From contig MGAO01000037.1 of NCBI GenBank assembly GCA_001788215.1, positions 30,273 to 92,495 of the forward strand: a stretch of DNA of 62,223 nucleotides. Direction: 5' to 3'. Positions 1-62,223 of the stretch are shown here, piece by piece. The DNA comes from Candidatus Roizmanbacteria bacterium RIFCSPLOWO2_01_FULL_40_14 (lineage in GTDB: Bacteria; Patescibacteriota; Microgenomatia; GCA-001788215; 2-01-FULL-40-14). The position numbers and the translations under genes are program-made. Position 1 is the first letter of the stretch, and every line of letters starts with the position of its first letter. The notes below the pieces were generated by a model. It worked only from the letters and a program-made list of their open reading frames with translations, did no database searches and was not told the origin of the DNA.

Positions 1-2
1 TA

Positions 3-1130
3 GATGCCTTATTGCAGAGTGTAAAAGATAAAAAACAAATACTAAAAACGTTAATGGTCTATTTTAGTGTAATAATCCTTCTTGTTTTGACGGTATGGTT
101 ACTGATATTTACCGGAAATCTACTCTTTATCAATGAAGCTACTTCAGAGCATATTGCCATAGCAAAACGAAATTTTATACTTCCGAGTACTCTCCTATTT
201 GGTACCGTTGGTGCAATTATGATTTTATATTTCATAAAAAACAAGTTGCTTTATCGAGTAATTCTCACATCTCTGTTGCTGGTGGCAAGTTTTGACATGC
301 TTCGATTTGCCATGAAATGGATGCCCTTTGATGAAAGAGAATTTGTTTTTCCCTCGCTTCCTGTTCTGGAATATATGCAGAAAAATATTGGTATACATCG
401 GGTATATGGGCCGATTGGAAATGAAGCGTTACTACCCTTTGGGCTGCAAGGTATTGAAGGGTACGATCCACTGTATATTCGTCGATATGGAGAGCTTATT
501 CAAACAGCAACAGACGGAGTGATTCGTCCGCCTGAACGATCTGTCGTAAAACTAAACAATAGCGGAGTATATGCCAAGAAGTTGTTAGATTTGTTGGGAG
601 TCAAATATATTTTTTACTCGAAAGGGGATGGGAAAGGATCATGGGTGTTTCCTTTTTGGAACTATGAAGAAAGTATTAATCAGACACCGGTGTATCGCGA
701 TACTGTTTATGAATTGTATGAAAATAAGGATGTGTTCAATCGCGCCTTTATCGTGCATAATTATATCGTTGAAACTGACGATCAAAAGATCATAGACCGT
801 ATGTTTTCTACTGAGACAGATCTTTTGTCAACGGTCGTTCTTGAAAAAAATCCCCCCCTTACTCTAGAAAAATGTGATATTCAGGAAGAAGATGTAGTTG
901 ATATTGTGAGTTATACGCCAAATATTATTTCAATTAACCTTGAAACAGATTGTCCGGGAATACTTGTTTTGACTGACAACTATTATCCTGGATGGAAAGC
1001 CATAGTCAATGAAACAATAACACCTATATTACGGGCTAACTATACTTTTCGAGCTGTAGAAATCCCCGCGGGGGCCTCCCGTGTTGTCTACTCATTTAAT
1101 CCCTATGATTCAATTACGTCTACTAATTAA
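3..1130 (+). CDS. YfhO-like GT-C membrane glycosyltransferase, C-terminal half (5' partial; frame is open to the window edge)
   Basis: The frame stays open from nt 3. It is paralogous to the full-length ORF 4284..6560: shared AKRN(F/L)ILPS, D(M/L)LRF, EGYDPLY/SGYDPLY, and the C-terminal YYPGWKA...RANY..RAVEIPAG motif versus NWRVFIDG...RVNY..RGVIVPEG. Confidence 0.7.
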   Translation, partial: DALLQSVKDKKQILKTLMVYFSVIILLVLTVWLLIFTGNLLFINEATSEHIAIAKRNFILPSTLLFGTVGAIMILYFIKNKLLYRVILTSLLLVASFDMLRFAMKWMPFDEREFVFPSLPVLEYMQKNIGIHRVYGPIGNEALLPFGLQGIEGYDPLYIRRYGELIQTATDGVIRPPERSVVKLNNSGVYAKKLLDLLGVKYIFYSKGDGKGSWVFPFWNYEESINQTPVYRDTVYELYENKDVFNRAFIVHNYIVETDDQKIIDRMFSTETDLLSTVVLEKNPPLTLEKCDIQEEDVVDIVSYTPNIISINLETDCPGILVLTDNYYPGWKAIVNETITPILRANYTFRAVEIPAGASRVVYSFNPYDSITSTN

Positions 1131-3168
1131 AATAATTATTTTTCTCCAAATCTTATTAATTGCTTACTATAGTCGATCTGTATTCATGGATTCTTATGAT
1201 GCGGTATATTGGAAAGATCGCTTTGAACATTCTCAGTGGGTACTTCCACTTTCGAGACGGAGTATTGGAGATGATGCACTATTTTCATATGCCGGTCGCG
1301 AAATAGCATATGGAGCGGATCCTACATTTTCTATTGCGCAAGTGCCTCCGGTTGGAAAATATTTATTGGGATGGTCAATCAGATATTTTCGAAATTATGT
1401 GTGGTATACCTTTCTGATTGGTGTGGCAAGCACTGTTTTGTATTATTATATAGCGCGATTATTACTTCGGAATATAATGTTATCTCTGCTTGCCGTTATG
1501 TTACTTATCTTCGATCCTCTGTTTTTTTCACAGTTTACTGTTTCGTTACTTGATTTGACGCAGCTCTTTTTTTTGTTGGTGACGTTACTTTTTATCTTGT
1601 TAACAGTTAAAGTTAATTCAAAAACGGCGAATATTACCTCTCTTATCGCAGGAATCAGCCTGGGTCTCGCAGCACAAGTTAAAGTACCGCTTACCATTCC
1701 TGTAGTTTTTGTATTGTGTTGTTACTATCTCTATCGACGTAAAAATGCTCAAATAACTATTCTCTTTGTGATTTCGTCATTGTTAGGGTATGTGATACCT
1801 TATTTCGGCTTTTTCCTGAAGGGACATAGCTTCATGGAATTTATTAATATTACGCGTTATATGATCGGATTTTATCGCGAGTCAGAGCTGACGACTCATT
1901 GGGGCGCATTGTTATCAGTATTATTTAGGGGGAAATTTCCCCATATTGCTAGTGGAGAGTCAATTAAAGTTATTGAATGGTGGCTTATGTGGCCTATTTC
2001 TATCATCCTTTTTTTTGCGTTTCTGGTGAGCAGAAGAAAAATGTTTACTGCCGAATTTAAAGGAGTTGCATGGTATATCATTATAAGTTTGCTGATTTAC
2101 TTATCAATACCGGCGTTTCCTCGATATCTTTTAATTATCATTCCATTTCTTTATTTATTTGTCGTACGGTATATGAGCGGATTGAAGAAGAATTATTTAC
2201 TTATTCTTGTCGTCACGATAGCCTTCTATGGCATATTCAGCACGTATCGATTCCACTACCTCAAATCAATACAAGTAATTGATAACTACCTCTACAGTTT
2301 CTCTCATCAGTATTTTCATGATATATACAAGCAGTATATTGCTCATCCAGAAGATCTTAACCTCTCACGGGAAGAGTTTCACCAATTACTCCGAACTAGT
2401 CTCAATGATGCTCAGGTCAGAAATATTGTCGTTCATAAATTAAAACAGAGCATTCCATTTTTAGGTTCACGGGGATATGTCGAAGCGGAAATCACCTACC
2501 AAACGCAACATTTAGGATCATTTACCGAGAAAAAAATTATTCCGCTGGTAAAAACTCATGGTGAATGGTTGATAGAGTGGAATTGGGATTTGTTGGTCCA
2601 AGGATATCATCCTGAATATAAAATGGTATCTGCTATAGTTCGCGGAAAGCGCGGAGCGATTGTTGACCGTACGGGTACTGTCCTTGTTGAGGATCGGGAA
2701 GGATATCTTATTTCGGTTAATCCAAATTTACTTAATTATTCGTATGAGCAAGAGATGCTTGAGTTGATCGGCAATCTTGCTTCAGTTAAACCCGTACACG
2801 TGCAAAATGCATATCTAGAAGATCCGATTCCTGATAGGGCGGTTCCGGTTATTTCGACCTTTCGTATACCGACTGATATTGAAATGGAGACATTGACATC
2901 TTATCCAAGTGTTGAACTGGTACCGTATCAATCTCGAATATATAGCGGTATACCATCGACCGGTATTCACAACGTCAATTATGAAGAGTGTTGTACACGT
3001 CTCTATAGTTCTACAAACTATATGGGTATGGAATCCTTAGAATTACAGTATGACGATACCCTGCGCGGTGCAGATGGTGGTACCTTATTACTCACTGACA
3101 AAAATGGCTTTGCTATTCGTGTTATCCTAGATAAAGAGCCTATTATTGGTCAGGATGTACAGCTATGA
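1105..3168 (+). CDS. GT-C (PMT/GT39-like) membrane domain fused to a PBP2a-type NTF2-like plus PBP-dimerisation (pedestal) module, with no transpeptidase domain
   Basis: The N-terminal ~390 aa are polytopic, with the first-loop motif GDDALFSYAG...VPPVGKY (compare DE...HPPLGK of PMT/GT39). The C-terminal motifs HGEWLIEWNWDLLVQGY..VRGKRGAIVDRTGTVLVED...LQYDDTLRGADGG...GQDVQL-stop parallel MecA/PBP2a DGMWKLDWDHSVIIPGM..ERGKILDRNNVELA...GKDIQLTID. The stop overlaps the next ATG (ATGA). Alternative starts are GTG 1081 and ATG 1186. Confidence 0.7.
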   Translation: MIQLRLLIKIIIFLQILLIAYYSRSVFMDSYDAVYWKDRFEHSQWVLPLSRRSIGDDALFSYAGREIAYGADPTFSIAQVPPVGKYLLGWSIRYFRNYVWYTFLIGVASTVLYYYIARLLLRNIMLSLLAVMLLIFDPLFFSQFTVSLLDLTQLFFLLVTLLFILLTVKVNSKTANITSLIAGISLGLAAQVKVPLTIPVVFVLCCYYLYRRKNAQITILFVISSLLGYVIPYFGFFLKGHSFMEFINITRYMIGFYRESELTTHWGALLSVLFRGKFPHIASGESIKVIEWWLMWPISIILFFAFLVSRRKMFTAEFKGVAWYIIISLLIYLSIPAFPRYLLIIIPFLYLFVVRYMSGLKKNYLLILVVTIAFYGIFSTYRFHYLKSIQVIDNYLYSFSHQYFHDIYKQYIAHPEDLNLSREEFHQLLRTSLNDAQVRNIVVHKLKQSIPFLGSRGYVEAEITYQTQHLGSFTEKKIIPLVKTHGEWLIEWNWDLLVQGYHPEYKMVSAIVRGKRGAIVDRTGTVLVEDREGYLISVNPNLLNYSYEQEMLELIGNLASVKPVHVQNAYLEDPIPDRAVPVISTFRIPTDIEMETLTSYPSVELVPYQSRIYSGIPSTGIHNVNYEECCTRLYSSTNYMGMESLELQYDDTLRGADGGTLLLTDKNGFAIRVILDKEPIIGQDVQL

Positions 3169-4226
3169 AAATTGGTATTTATAATCCCTATTTGGATTCT
3201 CTTTCGGGTGGCGAACGGTATATGTTGACGATTGCATCGTGTTTGTCTCATCAACATGACGTTTCTGTTTTTTGGGACGATCACACTATTTTGAAAAAAG
3301 CACACGATCGGTTATCAATCGATTTAAAGAAGGTAACCGTGGCGCCCAATATTTTTGATCGAGGAATTCCTTTTCTCAAATCAATGGTTACTACTCCTCA
3401 ATATGATCTTATTGTTGTCTTATGTGACGGGAGTATTCCGTTTATAAATTCACCTGTCGGCATTCTTCATTTTCAAAGACCGTTTGCAGGAGTAGGCGGG
3501 TTTTCACTGGCTAATCAAATAAAACTTAAGAAGTATCAAAAAGTTATCTGCAATTCCCAATTTACTAAAAAATATATTGACCGGGAGTATCACGTAAAGT
3601 CAGAAATTATCTATCCTCCGGTAGATACCGATACTTTTAAAAATGCAAAAAAAGAAAACATGATACTTTCAGTCGGGAGATTTCATCCGTTTAAAAAACA
3701 TGAGATTATGATTCAAGCTTTTACTAACCTTAGTAAATCGTTGAAAGGATGGCGCTTGGTCATTGCAGGTGGACTTTTGCCCGATGACAAGGAGTATTAT
3801 TCTCAATTGACTCGTATGATAGAAATAGATTCCATTATTCTGTTGCCCAATCAACCGTTTTCATCTCTCAAAAAACTTTATGCAAAAGCAAAAATATACT
3901 GGCATGCGGCAGGATTTGGAGAAGATGAAAAAACCCACCCGGAGAACTTTGAGCATTTCGGAATTACCCCTGTTGAGGCAATGACCGCGGACTGTATTCC
4001 GGTCGTATTTAATGGTGGAGGATTACCGGAAATTATTACACACGAAACAAACGGATTTCTCTGGAATACCGTTGATGAGTTAATTTTGTATACTCGAAAG
4101 ATTGTACGAAATAACGAACTGAAAAAGAACATTATTGCTACGAATAAACTGCAAATACAACAATTTAGCCAAACTCATTTTTGTGACGAGATAAATAAAT
4201 TAGTGCTGTCATTGCGAGGAGTGTAA
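3165..4226 (+). CDS. GT4 family glycosyltransferase (Glycos_transf_1)
   Basis: C-terminal EX7E-type region EHFGITPVEAMTADCIPVVFNGGGLPEIITHETNGFLW. ATGA overlap with the upstream gene. Confidence 0.85.
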   Translation: MKIGIYNPYLDSLSGGERYMLTIASCLSHQHDVSVFWDDHTILKKAHDRLSIDLKKVTVAPNIFDRGIPFLKSMVTTPQYDLIVVLCDGSIPFINSPVGILHFQRPFAGVGGFSLANQIKLKKYQKVICNSQFTKKYIDREYHVKSEIIYPPVDTDTFKNAKKENMILSVGRFHPFKKHEIMIQAFTNLSKSLKGWRLVIAGGLLPDDKEYYSQLTRMIEIDSIILLPNQPFSSLKKLYAKAKIYWHAAGFGEDEKTHPENFEHFGITPVEAMTADCIPVVFNGGGLPEIITHETNGFLWNTVDELILYTRKIVRNNELKKNIIATNKLQIQQFSQTHFCDEINKLVLSLRGV

Positions 4227-4262
4227 CGACGAAGCAATCTATTTCTTGGATGGGATTGCTTC
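4208..4262. repeat. Partial GTCATTGCGAG-type palindromic mini-element spanning the stop codon of the GT4 gene
   Basis: GTCATTGCGAG at 4208-4218 is the same terminal motif as in the element at 11579..11660. A 9-bp stem pairs GAAGCAATC (4231-4239) with GATTGCTTC (4254-4262). Confidence 0.6.
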
Positions 4263-4283
4263 TCCAACATATAAAAAGCTATT

Positions 4284-6560
4284 ATGAAAAAAGAACTGTT
4301 ATATCCATTCATATTGATTTTAATCATTCTTATTTTCTTCTGGCAATTTATATTGAAAGGATTGTTGCCGATCCCGAGCGATACGATTGTTGGCCTCTAT
4401 CATCCGTATCGTGATTATTATGCTACTGAATATCCAAATGGCATTCCTTACCGAAATTTTCTTATCACCGATCCGGTTCGACAGCAGTATCCGTGGCGCT
4501 TTATTGCCATTGATCAAATGAAACAGGGGCAGTGGCCATCATGGAATCCCTATTCATTTTCCGGAACACCGCTTGCCGCCAATCTTCAGTCGGCACCCTT
4601 CTATCCATTAAATGTTCTTTTCTTTATGTTTCCCTTTCACATTTCCTGGACATTACTGATTATGTTACAACCCTTGTTAGCGGGACTCTTTCTCTATTTG
4701 TATTTACGGGAGATGAAACTATCAAATTATGCGGCACTTTTCGGGAGTATCGTATTTGCGTTTTCTGGTTTTAGCATAGCGTGGCTTGAGTGGAATACTC
4801 TTGGTCATGTTGGACTATGGTTGCCTCTTATTCTGTTATCTATTGAAAAGATTGTTAGGGTAATTAGGGGATTTAGGGTTAAAAACACAAAACAAATATA
4901 TCTATGGTCCGGAATACTGACGTTTTCACTCATTAGTTCGTTTTTTGGTGGACATTTACAAACATTTTTTTATGTGTTACTTACCAGTTTAGCCTATGGG
5001 ACCGTGCGAATAATACATGAAGTAAATGTAATACAAACAAAGGTAAGAAAAGCGGCAGTTTTTCTTGCGAGTTCAGCAATTCTTGCAGGGATTGTTACCT
5101 CTGTTCAGTGGGTGCCGATGGTTGAATTTATATCCAAATCAACGCGCTTAGCGGATCAATCAGATTGGCTCAGCGAAGGATGGTTTATACCGTTTCAACA
5201 TCTGATCCAATTTATCGTGCCCGACTTTTTCGGAAATCCGGCGACACTCAATTATTGGGGAACGTGGAATTATGGAGAGATGGTCGGGTACATTGGTATT
5301 ATTCCACTGCTATTTTCTCTCATAGCTCTTATGTGGCGCAGAGATAAAAAGACTCTTTTCTTTACTATATTGTTAATTATTTCGTTACTATTCGCAACTG
5401 ATAATTTTGTTGCAAGAATTCCCTATCAATTACAAATCCCCCTTCTCTCTACGAGTCAACCGACGCGATTATTATTTCTTGTCGACTTTTCAATTGCCGT
5501 TCTGGCGGCCTTAGGATTTGATCTCTTTCTCAGAAAAAAAGTTTCTATTAAAAAATTATTGGTGACTGTAGGAGTAATAGGAGGGATAGGGGTACTGTTG
5601 TGGGTATATGTATTGTTGGGATCGGGCGAAAATCTATTAGTTGCAAAAAGAAATCTGATATTACCAAGTGGGTTGTTCTTGATGGGGGTGTTGGGGAGTT
5701 TGGGGTATTTAGGAAAAAATCAACTTCTGAAGCATGCTGCACTGTTTGGCCTGATAGTTTTTACCGTAATTGATCTTCTCCGATTTGGGTGGAAGTTTAC
5801 GCCATTTACTCCACGGGAATATTTATTTCCACAAACTTCAACTATTCAGTTTATTACTTCACAGCCCGGAAAATTTCGAATAATGGCTACAGACAATAAA
5901 ATTCTGCCGCCCAATTTCTCAAGTATGTATGGCATAGAGTCAGTAAGTGGATATGACCCATTATACTCGCGCGATTATGCAGAATTAGCATCGGCTTGGT
6001 CCCGAAATACTCCAAATAATGAAGTTATTGATTTTAATCGTATCATTACGCCGGACAATTATGAAAGCAAAATTGCAGATGTGCTCAACGTTCAGTATGT
6101 ATTGAGCTTATCAGAAATCGATTCAGAAAAACTACATCTCGTTTTTGAAGAAGGACAGACAAAAGTATATGAAAATACAGAAGTACTTCCCCGTGTTTAT
6201 TTAGTTGAATCAGTGCAGACTGTTAAAAATGTAGAAGATATGCTGGATAAACTATTTGACGAGTCAATCGATTTACAGAAAACTGCCCTTGTTGAGTCAA
6301 ACACTATTCCCATTGATAATCGTCCCCTTTCTGAATTGGAGCATGTAGATATTACAGACTATTTACCATCCCGAGTGACATTGCAGTCGAAAACAGAAGC
6401 TTCCCGCATGATAGTTTTATCAGATGTCTATGATGAAAATTGGAGAGTCTTCATCGATGGAACAGAAAGTACATCGTATCGAGTAAACTATATACTGCGG
6501 GGTGTTATTGTTCCTGAAGGTTCTCATACGGTTGAATTTAGCTATTCAGTATTTAACTAA
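4284..6560 (+). CDS. YfhO family GT-C membrane glycosyltransferase (full length)
   Basis: 758 aa and polytopic. N-terminal motif P.SDTIVGLYHPYRDYY...ITDPVRQQYPW. C-terminal extracytoplasmic domain with GYDPLY, PRVYLV and YDENWRVFIDG...VPEGSHTVEFSY. Confidence 0.8.
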   Translation: MKKELLYPFILILIILIFFWQFILKGLLPIPSDTIVGLYHPYRDYYATEYPNGIPYRNFLITDPVRQQYPWRFIAIDQMKQGQWPSWNPYSFSGTPLAANLQSAPFYPLNVLFFMFPFHISWTLLIMLQPLLAGLFLYLYLREMKLSNYAALFGSIVFAFSGFSIAWLEWNTLGHVGLWLPLILLSIEKIVRVIRGFRVKNTKQIYLWSGILTFSLISSFFGGHLQTFFYVLLTSLAYGTVRIIHEVNVIQTKVRKAAVFLASSAILAGIVTSVQWVPMVEFISKSTRLADQSDWLSEGWFIPFQHLIQFIVPDFFGNPATLNYWGTWNYGEMVGYIGIIPLLFSLIALMWRRDKKTLFFTILLIISLLFATDNFVARIPYQLQIPLLSTSQPTRLLFLVDFSIAVLAALGFDLFLRKKVSIKKLLVTVGVIGGIGVLLWVYVLLGSGENLLVAKRNLILPSGLFLMGVLGSLGYLGKNQLLKHAALFGLIVFTVIDLLRFGWKFTPFTPREYLFPQTSTIQFITSQPGKFRIMATDNKILPPNFSSMYGIESVSGYDPLYSRDYAELASAWSRNTPNNEVIDFNRIITPDNYESKIADVLNVQYVLSLSEIDSEKLHLVFEEGQTKVYENTEVLPRVYLVESVQTVKNVEDMLDKLFDESIDLQKTALVESNTIPIDNRPLSELEHVDITDYLPSRVTLQSKTEASRMIVLSDVYDENWRVFIDGTESTSYRVNYILRGVIVPEGSHTVEFSYSVFN
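4855..4881. repeat. 3 x 9-bp tandem repeat TTAGGGNNN inside the YfhO CDS (translated VRVIRGFRV)
   Basis: TTAGGG starts at 4855, 4864 and 4873, an exact 9-nt period. A near-identical array lies at 23659..23685 in an unrelated gene and a different reading frame. Confidence 0.6.
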
Positions 6561-6564
6561 AGTT

Positions 6565-7587
6565 ATGACGGTATCTATTGTTATTCCCAATTATAACGGT
6601 GAGAAATTAATTAACAAGAATTTAGCGAACGTAATTCAAGTGATCAAAGGACCTGCCCGCATTGCTCTTGCCCGAAACGCTTCGCGTAACGATGCGAGCG
6701 GGACGCAAAGCGTCGCAGGCGGGTCAAGTGATCAAAGGATCAAAGAAATCATTATTGTCGACGACGCATCGAAAGATGGATCAATTGAAACAATTAGCAA
6801 ACAGCAAACAGCAAACAGAAATTTAACAATTATATTACTGCAGAATAAAAAGAATCTTGGATTTTCGTCGACGGTAAATCGTGGAATAGAAACTGCGACG
6901 GGTGATGTTGTCGTTTTATTAAACACGGATGTAGTTCCTGAAGAAAATTTCTTAAAAGCGGCGCTGCCACATTTTAATGATCCATTGGTATTTGCCGTCG
7001 GGTTTCTTGATAAAAGTATTGAGGGGAACAAAACAATTAAGCGGGGTAGAGGAATAGGATATTGGAACCGCGGATTTGTTCTCCATAAACGAGGAGAGGT
7101 TGACCAAACAGATACATTTTGGGTATCTTGCGGTTCAGGGGCATTCAGACGAGATATTTGGAACAAATTAAACGGACTCGATGAATTGTACAATCCATTT
7201 TATTGGGAAGACATTGATCTATCATATAGAGCGCAGAAATCGGGGTATAGAATTATTTTCGAACCAAAAAGCATTGTTATTCATGAGCATGGAATGGGTT
7301 CCATAAAATCGCACTATTCTGATAAACAAGTTACAACGATTGCTTACCGAAACCAATTTTATTTTGTGTGGAAAAATATCACTGATGGTAACTTATTATT
7401 ATCACATTTCTTCTGGCTTCCCAACCATATATTCCATGCCTTACTCGTAAACGATACTGTCTTTTTTTCCGCACTGTTTCAGGCAATTTTACATCTGCCA
7501 ACCGTTATTTTACACCGCAGGAGACAGAAGAAGTTATATAAAAGATCAGATATAGAATTGCTTACTTCTCCATCTGAACAAGATTAA
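6565..7587 (+). CDS. GT2 family glycosyltransferase carrying an in-frame GC-rich insertion
   Basis: MTVSIVIPNYNGE...IIIVDDASKDGS...VVLLNTDV...FYWEDIDLSYR. ATG 6565 lies just after the upstream stop. The ORF-track start 6502 overlaps the upstream gene and is less likely. Confidence 0.85.
   Translation: MTVSIVIPNYNGEKLINKNLANVIQVIKGPARIALARNASRNDASGTQSVAGGSSDQRIKEIIIVDDASKDGSIETISKQQTANRNLTIILLQNKKNLGFSSTVNRGIETATGDVVVLLNTDVVPEENFLKAALPHFNDPLVFAVGFLDKSIEGNKTIKRGRGIGYWNRGFVLHKRGEVDQTDTFWVSCGSGAFRRDIWNKLNGLDELYNPFYWEDIDLSYRAQKSGYRIIFEPKSIVIHEHGMGSIKSHYSDKQVTTIAYRNQFYFVWKNITDGNLLLSHFFWLPNHIFHALLVNDTVFFSALFQAILHLPTVILHRRRQKKLYKRSDIELLTSPSEQD
6652..6723. repeat. GC-rich structured mini-insertion lying in frame inside the GT2 CDS
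   Basis: This ~72-bp block is far more GC-rich than its surroundings. It is flanked by the 16-bp direct repeat TCAAGTGATCAAAGGA (6636-6651 and 6724-6739). An internal 11-bp stem pairs ACGCTTCGCGT (6677-6687) with ACGCAAAGCGT (6703-6713), 10 of 11 positions. It sits between the NYNG and VDDAS motifs, where GT2 enzymes normally have about 25-30 aa; here there are about 60. Confidence 0.65.
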
Positions 7588-9130
7588 ATCCCAGCGCTTC
7601 AACAGATTTCCACTGTTCGTCTGATATTTCAGATATTTTATTAATATGAACAAATATACAGGAAGGCTCATTGTTTTCTAATAATTCTTGATAATCATTT
7701 GTATATTTCTCCGGAATCAGTTGATCAGATTTGTATATATATCCATCAGAACAGTAATAAAAATCAGGGGGATCGTGTGCAAACATTTCATCCCGCGCCG
7801 TCGTATATCGTGGAAAGGATTCCATTAAGGGTGTATAGAGTCCGTACTGATAAGCAGAATCCAGTCCTGTCTGCCAATAAATAATATCATCCCACAGTTC
7901 TACGAACACGGTATCATCGGGATGAGATAGTTTTTTGATAACATCACCATTTCGTTGATAATGTGCATAACCATCGCTAAATTCCTCGAGCGTACTAATA
8001 TCTTCATATATAAATGATTTTGGATAACCTATGCTGAAAAGCCAAATACATAGCAATATGATCGGAGCAATATATCTTTTTCTACCTTGATAACTATTGA
8101 CTGTGTTATATGTCAGAATTGATACGGTCATTATGAATAACCCTAACCAGGGAAGCATATGAAATGCCTCGTAAAACATAGCTTCAGATGGTACATAACG
8201 AATAGCTGCAAGAGCCAGTGCTAAAAATGTGATGACGATAAATACACGATTTTGTTTCTTAACCACATTCCAGAAAAACAAAAAGATATATACACTTGAT
8301 AAACCGAATAACAGTTTTCCGTTAATAGTAGTTGGTGATTGAAATAATGCGGTAAACGGGTAAAACAATATGCTAATAATTCCCGAGCCCCACAAATCAG
8401 TTGACTCTGTTTCATGAGCAAGAACCGTTTGTTGATTGACTGTGCCGACCGTAAAAACATAATCAGAAACTGGTATCATCAACAATGTTAAGATTGAAAG
8501 AATTGCAAATATAAATACTGATAATCGCGATGTTATTGATGTAATGTTTTTTATGACTAGAAATCCAAATAATAGCAGTGCGACTGGTACATAAGGTTCC
8601 CTCAGAAAAACTATTAACCATGTTATAAATCCTGCTACGACCGCATCACTTCTGGTCAATTTTTTACGTTCGAGAGATTCCCATACAATTCCGACAAGAT
8701 ATGCGATGAAATAAGGAATGAATGCTTCTGGCAGAAACCGATCACCCAGAAAGTAGAACTTTATTGGTTCATAGAGCAAACTAAATATAATGCCGCGCCA
8801 TTTAAATCTCAAAATAAGACCCAGAGTTGCAATAAATGAAAAACCAGTTACAAAGATACGATGATATTGCACGAGTGAGTAAAGTGAGTCAGGAGAAGTT
8901 ATTAGTTGAATAAGGTAACTTATAAACGGCATGATCATCTGATGGTTGTAGAAGATTTCACTGTAAATCTGTCTCCCTTTCAGCATAAAATAACCGGTTG
9001 CGAAGTTATGGCAATCATCAAAACAACCGAATGCGCCGATTCTTTTCATCAAAATAAATGAAATAAAAGCGAATTGGAGAAGTGCAATAGATACAGATAG
9101 GATGAATAAAATGTTTTTATTAATTTTCAT
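7562..9130 (-). CDS. Uncharacterised polytopic membrane protein, probable GT-C glycosyltransferase (HHQ/NHQ-motif family)
   Basis: 522 aa with more than 10 predicted TM segments and a soluble C-terminal domain. The first-loop motif FDDCHNFATGYFMLKGRQIYSEIFYNHQ is paralogous to YPDEYDNIVGGKYILEGRLPYRDWFSHHQ of 15653..17392. Both also share an NQQ motif. Confidence 0.5.
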   Translation of the reverse strand: MKINKNILFILSVSIALLQFAFISFILMKRIGAFGCFDDCHNFATGYFMLKGRQIYSEIFYNHQMIMPFISYLIQLITSPDSLYSLVQYHRIFVTGFSFIATLGLILRFKWRGIIFSLLYEPIKFYFLGDRFLPEAFIPYFIAYLVGIVWESLERKKLTRSDAVVAGFITWLIVFLREPYVPVALLLFGFLVIKNITSITSRLSVFIFAILSILTLLMIPVSDYVFTVGTVNQQTVLAHETESTDLWGSGIISILFYPFTALFQSPTTINGKLLFGLSSVYIFLFFWNVVKKQNRVFIVITFLALALAAIRYVPSEAMFYEAFHMLPWLGLFIMTVSILTYNTVNSYQGRKRYIAPIILLCIWLFSIGYPKSFIYEDISTLEEFSDGYAHYQRNGDVIKKLSHPDDTVFVELWDDIIYWQTGLDSAYQYGLYTPLMESFPRYTTARDEMFAHDPPDFYYCSDGYIYKSDQLIPEKYTNDYQELLENNEPSCIFVHINKISEISDEQWKSVEALGFNLVQMEK

Positions 9131-9150
9131 AAATCACTTTTAGGGTCTAA

Positions 9151-9285
9151 TTCCCCGGCGCTTGTGGTGAAATACCATTGTCATCCCCGTGAAAACGGGG
9201 ATCTATAAAAAATAGAAATAATCTGTATAGATTCCCGATCAAGTCGGGAATGACATAAGATACCCGCTTGCCGCGGGGAGTGTCA
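9151..9285. repeat. Cluster of GC-rich hairpin units of the form (G)TCAT-YCCCG-loop-CGGGR-AT in alternating orientation
   Basis: One stem pairs ATCCCCGT (9183-9190) with ACGGGGAT (9195-9202) around a GAAA loop. A second pairs ATTCCCGA (9231-9238) with TCGGGAAT (9244-9251). Together these form a larger imperfect palindrome spanning about 9179-9256. A third unit is CTCCCCGCGGCAAGCGGG (reverse strand, 9264-9281). The block fills the spacer between two minus-strand genes and touches the stop codon at 9283. Confidence 0.65.
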
Positions 9286-10812
9286 TTTTCTTTTCAAAAC
9301 ATATAATGTTGCCCATTCATGTTTTATTTCCGACTCAAATTGCCACTCTTTTAGATTAACTTTCGGATACTCGCGATTGCACAACGGGTCAAAACACATG
9401 ACTTGAATTTCGGTTCTTGAAACAATTTCATCTTGTGTCGGACATGGTTCTTTTTCACAGACTAAATACAACGTATCAAATTCTTCTGATTCAATAGAAA
9501 CCGGTTGAACCCTCTTCTTTAAAAAGAAGAAACGATAATGGAGATCTGAAAATGAGCGTGAATTGATGAGGGTAAATGAAAACGGATCTTGTTCGGCAGA
9601 TTGAATCATGGTTTCGGCCATATCTTCTGTTCGAGACAGATCGTGTTTTCCTTCGGAGAGTATATCACTTTTTGGCAGATAAATCAGAGTAATTACGATC
9701 ACTGCGATAATTGCTGACAAGTAGCTTTTTTTGACAAAAATATGCATATGCCTCATTTTGTCAAGACTAATATGATTTAAAGTTTCAAGTGAAGAGGCTG
9801 TCAGAATAAACAAAAATGGTATGAGAAATCGTGTGTAATGCTCGGGCGGGCTATAAACCGTTCTAGATATAAACGCAATGCTCACGAGTATCACAAATAG
9901 TGCTAGAATCGACCATTTGTTTTTTTGAATCAGAGAAACAATTGCGAGCATTGACAGGATTATTAATGCTATCAAGGGTGGTACTGCAGGAACAAGAAAA
10001 TTAACCAAGTGTTGTATGACGTATAAACTATCAGTTACGTCTGTTTTCAGTGGCGTATCACTTTGTGATGATGCAAATGATAAAAGAGAACGAACATCGG
10101 TCCATTCATTCTGCGATTGGTATCCTAAAAAAGGAGTGAGAAGTACGACGAAAATTAATAATCCAAATATGCTATGCTTGATTAAATCTGAGCGATTTTT
10201 CCGGGATTTTGCATAGGTATATGCCAAAGAAATTCCAGTGAATGACAAGAGAATAATGGTTGAATAATGAAGCTGTACGAGTACTCCCAGTGACGCAAAC
10301 GAAATAGAGAGCCACACGAACTTTTTATTAATAATTGATTTATACAAACTGATCAGTAATACCGTTGTGAAAAAAGGAATGGGAGTAGGATTCCATATTG
10401 TTCTGCTTGCTTGCATAATGAGGGGAGAAACTGTATAGAGAGCTGAAATAGCTGTTGCAACGTTCTTGTTAAATAAGCGAGATATTAATTGATACAGCAA
10501 CATAATCGTTGCCACATCGAGCAAGACCATAAAAACAATCGGACCCAGGGGATTGAATCCTGCCAGAACAAAAGAAGGAGCAATTAAGTAGTAGTAAATT
10601 GGTCCGAGGTGCTGTCCGGTGCTGACGGGAGGCCCAACAAGGGGAATTGTTTTGGTATGCCATGCGTTATAGAGCACCATACTTTCCCGTCCCTGATCTC
10701 CCAAAAATTCAGTCAGTTCATCCACTCTATATATTCGCAAGAAAAAGGCGATAATCAAAATTCCAAACAGTATGGTTGCAGGGCGGTCAAATTTCATATT
10801 TCTTCGCCACAT
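9283..10812 (-). CDS. ArnT/PMT_2-like (GT39/GT83-type) GT-C membrane glycosyltransferase
   Basis: FLRIYRVDELTEFLGDQGRESMVLYNAW...GPPVSTG.HLGPIYYY is typical of the N-terminus of PMT_2-type lipid-carrier-dependent GTs. 509 aa and polytopic. An alternative ATG lies at 10797. Confidence 0.7.
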   Translation of the reverse strand: MWRRNMKFDRPATILFGILIIAFFLRIYRVDELTEFLGDQGRESMVLYNAWHTKTIPLVGPPVSTGQHLGPIYYYLIAPSFVLAGFNPLGPIVFMVLLDVATIMLLYQLISRLFNKNVATAISALYTVSPLIMQASRTIWNPTPIPFFTTVLLISLYKSIINKKFVWLSISFASLGVLVQLHYSTIILLSFTGISLAYTYAKSRKNRSDLIKHSIFGLLIFVVLLTPFLGYQSQNEWTDVRSLLSFASSQSDTPLKTDVTDSLYVIQHLVNFLVPAVPPLIALIILSMLAIVSLIQKNKWSILALFVILVSIAFISRTVYSPPEHYTRFLIPFLFILTASSLETLNHISLDKMRHMHIFVKKSYLSAIIAVIVITLIYLPKSDILSEGKHDLSRTEDMAETMIQSAEQDPFSFTLINSRSFSDLHYRFFFLKKRVQPVSIESEEFDTLYLVCEKEPCPTQDEIVSRTEIQVMCFDPLCNREYPKVNLKEWQFESEIKHEWATLYVLKRK

Positions 10813-10816
10813 TGAT

Positions 10817-10822
10817 TATAAT
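10817..10822 (+). promoter_or_regulatory. Consensus TATAAT box in the 36-bp divergent spacer
   Basis: A perfect TATAAT sits 27 nt upstream of ATG 10849. No clear -35 element is present. A second TATACT lies at 10836-10841. Confidence 0.25.
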
Positions 10823-10848
10823 CTCATAATTACGTTATACTGCACAGT

Positions 10849-11577
10849 ATGGCACGGATAAGCAAACTCAGTATTATTGTTCCCGTTTTTAATGAAGAAA
10901 AAACTATACAAGATATTCTGAAACATTTGTTGGAACTTTCTCTTCCTGACAATATACCATTTGAAATTATAGTAGTAAATGATGGATCTACCGATGGCAC
11001 CTATGAACTGATTTCTCAAATCTCAAAAAAAAATAAAAAGATTAGTCTACTCAATCATGAGCAAAATGAAGGAAAAGGAGCCGCAGTCCGGACCGGAATA
11101 AAAAAGGCAGCCGGTGACTATATTATCATTCAAGATGCAGATCTCGAATATGACCCCCAGTATATTTCAACATTACTGTTAGAGCTTAAAAAGAATGCGA
11201 TTGATGTGGTATATGGAACTCGTCTTCACCGGCTTCCTCATTTAGATAAGGAAGAAAGTCGTGCGCGATTTCTTATACATTATTTCGGTAATCGATTTTT
11301 AAGTCTTATAACCAGCCTGTTGTATGGGCAATGGATTACGGACATGGAGACATGCTACAAACTATTTCCACGATCTGCCGTTGCCAACATGAAACTAGAA
11401 TCACGAGGTTTTGAGTTTGAACCGGAAATTACTGCTAAACTTATGAAACAAAGACATCGTATTCATGAAGTACCTATTACCACGGTTCCGCGTGGTTATG
11501 AAGAAGGGAAAAAACTCAACACCGTACGCGATGGCATTCGAGCATTTCTTACCTTAATTAAATATCGATTTACATAG
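10849..11577 (+). CDS. GT2, DPM1-like polyprenyl-phosphate sugar synthase
   Basis: LSIIVPVFNEE...EIIVVNDGSTDGT...GKGAAVRTG...IIIQDADLEYDP. It is small (242 aa) and soluble, and sits next to GT-C genes. Confidence 0.8.
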   Translation: MARISKLSIIVPVFNEEKTIQDILKHLLELSLPDNIPFEIIVVNDGSTDGTYELISQISKKNKKISLLNHEQNEGKGAAVRTGIKKAAGDYIIIQDADLEYDPQYISTLLLELKKNAIDVVYGTRLHRLPHLDKEESRARFLIHYFGNRFLSLITSLLYGQWITDMETCYKLFPRSAVANMKLESRGFEFEPEITAKLMKQRHRIHEVPITTVPRGYEEGKKLNTVRDGIRAFLTLIKYRFT

Positions 11578-11578
11578 A

Positions 11579-11660
11579 GTCATTGCGAGCGAATATAATA
11601 AGCGAAGCAATCCCTTTCTTGAATACTAGATTGCCACGTTGCTATACTCCTCGCAATGAC
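11579..11660. repeat. Complete ~82-bp palindromic mini-element (MITE/REP-like) with 11-bp terminal inverted repeats
   Basis: GTCATTGCGAG (11579-11589) pairs with CTCGCAATGAC (11650-11660). The internal GAAGCAATC (11604-11612) has a degenerate partner GATTGCC at 11629. The element starts 2 nt after the stop of the GT2 gene. Confidence 0.7.
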
Positions 11661-11672
11661 GATAATAAAAAT

Positions 11673-12944
11673 ATGAAACAGATGAGAATCAACCGTTCAA
11701 TAAAACTCGACAGCATCCTCCTTCTTGCGCTAGCCGTTCCGTTTATTATGACGTACCCGTTACGTGTTGAAGGGACGTCGTATGTTTTATTCACCTCAAT
11801 ATTTATTACCTTACTTCTCTATATTGTTTGTGATCTGTTCGCTCTCTCAAAAAAAACATACGCCATTGTTAAAATAGGATTACTGTCACTCGCGATATTT
11901 CTCATTCTTGGTAGCTCATTTCGTGCCGCCATTATACGGCGGCATCAAATATCACCCGTATTTGAGGTGCATGACATGCCAATTCAGATTGAATTAGGCC
12001 TCCAGTATTTGTTACGTGGAAAAAATCCTTACTCAGAGGATTATGTCGGCACGCCTCTTGAAGAATGGCATTTTGATGATACTGCCACGAATCCGGCCAT
12101 TTACCATTTTGTGATGGGCCCCTTTTATCTTCTGATGTCTATACCGGTGTATCTGGTAAGCAATCGGTTGTTTGGATACTTTGATGCACGATTACCTCTG
12201 TACCTTCTCTATGGAGCACTTATGCTTATGGCTGGATTATTGGTTAAAGATATACACAAAAAACTAGTATTTATTATCTTGCTGGCCTTTAGTCCTGCTA
12301 TTTTAAATTATGTTCTCGAAGGAAGAACTGATGTTGCCGTGCATGCATTTTTGTTTCTCGGGTGGTTTCTGTTATACAAAAATAAATTTATAGCAGGTGG
12401 TATTTCTCTTGCCATTGCGTTTACGATAAAACAGTCAGCATGGCCGCTTTTCCCCTTATACGCAGTATGGTTATTTTCTCAAACACCATCAAAGCAGAGG
12501 ATCCTGTCTCGAATCGGACAAACCATTGTGCAACTGATCCCGTTTACGGTAACATTTACCGCTATAATGCTCCCGTTTTACTTGTGGGATCCCAATAGTT
12601 TTATGGAAGACACAATTTCCTATTTATCAGGAACCATTCCGACAAGTTATCCCATATCCGGATATGGACTGGGAATGCTCCTTTCCGAATTAGGTTTTAT
12701 TACTAACCGGATAGCATACTACCCGTTCATTATTTGGCAAATACTAATCGTTCTGCCCGTACTATTTTTTCTTACCCGCTATCTTATCAAACAACCGACG
12801 GTTAAACGGATGATAGTTTCTTACGGTATTCTCCTCTTTGTCTATTGGTATTTGTCCCGTTATTTCAATAATAGTCATCTTGGATATATTTCATTGGTTT
12901 TTATAACGGCATACTTTTGGCCCGAACATGAAAAAACCGACTAG
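11673..12944 (+). CDS. Polytopic membrane protein, GT87/DUF2029-like putative mannosyltransferase (GT-C)
   Basis: It starts at ATG 11673 (MKQMRINRS). The ORF-track extension from 11583 only translates the palindromic element. GKNPYSEDY...YHFVMGPFYLL and about 11 TM segments resemble DUF2029-type GT-C proteins. This assignment is from memory. Confidence 0.5.
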   Translation: MKQMRINRSIKLDSILLLALAVPFIMTYPLRVEGTSYVLFTSIFITLLLYIVCDLFALSKKTYAIVKIGLLSLAIFLILGSSFRAAIIRRHQISPVFEVHDMPIQIELGLQYLLRGKNPYSEDYVGTPLEEWHFDDTATNPAIYHFVMGPFYLLMSIPVYLVSNRLFGYFDARLPLYLLYGALMLMAGLLVKDIHKKLVFIILLAFSPAILNYVLEGRTDVAVHAFLFLGWFLLYKNKFIAGGISLAIAFTIKQSAWPLFPLYAVWLFSQTPSKQRILSRIGQTIVQLIPFTVTFTAIMLPFYLWDPNSFMEDTISYLSGTIPTSYPISGYGLGMLLSELGFITNRIAYYPFIIWQILIVLPVLFFLTRYLIKQPTVKRMIVSYGILLFVYWYLSRYFNNSHLGYISLVFITAYFWPEHEKTD

Positions 12945-14031
12945 TCGAAAATACGAAATAGGATTATCATTTTTTGAAGGAGTAGGTCCTATTCGATATC
13001 GATCACTTATCAACTATTTTGGTTCTGCTTCAGCGGTGTTTAAAGCATCGGACACCGATTTAATAAAATCAGGATTCGGAGACAATTTTATTGAAAAGTT
13101 CACCTCATTTCGTCAAAAAACAAATCTCAATGCTCTTTCATATGATATTCAAAAAAAGAATATTCAGGTACTTACTCAAGAAGATGATGAATATCCCGAT
13201 TTATTAAAAGAAATTCCCAGCGCTCCTTTTATATTATACGCATTAGGGGATATGTCTTTTTTACATGATGAATTGCCGATTGGAATTGTTGGCACGCGCC
13301 AGCCGACACGTTATGGTATTGAAGTTACCCGGATATTTACTGAAAAATTAGTTCATGCGGGATGTACGATTATTTCAGGTATGGCGATGGGAATAGACGC
13401 AATTGCACATAAGACAGCAATGAATGAGAAAGGAAGAACCGTAGCTGTCTTGGGATGTGGTGTTGATATTTGTTATCCGGCAGTAAATCGAGCCATTTAC
13501 GACCGGCTCAAGACAGACGGGCTTATTATTTCCGAATTTCCACCTGGTATGAGGACCTCAATAGGAGTTTTTCCTTCACGCAATCGAATTATTGCGGGAT
13601 TGTCGCGCGGAGTTTTAGTAACCGAAGGCACCGACAAATCGGGATCATTGATCACTGCGAAAAACGCGGCGGAGTTTGGCCGCGATGTATTTGCTATTCC
13701 CAGTCCCATCACTTCTCAGATGGGTAAAGCAAGTCTCATTCTTATCCAAAACGGTGCTCAAGCAGTAGGAGATGCCAATGATATATTGCAGGAATATTCT
13801 GAAGTGTCGAAGCGTATAGCTCAAGAAACAAAGGCGGCTTCTCTTATATCGTTATCATTCGATGAAAAGCGTATTGTCGGGCTGATTACTCAGGAAGGGT
13901 CAGTGCACGTGGATTCATTGGTGCGAACGATATCAATGTCATCAGCCGAAGTGTTGGCTATTGTTTCACGATTGGAAATGTCCGGAGTTGTATCAGAAAT
14001 AGAAGAGGGCGTCTATACGATTCGAATTTAA
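12928..14031 (+). CDS. dprA: DNA-processing protein DprA (Smf)
   Basis: IGIVGTRQPTRYG...GCTIISGMAMGIDAIAHK...TVAVLGCGVDICYP..N...ISEFPPG......FPSRNRIIAGLS.GVLVTEG...SGSLITA, plus a C-terminal winged-helix-like tail. Confidence 0.9.
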   Translation: MKKPTSRKYEIGLSFFEGVGPIRYRSLINYFGSASAVFKASDTDLIKSGFGDNFIEKFTSFRQKTNLNALSYDIQKKNIQVLTQEDDEYPDLLKEIPSAPFILYALGDMSFLHDELPIGIVGTRQPTRYGIEVTRIFTEKLVHAGCTIISGMAMGIDAIAHKTAMNEKGRTVAVLGCGVDICYPAVNRAIYDRLKTDGLIISEFPPGMRTSIGVFPSRNRIIAGLSRGVLVTEGTDKSGSLITAKNAAEFGRDVFAIPSPITSQMGKASLILIQNGAQAVGDANDILQEYSEVSKRIAQETKAASLISLSFDEKRIVGLITQEGSVHVDSLVRTISMSSAEVLAIVSRLEMSGVVSEIEEGVYTIRI

Positions 14032-14032
14032 T

Positions 14033-15649
14033 ATGAAACCCACATACTTTCTCATTATTGTTATTCTACTTTCCGCCCTGCTCCGTTTTATCAATCTATC
14101 CACCATGCCGCCGAGTCTTTCGTGGGATGAAGTTTCATTCGGATACAACGCATGGTCGATTCTCAAAACAGGAAAGGATGAATATGGAACGCCTTACCCT
14201 TTTTTGTTCCGGGCATTTGATGAATATAAACAGCCGGGTCTTGTATATCTTACTGTAGTATCAGAAGCCATATTTGGACTTAATGAGTTTGCCGTCCGGT
14301 TTCCCGTTGCCATCTCAGGAGTTGGCATTGTGATCTATTTGTATTTGATAGGTAAGAAATTGGTACATGAGAAATTCGGCATCTTGTTTGCATTCTTAGG
14401 TGCTATCAATCCGTGGCTTATTAATTTTTCACGGCAGGGGTTTGAAAGTACGGTCAGCCTTTTTTTTGTTACGGTAGGAATATATTATTTGCTCAACTTT
14501 AAGCAACGAGGTCGCAATTTTCTCATCAGTGCATCGCTAATTGCAATTTCCACCTATTTTTATCATGCGACCCGCATCATAACGCCGATTATTCTAGCTG
14601 CATTTGCGTTTGCGTACAGAAAAGAATTGCTGAAACAAAAAAAAGAAGTATTTCAGGGATTTATCATTGGCTTGATCGTTCTTATTCCCTTGTTCATTTT
14701 CGCTTTTTCAAACCAAGGATTATCCCGTCTTAATCAAGTTTTGTTAACGGACGATGTTGTCTATATTCAAAAACAAGAACGCTATGCCCAGAAAATTCTC
14801 GAGAATAACAATGCGTGGTGGGCGCGCATCGTATATAACCGTAGACGTGCATTTGCTGAAACGGCTACTATTAATTATTTCAGGAATATTCATCCCGTAC
14901 ACGTATTTCAATCGGGGACCATATCAGCAGGTCTTCTGTATCAGTGGGAATTGCCATTCTTTTTGTTCGGTTTATATTATTTGATCAAAGAAAAAAAGAA
15001 GTGGAAGTGGATTGTGTTAACGTGGCTTATTATTCATCCTCTCGCTGGCGCATTTACCAAAGACCAGCCGAATGTACTCAGGACTCTTATTGGTGCTCCG
15101 CCGATGATTATGACGAGTGCCTTAGGAGTCTGGTGGATTTACCACGTCTTAACAAATTATCGATTAAAACTTGTTTTTGCCGGAGTACTTGCTTTAGTCA
15201 TCGTATATTTTTCATATCAGTTTCTCTACAACTATTTTGTGACTGCTCCTGAAACGAGAGCTGTTGATTTTGGAGACGGACACAAACAACTCGCCGCATA
15301 TCTTCAGTCCGAACAGGAAAATTATGATATGATATGGGTAACGGGTGATTACTGGCGTCCGTATATCCATTTGCTATTTCATTTATCAGTTGATCCCGAA
15401 TTCTATCAACAGTCAGGAACACGCGACGGATTTGGTAAATTCAGGTTTGGGAATGCAGATTGGGACACAGAAGGAATTGATTTGCAAAAAGTCTCCTTGG
15501 ACGAACTGATCAAACCTGATTCAAAAACGCTTTTTGTATTGTCGCCGAAGGAATATCAACATCATGTGAGTACGGGTCAGACATTTACAACCACTACTAC
15601 TATTAATGGACTATACGCACGGTATGTTTTTTATGCAGTGACGTTATAA
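14033..15649 (+). CDS. PMT_2/GT39-like GT-C glycosyltransferase (paralogue 1 of 5)
   Basis: LRFINLSTMPPSLSWDEVSFGYNAWSILKTGKDEYG...FDEYKQPGLVYL...EFAVRFP...INPWLINFSRQGFES...YNRRR...APP, with WVTGDYWRPYIHLLF in the C-terminal domain. Confidence 0.75.
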   Translation: MKPTYFLIIVILLSALLRFINLSTMPPSLSWDEVSFGYNAWSILKTGKDEYGTPYPFLFRAFDEYKQPGLVYLTVVSEAIFGLNEFAVRFPVAISGVGIVIYLYLIGKKLVHEKFGILFAFLGAINPWLINFSRQGFESTVSLFFVTVGIYYLLNFKQRGRNFLISASLIAISTYFYHATRIITPIILAAFAFAYRKELLKQKKEVFQGFIIGLIVLIPLFIFAFSNQGLSRLNQVLLTDDVVYIQKQERYAQKILENNNAWWARIVYNRRRAFAETATINYFRNIHPVHVFQSGTISAGLLYQWELPFFLFGLYYLIKEKKKWKWIVLTWLIIHPLAGAFTKDQPNVLRTLIGAPPMIMTSALGVWWIYHVLTNYRLKLVFAGVLALVIVYFSYQFLYNYFVTAPETRAVDFGDGHKQLAAYLQSEQENYDMIWVTGDYWRPYIHLLFHLSVDPEFYQQSGTRDGFGKFRFGNADWDTEGIDLQKVSLDELIKPDSKTLFVLSPKEYQHHVSTGQTFTTTTTINGLYARYVFYAVTL

Positions 15650-15652
15650 AAT

Positions 15653-17392
15653 ATGACAGCTCGAACATCATTATTTGTTCGCTTTCTTAAAACACTCCCT
15701 TGGAAACAGATTCTTCTTTTTACCTTTCTTTTCAGTATATTTCTTCTCAATGCATTTCACGAAGAATATCCTGACGAATATGACAATATCGTCGGCGGGA
15801 AATATATTTTAGAAGGAAGATTGCCCTATCGTGATTGGTTTTCCCACCATCAACCGCTACCGTACTTTTTATCGTCTGGCATACTCGCAGTGACCGGAAT
15901 ATCATTTGTACGTTTTCGAATAGGACTCGCTATTGTCTATTTTCTGATCACTGCTGGATCGTACCTTCTTTTAAAGAAACGAATACAACAATCAAGCCTT
16001 TCATTCTATTTATATTTTTTGTTCACCATTGCTTTCGGCGCGACGTATTATTGGGGAAATATGCTCCTTGCGGATACGCTTTCCGCCTATTTTCTCGCTC
16101 CTGCCATAATTCTTGTATTGGTAAAAGGATATACCCATGAGCCCTTTACCTTGCGTGATCTAATTCTCTATATACTCTATACCTTTCTTGCATGGCTTTC
16201 ATCGATGACGATTACCTATTTGATCGCCGGATTGCATGTGTACGCCGTATATTTATTTATTCGAAACGGAAAAGTTCTATCGAAAAAGTTACTTCTAAAA
16301 AAAGTTGTGCAGATTGCGATGGTATTTGCTATACCCTATATTGTATGGATGCTCTATTTTCTGGTAACAGGCAGTATGAGATCATATTATTTTGATACTA
16401 TTACGTTCAACCAGCAGTATTATATTTATAACTATCCGCTTGAGCCCGGGGGATCGATAAATCCCATTCGGTATGCGCTTATTATTGCCCACGACTTTAT
16501 TAATAATTTTTTTCCGGTTATCGGATCAGTCAAAAATTTGGCGTTTGATTTTCCCTTAGTTAACACATTTGCTATGTCACATATAGCCTTTATGGTAATT
16601 CTGCTCATAACAAGACGATACGTTCTGATATATCCTTATTTGGTATTGTTAGTGTACTCAAATACGCGTAGTAATCCTGCATCAATAGCAGAAACTGATT
16701 ATCAAGTTAACGTATATATTTTCTTATCCATGATTGTGGGTCTCTATTCATTCCAAATTCTAAAACAGCTTCTTGATACTCAAACACTAACCAAATCTTT
16801 TCGGATCCTCGCGGGAAGCGTTTTTGTTTTGCTCAGCGCCTATTGGTTTTTCACGAGTATATTTTTACCACTTAAGTTTTTTCAAAAATTTATGGCAAAG
16901 TACAGCGGACAGTCTCCCCTTATTTATGATCATCCGGAAGTTGCACCGATCGTCAATCAAATCGCAGGAAGTGATGAGTATGCATGGATAGGTCCTCTTG
17001 CGTTTAAAGAATTGCTCTATCTTGATGCCCGACAGCCTTCAAAATATCACTGGTTTTTAAATCACTCGGCGAAATCAGAAAAGATACGATCTGAAATTGT
17101 TTCGGACCTCACGCAGAATCGGCCGAAAGTTATTGTCTTTAATCGTGACTACACGCCCTGGGGAGGAGATGCGGCAAGTTACAATTCGTTTTTTACCGAT
17201 TTTGTGGATGATCATTATTTTAGAATATTTACCCTCAACGAAGAGTTAGATGGCTACGCATATAAATGGAAAATCTCCAGAACACAAAATTTTGACATCG
17301 ACGGTTATTTTTATTTTGATCGAAATAGACAAGACGAGATTATACAAGAACTTCTTGATAAGGGATTAATTGAGCAGGTGGATGTTTCTTAA
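15653..17392 (+). CDS. Uncharacterised polytopic membrane protein, probable GT-C (HHQ-motif family; paralogue of 7562..9130)
   Basis: The first-loop motif EEYPDEYDNIVGGKYILEGRLPYRDWFSHHQPLPYF, about 11 TM segments, and a soluble C-terminal domain of about 170 aa. Confidence 0.5.
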   Translation: MTARTSLFVRFLKTLPWKQILLFTFLFSIFLLNAFHEEYPDEYDNIVGGKYILEGRLPYRDWFSHHQPLPYFLSSGILAVTGISFVRFRIGLAIVYFLITAGSYLLLKKRIQQSSLSFYLYFLFTIAFGATYYWGNMLLADTLSAYFLAPAIILVLVKGYTHEPFTLRDLILYILYTFLAWLSSMTITYLIAGLHVYAVYLFIRNGKVLSKKLLLKKVVQIAMVFAIPYIVWMLYFLVTGSMRSYYFDTITFNQQYYIYNYPLEPGGSINPIRYALIIAHDFINNFFPVIGSVKNLAFDFPLVNTFAMSHIAFMVILLITRRYVLIYPYLVLLVYSNTRSNPASIAETDYQVNVYIFLSMIVGLYSFQILKQLLDTQTLTKSFRILAGSVFVLLSAYWFFTSIFLPLKFFQKFMAKYSGQSPLIYDHPEVAPIVNQIAGSDEYAWIGPLAFKELLYLDARQPSKYHWFLNHSAKSEKIRSEIVSDLTQNRPKVIVFNRDYTPWGGDAASYNSFFTDFVDDHYFRIFTLNEELDGYAYKWKISRTQNFDIDGYFYFDRNRQDEIIQELLDKGLIEQVDVS

Positions 17393-17395
17393 GGT

Positions 17396-19120
17396 ATGAC
17401 CAGTTTTTTTTCGCGTCACTGCGTTTCTCTTCTGCTGATTTTTGTATTCAGTATCGTTTCAACTTATAAATTATTTTCACCCCAATTTTATACTTCACAC
17501 GATGGTGAAGGACATGTTATTCGTATGGAAGAATTTCATGAATCCTTTATGGACGGGCAATTCCCGGTACGTATTGCGAAACGTATTAACTACGGTCTCG
17601 GATATCCCTTTTTTACGTTTAACTATCCCCTGGTTTACTACACGGCTGAAGTTTTTCATCTGTCAGGATTGTCATTTGTTGATAGCTTTAAAGCATTGAT
17701 GATTCTTTCCATTATTGTTTCAGCAACCGGAATGTATCTATTCGTATCGTTATTTTTTAACAAAACAGCAAGTTTATTTTCCTCGTTACTTTATATCATT
17801 GCACCATACCGATTCCTCAATATGTACGTTCGGGGAAACGTTGCTGAGCAATGGGGTCTTGCACTGTTACCGTTTGCATTCTTTTTCGCTGAATATTCAA
17901 TACGAAAGAAAAAGTTTTCGATTATTCCTCTGAGTCTCATATTATCTCTCCTCATATTGAGTCATAATATTACCTCCTTGATTGGTATATCGCTCGTTAC
18001 GTTATATGCAATTTGGCGTAAATATTCTTCGAACGAAGTGAGAAGTTTAATTCGAGTTAATCGAGAAGTTCGCTCCCGCATACTGCGGGATCGAACAATA
18101 ATAAATTATGTAGGTTCTATAGTTGTTGCCTTGTTACTCACCTCTTTTTTCTGGTTGCCCGTCGTTATTGAAGCACCACAAACAAAGTTGTCAGAACTTT
18201 CATATGATTACCGAGATTTTTTCCCAACAGTTCAAGAAATTGTTTATTCCCCGTGGGGATTTGGTCCCTGGAAACCAGGTTCCATTCCCGGAAAAATGTC
18301 ACCTCAGATTGGCGTCGTTCACTTATTAATGGGATTATGTGCGGCTGGTATCATAGCGGTTAAGATCGTTTTCAAAAAGAAAATACAGCTCAGCGATCAG
18401 ATGACTATTGTTTTTTTACTGATTGCAATCGCGTCTGCATTTTTAGCACTTCCGTATTCTCGATTTTTTTGGGATCATATGCCTCTACTCTCATCGGTAC
18501 AGATCCCGTGGCGATTTGTTGGATATATTGTATTGGGATTATCGTTATGCGGCGGGTATATTATTAATTCTATAAATAGAAACACGTTGAAATATGGATT
18601 ATTTACATTCCTTATTGCCTTGTTGGTCTACGCAAATAGAAATCACCTGCGTGTTAACCAATACGTAGACTATCAGAGTCCCTTTTCTGAGAATAAAGTA
18701 ATAGCCATGAGTACCACGTCCAAAGATGAACATATGCCAAAGAAGGCTCCCCGAATATTTGAAGTGCCCGACCAGGACGGCGATATTTTTCCTGAATTGG
18801 CTGGAACCAGTACGCGGATTATCTGGCAATCAAATTATCATATGTTCAACTTGGATCTAGAAAGTAGCGCGGAATTTAGGGATAATACTTCTTACTACCC
18901 GGGATGGATAGCAAAGATAGACGGGAAAGATACGGCGATTCAGTACGAAGAAGATAAATTCTATCGGCTGCGCGTGTCAGTCCCGGATGGGATGCATACA
19001 GTAGAATTTTTTCTGACCGAACCGTGGTATCGGAAATTAGCAAATATCACCAGTGTTTTTACAATAATTGGTTTAGTTAGTATTTCAGTATGGGAAAGAA
19101 AAAAATATTCCTTTTCGTAA
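17396..19120 (+). CDS. PTPS-related / YfhO-like GT-C membrane protein (paralogue 1 of 3)
   Basis: YTSHDGEGHVIRMEEFHESFMDGQFPVRIAKRINYGLGYPFFTFNYPLVYY...RFLNMYVRGNVAEQW...SHN...FWLP...QIPWRF. The C-terminal YYPGWIAKIDGK...DGMHTVEF is like YfhO. The family name is from memory. Confidence 0.6.
   Translation: MTSFFSRHCVSLLLIFVFSIVSTYKLFSPQFYTSHDGEGHVIRMEEFHESFMDGQFPVRIAKRINYGLGYPFFTFNYPLVYYTAEVFHLSGLSFVDSFKALMILSIIVSATGMYLFVSLFFNKTASLFSSLLYIIAPYRFLNMYVRGNVAEQWGLALLPFAFFFAEYSIRKKKFSIIPLSLILSLLILSHNITSLIGISLVTLYAIWRKYSSNEVRSLIRVNREVRSRILRDRTIINYVGSIVVALLLTSFFWLPVVIEAPQTKLSELSYDYRDFFPTVQEIVYSPWGFGPWKPGSIPGKMSPQIGVVHLLMGLCAAGIIAVKIVFKKKIQLSDQMTIVFLLIAIASAFLALPYSRFFWDHMPLLSSVQIPWRFVGYIVLGLSLCGGYIINSINRNTLKYGLFTFLIALLVYANRNHLRVNQYVDYQSPFSENKVIAMSTTSKDEHMPKKAPRIFEVPDQDGDIFPELAGTSTRIIWQSNYHMFNLDLESSAEFRDNTSYYPGWIAKIDGKDTAIQYEEDKFYRLRVSVPDGMHTVEFFLTEPWYRKLANITSVFTIIGLVSISVWERKKYSFS
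18071..18096. repeat. GC-rich hairpin unit lying in frame inside the PTPS-related CDS
   Basis: A perfect 7-bp stem pairs TCCCGCA (18074-18080) with TGCGGGA (18084-18090) around the loop TAC. The reverse strand reads GATCCCGCAGTATGCGGGAGCGAA, the same unit type as at 9151..9285. It lies in a ~16-aa loop insertion (NEVRSLIRVNREVRSRILRD) that the two paralogues lack. Confidence 0.55.
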
Positions 19121-20832
19121 TTTTTGTAGTTGCTGTTGTGCTGCGTTTTTATAGAATCGATTCAATTCCTCCTTCTCTGACGTGGGACGAAGCTGCTTGG
19201 GGATACAATGCCTATTCACTTGGGATGGACGGAAGGGATGAATTCGGACGATTTCTGCCGATTGATTACCTTGAATCATTTGGTGATTATAAACCTCCGT
19301 TATACGCATATCTTACTGTTCTGCCGGTAAAACTGTTTGGGCTAAACGAGTTTGCCGTCAGATTTCCGTCTGCGTTGTTTGGATCGTTGACCGTATTAGT
19401 GACGTATTTTCTGGTGAAGGAGATATTTTTTAGACAAAAGGAGGACAAGAAGGAAAAGATGGACAAGAAAACAGATACAATTTTAAACTACACCCCACTT
19501 GTTACTACTGGATTACTTGCCATTTCTCCGTGGCATATTAATTTATCCCGGGCGGCTTTTGAAGCAAATATCGCCAGTCTTTTTATTATTACCGGAATAT
19601 GGTTATTTTTATATTCTCTTCGTACAAAATCCTGGTTATTGGTTGTTTCCAGTATCTCATTCGTTCTCTCTCTCTATACTTTTAACACGGCGCGTATCGT
19701 TGTTCCTCTCTTGGGCACGATACTGATGGCCGCATTTTTCAAAAAACTCTGGAATATGAAACAAATTGTGGTGACGGCCGGAATTGTTGTCGTAATAATG
19801 AGCATTCCTGTTGTTCGTTTTATGCTTACTCCCCAGGCACAATTGCGGTACCAAGAAGTTAATATTTTTTCAGATCTTTCTATTGTTAAAGATGCGAATA
19901 CTTCTATGCAGACTGATTACAATATTCTTCACGATAAAGGTTACTGTCCTGAATGTGATCCCGTGTCTCAAAAAGAAATTCCATTTTGGTCACGAATCAT
20001 TCATAATCGACGGTATCGATACGCAATCGAATTTATCCGACATTATGTGCACCATTTCCGTCCAAGCTTTTTATTTATTCAAGGAGACGGCAATCCCAAA
20101 TTTTCTACGCAGGATGTTGGTCAGTTCTATCTCTGGAGTGCACCGTTTTTGATACTCGGACTACTTTATTTAATTCGTGAAAAAAGAGGATTCTGGTGGT
20201 TTGTTCCTTTATGGTTACTGATTGGTATTATTCCCGCTGCAACGGCTCGCGAAACACCCCATGCATTACGAATTGAAACAACACTTCCCACGTGGCAAAT
20301 ACTTACTGCATACGGCGTATTAACGGCTTTGTTATTTATAAAACAGCATATACGGAGCGCTTTTTTGAAAAAATCAGCATATAGCATTCTTACTCTCGTT
20401 CTCGCACTGAATGTTTTATATTACCTCCACGGATATTATGTATTTTATCCCAAAGAATACTCAGAGCATTGGCAATATGGATACAAAGAAGCTATAACGT
20501 ATGCACAGTCAGAATATGAAAACTATGATGCGATTGTTGTTACTACTGAATTGGGGAGACCATATATTTATGCGTTATTTTATACCCGGTTTAGCCCAAT
20601 TAAGTTTCGATCTACCGCTCAAATTGAGCGCGAAGTGTATGGATTTGTGCACGTTAATCAGTTCGATAAGTTTTATTTTACCAATGATACGCATACGACG
20701 GCGCGAAAGTTTAAACATCCGCTCGTTATTGATGTACCCAATAATGTTCCTGACAAAGTGCCCGTTATCAAAACATTTAATTTGTTAAGCGGTGAACCGG
20801 CACTCGTTTCCTACACCTATACATTATTATGA
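19090..20832 (+). CDS. PMT_2/GT39-like GT-C glycosyltransferase (paralogue 2 of 5; first of tandem four)
   Basis: LRFYRIDSIPPSLTWDEAAWGYNAYSLGMDGRDEFG...FGDYKPPLYAYL...EFAVRFPSALFGSLTVLVTYFLVKE...ISPWHINLSRAAFEAN...HNRRYRY...HFRPSFLF..GDGNPKF...ETPHALR...WQYGYKEA...RPYIYALFYTRF. Confidence 0.8.
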   Translation: MGKKKIFLFVIFVVAVVLRFYRIDSIPPSLTWDEAAWGYNAYSLGMDGRDEFGRFLPIDYLESFGDYKPPLYAYLTVLPVKLFGLNEFAVRFPSALFGSLTVLVTYFLVKEIFFRQKEDKKEKMDKKTDTILNYTPLVTTGLLAISPWHINLSRAAFEANIASLFIITGIWLFLYSLRTKSWLLVVSSISFVLSLYTFNTARIVVPLLGTILMAAFFKKLWNMKQIVVTAGIVVVIMSIPVVRFMLTPQAQLRYQEVNIFSDLSIVKDANTSMQTDYNILHDKGYCPECDPVSQKEIPFWSRIIHNRRYRYAIEFIRHYVHHFRPSFLFIQGDGNPKFSTQDVGQFYLWSAPFLILGLLYLIREKRGFWWFVPLWLLIGIIPAATARETPHALRIETTLPTWQILTAYGVLTALLFIKQHIRSAFLKKSAYSILTLVLALNVLYYLHGYYVFYPKEYSEHWQYGYKEAITYAQSEYENYDAIVVTTELGRPYIYALFYTRFSPIKFRSTAQIEREVYGFVHVNQFDKFYFTNDTHTTARKFKHPLVIDVPNNVPDKVPVIKTFNLLSGEPALVSYTYTLL

Positions 20833-22490
20833 AAAAACAAACGTTTCTTTTTCTGATCATTATCATTGTTGCCGCTCTACTGAGATTTTGGCAATTGGGA
20901 AAGGTTCCTGTATCTCTTAATTGGGATGAAGTAGCACTTGGTTACAATGCCTACTCGGTTATGCAAACCGGAAAAGATGAATTTGGACAGTCATTTCCGA
21001 TTCTCCTTCGCTCATACGATGATTATAAGCCGGCCTTCTATATGTATTTAATTATGCCGCTTATTTCGCTGTTTGGATTGTCTGAAGTGGCAGTTCGTTT
21101 ACCTTCAGCAATGGCGGGAGTTGTGGGAGTTGTTCTGACATACTTTCTCACAAAAGAGTTAATGAAGGACCAGAGGGAAAGGAAGGACAAGAAAAAAATT
21201 ACGAATTATCTCCCACTACTCACTTCATTTCTTCTTGCTATTTCTCCCTGGCACATCCAGTTCTCGCGGGCGGCTTTTGAAGCGAATGTTTCGCTCATGT
21301 TTACCCTAGCCGGAATTTTATTATTATTAAAATCGATAAGGAATTCTTTCTATCTCATTCCAGCCGCCATTCTATTTTCTCTGACGTATTACACCTATCA
21401 GAGTGCTAAAGTATTTACCACGCTGTTGGTTGGGTTACTCATTGTGTTGTATTGGAAAGACAGAATCAAAATTGATCGTATTCGCATAGTCTCTGGACTT
21501 CTATTTATTTTACTAAGTGTTCCCTTTTTCTGGGTGACACTGACTAATCCCGATGCGCTTCTACGAGCTAAAGGAGTAAGTGTATTTACTGAAGAAAATC
21601 CACGGTATGCCAAAAGTATTGTTCGCATTGCTGAGTCATATGAACAGAAAGACGTTTTCGGCATAGTATTAAATAATAGACGCATTGTTCACGGAATTAA
21701 TGTGGTAAATGGTTATCTTTCCCATTTCAATCCCGAATGGCTGTTTTTGCCAGGGACACAGTATCGATTTCAGGCGCCGGGTACCGGATTGCTGTACTTA
21801 TTTGAGATGCCTTTTATGTTGGTTGGCATATATTCGTTTGTATTTGGACCATTCTCTCGAAAGACGAAATTATTGGTATTCGGCATTATTGCACTTACTC
21901 CAATTGCAGCCTCTATCACGCGAGATGTCCCTCATCCGATTCGGGTACTAACATTTTTACCCATGTTTCAATTATTAACGGCACTTGGGCTTATTACGAT
22001 CATTCTCTGGCTTGGGAAAAGACATATGATTTTCCGATGGGGAGGATATATGATTATTGTACTGTTAGCTTTCTTAAACGTTGCGCAATACCTCGATAAC
22101 TATTTTATCCAATATAATAGGATTGGATCTACCGTATGGCAATATGGGTATAAAGAAGCTACGGCAAAAGTCAAAGAATTAGAAAATAAGTACGATAAAA
22201 TCGTATTTTCAAATATTGAACCACTTGAACAATCATATATGTTTTATCTTTTCTACTCACAATATGATCCTAAAACGTACTTAGAACAAGGAGGAACGGT
22301 ATCCGGTGGATTTGCCGAGCCGCATGCATTTGGAAAGTATGAATTCAGACCTATTACCCCTGAAGATAACAAACAAAATATATTACTTATTGGAAGACCC
22401 GCAGATATTCCTGAAACTGCCCGCCAAATAAATATTATTGAATATCTTGAAGGAACACCGGCCATCGTTATTGCTGATGGAAATTCGTAA
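20829..22490 (+). CDS. PMT_2/GT39-like GT-C glycosyltransferase (paralogue 3 of 5)
   Basis: It carries the same motif set (NWDEVALGYNAYS, YDDYKPAFYMY, ISPWHIQFSRAAFEAN, NNRRIVH, HFNPEWLF, WQYGYKEA, YMFYLFYSQYDPKTY). ATGA overlap with the upstream paralogue. Confidence 0.8.
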   Translation: MKKQTFLFLIIIIVAALLRFWQLGKVPVSLNWDEVALGYNAYSVMQTGKDEFGQSFPILLRSYDDYKPAFYMYLIMPLISLFGLSEVAVRLPSAMAGVVGVVLTYFLTKELMKDQRERKDKKKITNYLPLLTSFLLAISPWHIQFSRAAFEANVSLMFTLAGILLLLKSIRNSFYLIPAAILFSLTYYTYQSAKVFTTLLVGLLIVLYWKDRIKIDRIRIVSGLLFILLSVPFFWVTLTNPDALLRAKGVSVFTEENPRYAKSIVRIAESYEQKDVFGIVLNNRRIVHGINVVNGYLSHFNPEWLFLPGTQYRFQAPGTGLLYLFEMPFMLVGIYSFVFGPFSRKTKLLVFGIIALTPIAASITRDVPHPIRVLTFLPMFQLLTALGLITIILWLGKRHMIFRWGGYMIIVLLAFLNVAQYLDNYFIQYNRIGSTVWQYGYKEATAKVKELENKYDKIVFSNIEPLEQSYMFYLFYSQYDPKTYLEQGGTVSGGFAEPHAFGKYEFRPITPEDNKQNILLIGRPADIPETARQINIIEYLEGTPAIVIADGNS

Positions 22491-22491
22491 C

Positions 22492-24156
22492 ATGCGTCAC
22501 GCTTTCTTGTTCATTATTGTTGTATTAGCATTATTTCTCCGCCTGTGGCAATTGGATAGCGTTCCACCAGCACCGTCACTCGATGAAGTTTCCATTGGGT
22601 GGAATGCCTATTCTATTATGAAAACGGGATCTGATGAGTACGGCACGCCATTCCCATTGCTCCTGCGCGCGTACGATGATTGGAGACCCATTCTCTATGT
22701 CTATTTAGTTATGCCGTTTGTTTGGTTATTTGGGTTGACTGCTGTTTCTGTACGGCTGCCTTCCGTGATATTGAGTGTCCTGTCAGTAGTAGCAACGTAT
22801 TTTCTCGTCAAGGAGTTGTTGAGGGATAAGATGGACAAGAAGGAAAAGGTGGACAGAAAAGAAATTACGAATTACATCGCACTGCTTGCTGCTGGATTTG
22901 TAGCTATTTCTCCGTGGCACATCTATATTTCCCGTCTTGGCCATGAAGTAAATGCAGGTACAGCATTTCTGATATTCGCACTCCTATTCTTTTTCAGGAA
23001 ATCATATATTTTAGCATCATTATTTTTTTCTTTGTCATTTATGAGTTATCAATCAGAAAAAATTATCGTTCCACTCGTTGTCATTTCACTCGCTCTTTTA
23101 TTTTATAAAGAGATGCTGCAAAGAAAAAAACAGGTTATTCTCGCCGTCATTCTTGGTATGGTGATTACCATTCCATTTCTTTTTGTTTCATTCCAGCCAG
23201 ACGCGTTAATTCGTTTTAAAGGAACTAATATTCTCTCAGCAAACGAGCAGGAGTTTATTGATCATGCCATTAAACGGAAGGAAGCGATAGAACAGGGAGA
23301 TCTTATGGGTATCATCCGTCATAACCGTCGAATTGTCTCCGTTGAAATAATTGCTCAACAATATTTTTCACATTTTAATCCGAATTGGTTGTTTATTAAT
23401 AGAGGCCATGAAGCGCATAAAGTGCCCCATATGGGAATCCTCTGGATAGGGGAAGGAGTACTGTTAGTTATAGGATTATTTGCTTTGTATAAGCGTTATA
23501 TTCCCTTGAGAAGTGGCATCGTATTGCTCATATTGATTCTTACGGCATCTCTTCCGGCTTCAATTACGACGGGAGCACCTCATGCGATGCGATCATTTAC
23601 GGCTGTTCCTGCTGTACAGATTCTTGCGGGAGTAGGAGCAGTTTTTATGTACCAATCATTAGGGATATTAGGGAATTTAGGGATTTATGTTAGAAAATTG
23701 AGCATCGGACTTCTCGCAATACTGGCCCTTTTCAGTATCAGGGCTTTTTACATCAACTACTTTTATGTATTTCCTCAAGAACAATCAGATTCATTTCAAT
23801 ACTCTCTGAGTCGCGCAATTTCGTATGTCAAAGAGCATGAATACCAGTATGACCATATCGTATTTTCAAACGAAGACGATTTGTATCAATCGTATATGTT
23901 TTATTTATTCAACACAAAATATGATCCCGAGAAATATCAAAAAGAGGGTGGAACTATTTCGGGAGGATATGCTGAATCGCATATGTTTAATAAATATGAA
24001 TTCAGACCGATCGTCTGGGAAACTGAAGATAAGGCTGATACAATATTATATATTGGCAATATTCATGATTTTCCCGAAACCATTTCACCGTTAGAAACAA
24101 TAGTGCGTTTAAATGGGGAACCGTCTATCGCTATTGTTGCCAATCCATCTTTATGA
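22492..24156 (+). CDS. PMT_2/GT39-like GT-C glycosyltransferase (paralogue 4 of 5)
   Basis: ATG 22492 lies 1 nt after the upstream stop (MRHAFLF...). Motifs: SLDEVSIGWNAYS, YDDWRPILYVY, ISPWHIYISRLGHEVN, HNRRIVS, HFNPNWLF, APHAMR, YMFYLFNTKYDPEKY. Confidence 0.8.
   Translation: MRHAFLFIIVVLALFLRLWQLDSVPPAPSLDEVSIGWNAYSIMKTGSDEYGTPFPLLLRAYDDWRPILYVYLVMPFVWLFGLTAVSVRLPSVILSVLSVVATYFLVKELLRDKMDKKEKVDRKEITNYIALLAAGFVAISPWHIYISRLGHEVNAGTAFLIFALLFFFRKSYILASLFFSLSFMSYQSEKIIVPLVVISLALLFYKEMLQRKKQVILAVILGMVITIPFLFVSFQPDALIRFKGTNILSANEQEFIDHAIKRKEAIEQGDLMGIIRHNRRIVSVEIIAQQYFSHFNPNWLFINRGHEAHKVPHMGILWIGEGVLLVIGLFALYKRYIPLRSGIVLLILILTASLPASITTGAPHAMRSFTAVPAVQILAGVGAVFMYQSLGILGNLGIYVRKLSIGLLAILALFSIRAFYINYFYVFPQEQSDSFQYSLSRAISYVKEHEYQYDHIVFSNEDDLYQSYMFYLFNTKYDPEKYQKEGGTISGGYAESHMFNKYEFRPIVWETEDKADTILYIGNIHDFPETISPLETIVRLNGEPSIAIVANPSL
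23659..23685. repeat. 3 x 9-bp tandem repeat TTAGGGNNN inside a PMT_2 paralogue (translated LGILGNLGI)
   Basis: TTAGGG starts at 23659, 23668 and 23677, an exact 9-nt period. It matches the array at 4855..4881 but is read in a different frame. Confidence 0.6.
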
Positions 24157-25811
24157 AAATATTCTCATTCATATACGACAAAAAAATAGTGTGGCTATCA
24201 CTTCTTACTATTGTGCTGATGGGATCGTCCCTGCGGTTTTATAAACTCGGCGCTATTCCCAACTCTCTGAATTGGGATGAAGTGTCGTGGGGATATAACG
24301 GATATTCGATCGCTGAAACAGGGAGAGATGAATGGGGAAATCTCTTTCCCTTATCTTTTAAAGCATTCGGTGATTATAAACAGCCGGTGTATGTATATCT
24401 GACGGCACTATCTATCAAATTATTTGGATTGACTCCTTTTGCTGTTCGTTTTCCCTCAGCGTTATTGGGGTCGCTTACCGTATTAGTGACGTACTTTCTT
24501 GTAAAGGAATTACTGATGGACAAGGAAGAACAGGAGGACAAGAATTTAGTTACAAAATACGTCCCGTTGCTCACTGCTGGATTACTTGCTCTTTCTCCCT
24601 GGCATATACAATTTTCACGGGTCGCATATGAAGCAAATGTGGGATTATTTTTTGTCATTCTTGGCGTCTGGATGTTTATAAAAGGAATTAACAAGAAATC
24701 ATGGCAGTTGTTATACGGAAGTATTATTTCCTTAACTCTGAGTGCCATGACGTACCACAGTGAAAAAATATTTACACCGATATTGTTCGTCGGACTACTC
24801 ATGTATGGCTATCGGTTTTTAGTTTTGAATAAGCGTCTCGCATTTGGATTGGCTGTATTGTTTATCGTTCTTAATAGTATTTGGGCACTCGATTTCAGAA
24901 CAACGGCACGGGGCAGAAGTGTTACCATTTTTTCAAATCAGACAAAAGTACTGGCTCCTTCAATAGAATATATTGAATTCGATCGACAAAATAATGATAT
25001 TCTCGGTGTTGTATTACACAATAGAAGAGTTGTATATGCTCTCAAATATGCAGAAAATTATCTTGCTCACTTCAATCCCGTTTTTTTGTTTATAACCGGT
25101 GATGATGTACGGCATCATGCGCCCGGCATGGGAGTTTTATATATGGTGTCATTGCCGTTTATCCTCCTGGGATTCAGAAATATAGTATTGCAGTCGGGCA
25201 GGGGAGGGAAGCTACTTTTATTCTGGTTTTTCTTGAGCCCTGTTGCTGCCGCGCTTGCCATTGATGCGCCCAATGCGTCCCGTAGTCTTATTTTTTTACC
25301 GACGTGGCAGGTATTTGAAGCAATAGGATTGTTATCTTTTTTAAGATACTTATTTACGTTAAAACATACATGGATTTCAAAACTGGTTGTTAGCTTGATC
25401 ATAGTATTAATTGCGGGAAATGTGCTCTACTATATCCATCACTATTTTGTTCATACCAATCATGAATACCAGCGGGCATGGCAATACGGATACAAAGAGG
25501 CTATTACTTTGATTTCGAACTATTCAGACAAACGCGTCTTTTTTGATACTTCTATAGAACAAGCATATATCTTTTACTTATTTAATACAAAATATGATCC
25601 GGCGAGGTATATTGCAGAAGGTGGCTCAGAGCGTAGATTGTCAGATTGCTATTCAATTAATATTGCCTACTTCGGAAACTGCACACAGAATATATTTTCT
25701 GGAGATATCCTCGTGAGTGCGGAGCGCAAAGATGAAAATTTGTATGATATAGTCGATCAAGTGTTATATAGTACGAGAAAACCAGCGGTTTATATATTAC
25801 AAAAGCGCTGA
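24153..25811 (+). CDS. PMT_2/GT39-like GT-C glycosyltransferase (paralogue 5 of 5)
   Basis: NWDEVSWGYNGYS, FGDYKQPVYVYL, FAVRFPSALLGSLTVLVTYFLVKE, LSPWHIQFSRVAYEAN, HNRRVVY, HFNPVFLF, WQYGYKEA, YIFYLFNTKYDPARY. ATGA overlap with the upstream gene. Confidence 0.8.
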   Translation: MKIFSFIYDKKIVWLSLLTIVLMGSSLRFYKLGAIPNSLNWDEVSWGYNGYSIAETGRDEWGNLFPLSFKAFGDYKQPVYVYLTALSIKLFGLTPFAVRFPSALLGSLTVLVTYFLVKELLMDKEEQEDKNLVTKYVPLLTAGLLALSPWHIQFSRVAYEANVGLFFVILGVWMFIKGINKKSWQLLYGSIISLTLSAMTYHSEKIFTPILFVGLLMYGYRFLVLNKRLAFGLAVLFIVLNSIWALDFRTTARGRSVTIFSNQTKVLAPSIEYIEFDRQNNDILGVVLHNRRVVYALKYAENYLAHFNPVFLFITGDDVRHHAPGMGVLYMVSLPFILLGFRNIVLQSGRGGKLLLFWFFLSPVAAALAIDAPNASRSLIFLPTWQVFEAIGLLSFLRYLFTLKHTWISKLVVSLIIVLIAGNVLYYIHHYFVHTNHEYQRAWQYGYKEAITLISNYSDKRVFFDTSIEQAYIFYLFNTKYDPARYIAEGGSERRLSDCYSINIAYFGNCTQNIFSGDILVSAERKDENLYDIVDQVLYSTRKPAVYILQKR

Positions 25812-25823
25812 TTCATAAATTAC

Positions 25824-27533
25824 ATGAAATCTTTTTTGCTGAATAATCGGTGGTTGCTACTTATTATTATTCTCGGAATTCTTCCCTTATACCCGCTACT
25901 GCATCCGGGTATGTTTGAAGGACACGATGCTCAAGATCATATAGCGCGTATTGCAAATTTCTATGCAAATTTACAGGAAGGAATCATAATTCCCCGTTGG
26001 GCGGCGAATTTAAATTGGGGATACGGGCATCCGATTCTTATGTTTCTCTATCCCCTACCATCATATATTGCATCTTTATTTCATTGGTTAGGCTTTTCAT
26101 TGATAGATGCAACTAAAATAGTATTTGCTCTCGGTTTTGCGTTAGGCGGATTAACTATGTATCTGTGGATCAAAACAATGTGGAGAGAAAAAGCGGGAAT
26201 TGTTGCTTCCGCTCTGTATTTATTTGCTCCCTATCGATTTGTTGATCTCTATGTCCGGGGAGCAATCGGTGAAAACTTTTTCTTCATATGGCCCCCCCTC
26301 GTTTTATATTGTTACTATCAGCTTATAAAAACTGGATTAGTACGCTATCTTATCGGTGGAGCATTTGCTTTGGCGGCCATGATTTTGTCTCATAATGCTC
26401 TCAGCATTATGTACCTTCCGTTTATGTTTTTATATTGTGTGTTACTGATTGTCTTTTCAAAGAGAAAACTTCTCGTTAGTATCTACAGTTTTCTTATGAC
26501 AGCACTTGGTTTTGGTCTTTCAGCCTTTTTCTGGTTACCTGCCTATATTGAAGGAAAATATACGCTTCGGGATATTGTAACTGCCGGTGAACTTTTCAAA
26601 CGCTTTGAACCATTTTCTCGTCTTATCTATTCAAAATGGAGTCATGGCGGAACAGGGAACATGAGTGTGCAGGTGGGGATAATTCAGTGGATTATGATTG
26701 GGGTTGCAGTTTTTCTTATTTACAATCTAATTCTAAAGATCAAAAGAATAAAAGATCAAAAGAACAACAGAGACTTGAAATTCAATTCATATTTATTGTT
26801 GATATTGTTTTTCTTTTTCTGGATAGCACTATTTCTTATTACTCCTTATTCACAAATTATATATGAAAAAATTACGCTTTTTCAAAAATTCCAATTTCCA
26901 TGGAGATGGTTGTCCCTGGCAATTTTTCCTCCTGCAGTAATTGGCGGGTATTTTGTTTCTCAGATTTCGAAACGGTACAGCAATCAAATTGTCGCGGGTA
27001 TCGTGATTGCGGTTCTCACGGTGAGTTTTCCTTACTGGAAGGCAGATGGTTATTTTGAAAAACCCGAATCATTTTATACCGGTATCTATGAAGGGACGAC
27101 TGATACCGGAGAAAGTGCTCCTATCTGGTCAGTTCGGTTCATGCTCGAAAAACCGCCGGCGTACGCTGAAGTTGTCGAAGGAAAAGCAGAAATACAGACG
27201 GTTAATCATCGTATTTCCTCAAGAACCTATGCGGTGACCGTCAATTCCGAGCAGGCTCGCATCCTTGAGAATACGTTGTACTTTCCCGGATGGTTTGTGT
27301 CTATTGATGGAAATGAACTGCCATTGACCGATGTCTGGTGGCAGGATCCAGCCTATCGGGGTCTTATTACTTATTTTGTTCCGGAGGGTGAACATTTAGT
27401 CGAGATAGTATTTAGAAATACAAAAGTCAGGAACGTTTCTGAGTTCGTATCGATCAGCAGTTTATTTTTTCTGACCGGGCTATGTGCCATGGTATTATTG
27501 TTACGGAAACGATCTTTCCCCCTTTCTCTATGA
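25824..27533 (+). CDS. PTPS-related / YfhO-like GT-C membrane protein (paralogue 2 of 3)
   Basis: HPGMFEGHDAQDHIARIANFYANLQEGIIIPRWAANLNWGYGHPILMFLYPLPSY...YRFVDLYVRGAIGENF...SHN...FWLP...QFPWRW...YFPGWFVSIDG...EGEHLVEIVF. Confidence 0.6.
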   Translation: MKSFLLNNRWLLLIIILGILPLYPLLHPGMFEGHDAQDHIARIANFYANLQEGIIIPRWAANLNWGYGHPILMFLYPLPSYIASLFHWLGFSLIDATKIVFALGFALGGLTMYLWIKTMWREKAGIVASALYLFAPYRFVDLYVRGAIGENFFFIWPPLVLYCYYQLIKTGLVRYLIGGAFALAAMILSHNALSIMYLPFMFLYCVLLIVFSKRKLLVSIYSFLMTALGFGLSAFFWLPAYIEGKYTLRDIVTAGELFKRFEPFSRLIYSKWSHGGTGNMSVQVGIIQWIMIGVAVFLIYNLILKIKRIKDQKNNRDLKFNSYLLLILFFFFWIALFLITPYSQIIYEKITLFQKFQFPWRWLSLAIFPPAVIGGYFVSQISKRYSNQIVAGIVIAVLTVSFPYWKADGYFEKPESFYTGIYEGTTDTGESAPIWSVRFMLEKPPAYAEVVEGKAEIQTVNHRISSRTYAVTVNSEQARILENTLYFPGWFVSIDGNELPLTDVWWQDPAYRGLITYFVPEGEHLVEIVFRNTKVRNVSEFVSISSLFFLTGLCAMVLLLRKRSFPLSL

Positions 27534-28300
27534 AAAAAAATATAACGTTATCGGTTGCGCTCGCAACGTTCAACGAGGAAAAAAATATTACCCGCTGCCT
27601 TAATTCAGTAAAAAAACTGGGCGATGAAATTGTCATAGTCGACGGTGGTTCCACTGACAAAACAGTCTATCTTGCGAGAAATTTTACGGATAAAATATTT
27701 GTTACCGATAACCCGCCCATTTTCCATATCAACAAACAAAAAGCTATAGAAAAATGCAATGGTCAGTGGATTCTACAACTGGATGCTGATGAAGAAGTGA
27801 CTTCAGAATTGGCTGATGAAATTACTCGTACGGTTCATGCTCACAACGATATTAATGGATATTTTATTGCGCGAAAAAATTTCTTTAGTAATCAATGGAT
27901 GAAAAAAGGCGGTATGTATCCCGATTACGTGATCCGTCTGTTTCGAAATGGAAAAGGTCATTTTCCCTGCAAAAGCGTGCATGAGCAAATAGTAATTGAT
28001 GGGAATGTTGGGTATTTAAAAGAGCCTATGAATCACTATCCGTATGCAACGTTTCAGGAATATCTTAAGAAAGCCGACACCTATACCTCATTAACCGCTC
28101 AAGAACTTGAGAAAAATAAGACGTCAATTTCTGTTATTTCATATTTAAAATATGTTGTCATTAAACCACTTCACACATTTATCAATCTATTTTTTCGGCA
28201 TCGCGGATTTATGGATGGCCGGAGGGGATTTATCTGGGCGTTGTTTTCTGGATTACATCATGCACAAGCATATGTTAAGTATATAAAAAATAAAAGATAA
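27530..28300 (+). CDS. GT2 family glycosyltransferase (KdtX/WaaE-like architecture)
   Basis: MKKNITLSVALATFNEE.NI.RCLNSVK.LGDEIVIVDGGSTDKT...WILQLDADEEV...GHFPCKSVHEQI. ATGA overlap with the upstream gene. The ORF-track start at 27482 is rejected. Confidence 0.8.
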   Translation: MKKNITLSVALATFNEEKNITRCLNSVKKLGDEIVIVDGGSTDKTVYLARNFTDKIFVTDNPPIFHINKQKAIEKCNGQWILQLDADEEVTSELADEITRTVHAHNDINGYFIARKNFFSNQWMKKGGMYPDYVIRLFRNGKGHFPCKSVHEQIVIDGNVGYLKEPMNHYPYATFQEYLKKADTYTSLTAQELEKNKTSISVISYLKYVVIKPLHTFINLFFRHRGFMDGRRGFIWALFSGLHHAQAYVKYIKNKR

Positions 28301-28323
28301 AATACAAAAAACTGTCGATCATT

Positions 28324-28848
28324 ATGAAATCAACAATATACGTACTATTTTTTGTTTCTTATTTCTCATTTTTTATTTCTGTGGTCTCTGCTGCGGATTA
28401 TGTACTTCCGTACCCGTCCTATATGCCGGGCAATAAGCTCTATAGAATAAATGAGTGGTGGGACCAACTGCAGGAATATTGGTATTTTGGAGATATTGCG
28501 GGGCTAAAGTACCATCGGGCTATGGCAGATAAATATTTGATTGAAGCAAAGACGTTGTTTGAATATCAACAGTATAAACTCGCCGTTAATGCGTTACAAA
28601 AATCAGATGAACATTTTGCCCATGCCGTTGTATATCTCATTGATGTTAATAACAAACGTAAGGATGATGGGGTACAAGGAGCGATTCTTAAACAGTCCGG
28701 AGAAAAACATACAGAAATTATTGATGATTTAAATGAATTTCTTCCCGATCAGGTTACATGGCAGGAAGAACAAAAAGATCCTGAAGATATACCGCTTGAT
28801 ATGTTATTTACTAAAGCAAAAACTATTCGAAACTATGCGAATCGCTAG
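28324..28848 (+). CDS. Small secreted helical protein (DUF5667-like; paralogue of 43344..43883)
   Basis: A signal peptide (VLFFVSYFSFFISVVSA), then DYVLPYPSYMPGNKLYRI...D..Q. It shares Y.L.YP..(M/L)PG..LY...D..Q...ADK with the other copy. The family name is from memory. Confidence 0.5.
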   Translation: MKSTIYVLFFVSYFSFFISVVSAADYVLPYPSYMPGNKLYRINEWWDQLQEYWYFGDIAGLKYHRAMADKYLIEAKTLFEYQQYKLAVNALQKSDEHFAHAVVYLIDVNNKRKDDGVQGAILKQSGEKHTEIIDDLNEFLPDQVTWQEEQKDPEDIPLDMLFTKAKTIRNYANR

Positions 28849-29968
28849 AGTAGGATATTTTTCTCTATTGGTACTGCTCGCGATTTTTTCATACGGATTT
28901 GTCGATTTCAGCCTACCCGTATCTGTTCCTTTTGATTTCAACCGTATCATGTATGATTCTCGTGTCTCATCTACTATTTATTACGTCAGCTTTGTTATGC
29001 TTCTATTTTGCGGCTACGGATATTTCTTATGGTCAGCACATAAAAAGAAACTGCCCGTGTTGCATGTAAAAAATATACTTTTTATAACTACTGCTTTATT
29101 GCTTCTTTCGTATCCAGCCTTCTCAAACGACATATTTAACTATATTGCGACGGCAAAAGTTACCTATTTGTATAGAGAAAATCCTTATATTGTTATGCCG
29201 ATTGAATTTTCTCATGAACCCATGCTTGCTTACTTGCATGCCGCCAATAAAACGGCGCTCTACGGTCCCATGTGGATACTTCTCACGATTATCCCGCATA
29301 TTGCCGGAATGGGAAGCTTGATACAAACCCTCGTCATGTTTAAGTTGTTTATTACCTTATTTTATCTTTTAACAGCGTATCTCATATGGAGTCTTTCAAA
29401 TAAAAATATCCTTTCTCTTATCATATTTGCTCTGAATCCGCTAGTACTTATTGAGTCACTTGTTTCATCACACAATGATATGGTTATGATGTTCTTTGCA
29501 CTTTTAAGCTTTCATCTTCTTAAAAAACGTATTGCAATAGTTGCATTTGTTTCACTTCTTATTTCAATAGGAATTAAATTTGCCACTATTGTACTTATTC
29601 CAATCTTTTTATATGTATGGTATCGACAGCGTTCAGGCAAGAAAATTATATGGTCTCGTATATGGTTGTCTTCTTTACTCGTAATGACTGCTGTTTTTTT
29701 GCTTTCTCCATTTCGTGAAGAAATGTATCCGTGGTACTTTCAGTGGGTAATAGTCTTTGTTTCATTGATTCCACAATATACCGTGTTACTCATAGGCATG
29801 ATAGGCTTATCGTTTGGTCTTTCTTTTCGGTTTGCACCGTACGTTTATACCAGGAATTGGGGCGGCTCGGTGATATGGCTCAAACAATTGGTTACCGGAG
29901 CTTCTTTTATATTATTTCTGGCAAGTTATTATGCATATAAGTTTATTGCTTCTAAAAAAGCAAGATGA
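28835..29968 (+). CDS. Polytopic membrane protein, MptB/DUF2029-like putative polyprenyl-P-mannose-dependent mannosyltransferase (GT-C)
   Basis: ATG 28835 (MRIARVGYF). FSNDIFNYIATAKVTYLYRENPYIVMP.........ALYGPMW resembles the first-loop signature S.D.Y.Y...G......NPY...YGP.W of MptB-type enzymes. About 10 TM segments. Confidence 0.5.
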   Translation: MRIARVGYFSLLVLLAIFSYGFVDFSLPVSVPFDFNRIMYDSRVSSTIYYVSFVMLLFCGYGYFLWSAHKKKLPVLHVKNILFITTALLLLSYPAFSNDIFNYIATAKVTYLYRENPYIVMPIEFSHEPMLAYLHAANKTALYGPMWILLTIIPHIAGMGSLIQTLVMFKLFITLFYLLTAYLIWSLSNKNILSLIIFALNPLVLIESLVSSHNDMVMMFFALLSFHLLKKRIAIVAFVSLLISIGIKFATIVLIPIFLYVWYRQRSGKKIIWSRIWLSSLLVMTAVFLLSPFREEMYPWYFQWVIVFVSLIPQYTVLLIGMIGLSFGLSFRFAPYVYTRNWGGSVIWLKQLVTGASFILFLASYYAYKFIASKKAR

Positions 29969-31557
29969 AAAGATCTGAACTCATTGCTCTCGGTATTATT
30001 TTGTTTGTTTCTCTCATCTCAACTCGTGTATTTTTCCAACCAGTTTTCTTTCCTACCCATGATTTGGAATATCATATTATCCGACTTTGGCAGTTTGATC
30101 AAAATATACGAGCGGGGATTTTTATACCACGATGGGCACCGGACTTAAATCATGGTTATGGTGTACCCTTATTCTCATTTTTTTATCCATTGCCAAATTA
30201 TATAGCCGAGACATTTCGGGCTTTTCATTTTTCATATATTGAATCGGTATACAGCACCGTGGCGGTTGGATTTATCCTGTCTCCTTTTACGTTTTATTGG
30301 TGGGCCCGGCGTTTTTTTAATGTTCGTGCTTCTGTCATATCTTCTCTTTTCTATATGCTTGCGCCGTATCATCTGGTCGATGTATATATACGTGGATCTA
30401 TTGGAGAAGTGTGGATATTAGCTTTGGCACCCTTGATGTTTGGGGCAAGTACTCAAATTGTCCAAAAGCATAATTTAGAAACTTCGAGCATAATTCTTGC
30501 GTTATCATCTGCTTTTCTTTTATTATCCCATACTGTTTTAGGAATTGCCTTTTTTATCGGAGGGCTCGGCTATTCTTTTTTGTTTGCGTTTCTTGAAAAA
30601 AAATATGATCTCCGCATGTCGGTTAGATTGCTCATTGGCTATTCAATCGGCCTTCTTCTATCAGCCTATTTTTATCTCCCGATCATATTCGAGTCATCCT
30701 ATATTCGGGGGCTTGAGATTATGGGAGTTGATGATCATTTTCCAACGCTTTTGCAATTACTTCTGCCTTCTTGGGGAAGCGGATTCTCGGTGCCCGGTCC
30801 TGACGACTCGATGAGCTTTCAGATCGGAGTTGCGCACGTAGTAGTATTAATTGCAGCAACGATGTTAGTTATCAAAAAAAAGAATTTGCATATGGCGGTC
30901 TGGGTGAGTATTGTTTTTATGATTATCTTTCTTATGCTTGAATGGTCAAAAGGAGTCTGGGATCTGTTTTCCTTTTTAAATTACTTTCAGTTTCCCTGGC
31001 GATTACTGTCTATAGTCATTTTTGGCACCTCGTTTCTCGCTGGATATGTCTTCGAACAACTAAAGTCTAAATATTTAATGGGTATAATTCTTGTTCTTTT
31101 TTTATTTTATTTTCGCTATACCTATCCCGTCACCTATCAAAAGCGAACTGATGATTTTTATTTATCAAATCCTGATTGGACAAATGGTACAGCTACGTTA
31201 GCGAATTCCTTTAATACTATATGGTTTTCAATTCCCTCAGCTCGGGAGAATAATAAAACCATTCGGCTTGAATCCAAAACTCCCATACAGCAGCGCTATA
31301 CAGTATCAAGTGATGAATCTTTTGTATTTACTCCTCAAATTGCTTATTTTCCAGGCTGGGAAGGGCAGATCGACCAAAACCATAGCCCGGTAGAAAACGA
31401 AAAGGGCATTGCTTCGCTGTCCGTTCCTGCAGGAACTCATTCAGTCGTGCTAAAATTAAAAGAAACGCCGGTTCAGAAACAGGGTGCTTTATTGTCCATT
31501 ACGGGCATTATTGTTTTGATTAGTATTCCTATTATTTCCTATGCGCGTCGCAATTGA
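29965..31557 (+). CDS. PTPS-related / YfhO-like GT-C membrane protein (paralogue 3 of 3)
   Basis: FFPTHDLEYHIIRLWQFDQNIRAGIFIPRWAPDLNHGYGVPLFSFFYPLPNY...YHLVDVYIRGSIGEVW...SHT...QFPWRL...YFPGWEGQIDQ...AGTHSVVL. ATGA overlap with the upstream gene. Confidence 0.6.
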   Translation: MKRSELIALGIILFVSLISTRVFFQPVFFPTHDLEYHIIRLWQFDQNIRAGIFIPRWAPDLNHGYGVPLFSFFYPLPNYIAETFRAFHFSYIESVYSTVAVGFILSPFTFYWWARRFFNVRASVISSLFYMLAPYHLVDVYIRGSIGEVWILALAPLMFGASTQIVQKHNLETSSIILALSSAFLLLSHTVLGIAFFIGGLGYSFLFAFLEKKYDLRMSVRLLIGYSIGLLLSAYFYLPIIFESSYIRGLEIMGVDDHFPTLLQLLLPSWGSGFSVPGPDDSMSFQIGVAHVVVLIAATMLVIKKKNLHMAVWVSIVFMIIFLMLEWSKGVWDLFSFLNYFQFPWRLLSIVIFGTSFLAGYVFEQLKSKYLMGIILVLFLFYFRYTYPVTYQKRTDDFYLSNPDWTNGTATLANSFNTIWFSIPSARENNKTIRLESKTPIQQRYTVSSDESFVFTPQIAYFPGWEGQIDQNHSPVENEKGIASLSVPAGTHSVVLKLKETPVQKQGALLSITGIIVLISIPIISYARRN

Positions 31558-32599
31558 CATATCGGCTTTATCCAGCGGACATCACGTACGTGGTGTCGGC
31601 TCATATACTGAACAAATGATATACGCACTTGAAAAGTATCAATCTGATATAGCGTACACAAAAATAGATGCAGGTAATTCTGTCCCTGAAAATATAGATA
31701 TTTTGCACTATACCTATCTAGATCTATTTAATCGGACAATTAAAGTATCAAACAAATATAGAACAATAGTTACTATACATGACGTTATACCATTAGTATT
31801 TCCCCAGCATTTTCCCGTAGGTATCAGAGGAAATGTAAACTTATTTTTATTAAAACGTTTATTAAAAAATGTCTCCGCAGTTATTACCGACTCGCATAAT
31901 TCAAGAAAGGATATTATGCGACACTTATCTATCCCATCAAACAAAATAAGCACGGTTTATCTAGCCGCAGGTGAGCATTTCAGAATATTGAGTCAAAAAG
32001 AGCTTACGGATCTGAATCTCCAAGCCAAATATAAACTTTCGGAGAGATATTTACTTTATGTAGGCGATGTAAATTGGAATAAAAATCTAGTCAGACTCAT
32101 ACAAGCATTTCGAAATTTTCAAAAAAATAATATTTCATTAGTCATGATCGGTAAAGCACTTACGGACACAAAAACTCCTGAAACCCAGCAACTGGTTGAA
32201 CTGATAGACAGTCTCGGATTGCAGAAAAATGTTATGCGATTTGGATTTATGCCAAAAGAAGACTTGGTAGGCATGTATAATGGAGCAGCTGGATATATCC
32301 AACCTTCTTTTTATGAAGGATTCGGATTTCCCGTACTTGAGGCAATGCAGTGTGGTATACCCGTTATTGTAAGTAATAGGAGCAGCCTTCCTGAAATAGC
32401 GGGGTATGCAGGCATTTCTATTAATCCTGAACGCATAGACGATATTGTGAGAGGAATTGAGAAGTTGCTGAATTTAAAGAAGCATCAACGTGAGGAACTC
32501 ATTAAAAAAGGATTAGAACAGGCAAAAAAGTTCAGCTGGGAAAATGTCGCTCGCCAAACAGCAGATGTATATCGTCAGGTATATAAAAATGGGAAATAA
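31541..32599 (+). CDS. GT4 family glycosyltransferase
   Basis: YLLYVGDVNWNKN...QPSFYEGFGFPVLEAMQCGIPVIVSNRSSLPEIAG. Confidence 0.85.
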   Translation: MRVAIDISALSSGHHVRGVGSYTEQMIYALEKYQSDIAYTKIDAGNSVPENIDILHYTYLDLFNRTIKVSNKYRTIVTIHDVIPLVFPQHFPVGIRGNVNLFLLKRLLKNVSAVITDSHNSRKDIMRHLSIPSNKISTVYLAAGEHFRILSQKELTDLNLQAKYKLSERYLLYVGDVNWNKNLVRLIQAFRNFQKNNISLVMIGKALTDTKTPETQQLVELIDSLGLQKNVMRFGFMPKEDLVGMYNGAAGYIQPSFYEGFGFPVLEAMQCGIPVIVSNRSSLPEIAGYAGISINPERIDDIVRGIEKLLNLKKHQREELIKKGLEQAKKFSWENVARQTADVYRQVYKNGK

Positions 32600-32629
32600 A
32601 AAAACTGAATCGATGCAAAACAACTATAC

Positions 32630-33682
32630 ATGAAATCAGGAAAAGTGTCATCTTCGGGCGATATGCTGCGTTTTATACTGATAAGCTTTTTAGGCTGGCG
32701 TGTGCTACTTGAACTTATAGCTCGATTTACTCCTCAATACCTTACAAAACAGACCATGTTCCTCGGTCCGATTCCCTGGGCAAATTTTGACGGTGTTCAT
32801 TACCTCAGCATTGCTGAACGTGGATATGTTCAATATGAGCAAGCTTTTTTTCCACTGTACCCGGTTCTTATACGATTTATTGGTCGGCTATTTCATCAAG
32901 ACTTTGTCCTCGCCGCGATGCTGATTAGCCATCTTAGCTTTATTGGTAGCCTTATTTTTCTATGGAAATTGATCCCATTGATTCCTTCTTTACCGAAAGA
33001 TAAAATACCATCAATACAAAAATGGACCATAGTGTTCACCCTTGCATTTCCGACATCGTATTATTTTGCAAGCGTTTATACGGAAAGTCTATTTCTGTTC
33101 CTTATTCTTGCCTCATTTTATTTTTTTCAGAAAAAAAGATACGTGTTCTATGGCATAGGTGCTTCAATTACATCAGGCGTCCGGCTGGTTGGTTCATTTC
33201 TCCTCGTGCCGGTGGGATTATTTGCCTATATGACGTATTTATGGAAACAATATGGCGATCCTCTTCTTTTTATGCATGTTCAGCCGGCATTCGGGGCAAA
33301 TCGGTCGGGGAGCGAATTGGTTATATTGCCCCAGGTGCTCTGGAGATACCTAAAAATATTTATAAAAGTACCCGCGCGTCAATATGATTGGTGGATTGCT
33401 TTGTTCGAATTATTCTGTTTTATACTCTCTCTTTTGCTGCTTTGGATCGCGTGGCGAAGAAAATATCCTAGAGCTTGGGTCTATTTTTCTCTTGCCTCAA
33501 TTATCGTGCCTACCTTAACGGGGACGTTATCGTCAATGCCACGATATGTGCTCGTTGCATTTCCTCTCTATATCGTTCTTGCTCAAATGCCCAAAGCGCT
33601 TAAAATTGGCATTTTTATCGTGAGTGTCTACTTATTAATTATTGGTACTCTGCTATTCACGCATGGGTACTGGATAGCATAA
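32630..33682 (+). CDS. PIG-V-like (GT76-type) membrane mannosyltransferase family protein (GT-C)
   Basis: PWANFDGVHYLSIAERGYVQYEQAFFPLYP matches the W..WD..HY..IA..GY....AFFPLYP signature of bacterial PIG-V-like proteins. About 9 TM segments. The start may be ATG 32663. Confidence 0.6.
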   Translation: MKSGKVSSSGDMLRFILISFLGWRVLLELIARFTPQYLTKQTMFLGPIPWANFDGVHYLSIAERGYVQYEQAFFPLYPVLIRFIGRLFHQDFVLAAMLISHLSFIGSLIFLWKLIPLIPSLPKDKIPSIQKWTIVFTLAFPTSYYFASVYTESLFLFLILASFYFFQKKRYVFYGIGASITSGVRLVGSFLLVPVGLFAYMTYLWKQYGDPLLFMHVQPAFGANRSGSELVILPQVLWRYLKIFIKVPARQYDWWIALFELFCFILSLLLLWIAWRRKYPRAWVYFSLASIIVPTLTGTLSSMPRYVLVAFPLYIVLAQMPKALKIGIFIVSVYLLIIGTLLFTHGYWIA

Positions 33683-33685
33683 ACC

Positions 33686-34942
33686 ATGCGCAACTTGTTA
33701 CAAAAACTATTCAAAAACAATCTTGTTAAGGGAACTTCATACGTATTTATCGGCAGCTTTGCAGCAAATATTTTTAGCTACTTTTTCCACTTGATTACCG
33801 GGCGTATGCTGGGGCCGGAGCAATATGCTATTATCGCATCACTTCTGTCTCTTTCGTATGTATTTGGCTTTCCTGCAGTAATTATTAGCACGGTTCTGAC
33901 GAGAAAAGTTGCTGAACTGGCTGCACATAATAATAAAGCAGCTATACACGGAGTTATTCGGACTGTTATGAAATTTCTCTTGTGGTTTATCGTTGGATTT
34001 ATCGTACTGTTAATTCTTTTTAAACAACTCGTTGCTGATTTTCTTCACATACAAGATACTCATTTTATTGTTATTTTGGGGTTAAGCCTCATCATTTCTT
34101 ATGTTTCAACAATAGGGTTTGCTGCATTGCAGGGAATGCTTCGGTTTTTAAGCTATGCGATAGTCAATTCACTCAGCAATGCGTTTAAAGATCTATTCGC
34201 TCTTGTTGCTCTTGTGTTGGGATTGGGTACTTCTGGTGTCGTATGGAGTTTTTTAGCAACGAGTATCGCCACCACAGTTGCTGTTTTTATTCCGTTAAAA
34301 GATATTCTGAAGGCGCCTGTTACCTATCCAAGCATACGCGGTAAAAGCATACGTTCGACATTGTGGGTAACCATTGCATTTTTCGGAATGGGACTGATGA
34401 TCAATGTTGACGTACTTATGGTAAAACATTATTTTGATGCTTATGAAGCAGGTCTTTATGCGGCACTTGCCACCACGGGAAAAATTGTACTTTTTGTATC
34501 ATCTCCTATCGTAACCGTGCTTCTTCCAGTTGCAACTCAAAAAAATGCACGGGGACATTCAACCATTCGAGAGCTAGCTGTAGCAATGAGCGTTATTGTA
34601 ATGTTGTCGGTATCGGCCGTTGGTGTATTTGCTCTGCTACCCCGTCTGGTAATATATCTTCTGTATGGTGAGGCATATTATTCAATGAGTCGCGTGCTGT
34701 GGCTGATGGGCGTGTACTTTTTGTTCTATAATATTTCAAATACGTTTATTTACTATTTTATATCAATAAAACGATATCGCGTTTTGCTGGCGGCTTTAGT
34801 TGTATCTATCCTGCAGGTGGGGCTATTATTTATATTTCATGAGTCATTTACGCAAATTGTTTTGGTGCTTGTAGCAACAGCTCTGTTACTTAGTTTTATT
34901 TTCATATATTATTACGTTTCTCGTGAAATCAGAAAAAAATAA
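33686..34942 (+). CDS. Wzx-like polysaccharide/oligosaccharide flippase (MOP superfamily)
   Basis: 418 aa with about 12 TM segments. N-terminal motif NLVKGTSYVFIGSFAANIFSYFFHLITGRMLGPEQYA, typical of Polysacc_synt proteins. Confidence 0.7.
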   Translation: MRNLLQKLFKNNLVKGTSYVFIGSFAANIFSYFFHLITGRMLGPEQYAIIASLLSLSYVFGFPAVIISTVLTRKVAELAAHNNKAAIHGVIRTVMKFLLWFIVGFIVLLILFKQLVADFLHIQDTHFIVILGLSLIISYVSTIGFAALQGMLRFLSYAIVNSLSNAFKDLFALVALVLGLGTSGVVWSFLATSIATTVAVFIPLKDILKAPVTYPSIRGKSIRSTLWVTIAFFGMGLMINVDVLMVKHYFDAYEAGLYAALATTGKIVLFVSSPIVTVLLPVATQKNARGHSTIRELAVAMSVIVMLSVSAVGVFALLPRLVIYLLYGEAYYSMSRVLWLMGVYFLFYNISNTFIYYFISIKRYRVLLAALVVSILQVGLLFIFHESFTQIVLVLVATALLLSFIFIYYYVSREIRKK

Positions 34943-35726
34943 ATTACTTTCGGTCATCATTCCTTGCTATCAACAGGAAAAAACAGTGAACGCTGCAATT
35001 AAGCGGGTGGAGTCTGTTTTGAAGACACTCGCCTATCCTTATGAAATTATTGTGGTTGTTGATGGTGCAGTTGATAAGACGTATGAACGGGCAATACCTC
35101 TTCAATCAAATACTATAACCGTAGTTAAATACAACATAAATCATGGAAAAGGATATGCTCTTCGATATGGTATGGCGCGAAGTCGCGGATCGGTCATTGC
35201 ATTTATTGATTGCGGGACTGAACTTGACCCCATGGGACTTAAAATGCTTTTGGCACATTACGAATGGTATGATGCAGACATTATTGTCGGAAGTAAGTGG
35301 CATCCGGTTTCAATCGTTACCTATCCGTGGTGGCGCGTCATTTTATCAAAAGGATATGGTTTATTGGTTAAGTTACTCTTTCATTTGCGGGTGTCAGATA
35401 CACAGCTTGGTATGAAATTATTTAAGCGAAAAGTGCTCGAAGATGTCCTCATCAGACTATTGGTTAAAAAATATGCGTTTGATATTGAAATGCTGGCGGT
35501 TGCCAACAGACTCGGATATACCCGTATCTATGAAGCACCGGTTGAACTGCACTGGCAGGAAATTGAAAGCAGCATCAGTAATAATTTATTTCGTTCAATT
35601 GGGGAGATGTTTACCGATACCCTTGCTGTATTTTATCGACTGTACATTCTTAAATATTATGATAATTCAAGCAACAGAAAATGGCGATATGATAAAGATC
35701 TTGATTTCAAAATCAACATTGGGTAG
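34923..35726 (+). CDS. GT2, DPM1-like glycosyltransferase
   Basis: LSVIIPCYQQE...EIIVVVDGAVDKT...NHGKGYALRYG...VIAFIDCGTELDP. GTG start. The DXD position reads DCG, an atypical variant. Confidence 0.75.
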   Translation: MKSEKNKLLSVIIPCYQQEKTVNAAIKRVESVLKTLAYPYEIIVVVDGAVDKTYERAIPLQSNTITVVKYNINHGKGYALRYGMARSRGSVIAFIDCGTELDPMGLKMLLAHYEWYDADIIVGSKWHPVSIVTYPWWRVILSKGYGLLVKLLFHLRVSDTQLGMKLFKRKVLEDVLIRLLVKKYAFDIEMLAVANRLGYTRIYEAPVELHWQEIESSISNNLFRSIGEMFTDTLAVFYRLYILKYYDNSSNRKWRYDKDLDFKINIG

Positions 35727-35729
35727 TTC

Positions 35730-36824
35730 ATGAATATTTTAATATTAAATTGGCGCGATATTCATAATCCGCTGGCGGGCGGCGCAGAGATAGCAACTCA
35801 CGAACATGCAAAGGGGTGGATATCGGCAGGCCATCATATTGTTCAACTTTCTTCTCAGTTCCCCGGCGGAAAAAATTCAGAAACTATCGATGGTGTAAAA
35901 ATAAGACGAATGGGTAATCACTATTCATTTCATATTCGGGCGATTATTACCTATCTTCAAAACTATACAAGTGCATTTGATCTGATCATTGATGAATTTC
36001 ATTTCTTGCCCTATTTCACACCTCTCTATGCGAAGACGAAAATACTTGGCTACATCCACGAAGTGGCAAAGGAGCTTTGGTTTTCAAATCTGTTTTTTCC
36101 TGCCAATCGAATAGGGTATCTACTAGAACCGCATATCATTCGTCTCTATAAACATATTCCCTTCATGGTTGTATCAAAATCAACCAAAGATGACTTAATC
36201 AATATTGGCATTCCGCAGAAACATATTCATATTATTCCCAACGGTGTTTCTATAGTATCTTCTCAGAAAGAAAAACGTTCGATCCCTCATTTTTTATTTT
36301 TAGGAAGATTAGCACCGGATAAAGGGATAGAAGATGCAATATATGTCTATGCTCTTATTCAGAAAGAATTTCCAGACAGTAAACTCAATATAGCCGGTTC
36401 AGCTGAAAATACTGAATATTCTGATTATTTACATTCATTGGTAAGCCGATTACAATTGAGTTCTTCGGTTCTGTTTCATGGAGAAGTGACAGAACAAAAG
36501 AAATTTGATTTATTGCGTGAGTCATGGGTTCTGATACATCCTTCAATTCGTGAGGGATGGGGATTGACTGCAATAGAAGCGGCAAGTCAGGGGACGCCAA
36601 CCGTTGGATATGATATTTCGGGCTTAAGAGATTCGGTCCGCCACAACAAAACAGGCATATTGGTTCCTGATCGAAACCCAGAGCATCTTGCACAAGCAAC
36701 AATAGATTTGATTTTAGATACTAAAAGATACTCGCAGATGGAGAAACGTGCGTGTATTTGGAGTAAAGAATTTTCTTGGAAAAAATCAGTAGCTCAAAGT
36801 TTACATCTGATTGAACAACTATAG
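35730..36824 (+). CDS. GT4 family glycosyltransferase
   Basis: MNILILNWRDIHNPLAGGAE...FLFLGRLAPDKG...HPSIREGWGLTAIEAASQGTPTVGYDISGLRDSVRHNKTGILV. Confidence 0.85.
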   Translation: MNILILNWRDIHNPLAGGAEIATHEHAKGWISAGHHIVQLSSQFPGGKNSETIDGVKIRRMGNHYSFHIRAIITYLQNYTSAFDLIIDEFHFLPYFTPLYAKTKILGYIHEVAKELWFSNLFFPANRIGYLLEPHIIRLYKHIPFMVVSKSTKDDLINIGIPQKHIHIIPNGVSIVSSQKEKRSIPHFLFLGRLAPDKGIEDAIYVYALIQKEFPDSKLNIAGSAENTEYSDYLHSLVSRLQLSSSVLFHGEVTEQKKFDLLRESWVLIHPSIREGWGLTAIEAASQGTPTVGYDISGLRDSVRHNKTGILVPDRNPEHLAQATIDLILDTKRYSQMEKRACIWSKEFSWKKSVAQSLHLIEQL

Positions 36825-36825
36825 C

Positions 36826-37602
36826 ATGGAATTTCTTCTACATATATTTTCCTATCCACATCATCTCTATTCATTCTTTCAACGAAAAGTGCTGTTTGAT
36901 ATACGACCTAACGAGCTTGTTCTCGATGTGGGATCAGGGGATAAGCCGTTCTGGAGGGCGGACGTTATTGCTGACAAAGATATTGTTGATGATGGGCAAC
37001 GAGCAACGGGTAGCATGTTGTTTGATAACAGAAAATATTTTATCGAAGCAGATGTTGAAAAACTGTCGTTTAAAGACAATGCATTTGACTTTGTGTTCTG
37101 TGCACACCTTCTCGAGCATGTACCGCATCCAGATCGTGCAATTAAAGAACTAACGCGCGTGGCTAAACGCGGATATATAGAAGTACCCGGGGCAATCGGA
37201 GATTTATTGTCGCCATTTCCGGTCCATTTATGGTTTTGTGATTATCGCGACGGCGTATTGATATTTCAACAAAAGAGCAAAACATTGTCTTTCCATCAGG
37301 AGGTTATTAAAAATTTCGGAAGTAGAGTTATTAAATCCCCGGCGTTTGATTATGTAATTGCAAAATATGCAAATTATTACATACAGGTTTTCTGGAAAAA
37401 ATCACTTAAATACAAAATAATACATGTGTCGGACCCGTATAGCTACTGGTATTCGCCAAATACTCGCCATGCAAAAACCACTTCTGAAAACATTATGTTT
37501 AGACTATATCGTATATATTATCTCGTGATGACAACTCTTTTTTATAGAAAGAAAGACATTGTTATTGATTCTCTTCTCAAACATGACAGAAAAAAGAATT
37601 AA
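36826..37602 (+). CDS. Class I SAM-dependent methyltransferase (Methyltransf_11-like)
   Basis: VLDVGSGDKP...ADVEKLSFKDNAFDFVFCAHLLEHVPHPDRAIKELTRVAKRGYIEVP. ATG 36826 lies 1 nt after the upstream stop. An alternative TTG start is at 36811. Confidence 0.75.
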   Translation: MEFLLHIFSYPHHLYSFFQRKVLFDIRPNELVLDVGSGDKPFWRADVIADKDIVDDGQRATGSMLFDNRKYFIEADVEKLSFKDNAFDFVFCAHLLEHVPHPDRAIKELTRVAKRGYIEVPGAIGDLLSPFPVHLWFCDYRDGVLIFQQKSKTLSFHQEVIKNFGSRVIKSPAFDYVIAKYANYYIQVFWKKSLKYKIIHVSDPYSYWYSPNTRHAKTTSENIMFRLYRIYYLVMTTLFYRKKDIVIDSLLKHDRKKN

Positions 37603-39751
37603 AGAAAAGCCCGGTGTAAAAGCTATTGCTACGAGGCTTTTGCCATTTATAGTCCCAGTACTATTTTTTATTGTCTCACTGTCGACATTAAGTGATTATG
37701 GAATGAATTCGGACTCACCCGTGCATTTTGCACGAGGACAAGCATTCTTGCGGTATTTCATGACCGGCAAAACCGACTTTGATGGATTACCTCCGTATTG
37801 TATAGGAGTCGACGACTATAATTCTCGTGTTGATTTTGAAACAAAAGAAGTTTGCGACCGCACCCGGAAGAACCGCACCAGTGAATTTGAACATATTGGT
37901 CTAGATTATAATTTTTTCAAAACTGACATTTACGGACATCCGCCTTTATCTGATATTTTCAGCGCGGCAACCAACAAAGTTTTTTTTGCAACCTTCGGTT
38001 TATTGGAGGATATTGATTCATATCATCTATATATTCTCTTGTCGACTTTGCTATTAGCGATCGTTATTTCTGTTTGGGTCAATGAAACATATGGGTTCTT
38101 TGCTTCGGTAGTCAGTGTTTTCGCGCTCTATTTATTTCCTCTCTTACTAGCTGAACAGCATTTCAATATTAAAGATCCCCCGATGGCAGCTTTTCTGACA
38201 ATCTCTCTCTATTTTTTCTGGAAATCATTTCACGAGGAGAAACCTCGGTATTTACTCTGGTCGGCACTAGCAGGAGGGATATCATTTGCAACGAAATTTA
38301 ATTATGTGTTTGTCCCCGTCATACTTCTTCCCTGGCTTTTTGCCCTTTTTTACCCCAGAATACGCCGCCCGAATATTGTTTCAGAAATCTACTCAAAAAA
38401 GAACTTGGTTTTTATGATGATGCTGGTTCTTTTTCCGATCATTTTGTTTACTGTTTTTTACCTAAGTTGGCCGGTACTCTGGTCTGATCCTGTTCACCAT
38501 GTTCTTACGGTGTTCAAATTTTACAAAGACATCGGGACAAATGCGGTGTGTGGTTACCCAATTTTATCTCCCGGATGGTTTCTAAAATGCTCAAATCCTG
38601 TACCACTGCAATATTTTGTATTGACGCTGCCCTTGGTTACGCTCGCATTTTTCTCCATTGGTATTCTGACGTCTCTTATCCGTTTCCGGAAAGATAGTTA
38701 CGTTGCTGTCTTATGGATGTCGTTTTTATTTTTTACATTACTGCGGGTAACTATACCGGGAAGTTCTATTTACGGAGGCATTCGCCAGATCATTGAATTT
38801 ATAGCGCCGACGGCAATGATTGCAGGAATTGGAGGTCTAACTCTTAGGAACATATTGGTGGTAGTACTATACAAGGGTGAACTGGCAGAACAAATAAGCA
38901 GAAAAACTGCCACTATAATCATATCGTTGATAGTATTATTGGCTTTTGTACCAATACTCGTTAAAATGTACCGTATTCATCCGAACGAAAATGTATATTT
39001 TAACCCTTTGATCGGCGGATTGAAGGGCGCTGCAGAGAAGAAAATACCATTTTATATTAGTACCTATGCCAATCCCTACCTTCAGGGAGTCAAATGGCTG
39101 AATACAAATGCTCAACCTAATAGTCGTCTTACGTTAGTAAACGGCGTAGGACAAAATATTTCCCGCGGACAATTGCGGGAAGATATACTCTATGCAGCGA
39201 ATGCACACAGAAGCGGCTACAATCAGGACGGAGAATATCATATACTGCTAGTCCAACCAGGTGATCCGACGTACAATATGTTCCGATACCTATTTGTTGA
39301 AAAGTTTTTGGATCCGCTGTACGTCGTTAATGTTGAAGGAGTACCGATTCTCAAGATATGGAAGAACGATCCGGCTCATGTTAAAAAAGGAATTAATATA
39401 TCTGAGGAGCAGAGAGAAAAATTTAAAATTTCGAGCACCGATCCGTTGGTGCTGGAACTTTCGACGGCAAAACAGTTGAAGAGGATTGAAGTTATATTTT
39501 CATCAGAAGATTGCAAAGATGCTCTTCTGGTAGCTCCTATTTTTACATCAGAAGACGGAAAAATATTTCAACCGGTGAGTGAACATTTTAATGATCCTGC
39601 ATTTGAGGAAGTTAAAAATTACAAAGCAGACGGCGTGGCATTGCTTACAGGAGAACGTGCCCGTTTTATTGCTATTACGCCTCTATCGGGTACTGTGTGT
39701 AACTTATCAGATGTAGATTTTACGGTAGTAAGCTTCGTAAAATTGATGTAA
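37583..39751 (+). CDS. PMT_2/ArnT-like GT-C membrane glycosyltransferase with a C-terminal beta-sandwich (carbohydrate-binding-like) domain
   Basis: NSDSPVHFARGQAFLRYF...IYGHPPLSDIF (HPPL motif) and about 12 TM segments. The C-terminal ~130 aa (LKRIEVIFSS...ARFIAITP...) look like a discoidin/galactose-binding-like module; that part is low confidence. Confidence 0.6.
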   Translation: MTEKRIKEKPGVKAIATRLLPFIVPVLFFIVSLSTLSDYGMNSDSPVHFARGQAFLRYFMTGKTDFDGLPPYCIGVDDYNSRVDFETKEVCDRTRKNRTSEFEHIGLDYNFFKTDIYGHPPLSDIFSAATNKVFFATFGLLEDIDSYHLYILLSTLLLAIVISVWVNETYGFFASVVSVFALYLFPLLLAEQHFNIKDPPMAAFLTISLYFFWKSFHEEKPRYLLWSALAGGISFATKFNYVFVPVILLPWLFALFYPRIRRPNIVSEIYSKKNLVFMMMLVLFPIILFTVFYLSWPVLWSDPVHHVLTVFKFYKDIGTNAVCGYPILSPGWFLKCSNPVPLQYFVLTLPLVTLAFFSIGILTSLIRFRKDSYVAVLWMSFLFFTLLRVTIPGSSIYGGIRQIIEFIAPTAMIAGIGGLTLRNILVVVLYKGELAEQISRKTATIIISLIVLLAFVPILVKMYRIHPNENVYFNPLIGGLKGAAEKKIPFYISTYANPYLQGVKWLNTNAQPNSRLTLVNGVGQNISRGQLREDILYAANAHRSGYNQDGEYHILLVQPGDPTYNMFRYLFVEKFLDPLYVVNVEGVPILKIWKNDPAHVKKGINISEEQREKFKISSTDPLVLELSTAKQLKRIEVIFSSEDCKDALLVAPIFTSEDGKIFQPVSEHFNDPAFEEVKNYKADGVALLTGERARFIAITPLSGTVCNLSDVDFTVVSFVKLM

Positions 39752-39755
39752 CACC

Positions 39756-40589
39756 ATGAAAAAAGGCGTATTTTGCTTGTCGTTAGATACAGAGTTATTA
39801 TGGGGAAGGCATGATGGTAATTGGCGTCTATTCGAAAAGAATGCGCTTCGCGTCCGTCCGGTAATAAAAAAACTATTACAACTATTTAAGAAATATAAAA
39901 TTCCGGCGACATGGGCGATAGTTGGACATTTATTCTTGCGGAACGATACTCTTCCCGGATGGTATGCGTCTGACGTTGTTAAGGCAATCAAACAAGTGGA
40001 TGGCCAAGAGATTGGAAGCCACTCATTTTTTCATACAAGATTTGGCAGTACTCCCTGTACAAAAGAACGCGCTGAAATTGAAATTCGAGAATGTGTGCGC
40101 CTTGCCAAAAAAGAAAACATCAAGCTAGAATCATTTGTTTTTCCTTACAATTCTGTTAGGCATCTGGATATTTTGAAAAAATATGGTTTTATTTGTTTCC
40201 GTGGAGATGATCAGTACAGCACCCGTTCTCCGTTAAAAAAAATACAATTGCTGGTCGATTTATTTATGCCGACTGGTTCACCAGTTTATGTACCAAAACA
40301 GACAAACGGTCTTATTGAGATACCGGGATCATTTTATTTTCTTTCTGCCCGCGGATTTCGACGATATATTCCTAAGAATGTTCGATTCCGCAAAGCAAAA
40401 CGGGGAATCGATCGTGCAGTGGCCGAGAAAAAAATTTTTCATATGTGGACTCATCCTATTGATTTAACTATACAGTCAGAAGATTTACTAGATGATATTG
40501 AACAGATACTTGCGTATGCTTGTGAGCTTCGTAAAGAAGGGGTATTATCGATTCATAATATGCGCCAGATTGCTAAGCAATACTCATGA
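39756..40589 (+). CDS. Polysaccharide deacetylase (CE4/NodB-like)
   Basis: The N-terminal FCLSLDTELLWG and the H-S-x-x-H motif (IGSHSFFH) are characteristic of CE4 family members found in glycan loci. Confidence 0.65.
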   Translation: MKKGVFCLSLDTELLWGRHDGNWRLFEKNALRVRPVIKKLLQLFKKYKIPATWAIVGHLFLRNDTLPGWYASDVVKAIKQVDGQEIGSHSFFHTRFGSTPCTKERAEIEIRECVRLAKKENIKLESFVFPYNSVRHLDILKKYGFICFRGDDQYSTRSPLKKIQLLVDLFMPTGSPVYVPKQTNGLIEIPGSFYFLSARGFRRYIPKNVRFRKAKRGIDRAVAEKKIFHMWTHPIDLTIQSEDLLDDIEQILAYACELRKEGVLSIHNMRQIAKQYS

Positions 40590-41335
40590 AAAAATCTCAT
40601 CACCATCACAAGAAGCATTATGATCAACAATTAAGGTATTTTGAGCAAGAGTTTTCTCATCTGTCCCGTTACCATCTTTCTCCTTGGCAAAAAAGCTATG
40701 TAGAACGGGCTCGTAAATTCATGCTTCATAAAGACTTTAAGAATAAAAAATTTCTCGATATTGCAACGGGGTCCGGATACATGGCTATTGAAATGGCAAA
40801 AAAAGGTCTCAACGTTGTTGCGTGTGATCTATCTCCTACATCAATTAACAATCTCAAAAAAATAAAGAAGAAAGTGAAGTTAGAAAACTTGAAACTAGTA
40901 CTCTGTTATGCAGAAGATATTCCACTTCCATCAAATAGCGTCGATTATATTTCAGCCAATGCTATTCTCGAGCATATACCGGACGAGAATAAAGCCATAA
41001 TAGAATGGATGCGAATACTGAAAAAAGGAGGAAGGTTGTATATAACAGTACCGCTTAAATTTAAATATATTTGGCCATTCTTTTGGCCAGTCAATTATAT
41101 TCATGATCGACGGATTGGTCATCTCAGACGATATGATCTGAATGACTTACAGGATAAATTCAACCTTACCGTAAAAAAGGTTTTCTACACGGGACATCTC
41201 ATAAAAGTTTTCGGTGTATTAACAGGAATGATATTTCGATCTGCAAATTTTGAAGAGCTATTAGAAAAAATTGATAAAAAGTATGAAAATAATGCCTATG
41301 GAGCAAGTAATATATCGGTTGTTTTTGAAAAATAA
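40586..41335 (+). CDS. Class I SAM-dependent methyltransferase
   Basis: FLDIATGSGYMAIEMAKKGLNVVACDLS...VDYISANAILEHIPDENKAIIEWMRILKKGGRLYITVP. ATGA overlap with the upstream gene. Confidence 0.8.
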   Translation: MKKSHHHHKKHYDQQLRYFEQEFSHLSRYHLSPWQKSYVERARKFMLHKDFKNKKFLDIATGSGYMAIEMAKKGLNVVACDLSPTSINNLKKIKKKVKLENLKLVLCYAEDIPLPSNSVDYISANAILEHIPDENKAIIEWMRILKKGGRLYITVPLKFKYIWPFFWPVNYIHDRRIGHLRRYDLNDLQDKFNLTVKKVFYTGHLIKVFGVLTGMIFRSANFEELLEKIDKKYENNAYGASNISVVFEK

Positions 41336-41337
41336 TC

Positions 41338-42117
41338 ATGACGGGACGTATTAAATCAGGATGGGTCTGGTATACAAAACGGCTTGGACGTACGATTCTT
41401 CATCCTCAATACATTACGAATTCCTATCAGTACGAAGCTATTATTGAAGCAAAAAGACGATCGAGAAAAACGATGCGGCTCGTAGATATTGGGTGCGGCC
41501 GCATGCCCTACCGAGGTGAAATTGAACCCCTCATCGCGGAATATATCGGTGTCGATCATCCCGATATTTCAAAATTATACAAAAGTGAACATCCTCCTGA
41601 AGTACTTGCAGATGCACATAACTTACCCTTTAAGAATAATTCTTTTGATATAACATTGATGCTTCAGATGATTGAGTATCTTTCTGATCCACAAAAAGCA
41701 ATTCGGGAGGCCTTTCGTGTGTTGAAAAAGAGAGGAACAGTGATAGCAACAGTTCCCTTTCTGTATGCAATTCATGATATTCCGTATGACCGGGGAAGGT
41801 ATACAAAATCTATGCTTTCTGATTGGTTTACGTCGGCAGGATTCTTTCGTGTTTCACTCGTATCTCAAGGAATATTTATTGAATCATGGTTCCAGATGCT
41901 AAACGTATGGTTGTTTAAAATGATAGAACGGTTTGTCTTACAATCAAAAAAAGATGTCATTATCCCGAAATTAATTCTCATATTTCTAATTCTTATAACA
42001 CCGCCGATCATCATTGTTACAAACAGTGTAGTTTTTTTATACCGCCAGCTTGTGCCGGTACAAAAACGCACGTCTGACTATTTCCCTCTCAATTATTTAG
42101 TTATCGCCATTAAATAA
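41338..42117 (+). CDS. Class I SAM-dependent methyltransferase with C-terminal TM segments
   Basis: LVDIGCGRMPY...YIGVD...ADAHNLPFKNNSFDITLMLQMIEYLSDPQKAIREAFRVLKKRGTVIATVPF, then a hydrophobic tail LILIFLILITPPIIIVTNSVVFL. Confidence 0.75.
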   Translation: MTGRIKSGWVWYTKRLGRTILHPQYITNSYQYEAIIEAKRRSRKTMRLVDIGCGRMPYRGEIEPLIAEYIGVDHPDISKLYKSEHPPEVLADAHNLPFKNNSFDITLMLQMIEYLSDPQKAIREAFRVLKKRGTVIATVPFLYAIHDIPYDRGRYTKSMLSDWFTSAGFFRVSLVSQGIFIESWFQMLNVWLFKMIERFVLQSKKDVIIPKLILIFLILITPPIIIVTNSVVFLYRQLVPVQKRTSDYFPLNYLVIAIK

Positions 42118-43334
42118 TGAAACGGAAGACGCGAGTGCTTGTTTTGACGAGCTCATTTCCTCGTTCAAAAAATGACTGGTGGGCGCAGTTTATTTTTCAC
42201 ATATATGAACATATTTCGCAAGATTACGACATAACCTTACTCGGACCGGATGCATCCGGGTCTAAAAAGAATGAAAAATTTGGACCCATCGATGTTCACC
42301 GATTTTCTTATTGCTATCCACGGAGCTTACAGGTCTTAACCACCGGAACCGGTATACTGCACAGCAGTAAAACAAATCTATTTGCACGGCTTCAAATTCC
42401 TCTCTTCATTATTTCCGCAGCCATTCACTCGGCTGTATATACAATACAGTATAAACCTGACATTTTTCATGCACACTGGCTGATACCGCAAGGTCTCATC
42501 GGTGTTTTTATAAAAAAACTATTCAGTATTCCTCTCGTCGTTACTGTTCATGGAAGCGATATTTTTGGTTTGAAACCTCTGAAATTCTTAAAACAATTTG
42601 TTTTAAAAAACTGCGATATGTGCACCGTAAATAGTTCATATACCAGAAATGCCGTACTACAGATATATTTTGCTACTCCTATTTCTATTATTCCTATGGG
42701 AGTAGATACAAAACAGTTTAGTCCGAAAAGAAAAAGTGCAGTTACTAGAAAAGAATTAAGCAAAAAAGGCGGGCCCATTTTACTGTGTGTCGGAAGATTA
42801 ATTGGGGTTAAAGGTTTTGAATATGCAATCCGTTCCCTTCCTACAATTCTTACTCAATTTTCTGACACGATGTTGGTTATTGTGGGTGATGGACCAAAAC
42901 GGGGTGAGCTTGTTAATCTTTCAAAAGAACTTAATGTCTATAATCATATGAAATTTGTACAGAGTATCCCGCATGAAAAATTATCTGCAATCTATGCATC
43001 ATCCGATATCTGTCTTGTTCCATCAATCATTGATCCGGAAACTGGCGAGACCGAGTCGCAGGGGATCGTACCGGTAGAAACCATGGCATCGGGTATTCCG
43101 GTTATAGCCACAGATTGTGGTGGTCTATCCGATGCAGTTATTTCCGGTGAGACAGGTTTCATTGTTCCAAAAAAAGATTCGGATGCGATAGCCAAACATG
43201 CCATTGTGCTCCTTTCAGATAAAGTATTATTGAAAAAAATGGGAAAAAACGGCGTGAGAATAGCAAATATTAACTATTCTTGGGAAAAGATAACTTCACA
43301 ATTTGAAGCGCTGTATATGCGTATTGCCGGATAA
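42117..43334 (+). CDS. GT4 family glycosyltransferase
   Basis: RVLVLTSSFPRS.NDW...HAHWLIPQG...VTVHGSD...LLCVGRLIGVKG...VPSIIDPETGETESQGIVPVETMASGIPVIATDCGGLSDAVISGETGFIV. Confidence 0.85.
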   Translation: MKRKTRVLVLTSSFPRSKNDWWAQFIFHIYEHISQDYDITLLGPDASGSKKNEKFGPIDVHRFSYCYPRSLQVLTTGTGILHSSKTNLFARLQIPLFIISAAIHSAVYTIQYKPDIFHAHWLIPQGLIGVFIKKLFSIPLVVTVHGSDIFGLKPLKFLKQFVLKNCDMCTVNSSYTRNAVLQIYFATPISIIPMGVDTKQFSPKRKSAVTRKELSKKGGPILLCVGRLIGVKGFEYAIRSLPTILTQFSDTMLVIVGDGPKRGELVNLSKELNVYNHMKFVQSIPHEKLSAIYASSDICLVPSIIDPETGETESQGIVPVETMASGIPVIATDCGGLSDAVISGETGFIVPKKDSDAIAKHAIVLLSDKVLLKKMGKNGVRIANINYSWEKITSQFEALYMRIAG

Positions 43335-43343
43335 ATTGAGGAT

Positions 43344-43883
43344 TTATTTATCTGTACTCCAGCGGTCAGGGGTGATGGATTCATAGCGGTTTATTTCATT
43401 CAGATTTCTTTGCGAAAACTCTATAACGGTATCGATTGTCTTTTGATGTTCCTCATCAAGATGAGTCTTAGTTGATGCAAGTGTTTCCTGATGTTTCAAA
43501 GATGCAGTTTTTAATTTATCAAATAATTCTAGATCAGGTTTTTCACTCATGCCGTTGATCTGCGAATTGATAAGAGTCACATTGTGTTCAGCTTTCAATG
43601 CTGTTTGAGCCGCGAGATCGTCATTTCCATTTTCAGCCAGTAAAAGAGTAGCAAATATTCCTTTATCAGCTTGTTTGAGATAAAAATTGATCTTATTACC
43701 AGGTGTTGAAATCAGGAAAATCTGTATTTTATCCCGCAACACTTTCAATTTGTAAAGGGGATGGCCGGGCAACATTCCGGGATACGCAAGCTGGTATTCT
43801 ATTTCGTCTATTTCCTGAGCGTTAATCGGAGAATACGAAAGTAAGAGAGTAAAAAGTAAAAGGATAATCATTCGTCTCAGCAT
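43344..43883 (-). CDS. Small secreted helical protein (DUF5667-like; paralogue of 28324..28848)
   Basis: A signal peptide (IILLLFTLLLSYSPINA), then EYQLAYPGMLPGHPLYKLKVLRDKIQ...QADK.... Confidence 0.5.
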   Translation of the reverse strand: MLRRMIILLLFTLLLSYSPINAQEIDEIEYQLAYPGMLPGHPLYKLKVLRDKIQIFLISTPGNKINFYLKQADKGIFATLLLAENGNDDLAAQTALKAEHNVTLINSQINGMSEKPDLELFDKLKTASLKHQETLASTKTHLDEEHQKTIDTVIEFSQRNLNEINRYESITPDRWSTDK

Positions 43884-43921
43884 ACTAGTGATTAGTATAC
43901 GGTAAATATTTTTAAAATCAA

Positions 43922-54054: not shown

Positions 54055-55941
54055 ATGTATTCATTAATCCAAAAATATAAATTGTATGGGTTGAAACGGT
54101 TTGTCCGGTTTGCACTTCATGAACTGTATGCCCTTTTCTTTTTGCAAACCATTAAACAGTCATTCAGTCAGGACAAGGAAGACCTTTTGATGAGCCGGCT
54201 CATAAAGAAACAAAAAGGATTTTACGTTGATGTCGGTGCATACGACCCTCATCGCTTCAGCAACACGAAACATTTTTACCTGAAGGGCTGGCGCGGAATC
54301 AATATTGAACCTGATGTTATTAACTACCAAAAATTTGTCAAAGACCGCCCGCATGATAGTAACCTTAATATCGGTATTGGAACAAGAGAGGCAACGCTTA
54401 CTTTTTATATTTTTTTTCCGGATACACTTTCGACTTTTTCTGAAAAATCAGCAAAACAATACCAAAAAGAAGGATTTAAACTCGCCAAGGAATTAAAGGT
54501 TCCCGTAAAGACGCTGTCCGCAATTCTTAATACGTATGCTAAAAAAAGGGCGATTGATTTTCTCTCTGTTGATACCGAAGGACTTGATTTATTAGTACTC
54601 AAAAGCAATGATTGGAAAAAGTTCCGTCCAACCGTCATTTGTGTTGAAACATCACTCCCGAGCGGCATTTCAGGTGGGCACCAGGATACTCGTATCGAGG
54701 ATTACTTGAGAAAAATGCAGTATAAAAAAGTCTTTACCACTGCTTCTAATTCTATTTTTCTTGACAAGAGTAGGGGGCATGAAAAATCAGTTGTCGTAGT
54801 GACACATGAGGCGACCACGGGACCTGCACATGATTTGAGAGATTATCTGAAAGAAAAGTCGAAAAATCTTCTTTTTATTTCACATCCCCTTTTGTATATT
54901 CCGGCCAACTACAAAAAAAGTTCATACTGTGAATTTTTCACACAGGGAAAACAAATACAAATAGGAAAAGCATTTCACTTTCGCTTGCCAGAATTAGTCT
55001 TGTATATTAAAGATTGTATATATTCGATGTGGTGGTTTGTGAGAATTATGAAGCATGCCGACCTCTATATAGGAGTTGGAAATATAAATGCGACCGTAGG
55101 AATTTTGTTAAAAAAAATGGGATTCGTGAATACCATTATTTTCTATTGTATTGATTACGTGCCGGTTAGGTTTTCCAATCGAGTAGTCAATGCGGTATAT
55201 CACATGCTTGATAAGTGGGCGGTGACACAAAGTGATGCCACGTGGAATCTTTCACCCCGCATGGCTGAAGGAAGGAAAAAAAGATGGCACAAGGACTTTA
55301 ATAATCAGCACGTAGTTCCCCATGGTGTGCACTTTAAACGTATTAAGAGGCTTGCTTTTAGTAAAATAAACAAGACAGAGCTGCTTTATATGGGAACGCT
55401 ACTTGAGAAACAAGGTATTCAACTTGCGTTACAGTCGCTCCCCGCCGTTATAAAGAAGATTCCCACTATTAGTCTGACGATTATTGGTGACGGACCGTAT
55501 AAAGAAAAACTTATTACACTGACTAAAAAACTTCATCTTGAGAATTTTGTATCATTTTTAGGATATATGCCTAATCATGAAGAAATGGAAAATAGAATCG
55601 CGCAGTCTACGGTCGCACTTGCTTTATATGATAGAGAAGCGGACAAAAACGATTTTACCTATTATGCAGATCCTGGAAAGATAAGAAATTATTTAGGGGC
55701 AGGAGTTCCGGTAATTATGACGGATACGGCATATATTGCAGAAGAGATAAAAAAGGCTTCGTGTGGTTTTGTTATTTCCTATTCGGAGAAAGAACTTACG
55801 CAAACTCTTGTCTCTTTTCTTGGCAATCAAGAACAGATGAAAACATGTCGAAAGAATGCAGCTAGATTTGCTGAATATTACGATTGGGATAACGTATTTA
55901 CCAGGGCATTTTCTTTTAAAACACGTGCTGAAAAAAAATAA
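54055..55941 (+). CDS. Fusion protein: FkbM-family methyltransferase (N-terminal) plus GT4-like glycosyltransferase (C-terminal)
   Basis: The N-terminus has GFYVDVGAYDPHRFSNTKHFYLKGWRGINIEPD...NIGIG......TFY...LSVDTEGLDL.VL, the FkbM pattern. The C-terminal ~390 aa are paralogous to 55925..57103 and end with a GT-B-like region LLYMGTLLEKQGI...GDGPYKEKL. Confidence 0.7.
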   Translation: MYSLIQKYKLYGLKRFVRFALHELYALFFLQTIKQSFSQDKEDLLMSRLIKKQKGFYVDVGAYDPHRFSNTKHFYLKGWRGINIEPDVINYQKFVKDRPHDSNLNIGIGTREATLTFYIFFPDTLSTFSEKSAKQYQKEGFKLAKELKVPVKTLSAILNTYAKKRAIDFLSVDTEGLDLLVLKSNDWKKFRPTVICVETSLPSGISGGHQDTRIEDYLRKMQYKKVFTTASNSIFLDKSRGHEKSVVVVTHEATTGPAHDLRDYLKEKSKNLLFISHPLLYIPANYKKSSYCEFFTQGKQIQIGKAFHFRLPELVLYIKDCIYSMWWFVRIMKHADLYIGVGNINATVGILLKKMGFVNTIIFYCIDYVPVRFSNRVVNAVYHMLDKWAVTQSDATWNLSPRMAEGRKKRWHKDFNNQHVVPHGVHFKRIKRLAFSKINKTELLYMGTLLEKQGIQLALQSLPAVIKKIPTISLTIIGDGPYKEKLITLTKKLHLENFVSFLGYMPNHEEMENRIAQSTVALALYDREADKNDFTYYADPGKIRNYLGAGVPVIMTDTAYIAEEIKKASCGFVISYSEKELTQTLVSFLGNQEQMKTCRKNAARFAEYYDWDNVFTRAFSFKTRAEKK

Positions 55942-57103
55942 TTTTATTATTGTTGTCCATGAATTTGTTCCTCAGGGAGGACCTGCATATGAAACATTGC
56001 AGTATCTTCTCAAAAAAAACGCAGGAACTATTTTATTTATTGCTCATCCTCTGTTATCTACCCCTGAAACATACGCAAATGATTCCCGCTATGATTATTT
56101 TAAAAAAGGAAAAAAGGTGGAACAGTACCGAAGTACACATCTCCGGCTGCCCGACCTTCTTTTATTTATAAAGGATTTTTTGTTAACGCTTCTGTGGTGT
56201 GTTCAGTATAAAAACAACAAATACGATGTATTTATTGGCCTTGATCCTCTAAATGCCCTTGCTGGAATAGTGCTTAGAACAATGGGTATTGTTGATAAAG
56301 TTATCTATTATTCCATTGATTATTTTCCGACTCGTTTTAACAATGCAATTATGAATTCTCTCTACCACTTTATCGATAAGCTCAGTGTGCGATTCTCAAA
56401 CGAAACATGGAATGTCGGCATTAATATGAAAGAGGCACGTGCGCGTTTCAATAATATGAAGGGATACACCTATACTCGTCAATATTATGTGCCCATTGGT
56501 ATATGGTTTGACAAGGAAAAAATGAAACCAATAGAAAAAATAGATACAAAAAAACTCGTCTATGCAGGACATCTTATTTCATACATGGGAATAGATCTTG
56601 CTATACGAGCAATGCCAGAACTTATTAAAAAAATTCCTGGTATTTCACTTGACATAATCGGTATGGGAGCAGAGGAGAAAGACCTGAAAGACCTCACTAA
56701 GCAGTTATCACTGACAAAACAGATACATTTCTATTCGTGGATGGGCGACCGCAAATCTTTCGAGGAAAAGCTTTCAACGGCTGCGGTAGGTCTCGCGACA
56801 TTCAATACCATCATTTTAGATGATAAGGTAAAAAATGCCGATCCTTCAAAAATTAAGGACTATATGGTATGCGGTTTGCCCATTATTACGACCAACGCAC
56901 TAGCTACATACAAAGATGTCGAAAACGCAAAAGCCGCCATTGTTGTCGACTATAATCAAAAAGCATTTATTAAAGCCGTCGTGTCCCTATTAGGAAATAA
57001 ACAAACTCTTGATACGTATCGCCATAATGCTCAGAAGTTTGTGCAACAATTTGACTGGGAAGTACTATTAAACAAGAATATGCAACGGTTATTTGGGTCA
57101 TAG
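55925..57103 (+). CDS. GT4-like glycosyltransferase, stand-alone paralogue of the C-terminal domain of 54055..55941
   Basis: It is collinear with the upstream fusion: LFIAHPLL..PE.Y...RYDYF.KGK...HLRLPDLLLFIKD...IGLDPLNALAGIVL...YYSIDYFPTRF versus LFISHPLLYIPANY...FHFRLPELVLYIKD...IGVGNINATVGILL...FYCIDYVPVRF. The start is uncertain: GTG 55925 is proposed, and the ORF track gives 55856. Confidence 0.6.
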   Translation: MLKKNNFIIVVHEFVPQGGPAYETLQYLLKKNAGTILFIAHPLLSTPETYANDSRYDYFKKGKKVEQYRSTHLRLPDLLLFIKDFLLTLLWCVQYKNNKYDVFIGLDPLNALAGIVLRTMGIVDKVIYYSIDYFPTRFNNAIMNSLYHFIDKLSVRFSNETWNVGINMKEARARFNNMKGYTYTRQYYVPIGIWFDKEKMKPIEKIDTKKLVYAGHLISYMGIDLAIRAMPELIKKIPGISLDIIGMGAEEKDLKDLTKQLSLTKQIHFYSWMGDRKSFEEKLSTAAVGLATFNTIILDDKVKNADPSKIKDYMVCGLPIITTNALATYKDVENAKAAIVVDYNQKAFIKAVVSLLGNKQTLDTYRHNAQKFVQQFDWEVLLNKNMQRLFGS

Positions 57104-57125
57104 CTTCAATGCTATAATACCTCGT

Positions 57126-58913
57126 ATGTATATTTTAGGTATTTATTACGGCCATAATGCCAGTGCAATCCTTCTTAATAACGGCAAAGTAATAGCAGGG
57201 GCAAGCGAAGAGCGCTTCAATGGAAAGAAAAACTATATTGGCTATCCCGAAAGTGCGATTCAGTATATCCTTTCTGAAGCTGGAATTCGTTCAAAACAGC
57301 TTACCGCGGTGACCGTCTCGCACACGTCCGCAATTCCGGTAGCATTCTTCAGTAATTTGAGTGGTTCCCGACACGTGTCAACCATTTCTTTTTTTCGCAT
57401 TCTTGACGGAATAATACTGCTGATGAGAAAACTATACCGGTTACTCGCATTTTATGCGCCGGTTGTTCGTGTTTTGGGCAGATATGCCTATAGGTTTTTT
57501 ATGAATCTGGGCGGATATTTTATTCGTCGCAAGGAGCAGCAAGTAATTGCATCCCGTTTAGGCATAAACGAAAACGTAATACATTTCTACGACCATCATC
57601 TGAGTCACGGTGCAGCCGGATACTATGCATCTCCCTTCAACCAAAAAAAAGCACTGGTCATAACGCTTGACGGCGAAGGAGACGGACAATCCGGTTCAGT
57701 ACGAATTTTCAACAATAAAACTATTACTGAACTATCAAGAATTCCCCGGGAATATTCTCTGGGGACTCTTTTTGCACAAGCAACCGGATATCTTGGCATG
57801 AAAATAGGGGAGGATGAATATAAGCTTATGGGACTTGCTCCCTATTCGAAAAAGGAAAAGGTAGAGAAAGTATATAAAGAGATAGAAAACATCGTCCAGG
57901 TAGATACCGAAAAACTTACCATTTCCACATCCTTTAATACCAATGATTCTCCCCGCTATTTACGACGCGCTATGCAAGGAGTGCGGTTTGATGTGGTTGC
58001 GGGGGTATTTCAGTATTTGTTGGAAGAGAAAATTGCAGTACTGGTCAAAGCTGCAATCAAGAAAACGGGTGTACATACCATTGTACTTTCGGGTGGAATC
58101 TTTATGAATGTAAAAATTAACCAACGAATTGGGTCAATACCCGAAGTAAAGGAGCTTTTTATCATGCCTACCTGTGGAGATGAGACAAGTATTCTTGGTT
58201 CGTCTTACCTTCATCATATCCAACAACCCGCAACAAGCAGGAAAAAAGTAACAGTTGAACCAATAAAAGACTTATACTGGGGGCCCCGCTTTACTAATAA
58301 ACAAATTCAGGAATATTTAAAAAAAAATAAACTCTCAAAAAAGTTTGCTATACAAAAAATAGAAAAGATTGAAAAAAAAGTGGCTCAGTTACTCGCAAAC
58401 GGCCATGTGGTAGCCCGGCTTGCAGGAAGGATGGAATTTGGGGCTCGTTCTTTGGGTAACCGTTCTATCTTGGCAGATCCTCGGAATTTTGATGTTGTTA
58501 GAATTATCAATGAGCAAATGAAGAATAGAGATTTCTGGATGCCGTTTGCGCCATCAATTTTGGACTATAGAATGAAGGATTATTGTATAAACCCCAAGAA
58601 TTTTAATGCACCGTATATGATTTTAAGCTTTGATTCAACACCGCTTGCTCGAAAGGACCTGAAAGCGTCGTTACATCCGTACGATTTCACCTTGCGTCCG
58701 CAAGTTGTATACAAAGAATGGAATGAAAGTTATTATAAAATTATTGAAGAATTCGAAAAATTGACCGGTGTTGGAGGTATTCTCAATACGTCGTTTAACC
58801 TTCATGGATTTCCTATTGTGGCAGGTCCAAAAGAGGCATTATTTGCGTTTGAACATTCCGGCCTTGACTACCTTGTTCTAGAAAATTTCCTTATCAGTAA
58901 AAATAAACTATGA
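57126..58913 (+). CDS. Carbamoyltransferase (NodU/CmcH family)
   Basis: MYILGIYYGHNASAILLNNGKVIAGASEERFNGKKNYIGYPESAI...HHLSHGAAGYY.SPF...LDGEGDG.SG...LSGGIFMNVK.N......MP.CGDE......RMEFG.R.LGNRSILADPR......N...K.RDFWMPFAPS.... Confidence 0.85.
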   Translation: MYILGIYYGHNASAILLNNGKVIAGASEERFNGKKNYIGYPESAIQYILSEAGIRSKQLTAVTVSHTSAIPVAFFSNLSGSRHVSTISFFRILDGIILLMRKLYRLLAFYAPVVRVLGRYAYRFFMNLGGYFIRRKEQQVIASRLGINENVIHFYDHHLSHGAAGYYASPFNQKKALVITLDGEGDGQSGSVRIFNNKTITELSRIPREYSLGTLFAQATGYLGMKIGEDEYKLMGLAPYSKKEKVEKVYKEIENIVQVDTEKLTISTSFNTNDSPRYLRRAMQGVRFDVVAGVFQYLLEEKIAVLVKAAIKKTGVHTIVLSGGIFMNVKINQRIGSIPEVKELFIMPTCGDETSILGSSYLHHIQQPATSRKKVTVEPIKDLYWGPRFTNKQIQEYLKKNKLSKKFAIQKIEKIEKKVAQLLANGHVVARLAGRMEFGARSLGNRSILADPRNFDVVRIINEQMKNRDFWMPFAPSILDYRMKDYCINPKNFNAPYMILSFDSTPLARKDLKASLHPYDFTLRPQVVYKEWNESYYKIIEEFEKLTGVGGILNTSFNLHGFPIVAGPKEALFAFEHSGLDYLVLENFLISKNKL

Positions 58914-59710
58914 AACATATAGCAATTACGGGCGGTTCAGGATTTATCGGGACATTTCTCGTAGAAAAACTCAAACAAAGACGCGTTTCATATACGCTTC
59001 TTAATCGCAAAAAGCATAATCTTTTGTATCCCAATTCCCTGAAAGACTTTGTTTCTTCCAAAGATGCCATTATTCATCTCGCCGCAAAAGACAAAGATAG
59101 CGGGCTTACAGAAATGATGAAGACAAATATAGGAGGAACAATGGGGCTAATGGGAGCTATAAAACAGTGGAACCCTTCTGTGAAACTGATAGCTGCATCG
59201 TCTTTTTTAGTTTATATACCAGAAGATGCGTTTGGCGCAACGAAAAAAGCCGCAGAAGAATTAATAGAGGAGTATGGTAAACAATTACCAATAAAAGTTG
59301 CCATTTTACGGTTTTCGAATATATATGGCCCCGGAGGGAAGCCGTTTCATAACTCTGTAATCTCTACATTTGTCCATCTCATCAAAAAAGGGAAAAAAAT
59401 AACTATCGCCGGAGACGGATCACAAAAACGGGATTTTATTCATGTAAACGATGCAGTGCAGGCAATTTTAAAAGCGATAGATTATAATCCTACCGGTATT
59501 GAATATTTTGACATATGTACGGGGACACTTACCTCATTAAATGACATCGTAAAAATATTAGCTTTGCATACAAAGAAAGAAATTCAAGTTGCGTATGATA
59601 CTTCTGTACAAAATGATCCTTATTTACTGCAAAAAAAATACCTTTCCGCAAAAGAAAAACTTGGTTGGAAGCCAGAAATTACGCTCTCGCAAGGATTAAA
59701 AACTGTATGA
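58910..59710 (+). CDS. SDR domain equivalent to the N-terminal half of CapF/FnlB (UDP-2-acetamido-2,6-dideoxy-hexulose 4-reductase)
   Basis: MKHIAITGGSGFIGTFL...AIIHLAA...FGATKKAAEELIEEYG......ILRFSNIYGPGGKPFHNSVISTF.H.I.KG..I...GDG...DFIHVNDAV is collinear with the S. aureus CapF N-terminal domain (NSVIATF motif). ATGA overlap with the upstream gene. Confidence 0.65.
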   Translation: MKHIAITGGSGFIGTFLVEKLKQRRVSYTLLNRKKHNLLYPNSLKDFVSSKDAIIHLAAKDKDSGLTEMMKTNIGGTMGLMGAIKQWNPSVKLIAASSFLVYIPEDAFGATKKAAEELIEEYGKQLPIKVAILRFSNIYGPGGKPFHNSVISTFVHLIKKGKKITIAGDGSQKRDFIHVNDAVQAILKAIDYNPTGIEYFDICTGTLTSLNDIVKILALHTKKEIQVAYDTSVQNDPYLLQKKYLSAKEKLGWKPEITLSQGLKTV

Positions 59711-59713
59711 TGA

Positions 59714-60106
59714 TTGAATATGGATTGCAAAATAAAACATCTGAATGTTAAAATAGATAATCGTGGTTGGCTTGCCGAACTTATCAGGTCTGAAGATGTC
59801 GGAAAATCTTCTTTCGGACAAGTACTCGTTACTACTGCTCTTCCCGGTAAAACCAAAGGGGGGCACTATCATAAACGTAAGACAGAATGGTACTGTGTCA
59901 TTAAGGGATCTGCTCTCTTGAGTCTTACTGATATGAAAACTGGAAAGAATTATGAGATCAAAATGGGGACAGATAATATGGTTCAAGTGAAAATCCCGCC
60001 TTATTATTTTCATACCATCGAGAACATCGGTGATGAAGAAATCTACTTAATCGCATACACGAGTCAAGTATTCGATCCAAACGATCCTGATACGTTTACC
60101 AACTAA
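59714..60106 (+). CDS. Cupin domain equivalent to the C-terminal half of CapF (3-epimerase module)
   Basis: DNRGWLAELI......GQVLVTTALPGKTKGGHYHKRKTEWYCVIKGSA........G...E......D....V.IPPYYFHTIENIGDEE...IAYTSQVFDPNDPDTF parallels CapF DDRGSFTEFIK...GQVSVNISKPGITKGNHWHHTKNEKFLVVSG...DIPVGYTHNIENLGDTD...MFDPNQPDTY. The start is TTG 59714 or ATG 59720. Confidence 0.7.
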   Translation: MNMDCKIKHLNVKIDNRGWLAELIRSEDVGKSSFGQVLVTTALPGKTKGGHYHKRKTEWYCVIKGSALLSLTDMKTGKNYEIKMGTDNMVQVKIPPYYFHTIENIGDEEIYLIAYTSQVFDPNDPDTFTN

Positions 60107-60113
60107 CACAGCA

Positions 60114-61211
60114 ATGGCACAGCAATATAAAAAGCACATAAAAAACAAAGTCTTTCTTATAACCGGGGGGACTGGCTCATTTGGCATGACTGTTGTGGGG
60201 CGTCTCTTATCTGAGGACCCTAAACAAATAATTGTCTTTAGCCGCGATGAAAAAAAACAGTTTGACATGCGAAATATATTTGATGATAAACGTCTCAGAT
60301 TTGTTATTGGGGATGTTCGTGAAAAGGAAAGTCTGGACAGAGTTTTTGAAGATATACATATAGACTACGTATTTCATGCTGCGGCGCTCAAGCAAGTCCC
60401 AACGGCTGAATTTTTCCCTGTTGAAGCGGTTAAAACAAACATTTTGGGTGCAGAAAATGTTCTGCAAATGGCGCTTCGGTATAGCGTAAAAAAAGTCGTC
60501 ATATTAAGTACCGATAAAGCAGCCTATCCTATCAATGCTATGGGGATGACGAAAGCACTTATGGAGAAAATTATGGTGGCGTATTCTCGGGAATACGATC
60601 ATTCATCTCCCCGAGAAACCGTATTTTGCGGAGTCCGGTACGGTAATGTATTACTTTCGAGAGGATCAGTGATACCACATTTCATTTCTCTTATTAAGCA
60701 AGGAAAAGTATTACCGTTAACAAATGCCCGTATGACCCGGTTTTTGTTGCCATTGCCTGACGCAATAGATCTGGTATTACACGCATTTATCCAGGGTAAA
60801 AACGGCCACCTGTATGTACGTAAAGCTCCGGCAGCCACGATCGAAACCGTCGCTCAAGCGCTTTGCAAAATTTTCAAACACACCGTTGGATATAAAGAGA
60901 TGGGAGTCAGAGCAGGCGAAAAAATGCATGAAACTCTTTTAACAGTTGAGGAGATGGCAAGAGCACATGAGCTTACCAAATATTATGAGGTACCTCCTGA
61001 GAGCCAGGGGTTTGATTACAATAAGTATTTTATTAAAGGAGAACGGATAACGACGAAACCAATTAAACCATATACTTCAGAAAATACGAAAAGACTTACT
61101 GTTGAGGAAACCAAAAAACTACTCCTTGGGCTCCCTGAAATCAAGCAGGAATTAAGAACCTATACGGTTGACATTAAAAATATTGACGAGACGGTATACA
61201 GTAAAATATAA
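60114..61211 (+). CDS. UDP-N-acetylglucosamine 4,6-dehydratase/5-epimerase (CapE/FnlA/WbjB type)
   Basis: FLITGGTGSFG...IIVFSRDEKKQ...RFVIGDVRE...DYVFHAAALKQVPTAEFFPVEAVKTNILGAENVL...VKKVVILSTDKAAYPINAMGMTKALMEK...RYGNVLLSRGSVIP...MTRFLL. This includes the Met-for-Tyr AMG(M/I)(T/S)KA signature that separates CapE/FnlA from PseB-type enzymes. Confidence 0.8.
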   Translation: MAQQYKKHIKNKVFLITGGTGSFGMTVVGRLLSEDPKQIIVFSRDEKKQFDMRNIFDDKRLRFVIGDVREKESLDRVFEDIHIDYVFHAAALKQVPTAEFFPVEAVKTNILGAENVLQMALRYSVKKVVILSTDKAAYPINAMGMTKALMEKIMVAYSREYDHSSPRETVFCGVRYGNVLLSRGSVIPHFISLIKQGKVLPLTNARMTRFLLPLPDAIDLVLHAFIQGKNGHLYVRKAPAATIETVAQALCKIFKHTVGYKEMGVRAGEKMHETLLTVEEMARAHELTKYYEVPPESQGFDYNKYFIKGERITTKPIKPYTSENTKRLTVEETKKLLLGLPEIKQELRTYTVDIKNIDETVYSKI

Positions 61212-61214
61212 GAT

Positions 61215-62223
61215 ATGAAACGAATTGAGAAGCTAAAAATTATGACAATACTTGGTACGAGACCAGAGATTATTCGATTATCCCGGATTCTTCCCACATT
61301 TGATGAATTTTTTGATCATGTCGTCGTGTATACACAACAAAGTTATGATTATGAATTAAGCACTATTTTTTTTGAAGAACTGGAACTGCGGAAACCAGAC
61401 TATATTCTTTCGGTAAAATCAGAAACACTCGGTGGACAAATCAGTAATATTTTGAAGCAAACAGAAGGAGTAATGCTGAAGGAAAAACCAGATGGACTAT
61501 TGGTATTAGGAGATACAAACAGTTCTCTCTCAGCTCTTATCGCCAAGCGTCTGAAGATCCTCATTTTCCATATGGAAGCGGGGAATAGGTGTTTCGATTG
61601 GGAAGTTCCTGAGGAAGTAAACCGTGCAGTTGTTGATACACTCAGCGATTATAACTTGCCCTATACACAGCGCAGTTTTGAGTATTTGGTTGTCGGAGGA
61701 ATTCATCCAAGCAAAATGTTTATAACAGGATCTCCACTCCGGGAAGTATATGAATATTACCGTCAACGTATAGAAGCTTCTCCGATTCTTAAAAAAATAA
61801 AGCTTGAAAAACAAAAATATTTTGTTGTCAGTACACACCGGGAAGAAAATGTTGACAGACCTGATCGTTTGAAGGAGCTTTTTGCTTCTTTTAACTACCT
61901 TGCCGAGTACTACGGCTATCCAATTATCGTAACACTTCATCCGCGGACAAAAAGCAAATTGTCCGTTGTGAAAAATATACATCCGCTTATACAACTTCAT
62001 AAGCCTTTTGGAATTTTAGATTATATAAAGCTAGAAAAAAATTCCCTTTGTGTGCTGTCAGATAGCGGAACTATTGCAGAAGAATCGGCTCTGCTTGGGT
62101 TTCATGCAGTCCAAATACGGTCGAATATAGAAAGGACTGAATCAATAGACAAGGGAATTATTGTGTTAACAGGACTTAATAAAAATGCCATTATTAACGC
62201 CATACAATTAGTCGTTAAAGGGG
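61215..62223 (+). CDS. UDP-N-acetylglucosamine 2-epimerase (WecB/CapG/FnlC type), 3' partial; absent from the supplied ORF track because it runs off the window
   Basis: My own translation from ATG 61215 gives MKRIEKLKIMTILGTRPEIIRLSRIL...GLLVLGDTNSSLSALIAKRLKILIFHMEAGNRCFD..VPEEVNR..VD..SDYNLPYT.....L...GIHPSKMFITGSP..EV...VVSTHREENVD...SDSGTIAEES. No stop occurs before nt 62223. Confidence 0.85.
   Translation, partial: MKRIEKLKIMTILGTRPEIIRLSRILPTFDEFFDHVVVYTQQSYDYELSTIFFEELELRKPDYILSVKSETLGGQISNILKQTEGVMLKEKPDGLLVLGDTNSSLSALIAKRLKILIFHMEAGNRCFDWEVPEEVNRAVVDTLSDYNLPYTQRSFEYLVVGGIHPSKMFITGSPLREVYEYYRQRIEASPILKKIKLEKQKYFVVSTHREENVDRPDRLKELFASFNYLAEYYGYPIIVTLHPRTKSKLSVVKNIHPLIQLHKPFGILDYIKLEKNSLCVLSDSGTIAEESALLGFHAVQIRSNIERTESIDKGIIVLTGLNKNAIINAIQLVVKG

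Follow-up and report, generated by a model that had tools for sequence, protein, structure and literature searches.

The window analysed here is a 62-kb stretch of DNA (62,223 nucleotides), and all nucleotide coordinates are positions within it. The gene of interest lies at 1105..3168 on the forward strand, as do all features described below, and encodes a 687-aa fusion of a GT-C glycosyltransferase with the non-catalytic module of a penicillin-binding protein (PBP). Its open reading frame can begin at GTG 1081 or ATG 1105; public gene calls use GTG 1081, giving 695 aa, and an ortholog (P0002, 687 aa, 87% identity) starts at the equivalent of ATG 1105. Upstream, the C-terminal part of a 765-aa YfhO-family protein is encoded at 12..1130, where the window edge cuts the gene, and overlaps the fusion start. 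Downstream lie three conserved neighbours: a GT4 glycosyltransferase (3165..4226), whose ATG at 3165 overlaps the fusion stop TGA 3166-3168 (ATGA), a YfhO-family GT-C protein (4284..6560) and a GT2 glycosyltransferase (6502..7587). The block fusion-GT4-YfhO-GT2 recurred in this order at 8 of 16 tabulated loci in addition to the window and was rearranged in L004, and at every locus examined the fusion gene was located in a surface-glycan cluster. The island also holds Wzx-type flippases and GT2 enzymes resembling polyprenyl-phosphate-sugar synthases; one of these, a small GT2 (10849..11577) similar to polyprenyl- and dolichyl-phosphate sugar synthases (AglJ, PpgS), is a possible donor supplier, with all such matches falling below the curated cut-offs.

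Residues 1-357 (1105..2175) constitute the GT-C core, TM1-TM10, delimited by Pfam PMT/PMT_2 matches, by AF2 models searched with Foldseek, and by the ends of stand-alone sister proteins. Pfam PMT (PF02366) scored 33.9 bits against a cut-off of 22.7 over residues 100-212 (profile positions 87-203 of 245), and PMT_2 scored 18.5 bits on the fusion protein. A model of the core alone (pLDDT 86, pTM 0.89) matched ArnT (5f15, E = 2.5e-5, TMq 0.60) and Pmt4 (9i5k, TMq 0.61), together with PglB, STT3 and AglB (TMq 0.50-0.61 across ArnT, PglB, AglB, STT3 and PMT), followed by ALG9, PimE, AftB and Emb; at the level of sequence the core matched no solved GT-C. Judged from the modelled fold, helices 1-10 are a GT-C(A)-fold glycosyltransferase. 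The sequence-only reading had described this domain as PMT/GT39-like, which holds for fold and superfamily. It does not hold for GT39 proper, because MIR and PMT_4TMC gave no Pfam match in the fusion protein at E <= 1 and the best structural matches were spread over ArnT, PglB/STT3 and Pmt4. The loop between TM7 and TM8 spans only ~55 residues in the AF2 model. There was no Pfam match to FTSW_RODA_SPOVE, and no SEDS, RodA or FtsW structure appeared among the 50 fold matches listed.

The AF2 model contains 11 transmembrane helices, the last of which is separated from TM10 by a loop of ~4 residues. TM11 and its stalk form one helix (residues 362-400, 2188..2304) that corresponds to the N-terminal membrane anchor of class B PBPs, and NCBIfam alignments to PBP4(5) and MecA began at query residues 365-366, corresponding to model positions 8-14. 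In this topology the K/R-rich loops at 122, 169-173, 211-213, 310-312 and 361-362 are cytoplasmic, which bears out the proposal that the PBP-like module is extracytoplasmic.

The soluble part begins with an NTF2-like domain of the MecA_N type (residues 392-497, 2278..2595), recognised by conserved D406, Y408, W488, W492 and W494 and by profile matches to B. subtilis PBP3 (BsPBP3) and PBP2a. The MecA_N profile (PF05223) scored 14.4 bits here, with a cut-off of 22, and exceeded that cut-off in relatives (33.6 bits in P0111 and 29.3 bits in P0103). It is followed by the PBP pedestal (PBP_dimer; residues 514-687, 2644..3165), detected by Pfam, phmmer, profile searches and Foldseek; PF03717 scored 50.1 bits against a cut-off of 24.4 over residues 514-672. 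R516-G517..D, R611-x-Y613 and G641..E646..L..G were matched by eye and presumably correspond to three motifs of the class B N-terminal module; the fusion family retains R516-G517, R611 and the G641..E646 stretch. In the loop before the third pedestal motif (pLDDT 56-83) lies a family-specific E628-C629-C630 motif (2986..2994). The ectodomain has no cysteines other than C629-C630, and CC was found in 76 of 152 representatives, the set of clusters at <=50% identity to which all residue counts out of 152 refer.

The resemblance of this region to MecA/PBP2a had been proposed motif by motif, and a phmmer search of the PDB reproduced every motif pair that had been quoted: PBP2a was matched at E = 2e-6, with query residues 394-687 aligned to chain residues 7-301. 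A family profile of the C-terminal module gave stronger matches, to B. subtilis PBP3 (7bn9, E = 1.3e-30, chain residues 25-327), to PBP2a (E = 1e-21, from chain residue 3) and to Enterococcus PBP4/5 (3e-18), and it also found MrdA. Foldseek placed the C-terminal ~315 residues of the full-length AF2 model (pLDDT 90, pTM 0.86) on PBP2a, PBP5fm and BsPBP3 at E ~1e-14, and the structural matches included PBP2a entries 3zfz and 3zg5, which hold muramic acid or a peptidoglycan analogue at the allosteric site. Taken together, Pfam, profiles and AF2 with Foldseek support the architecture first suggested from the translation, a GT-C core followed by an NTF2-like domain and a pedestal with no transpeptidase. 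From helix 11 through the NTF2-like domain to the pedestal, the protein contains in full the non-catalytic half of a class B PBP of the PBP3/PBP2a/PBP5 type, captured with its membrane anchor and cut exactly at the start of the transpeptidase. Literature searches found no publication describing a GT-C plus PBP-pedestal architecture, in agreement with the initial impression that it was new.

Searches at E <= 1e-30 returned 464 clusters of fusion homologs, found solely in Levy-, Roizman- and Gottesmanbacteria (uncultured Microgenomates, CPR). The best 150 of the 464 had full-length representatives of 640-734 aa that contained both modules, none with a transpeptidase. Two relatives, L021 and L028, were in pieces.

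The last strand of the pedestal, G682-Q-D684-V-Q-L687 (3148-3165), aligned with GKDIQL of PBP2a, and the phmmer alignment stopped there. All 35 aligned homologs terminated 0-8 residues past G-x-D-[VI]-x-L, confirming that the protein ends at the boundary between pedestal and transpeptidase. No transpeptidase domain (PF00905; SxxK, SxN, KTG) was detected in the fusion protein by Pfam search. Because of this, of the end at the GKDIQL-equivalent strand and of the length of the listed homologs (<=734 aa), the fusion protein is not a PBP. Its abrupt end at a domain boundary, along with the fragmented state of L021 and L028, might be taken to indicate a truncated pseudogene, a misassembly in which the transpeptidase region was lost, or a chance resemblance. 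However, three deposited assemblies carried an identical fusion gene followed by the same GT4, the 35 shared ends and the uniform length of the best 150 clusters recur across the family, and E-values for the PBP module spanned 1e-13 to 1e-30 in Pfam and profile searches. The artefact explanation is thus refuted, its probability being practically nil, and the C-terminal end is native, as had been argued from the overlap with the next gene.

Sister GT-C cores of 360-400 aa were identified in Microgenomates, and these stop directly past TM10, without TM11 or an ectodomain; therefore, the fusion added the PBP membrane anchor together with the ectodomain. The sister cores share with the fused forms a signature in the first extracytoplasmic loop (EL1), YWK.R..SQW....S...IGDDGL.Y.G ... 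PP[VL]GKY. They also conserve D150 and K193 at 90% or more and carry in their consensus a PRYLL motif that holds R340-Y341. They too occur in GT2/GT-C/YfhO clusters, but with a synteny unlike that of the fused form, and none of 42 assemblies contained both stand-alone and fused forms.

EL1 (residues 25-98, 1177..1398) was the most conserved region of the fusion family (mean column identity 0.72). At 0.55-0.58 versus 0.53, the PBP-like half equals the membrane half in conservation, which speaks for an architecture that is native and under selection. EL1 contains R52 and the two motifs first picked out by eye, GDD at residues 55-57 (1267-1275) and PPVGK at residues 81-85 (1345-1359). D56 and R52 were each invariant (152/152), whereas position 57 was D in 97 representatives and E in a further 16. 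Other invariant residues of the core fall within 1552..2127: D150 (1552-1554; 150/152), K193 (1681-1683; 151/152) and R340-Y341 (2122-2127; 151/152 and 152/152, respectively). The conserved acidic loop (D56, with D150, K193 and R340/Y341) faces the cell exterior. D56 is a candidate catalytic base of the GT-C core, and we infer that D150, K193 and R340-Y341 are ligands of the donor phosphate or of a metal.

Comparison of the two models suggested a relationship between this loop and the added module. When the module was omitted, the pLDDT of EL1 residues 41-60 decreased from 81-83 to 51-54 while the transmembrane helices stayed at 95-97 (model alignments of 35 versus 21 sequences). Moreover, of eight positions whose conservation is restricted to the fused forms, four (E41, H42, L47 and R52) lie inside this segment and are missing from the sister cores; R52 was present in 152/152 fused forms versus 4% of stand-alone cores. 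The catalytic loop therefore appears, on modelling grounds, to depend on the PBP-derived module, though the fused-specific residues could instead reflect a different acceptor rather than an interface. These observations also bear on whether the module is a mere scaffold, namely a spacer, stabiliser or oligomerisation domain lacking specificity for a ligand or partner. Such a role would fit the Pfam name "dimerisation domain", the dimeric state of PMT-type GT-C enzymes (Pmt1-Pmt2 and Pmt4 homodimer entries were among the fold matches) and the mostly fold-determining nature of the kept motifs. It is distinctly unlikely, however, given that the aromatic and charged surface-type residues D406, Y408, W488 and W492 are nearly invariant across the 152 clusters, that fused-specific residues occur in the catalytic loop, and that stand-alone cores manage without such a domain.

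In class B PBPs the pedestal is a contact surface for RodA/FtsW, MreC and FtsQLB, and the anchor helix is a main SEDS contact. Through the module, the glycosyltransferase could accordingly attach in trans to SEDS polymerases, to MreC or to divisome proteins, and glycosylation would then be coupled spatially to peptidoglycan synthesis. In keeping with this, all three class B motifs are kept (by the same visual match) and the module is under purifying selection. Against it, neither the 62-kb window nor the Pfam-annotated flanks (+/-10 kb) of four homologs contained a gene for a SEDS protein, MreC, a Mur protein or a transpeptidase; at another 43 loci the screen used just the HMM of the pedestal module and six proteins of the window. 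In addition, the former PBP anchor is tied to the GT-C bundle, against which it presumably packs, and the EL1 evidence indicates an intramolecular partner. We regard docking in trans as unlikely, although it is compatible with action in cis and the two are not mutually exclusive. The same survey of loci weighs on a split PBP, in which the pedestal would recruit a separate transpeptidase-only protein and so rebuild a class B PBP on a glycosyltransferase platform. Orphan transpeptidase-only and pedestal-only proteins, sometimes in tandem, are reported from various bacteria in a survey (PMC12516126). However, PF00905 was absent within +/-10 kb at the Pfam-annotated loci and from the window, and the overlapping downstream gene encodes a GT4, making this arrangement very improbable.

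We therefore prefer a model in which the PBP-derived module is an extracytoplasmic acceptor-binding or regulatory domain acting in cis, with SEDS docking less likely. Action in cis is favoured by the lack of SEDS-type genes in the window and around the four Pfam-annotated homologs, the short TM10-TM11 tether and the EL1 dependence taken together, and also by the pTM of 0.86 for the two-module model and the fused-specific residues inside EL1. The pTM value argues for a defined mutual orientation of the two modules, and the ~4-residue tether of the former PBP anchor to TM10 suggests that the GT-C itself fills the place of the SEDS partner. By analogy with the GT-C superfamily, the 11-helix enzyme would take a sugar from a polyprenyl-phosphate carrier, possibly supplied by GT2 enzymes and flippases encoded in this island, and pass it to an extracytoplasmic acceptor of the cell envelope. 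The module would sit over the GT-C active site, where the C-terminal periplasmic domains of PglB and ArnT are found. There, as the model confidence values suggest, it may touch EL1 and contribute to acceptor recognition, transferase gating or both, in effect mirroring within one chain the relationship between pedestal and polymerase in SEDS-bPBP pairs. Since muropeptide is bound by the homologous region of PBP2a, peptidoglycan or a glycopolymer attached to it would be the likeliest acceptor; this step is the least certain, and no neighbouring gene singles out peptidoglycan. As a whole, a GT-C enzyme whose PBP-derived module acts in cis on an envelope acceptor is the best explanation, and we place its probability slightly above even. 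A more specific version, in which the NTF2-like domain and pedestal are a portable control unit for membrane glycan synthases and here allosterically gate, or feed acceptor to, a non-SEDS (GT-C) transferase acting directly on peptidoglycan or nascent wall glycan, is quite unlikely as it stands.

The class B PBP pedestal is currently regarded as the switch for SEDS peptidoglycan polymerases and as the surface on which they dock. For PBP2a, PBP5 and PBP3, we know of no settled function of the NTF2-like extension. The combination of a GT-C enzyme with a non-catalytic PBP half suggests that the PBP module can serve enzymes beyond peptidoglycan synthases. Transplantation of the anchor, NTF2-like domain and pedestal onto another glycosyltransferase superfamily, with the transpeptidase discarded, in a large and strongly conserved family shows that the module has a function separable from cross-linking. 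The fusion also provides a single-chain system for studying communication between pedestal and glycosyltransferase. To our knowledge, Microgenomates possess very large genomic islands of GT-C enzymes and essentially uncharacterised cell walls, and the fusion family marks an unexplored step of envelope-glycan assembly in these organisms. If the acceptor is peptidoglycan, the fusion would represent a novel kind of enzyme that modifies the wall; if the control-unit version is true, it would be an unrecognised cell-wall-modifying machine in the CPR and an intramolecular model of SEDS-bPBP activation.

Among known systems, PBP3 (B. subtilis PbpC), PBP2a/MecA (S. aureus) and PBP5/PBP4 (Enterococcus) have the same order and length of membrane anchor, NTF2-like domain and pedestal. 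The fusion differs from them in lacking the transpeptidase, in the 10-TM glycosyltransferase that precedes the anchor and in the E-C-C loop; it is found in Patescibacteria, whereas these comparators belong to Bacillota. ArnT (GT83), PglB/AglB/STT3 (GT66) and PMT (GT39) share the core fold, a long EL1 that carries an invariant Asp and a soluble domain after the last transmembrane helix on the outer face. In contrast to these enzymes, the fusion has a core of only 10 helices and a soluble domain of PBP origin, and it lacks MIR, PMT_4TMC and WWDYG-type domains. The arabinosyltransferases EmbA/B/C and AftD combine GT-C cores with carbohydrate-binding modules and build a peptidoglycan-attached polymer. 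They resemble the fusion in pairing a GT-C core with a large extracytoplasmic domain, in weak fold matches and in a genomic neighbourhood rich in GT-C paralogs, one of them an MptA_B_family gene. Their accessory domains are unrelated (CBM versus NTF2-like plus pedestal) and the Emb/Aft proteins are much larger, so that the likeness is an analogy of design without accessory homology; in EmbC, the C-terminal lectin-like module is an extracytoplasmic acceptor-binding domain (PMC3044687). Pedestal proteins lacking a transpeptidase number 2572 InterPro entries, with "Bacteria incertae sedis" among the groups, and the fusion shares with them PF03717 without PF00905; the survey text consulted gives for these a count and a phylum list and describes no GT-C fusion, function or family (PMC12516126). 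Single-chain SEDS-bPBP chimeras exist but are rare, indicating that such pairs can be fused (PMC12516126). The fusion differs from these in that its membrane enzyme is a GT-C, its transpeptidase is missing and its context is not dcw or mrd, but it has in common with them a polytopic membrane glycosyltransferase joined to the anchor helix and pedestal of a class B PBP.

The open reading frame of the fusion gene starts at 1081 (GTG) or 1105 (ATG) and ends at 3168 on the + strand. The 687-aa numbering was adopted because the start of the closest ortholog (P0002, 687 aa, 87% identity) corresponds to the ATG at 1105. Pfam PBP_dimer (PF03717) matched residues 514-672 with 50.1 bits (cut-off 24.4), and the scan of the fusion protein returned no Transpeptidase match. 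Positions 8-337 of the NCBIfam PBP4(5), MecA and MecD models aligned to residues 365-687, a span that begins at the membrane anchor and covers the rest of the non-catalytic half to its end. When PDB sequences were searched with phmmer, PBP2a chain positions 7-301 aligned to residues 394-687 (E = 2e-6), and this alignment reproduced every motif pair proposed by the sequence-only reading (fusion/PBP2a: WLIEWNW/WKLDWDH, KRGAIVDRTG/KRGKILDRNN, LELQYDDTLRG/LEKLYDKKLQ, GQDVQL/GKDIQL). A profile of the C-terminal module built from 17 family members matched B. subtilis PBP3 (7bn9) with E = 1.3e-30 (profile positions 7-303, chain 25-327), followed by PBP2a (1e-21), Enterococcus PBP4/PBP5 (3e-18) and MrdA-type PBP2 (~1e-7). 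These matches bear out the PBP-like assignment of the C-terminal module. Its MecA_N component stood less evenly: the Pfam score on residues 392-497 was 14.4 bits, under the cut-off of 22, but more distant family members exceeded the cut-off (33.6 and 29.3 bits). Three N-module motifs that we take to typify class B PBPs (RG..D; R.Y; G..G.E....L.G) seem by eye to be kept, and we know of no conservation of the PBP2a allosteric-site residues even among PBP2a, PBP5 and PBP3. The fusion contains a genuine homolog of the non-catalytic half of MecA_N-type class B PBPs, and because it lacks a transpeptidase it is not itself a PBP.

A search with the same profile for the nearest true class B PBPs returned only five proteins. 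P0184 and P0186 are contig-edge fragments of the fusion family, and the N-terminus of P0185 reads straight out of a GT-C core. Within the ectodomain, the only cysteines lie in an E628-C629-C630 motif (nt 2986..2994), located in a low-confidence model loop just ahead of the third pedestal motif. The motif is family-specific: true PBPs lack it, and about half of the representatives have it. Its cysteines could possibly form a vicinal disulfide, or the motif could bind a metal. A second-tier subfamily (P0111, P0113, P0125, P0161, P0178 and P0037; 660-690 aa) has kept a GT-C core together with a clear MecA_N domain; in these proteins the pedestal falls below significance for Pfam PBP_dimer, and the final 50-60 residues depart from the profile of the main family.

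The end of the protein was examined against the possibility that a frameshift, misassembly or pseudogenization had removed a transpeptidase. The stop codon (TGA, 3166-3168) is overlapped by the ATG of the following gene at 3165. Three deposited assemblies, which may have reads in common, encode an identical fusion protein with the same GT4 gene behind it (ENA ERZ27254749, ENA ERZ909595 and NCBI GCA_964502165.1). When 1.84 billion representatives were searched exhaustively with a profile, 464 clusters were found at E <= 1e-30, and the best 150 of these were all <=734 aa. In 35/35 aligned members the C-terminus lies 0-8 residues past the strand G-x-D-[VI]-x-L. Of 152 representatives, 139 keep G682 of this strand and 111 keep D684, with N in a further 28. 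The three assemblies and the family evidence together exclude a frameshift or a lost transpeptidase, and the native end that had been proposed at the pedestal/transpeptidase boundary is upheld. Window G+C is ~38% throughout, and an Rfam scan of the window found no RNA match. Two relatives are split, one at L021 3959..6048 (ORFs of 144 + 299 aa) and one at L028 5941..8018 (ORFs of 164 + 447 + 132 aa), and are either pseudogenes or assembly indel errors.

A word-indexed search identified 36 full-length homologs (687-713 aa, 29-87% identity), all 36 carrying PF03717 and variably PMT, PMT_2 or MecA_N. Pooling these with the profile hits gave 150 full-length relatives with both modules (640-734 aa); the domain order sought in protein databases is shared by these proteins. 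On one-genome-per-species contigs, relatives were located at 43 loci. Where a record title is informative, it gives Levybacteria/Levyibacteriota, Gottesmanbacteria, Microgenomates or Patescibacteria group, and among named orthologs the nearest belongs to Roizmanbacteria. The gene is specific to Patescibacteria, and the many MAG titles reading 'uncultured Gammaproteobacteria bacterium' (L010, L013-L015, L017, L018 and others) look like placeholder taxonomy and are unfit for distribution statements, while L021, titled 'Pacearchaeota archaeon', is probably a mis-binned contig. Database entries call the homologs 'phospholipid carrier-dependent glycosyltransferase', 'glycosyltransferase family 39 protein' or 'NTF2-like N-terminal transpeptidase domain-containing protein'.

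For the membrane half, Pfam PMT matched residues 100-212 with 33.9 bits (cut-off 22.7), PMT_2 was sub-threshold (18.5 bits), and neither MIR nor PMT_4TMC was matched in the fusion protein. An AlphaFold2 model of the full-length protein (35-sequence alignment; mean pLDDT 90, pTM 0.86) shows 11 long helices followed by a mixed alpha/beta ectodomain, with the last helix (residues 362-400) forming a stalk from the membrane into the ectodomain. The best 50 Foldseek matches of the whole model in the PDB were PBP2a, PBP5fm and BsPBP3 only (E ~1e-14, ~315 aligned columns), in line with the sequence assignment. A model of the core (residues 1-392; pLDDT 86, pTM 0.89) matched ArnT (5f15, E = 2.5e-5, TMq 0.60), Pmt4 (9i5k, TMq 0.61) and PglB, STT3 and AglB (TMq 0.50-0.58), with weaker matches to ALG9, PimE, AftB, Emb and AftD, indicating that the membrane part is a GT-C(A)-fold glycosyltransferase. 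The placement comes from fold search, as a sequence profile of the membrane module found no PDB match even at E <= 10. A SEDS-like polymerase identity was rejected, since there was no Pfam SEDS match and no SEDS protein among the fold matches listed for the core. The fold, an aspartate in the first extracytoplasmic loop (EL1, residues 25-98) and the Pfam PMT match together make the protein a GT-C superfamily member. The earlier label 'PMT/GT39-like' is right only for the fold and the superfamily; the protein is not a strict GT39 PMT, because the MIR and 4TMC domains are absent.

The model helices span residues 2-22, 99-121, 124-136, 150-169, 172-190, 198-212, 215-238, 295-309, 316-334, 339-357 and 362-383. 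Short K/R-rich loops (R122; K169/K173; R211-R212-K213; R310-R311-K312; K361-K362) lie on the cytoplasmic side, and this layout is predicted to place EL1 and the PBP-like module outside, as had been expected for the module. To our knowledge EL1 is on the outer face in all GT-C enzymes.

Conservation was measured over 152 full-length representatives (pairwise identity <=50%). D56, R52 and Y341 are invariant (152/152), S43, K193 and R340 are conserved in 151/152, D150 in 150/152 and Q44 in 149/152. In the PBP-like half, W488 (149/152), W492 (148/152), Y408 (147/152), G659 (145/152), G517 (142/152), D406 (140/152, +12 E) and R611 (135/152) are similarly retained. Mean column identity was 0.55-0.58 for the PBP-like half, 0.53 for the membrane half and highest, 0.72, for EL1; both halves of the fusion are under strong purifying selection. 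The obvious candidate for the catalytic base is D56, which lies in EL1. D150, K193 and R340/Y341 are putative donor-phosphate or metal ligands, roles that we presume from the enzymology of ArnT, PglB and PMTs.

The fusion occurs at ~17 loci and a 360-400-aa stand-alone core at ~25 loci. Stand-alone cores carry the same EL1 signature and end directly after the tenth membrane helix (TM10), so the fusion consists of such a 10-TM core to which TM11, an NTF2-like domain and a pedestal have been joined. The added part is the N-terminal half of a class B PBP including its anchor; in agreement, the NCBIfam alignments begin at residue 365-366. In a pattern-based scan by accession prefix of 42 assemblies, which include incomplete MAGs, none held both forms (0/42), and a Rosetta-stone test found no separately encoded pedestal protein or class B PBP within +/-6 kb of stand-alone cores. 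Another ArnT/PMT_2-like GT-C is the conserved neighbour of these cores. The stand-alone operon (L025-L052; e.g. L034 3951..10933, L039 4079..10978) is distinct and conserved, with the order GT2 (polyprenyl-P-sugar-synthase-like), 390-400-aa polytopic protein, core, 505-515-aa ArnT/PMT_2-like GT-C and YfhO.

The 62-kb window is in its entirety a glycan-biosynthesis island, placing the fusion gene in a surface-glycan context. Many GT2 and GT4 genes accompany two YfhO genes and two Wzx-type flippases, and the island also encodes methyltransferases, epimerases, a DegT aminotransferase, a polysaccharide deacetylase and a carbamoyltransferase. GT-C-type genes number at least 15, including more than ten of PMT_2/PMT/PTPS_related type and one of the MptA_B family. 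Eight consecutive polytopic ORFs of 538-580 aa form a tandem GT-C paralog array (14033..27533, +), some with a PMT_2, PMT or PTPS_related match and others with no Pfam match; further GT-C genes lie at 4284, 9283 (-), 28733 (MptA_B family), 29965, 37559 and 43922 (-). Several GT2 proteins align full-length, below curated cut-offs, to polyprenyl-/dolichyl-phosphate sugar synthases (AglJ, PpgS, PgfS, ArnC). The GT2 that follows YfhO downstream (6502..7587, +) has a ~30-residue low-complexity Ala/Ser/Arg-rich insertion (…ARIALARNASRNDASGTQSVAGGSSDQR…) between its first beta-strand motif and its DDAS motif, and its Pfam match is broken into two stretches. A gene for DprA (DNA-processing protein A; 12928..14031, +) sits amid the otherwise unbroken island, and in the same place in a 151-kb scaffold and at L001/L002. 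A small DUF5652 gene (74-80 aa) adjoins the fusion gene at the loci of two distant homologs, L006 9716..9940 (-) and L007 12132..12374 (-), and is absent beside the window fusion.

The block fusion-GT4-YfhO-GT2 is found in the same order in the window and at 8 of the 16 tabulated fusion loci, and at L004 it lies on the opposite strand in a rearranged order. Neither the window nor the Pfam-annotated +/-10 kb around four homologs contains a SEDS, Mur, MreC or transpeptidase gene; at the remaining loci the screen used only the pedestal-module HMM and six proteins of the window. The sequence-only reading proposed that the module could dock the glycosyltransferase in trans onto the wall-synthesis machinery. 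Such docking would be compatible with action in cis and is less likely; none of the results supports it, and the gene context does not point to that machinery.

A 2025 survey counts 2572 InterPro proteins with a pedestal and without a transpeptidase and describes SEDS-bPBP chimeras, its main text making no mention of a GT-C plus pedestal fusion (PMC12516126). No description of such a protein was found in the literature searched, consistent with the earlier view that the architecture is undescribed. Public databases already list the fusion proteins, with generic names and precomputed matches to both Pfam domains, so the sequences are known; the architecture is undescribed and uncharacterised as far as found. 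The combination should surprise cell-wall specialists and offers a single-chain handle on pedestal function, an interest tempered by uncultured hosts and a function that is still putative.

The protein combines a GT-C fold, whose intact acidic loop faces outward, with a PBP3/PBP2a-type anchor, NTF2-like domain and pedestal on the outer side. Its donor would be a polyprenyl-phosphate-sugar and its acceptor a cell-envelope component. We favour a reading in which the PBP-derived module acts in cis, because of the short tether, the pTM of the model, a drop in EL1 confidence and EL1 residues specific to fused forms. The former PBP anchor is linked to TM10 by ~4 residues, which would put the GT-C core in the place a SEDS protein has beside a class B PBP anchor, and the pTM of 0.86 indicates a defined predicted orientation between the two halves. 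EL1 residues 41-60 have pLDDT 81-83 with the module and 51-54 without it (35- and 21-sequence alignments, respectively), the TM helices holding at 95-97 in both models. Eight positions are conserved in fused but not stand-alone forms, and four of them (E41, H42, L47, R52) fall in this EL1 segment. The most attractive acceptor, speculatively, would be peptidoglycan or a wall-attached polymer, because the homologous PBP2a region binds muramic acid and peptidoglycan analogues; the corresponding structures (3zfz, 3zg5) are among the Foldseek matches listed. In PglB, ArnT and STT3, acceptor-side periplasmic domains occupy the position held here by the soluble domain of the fusion.
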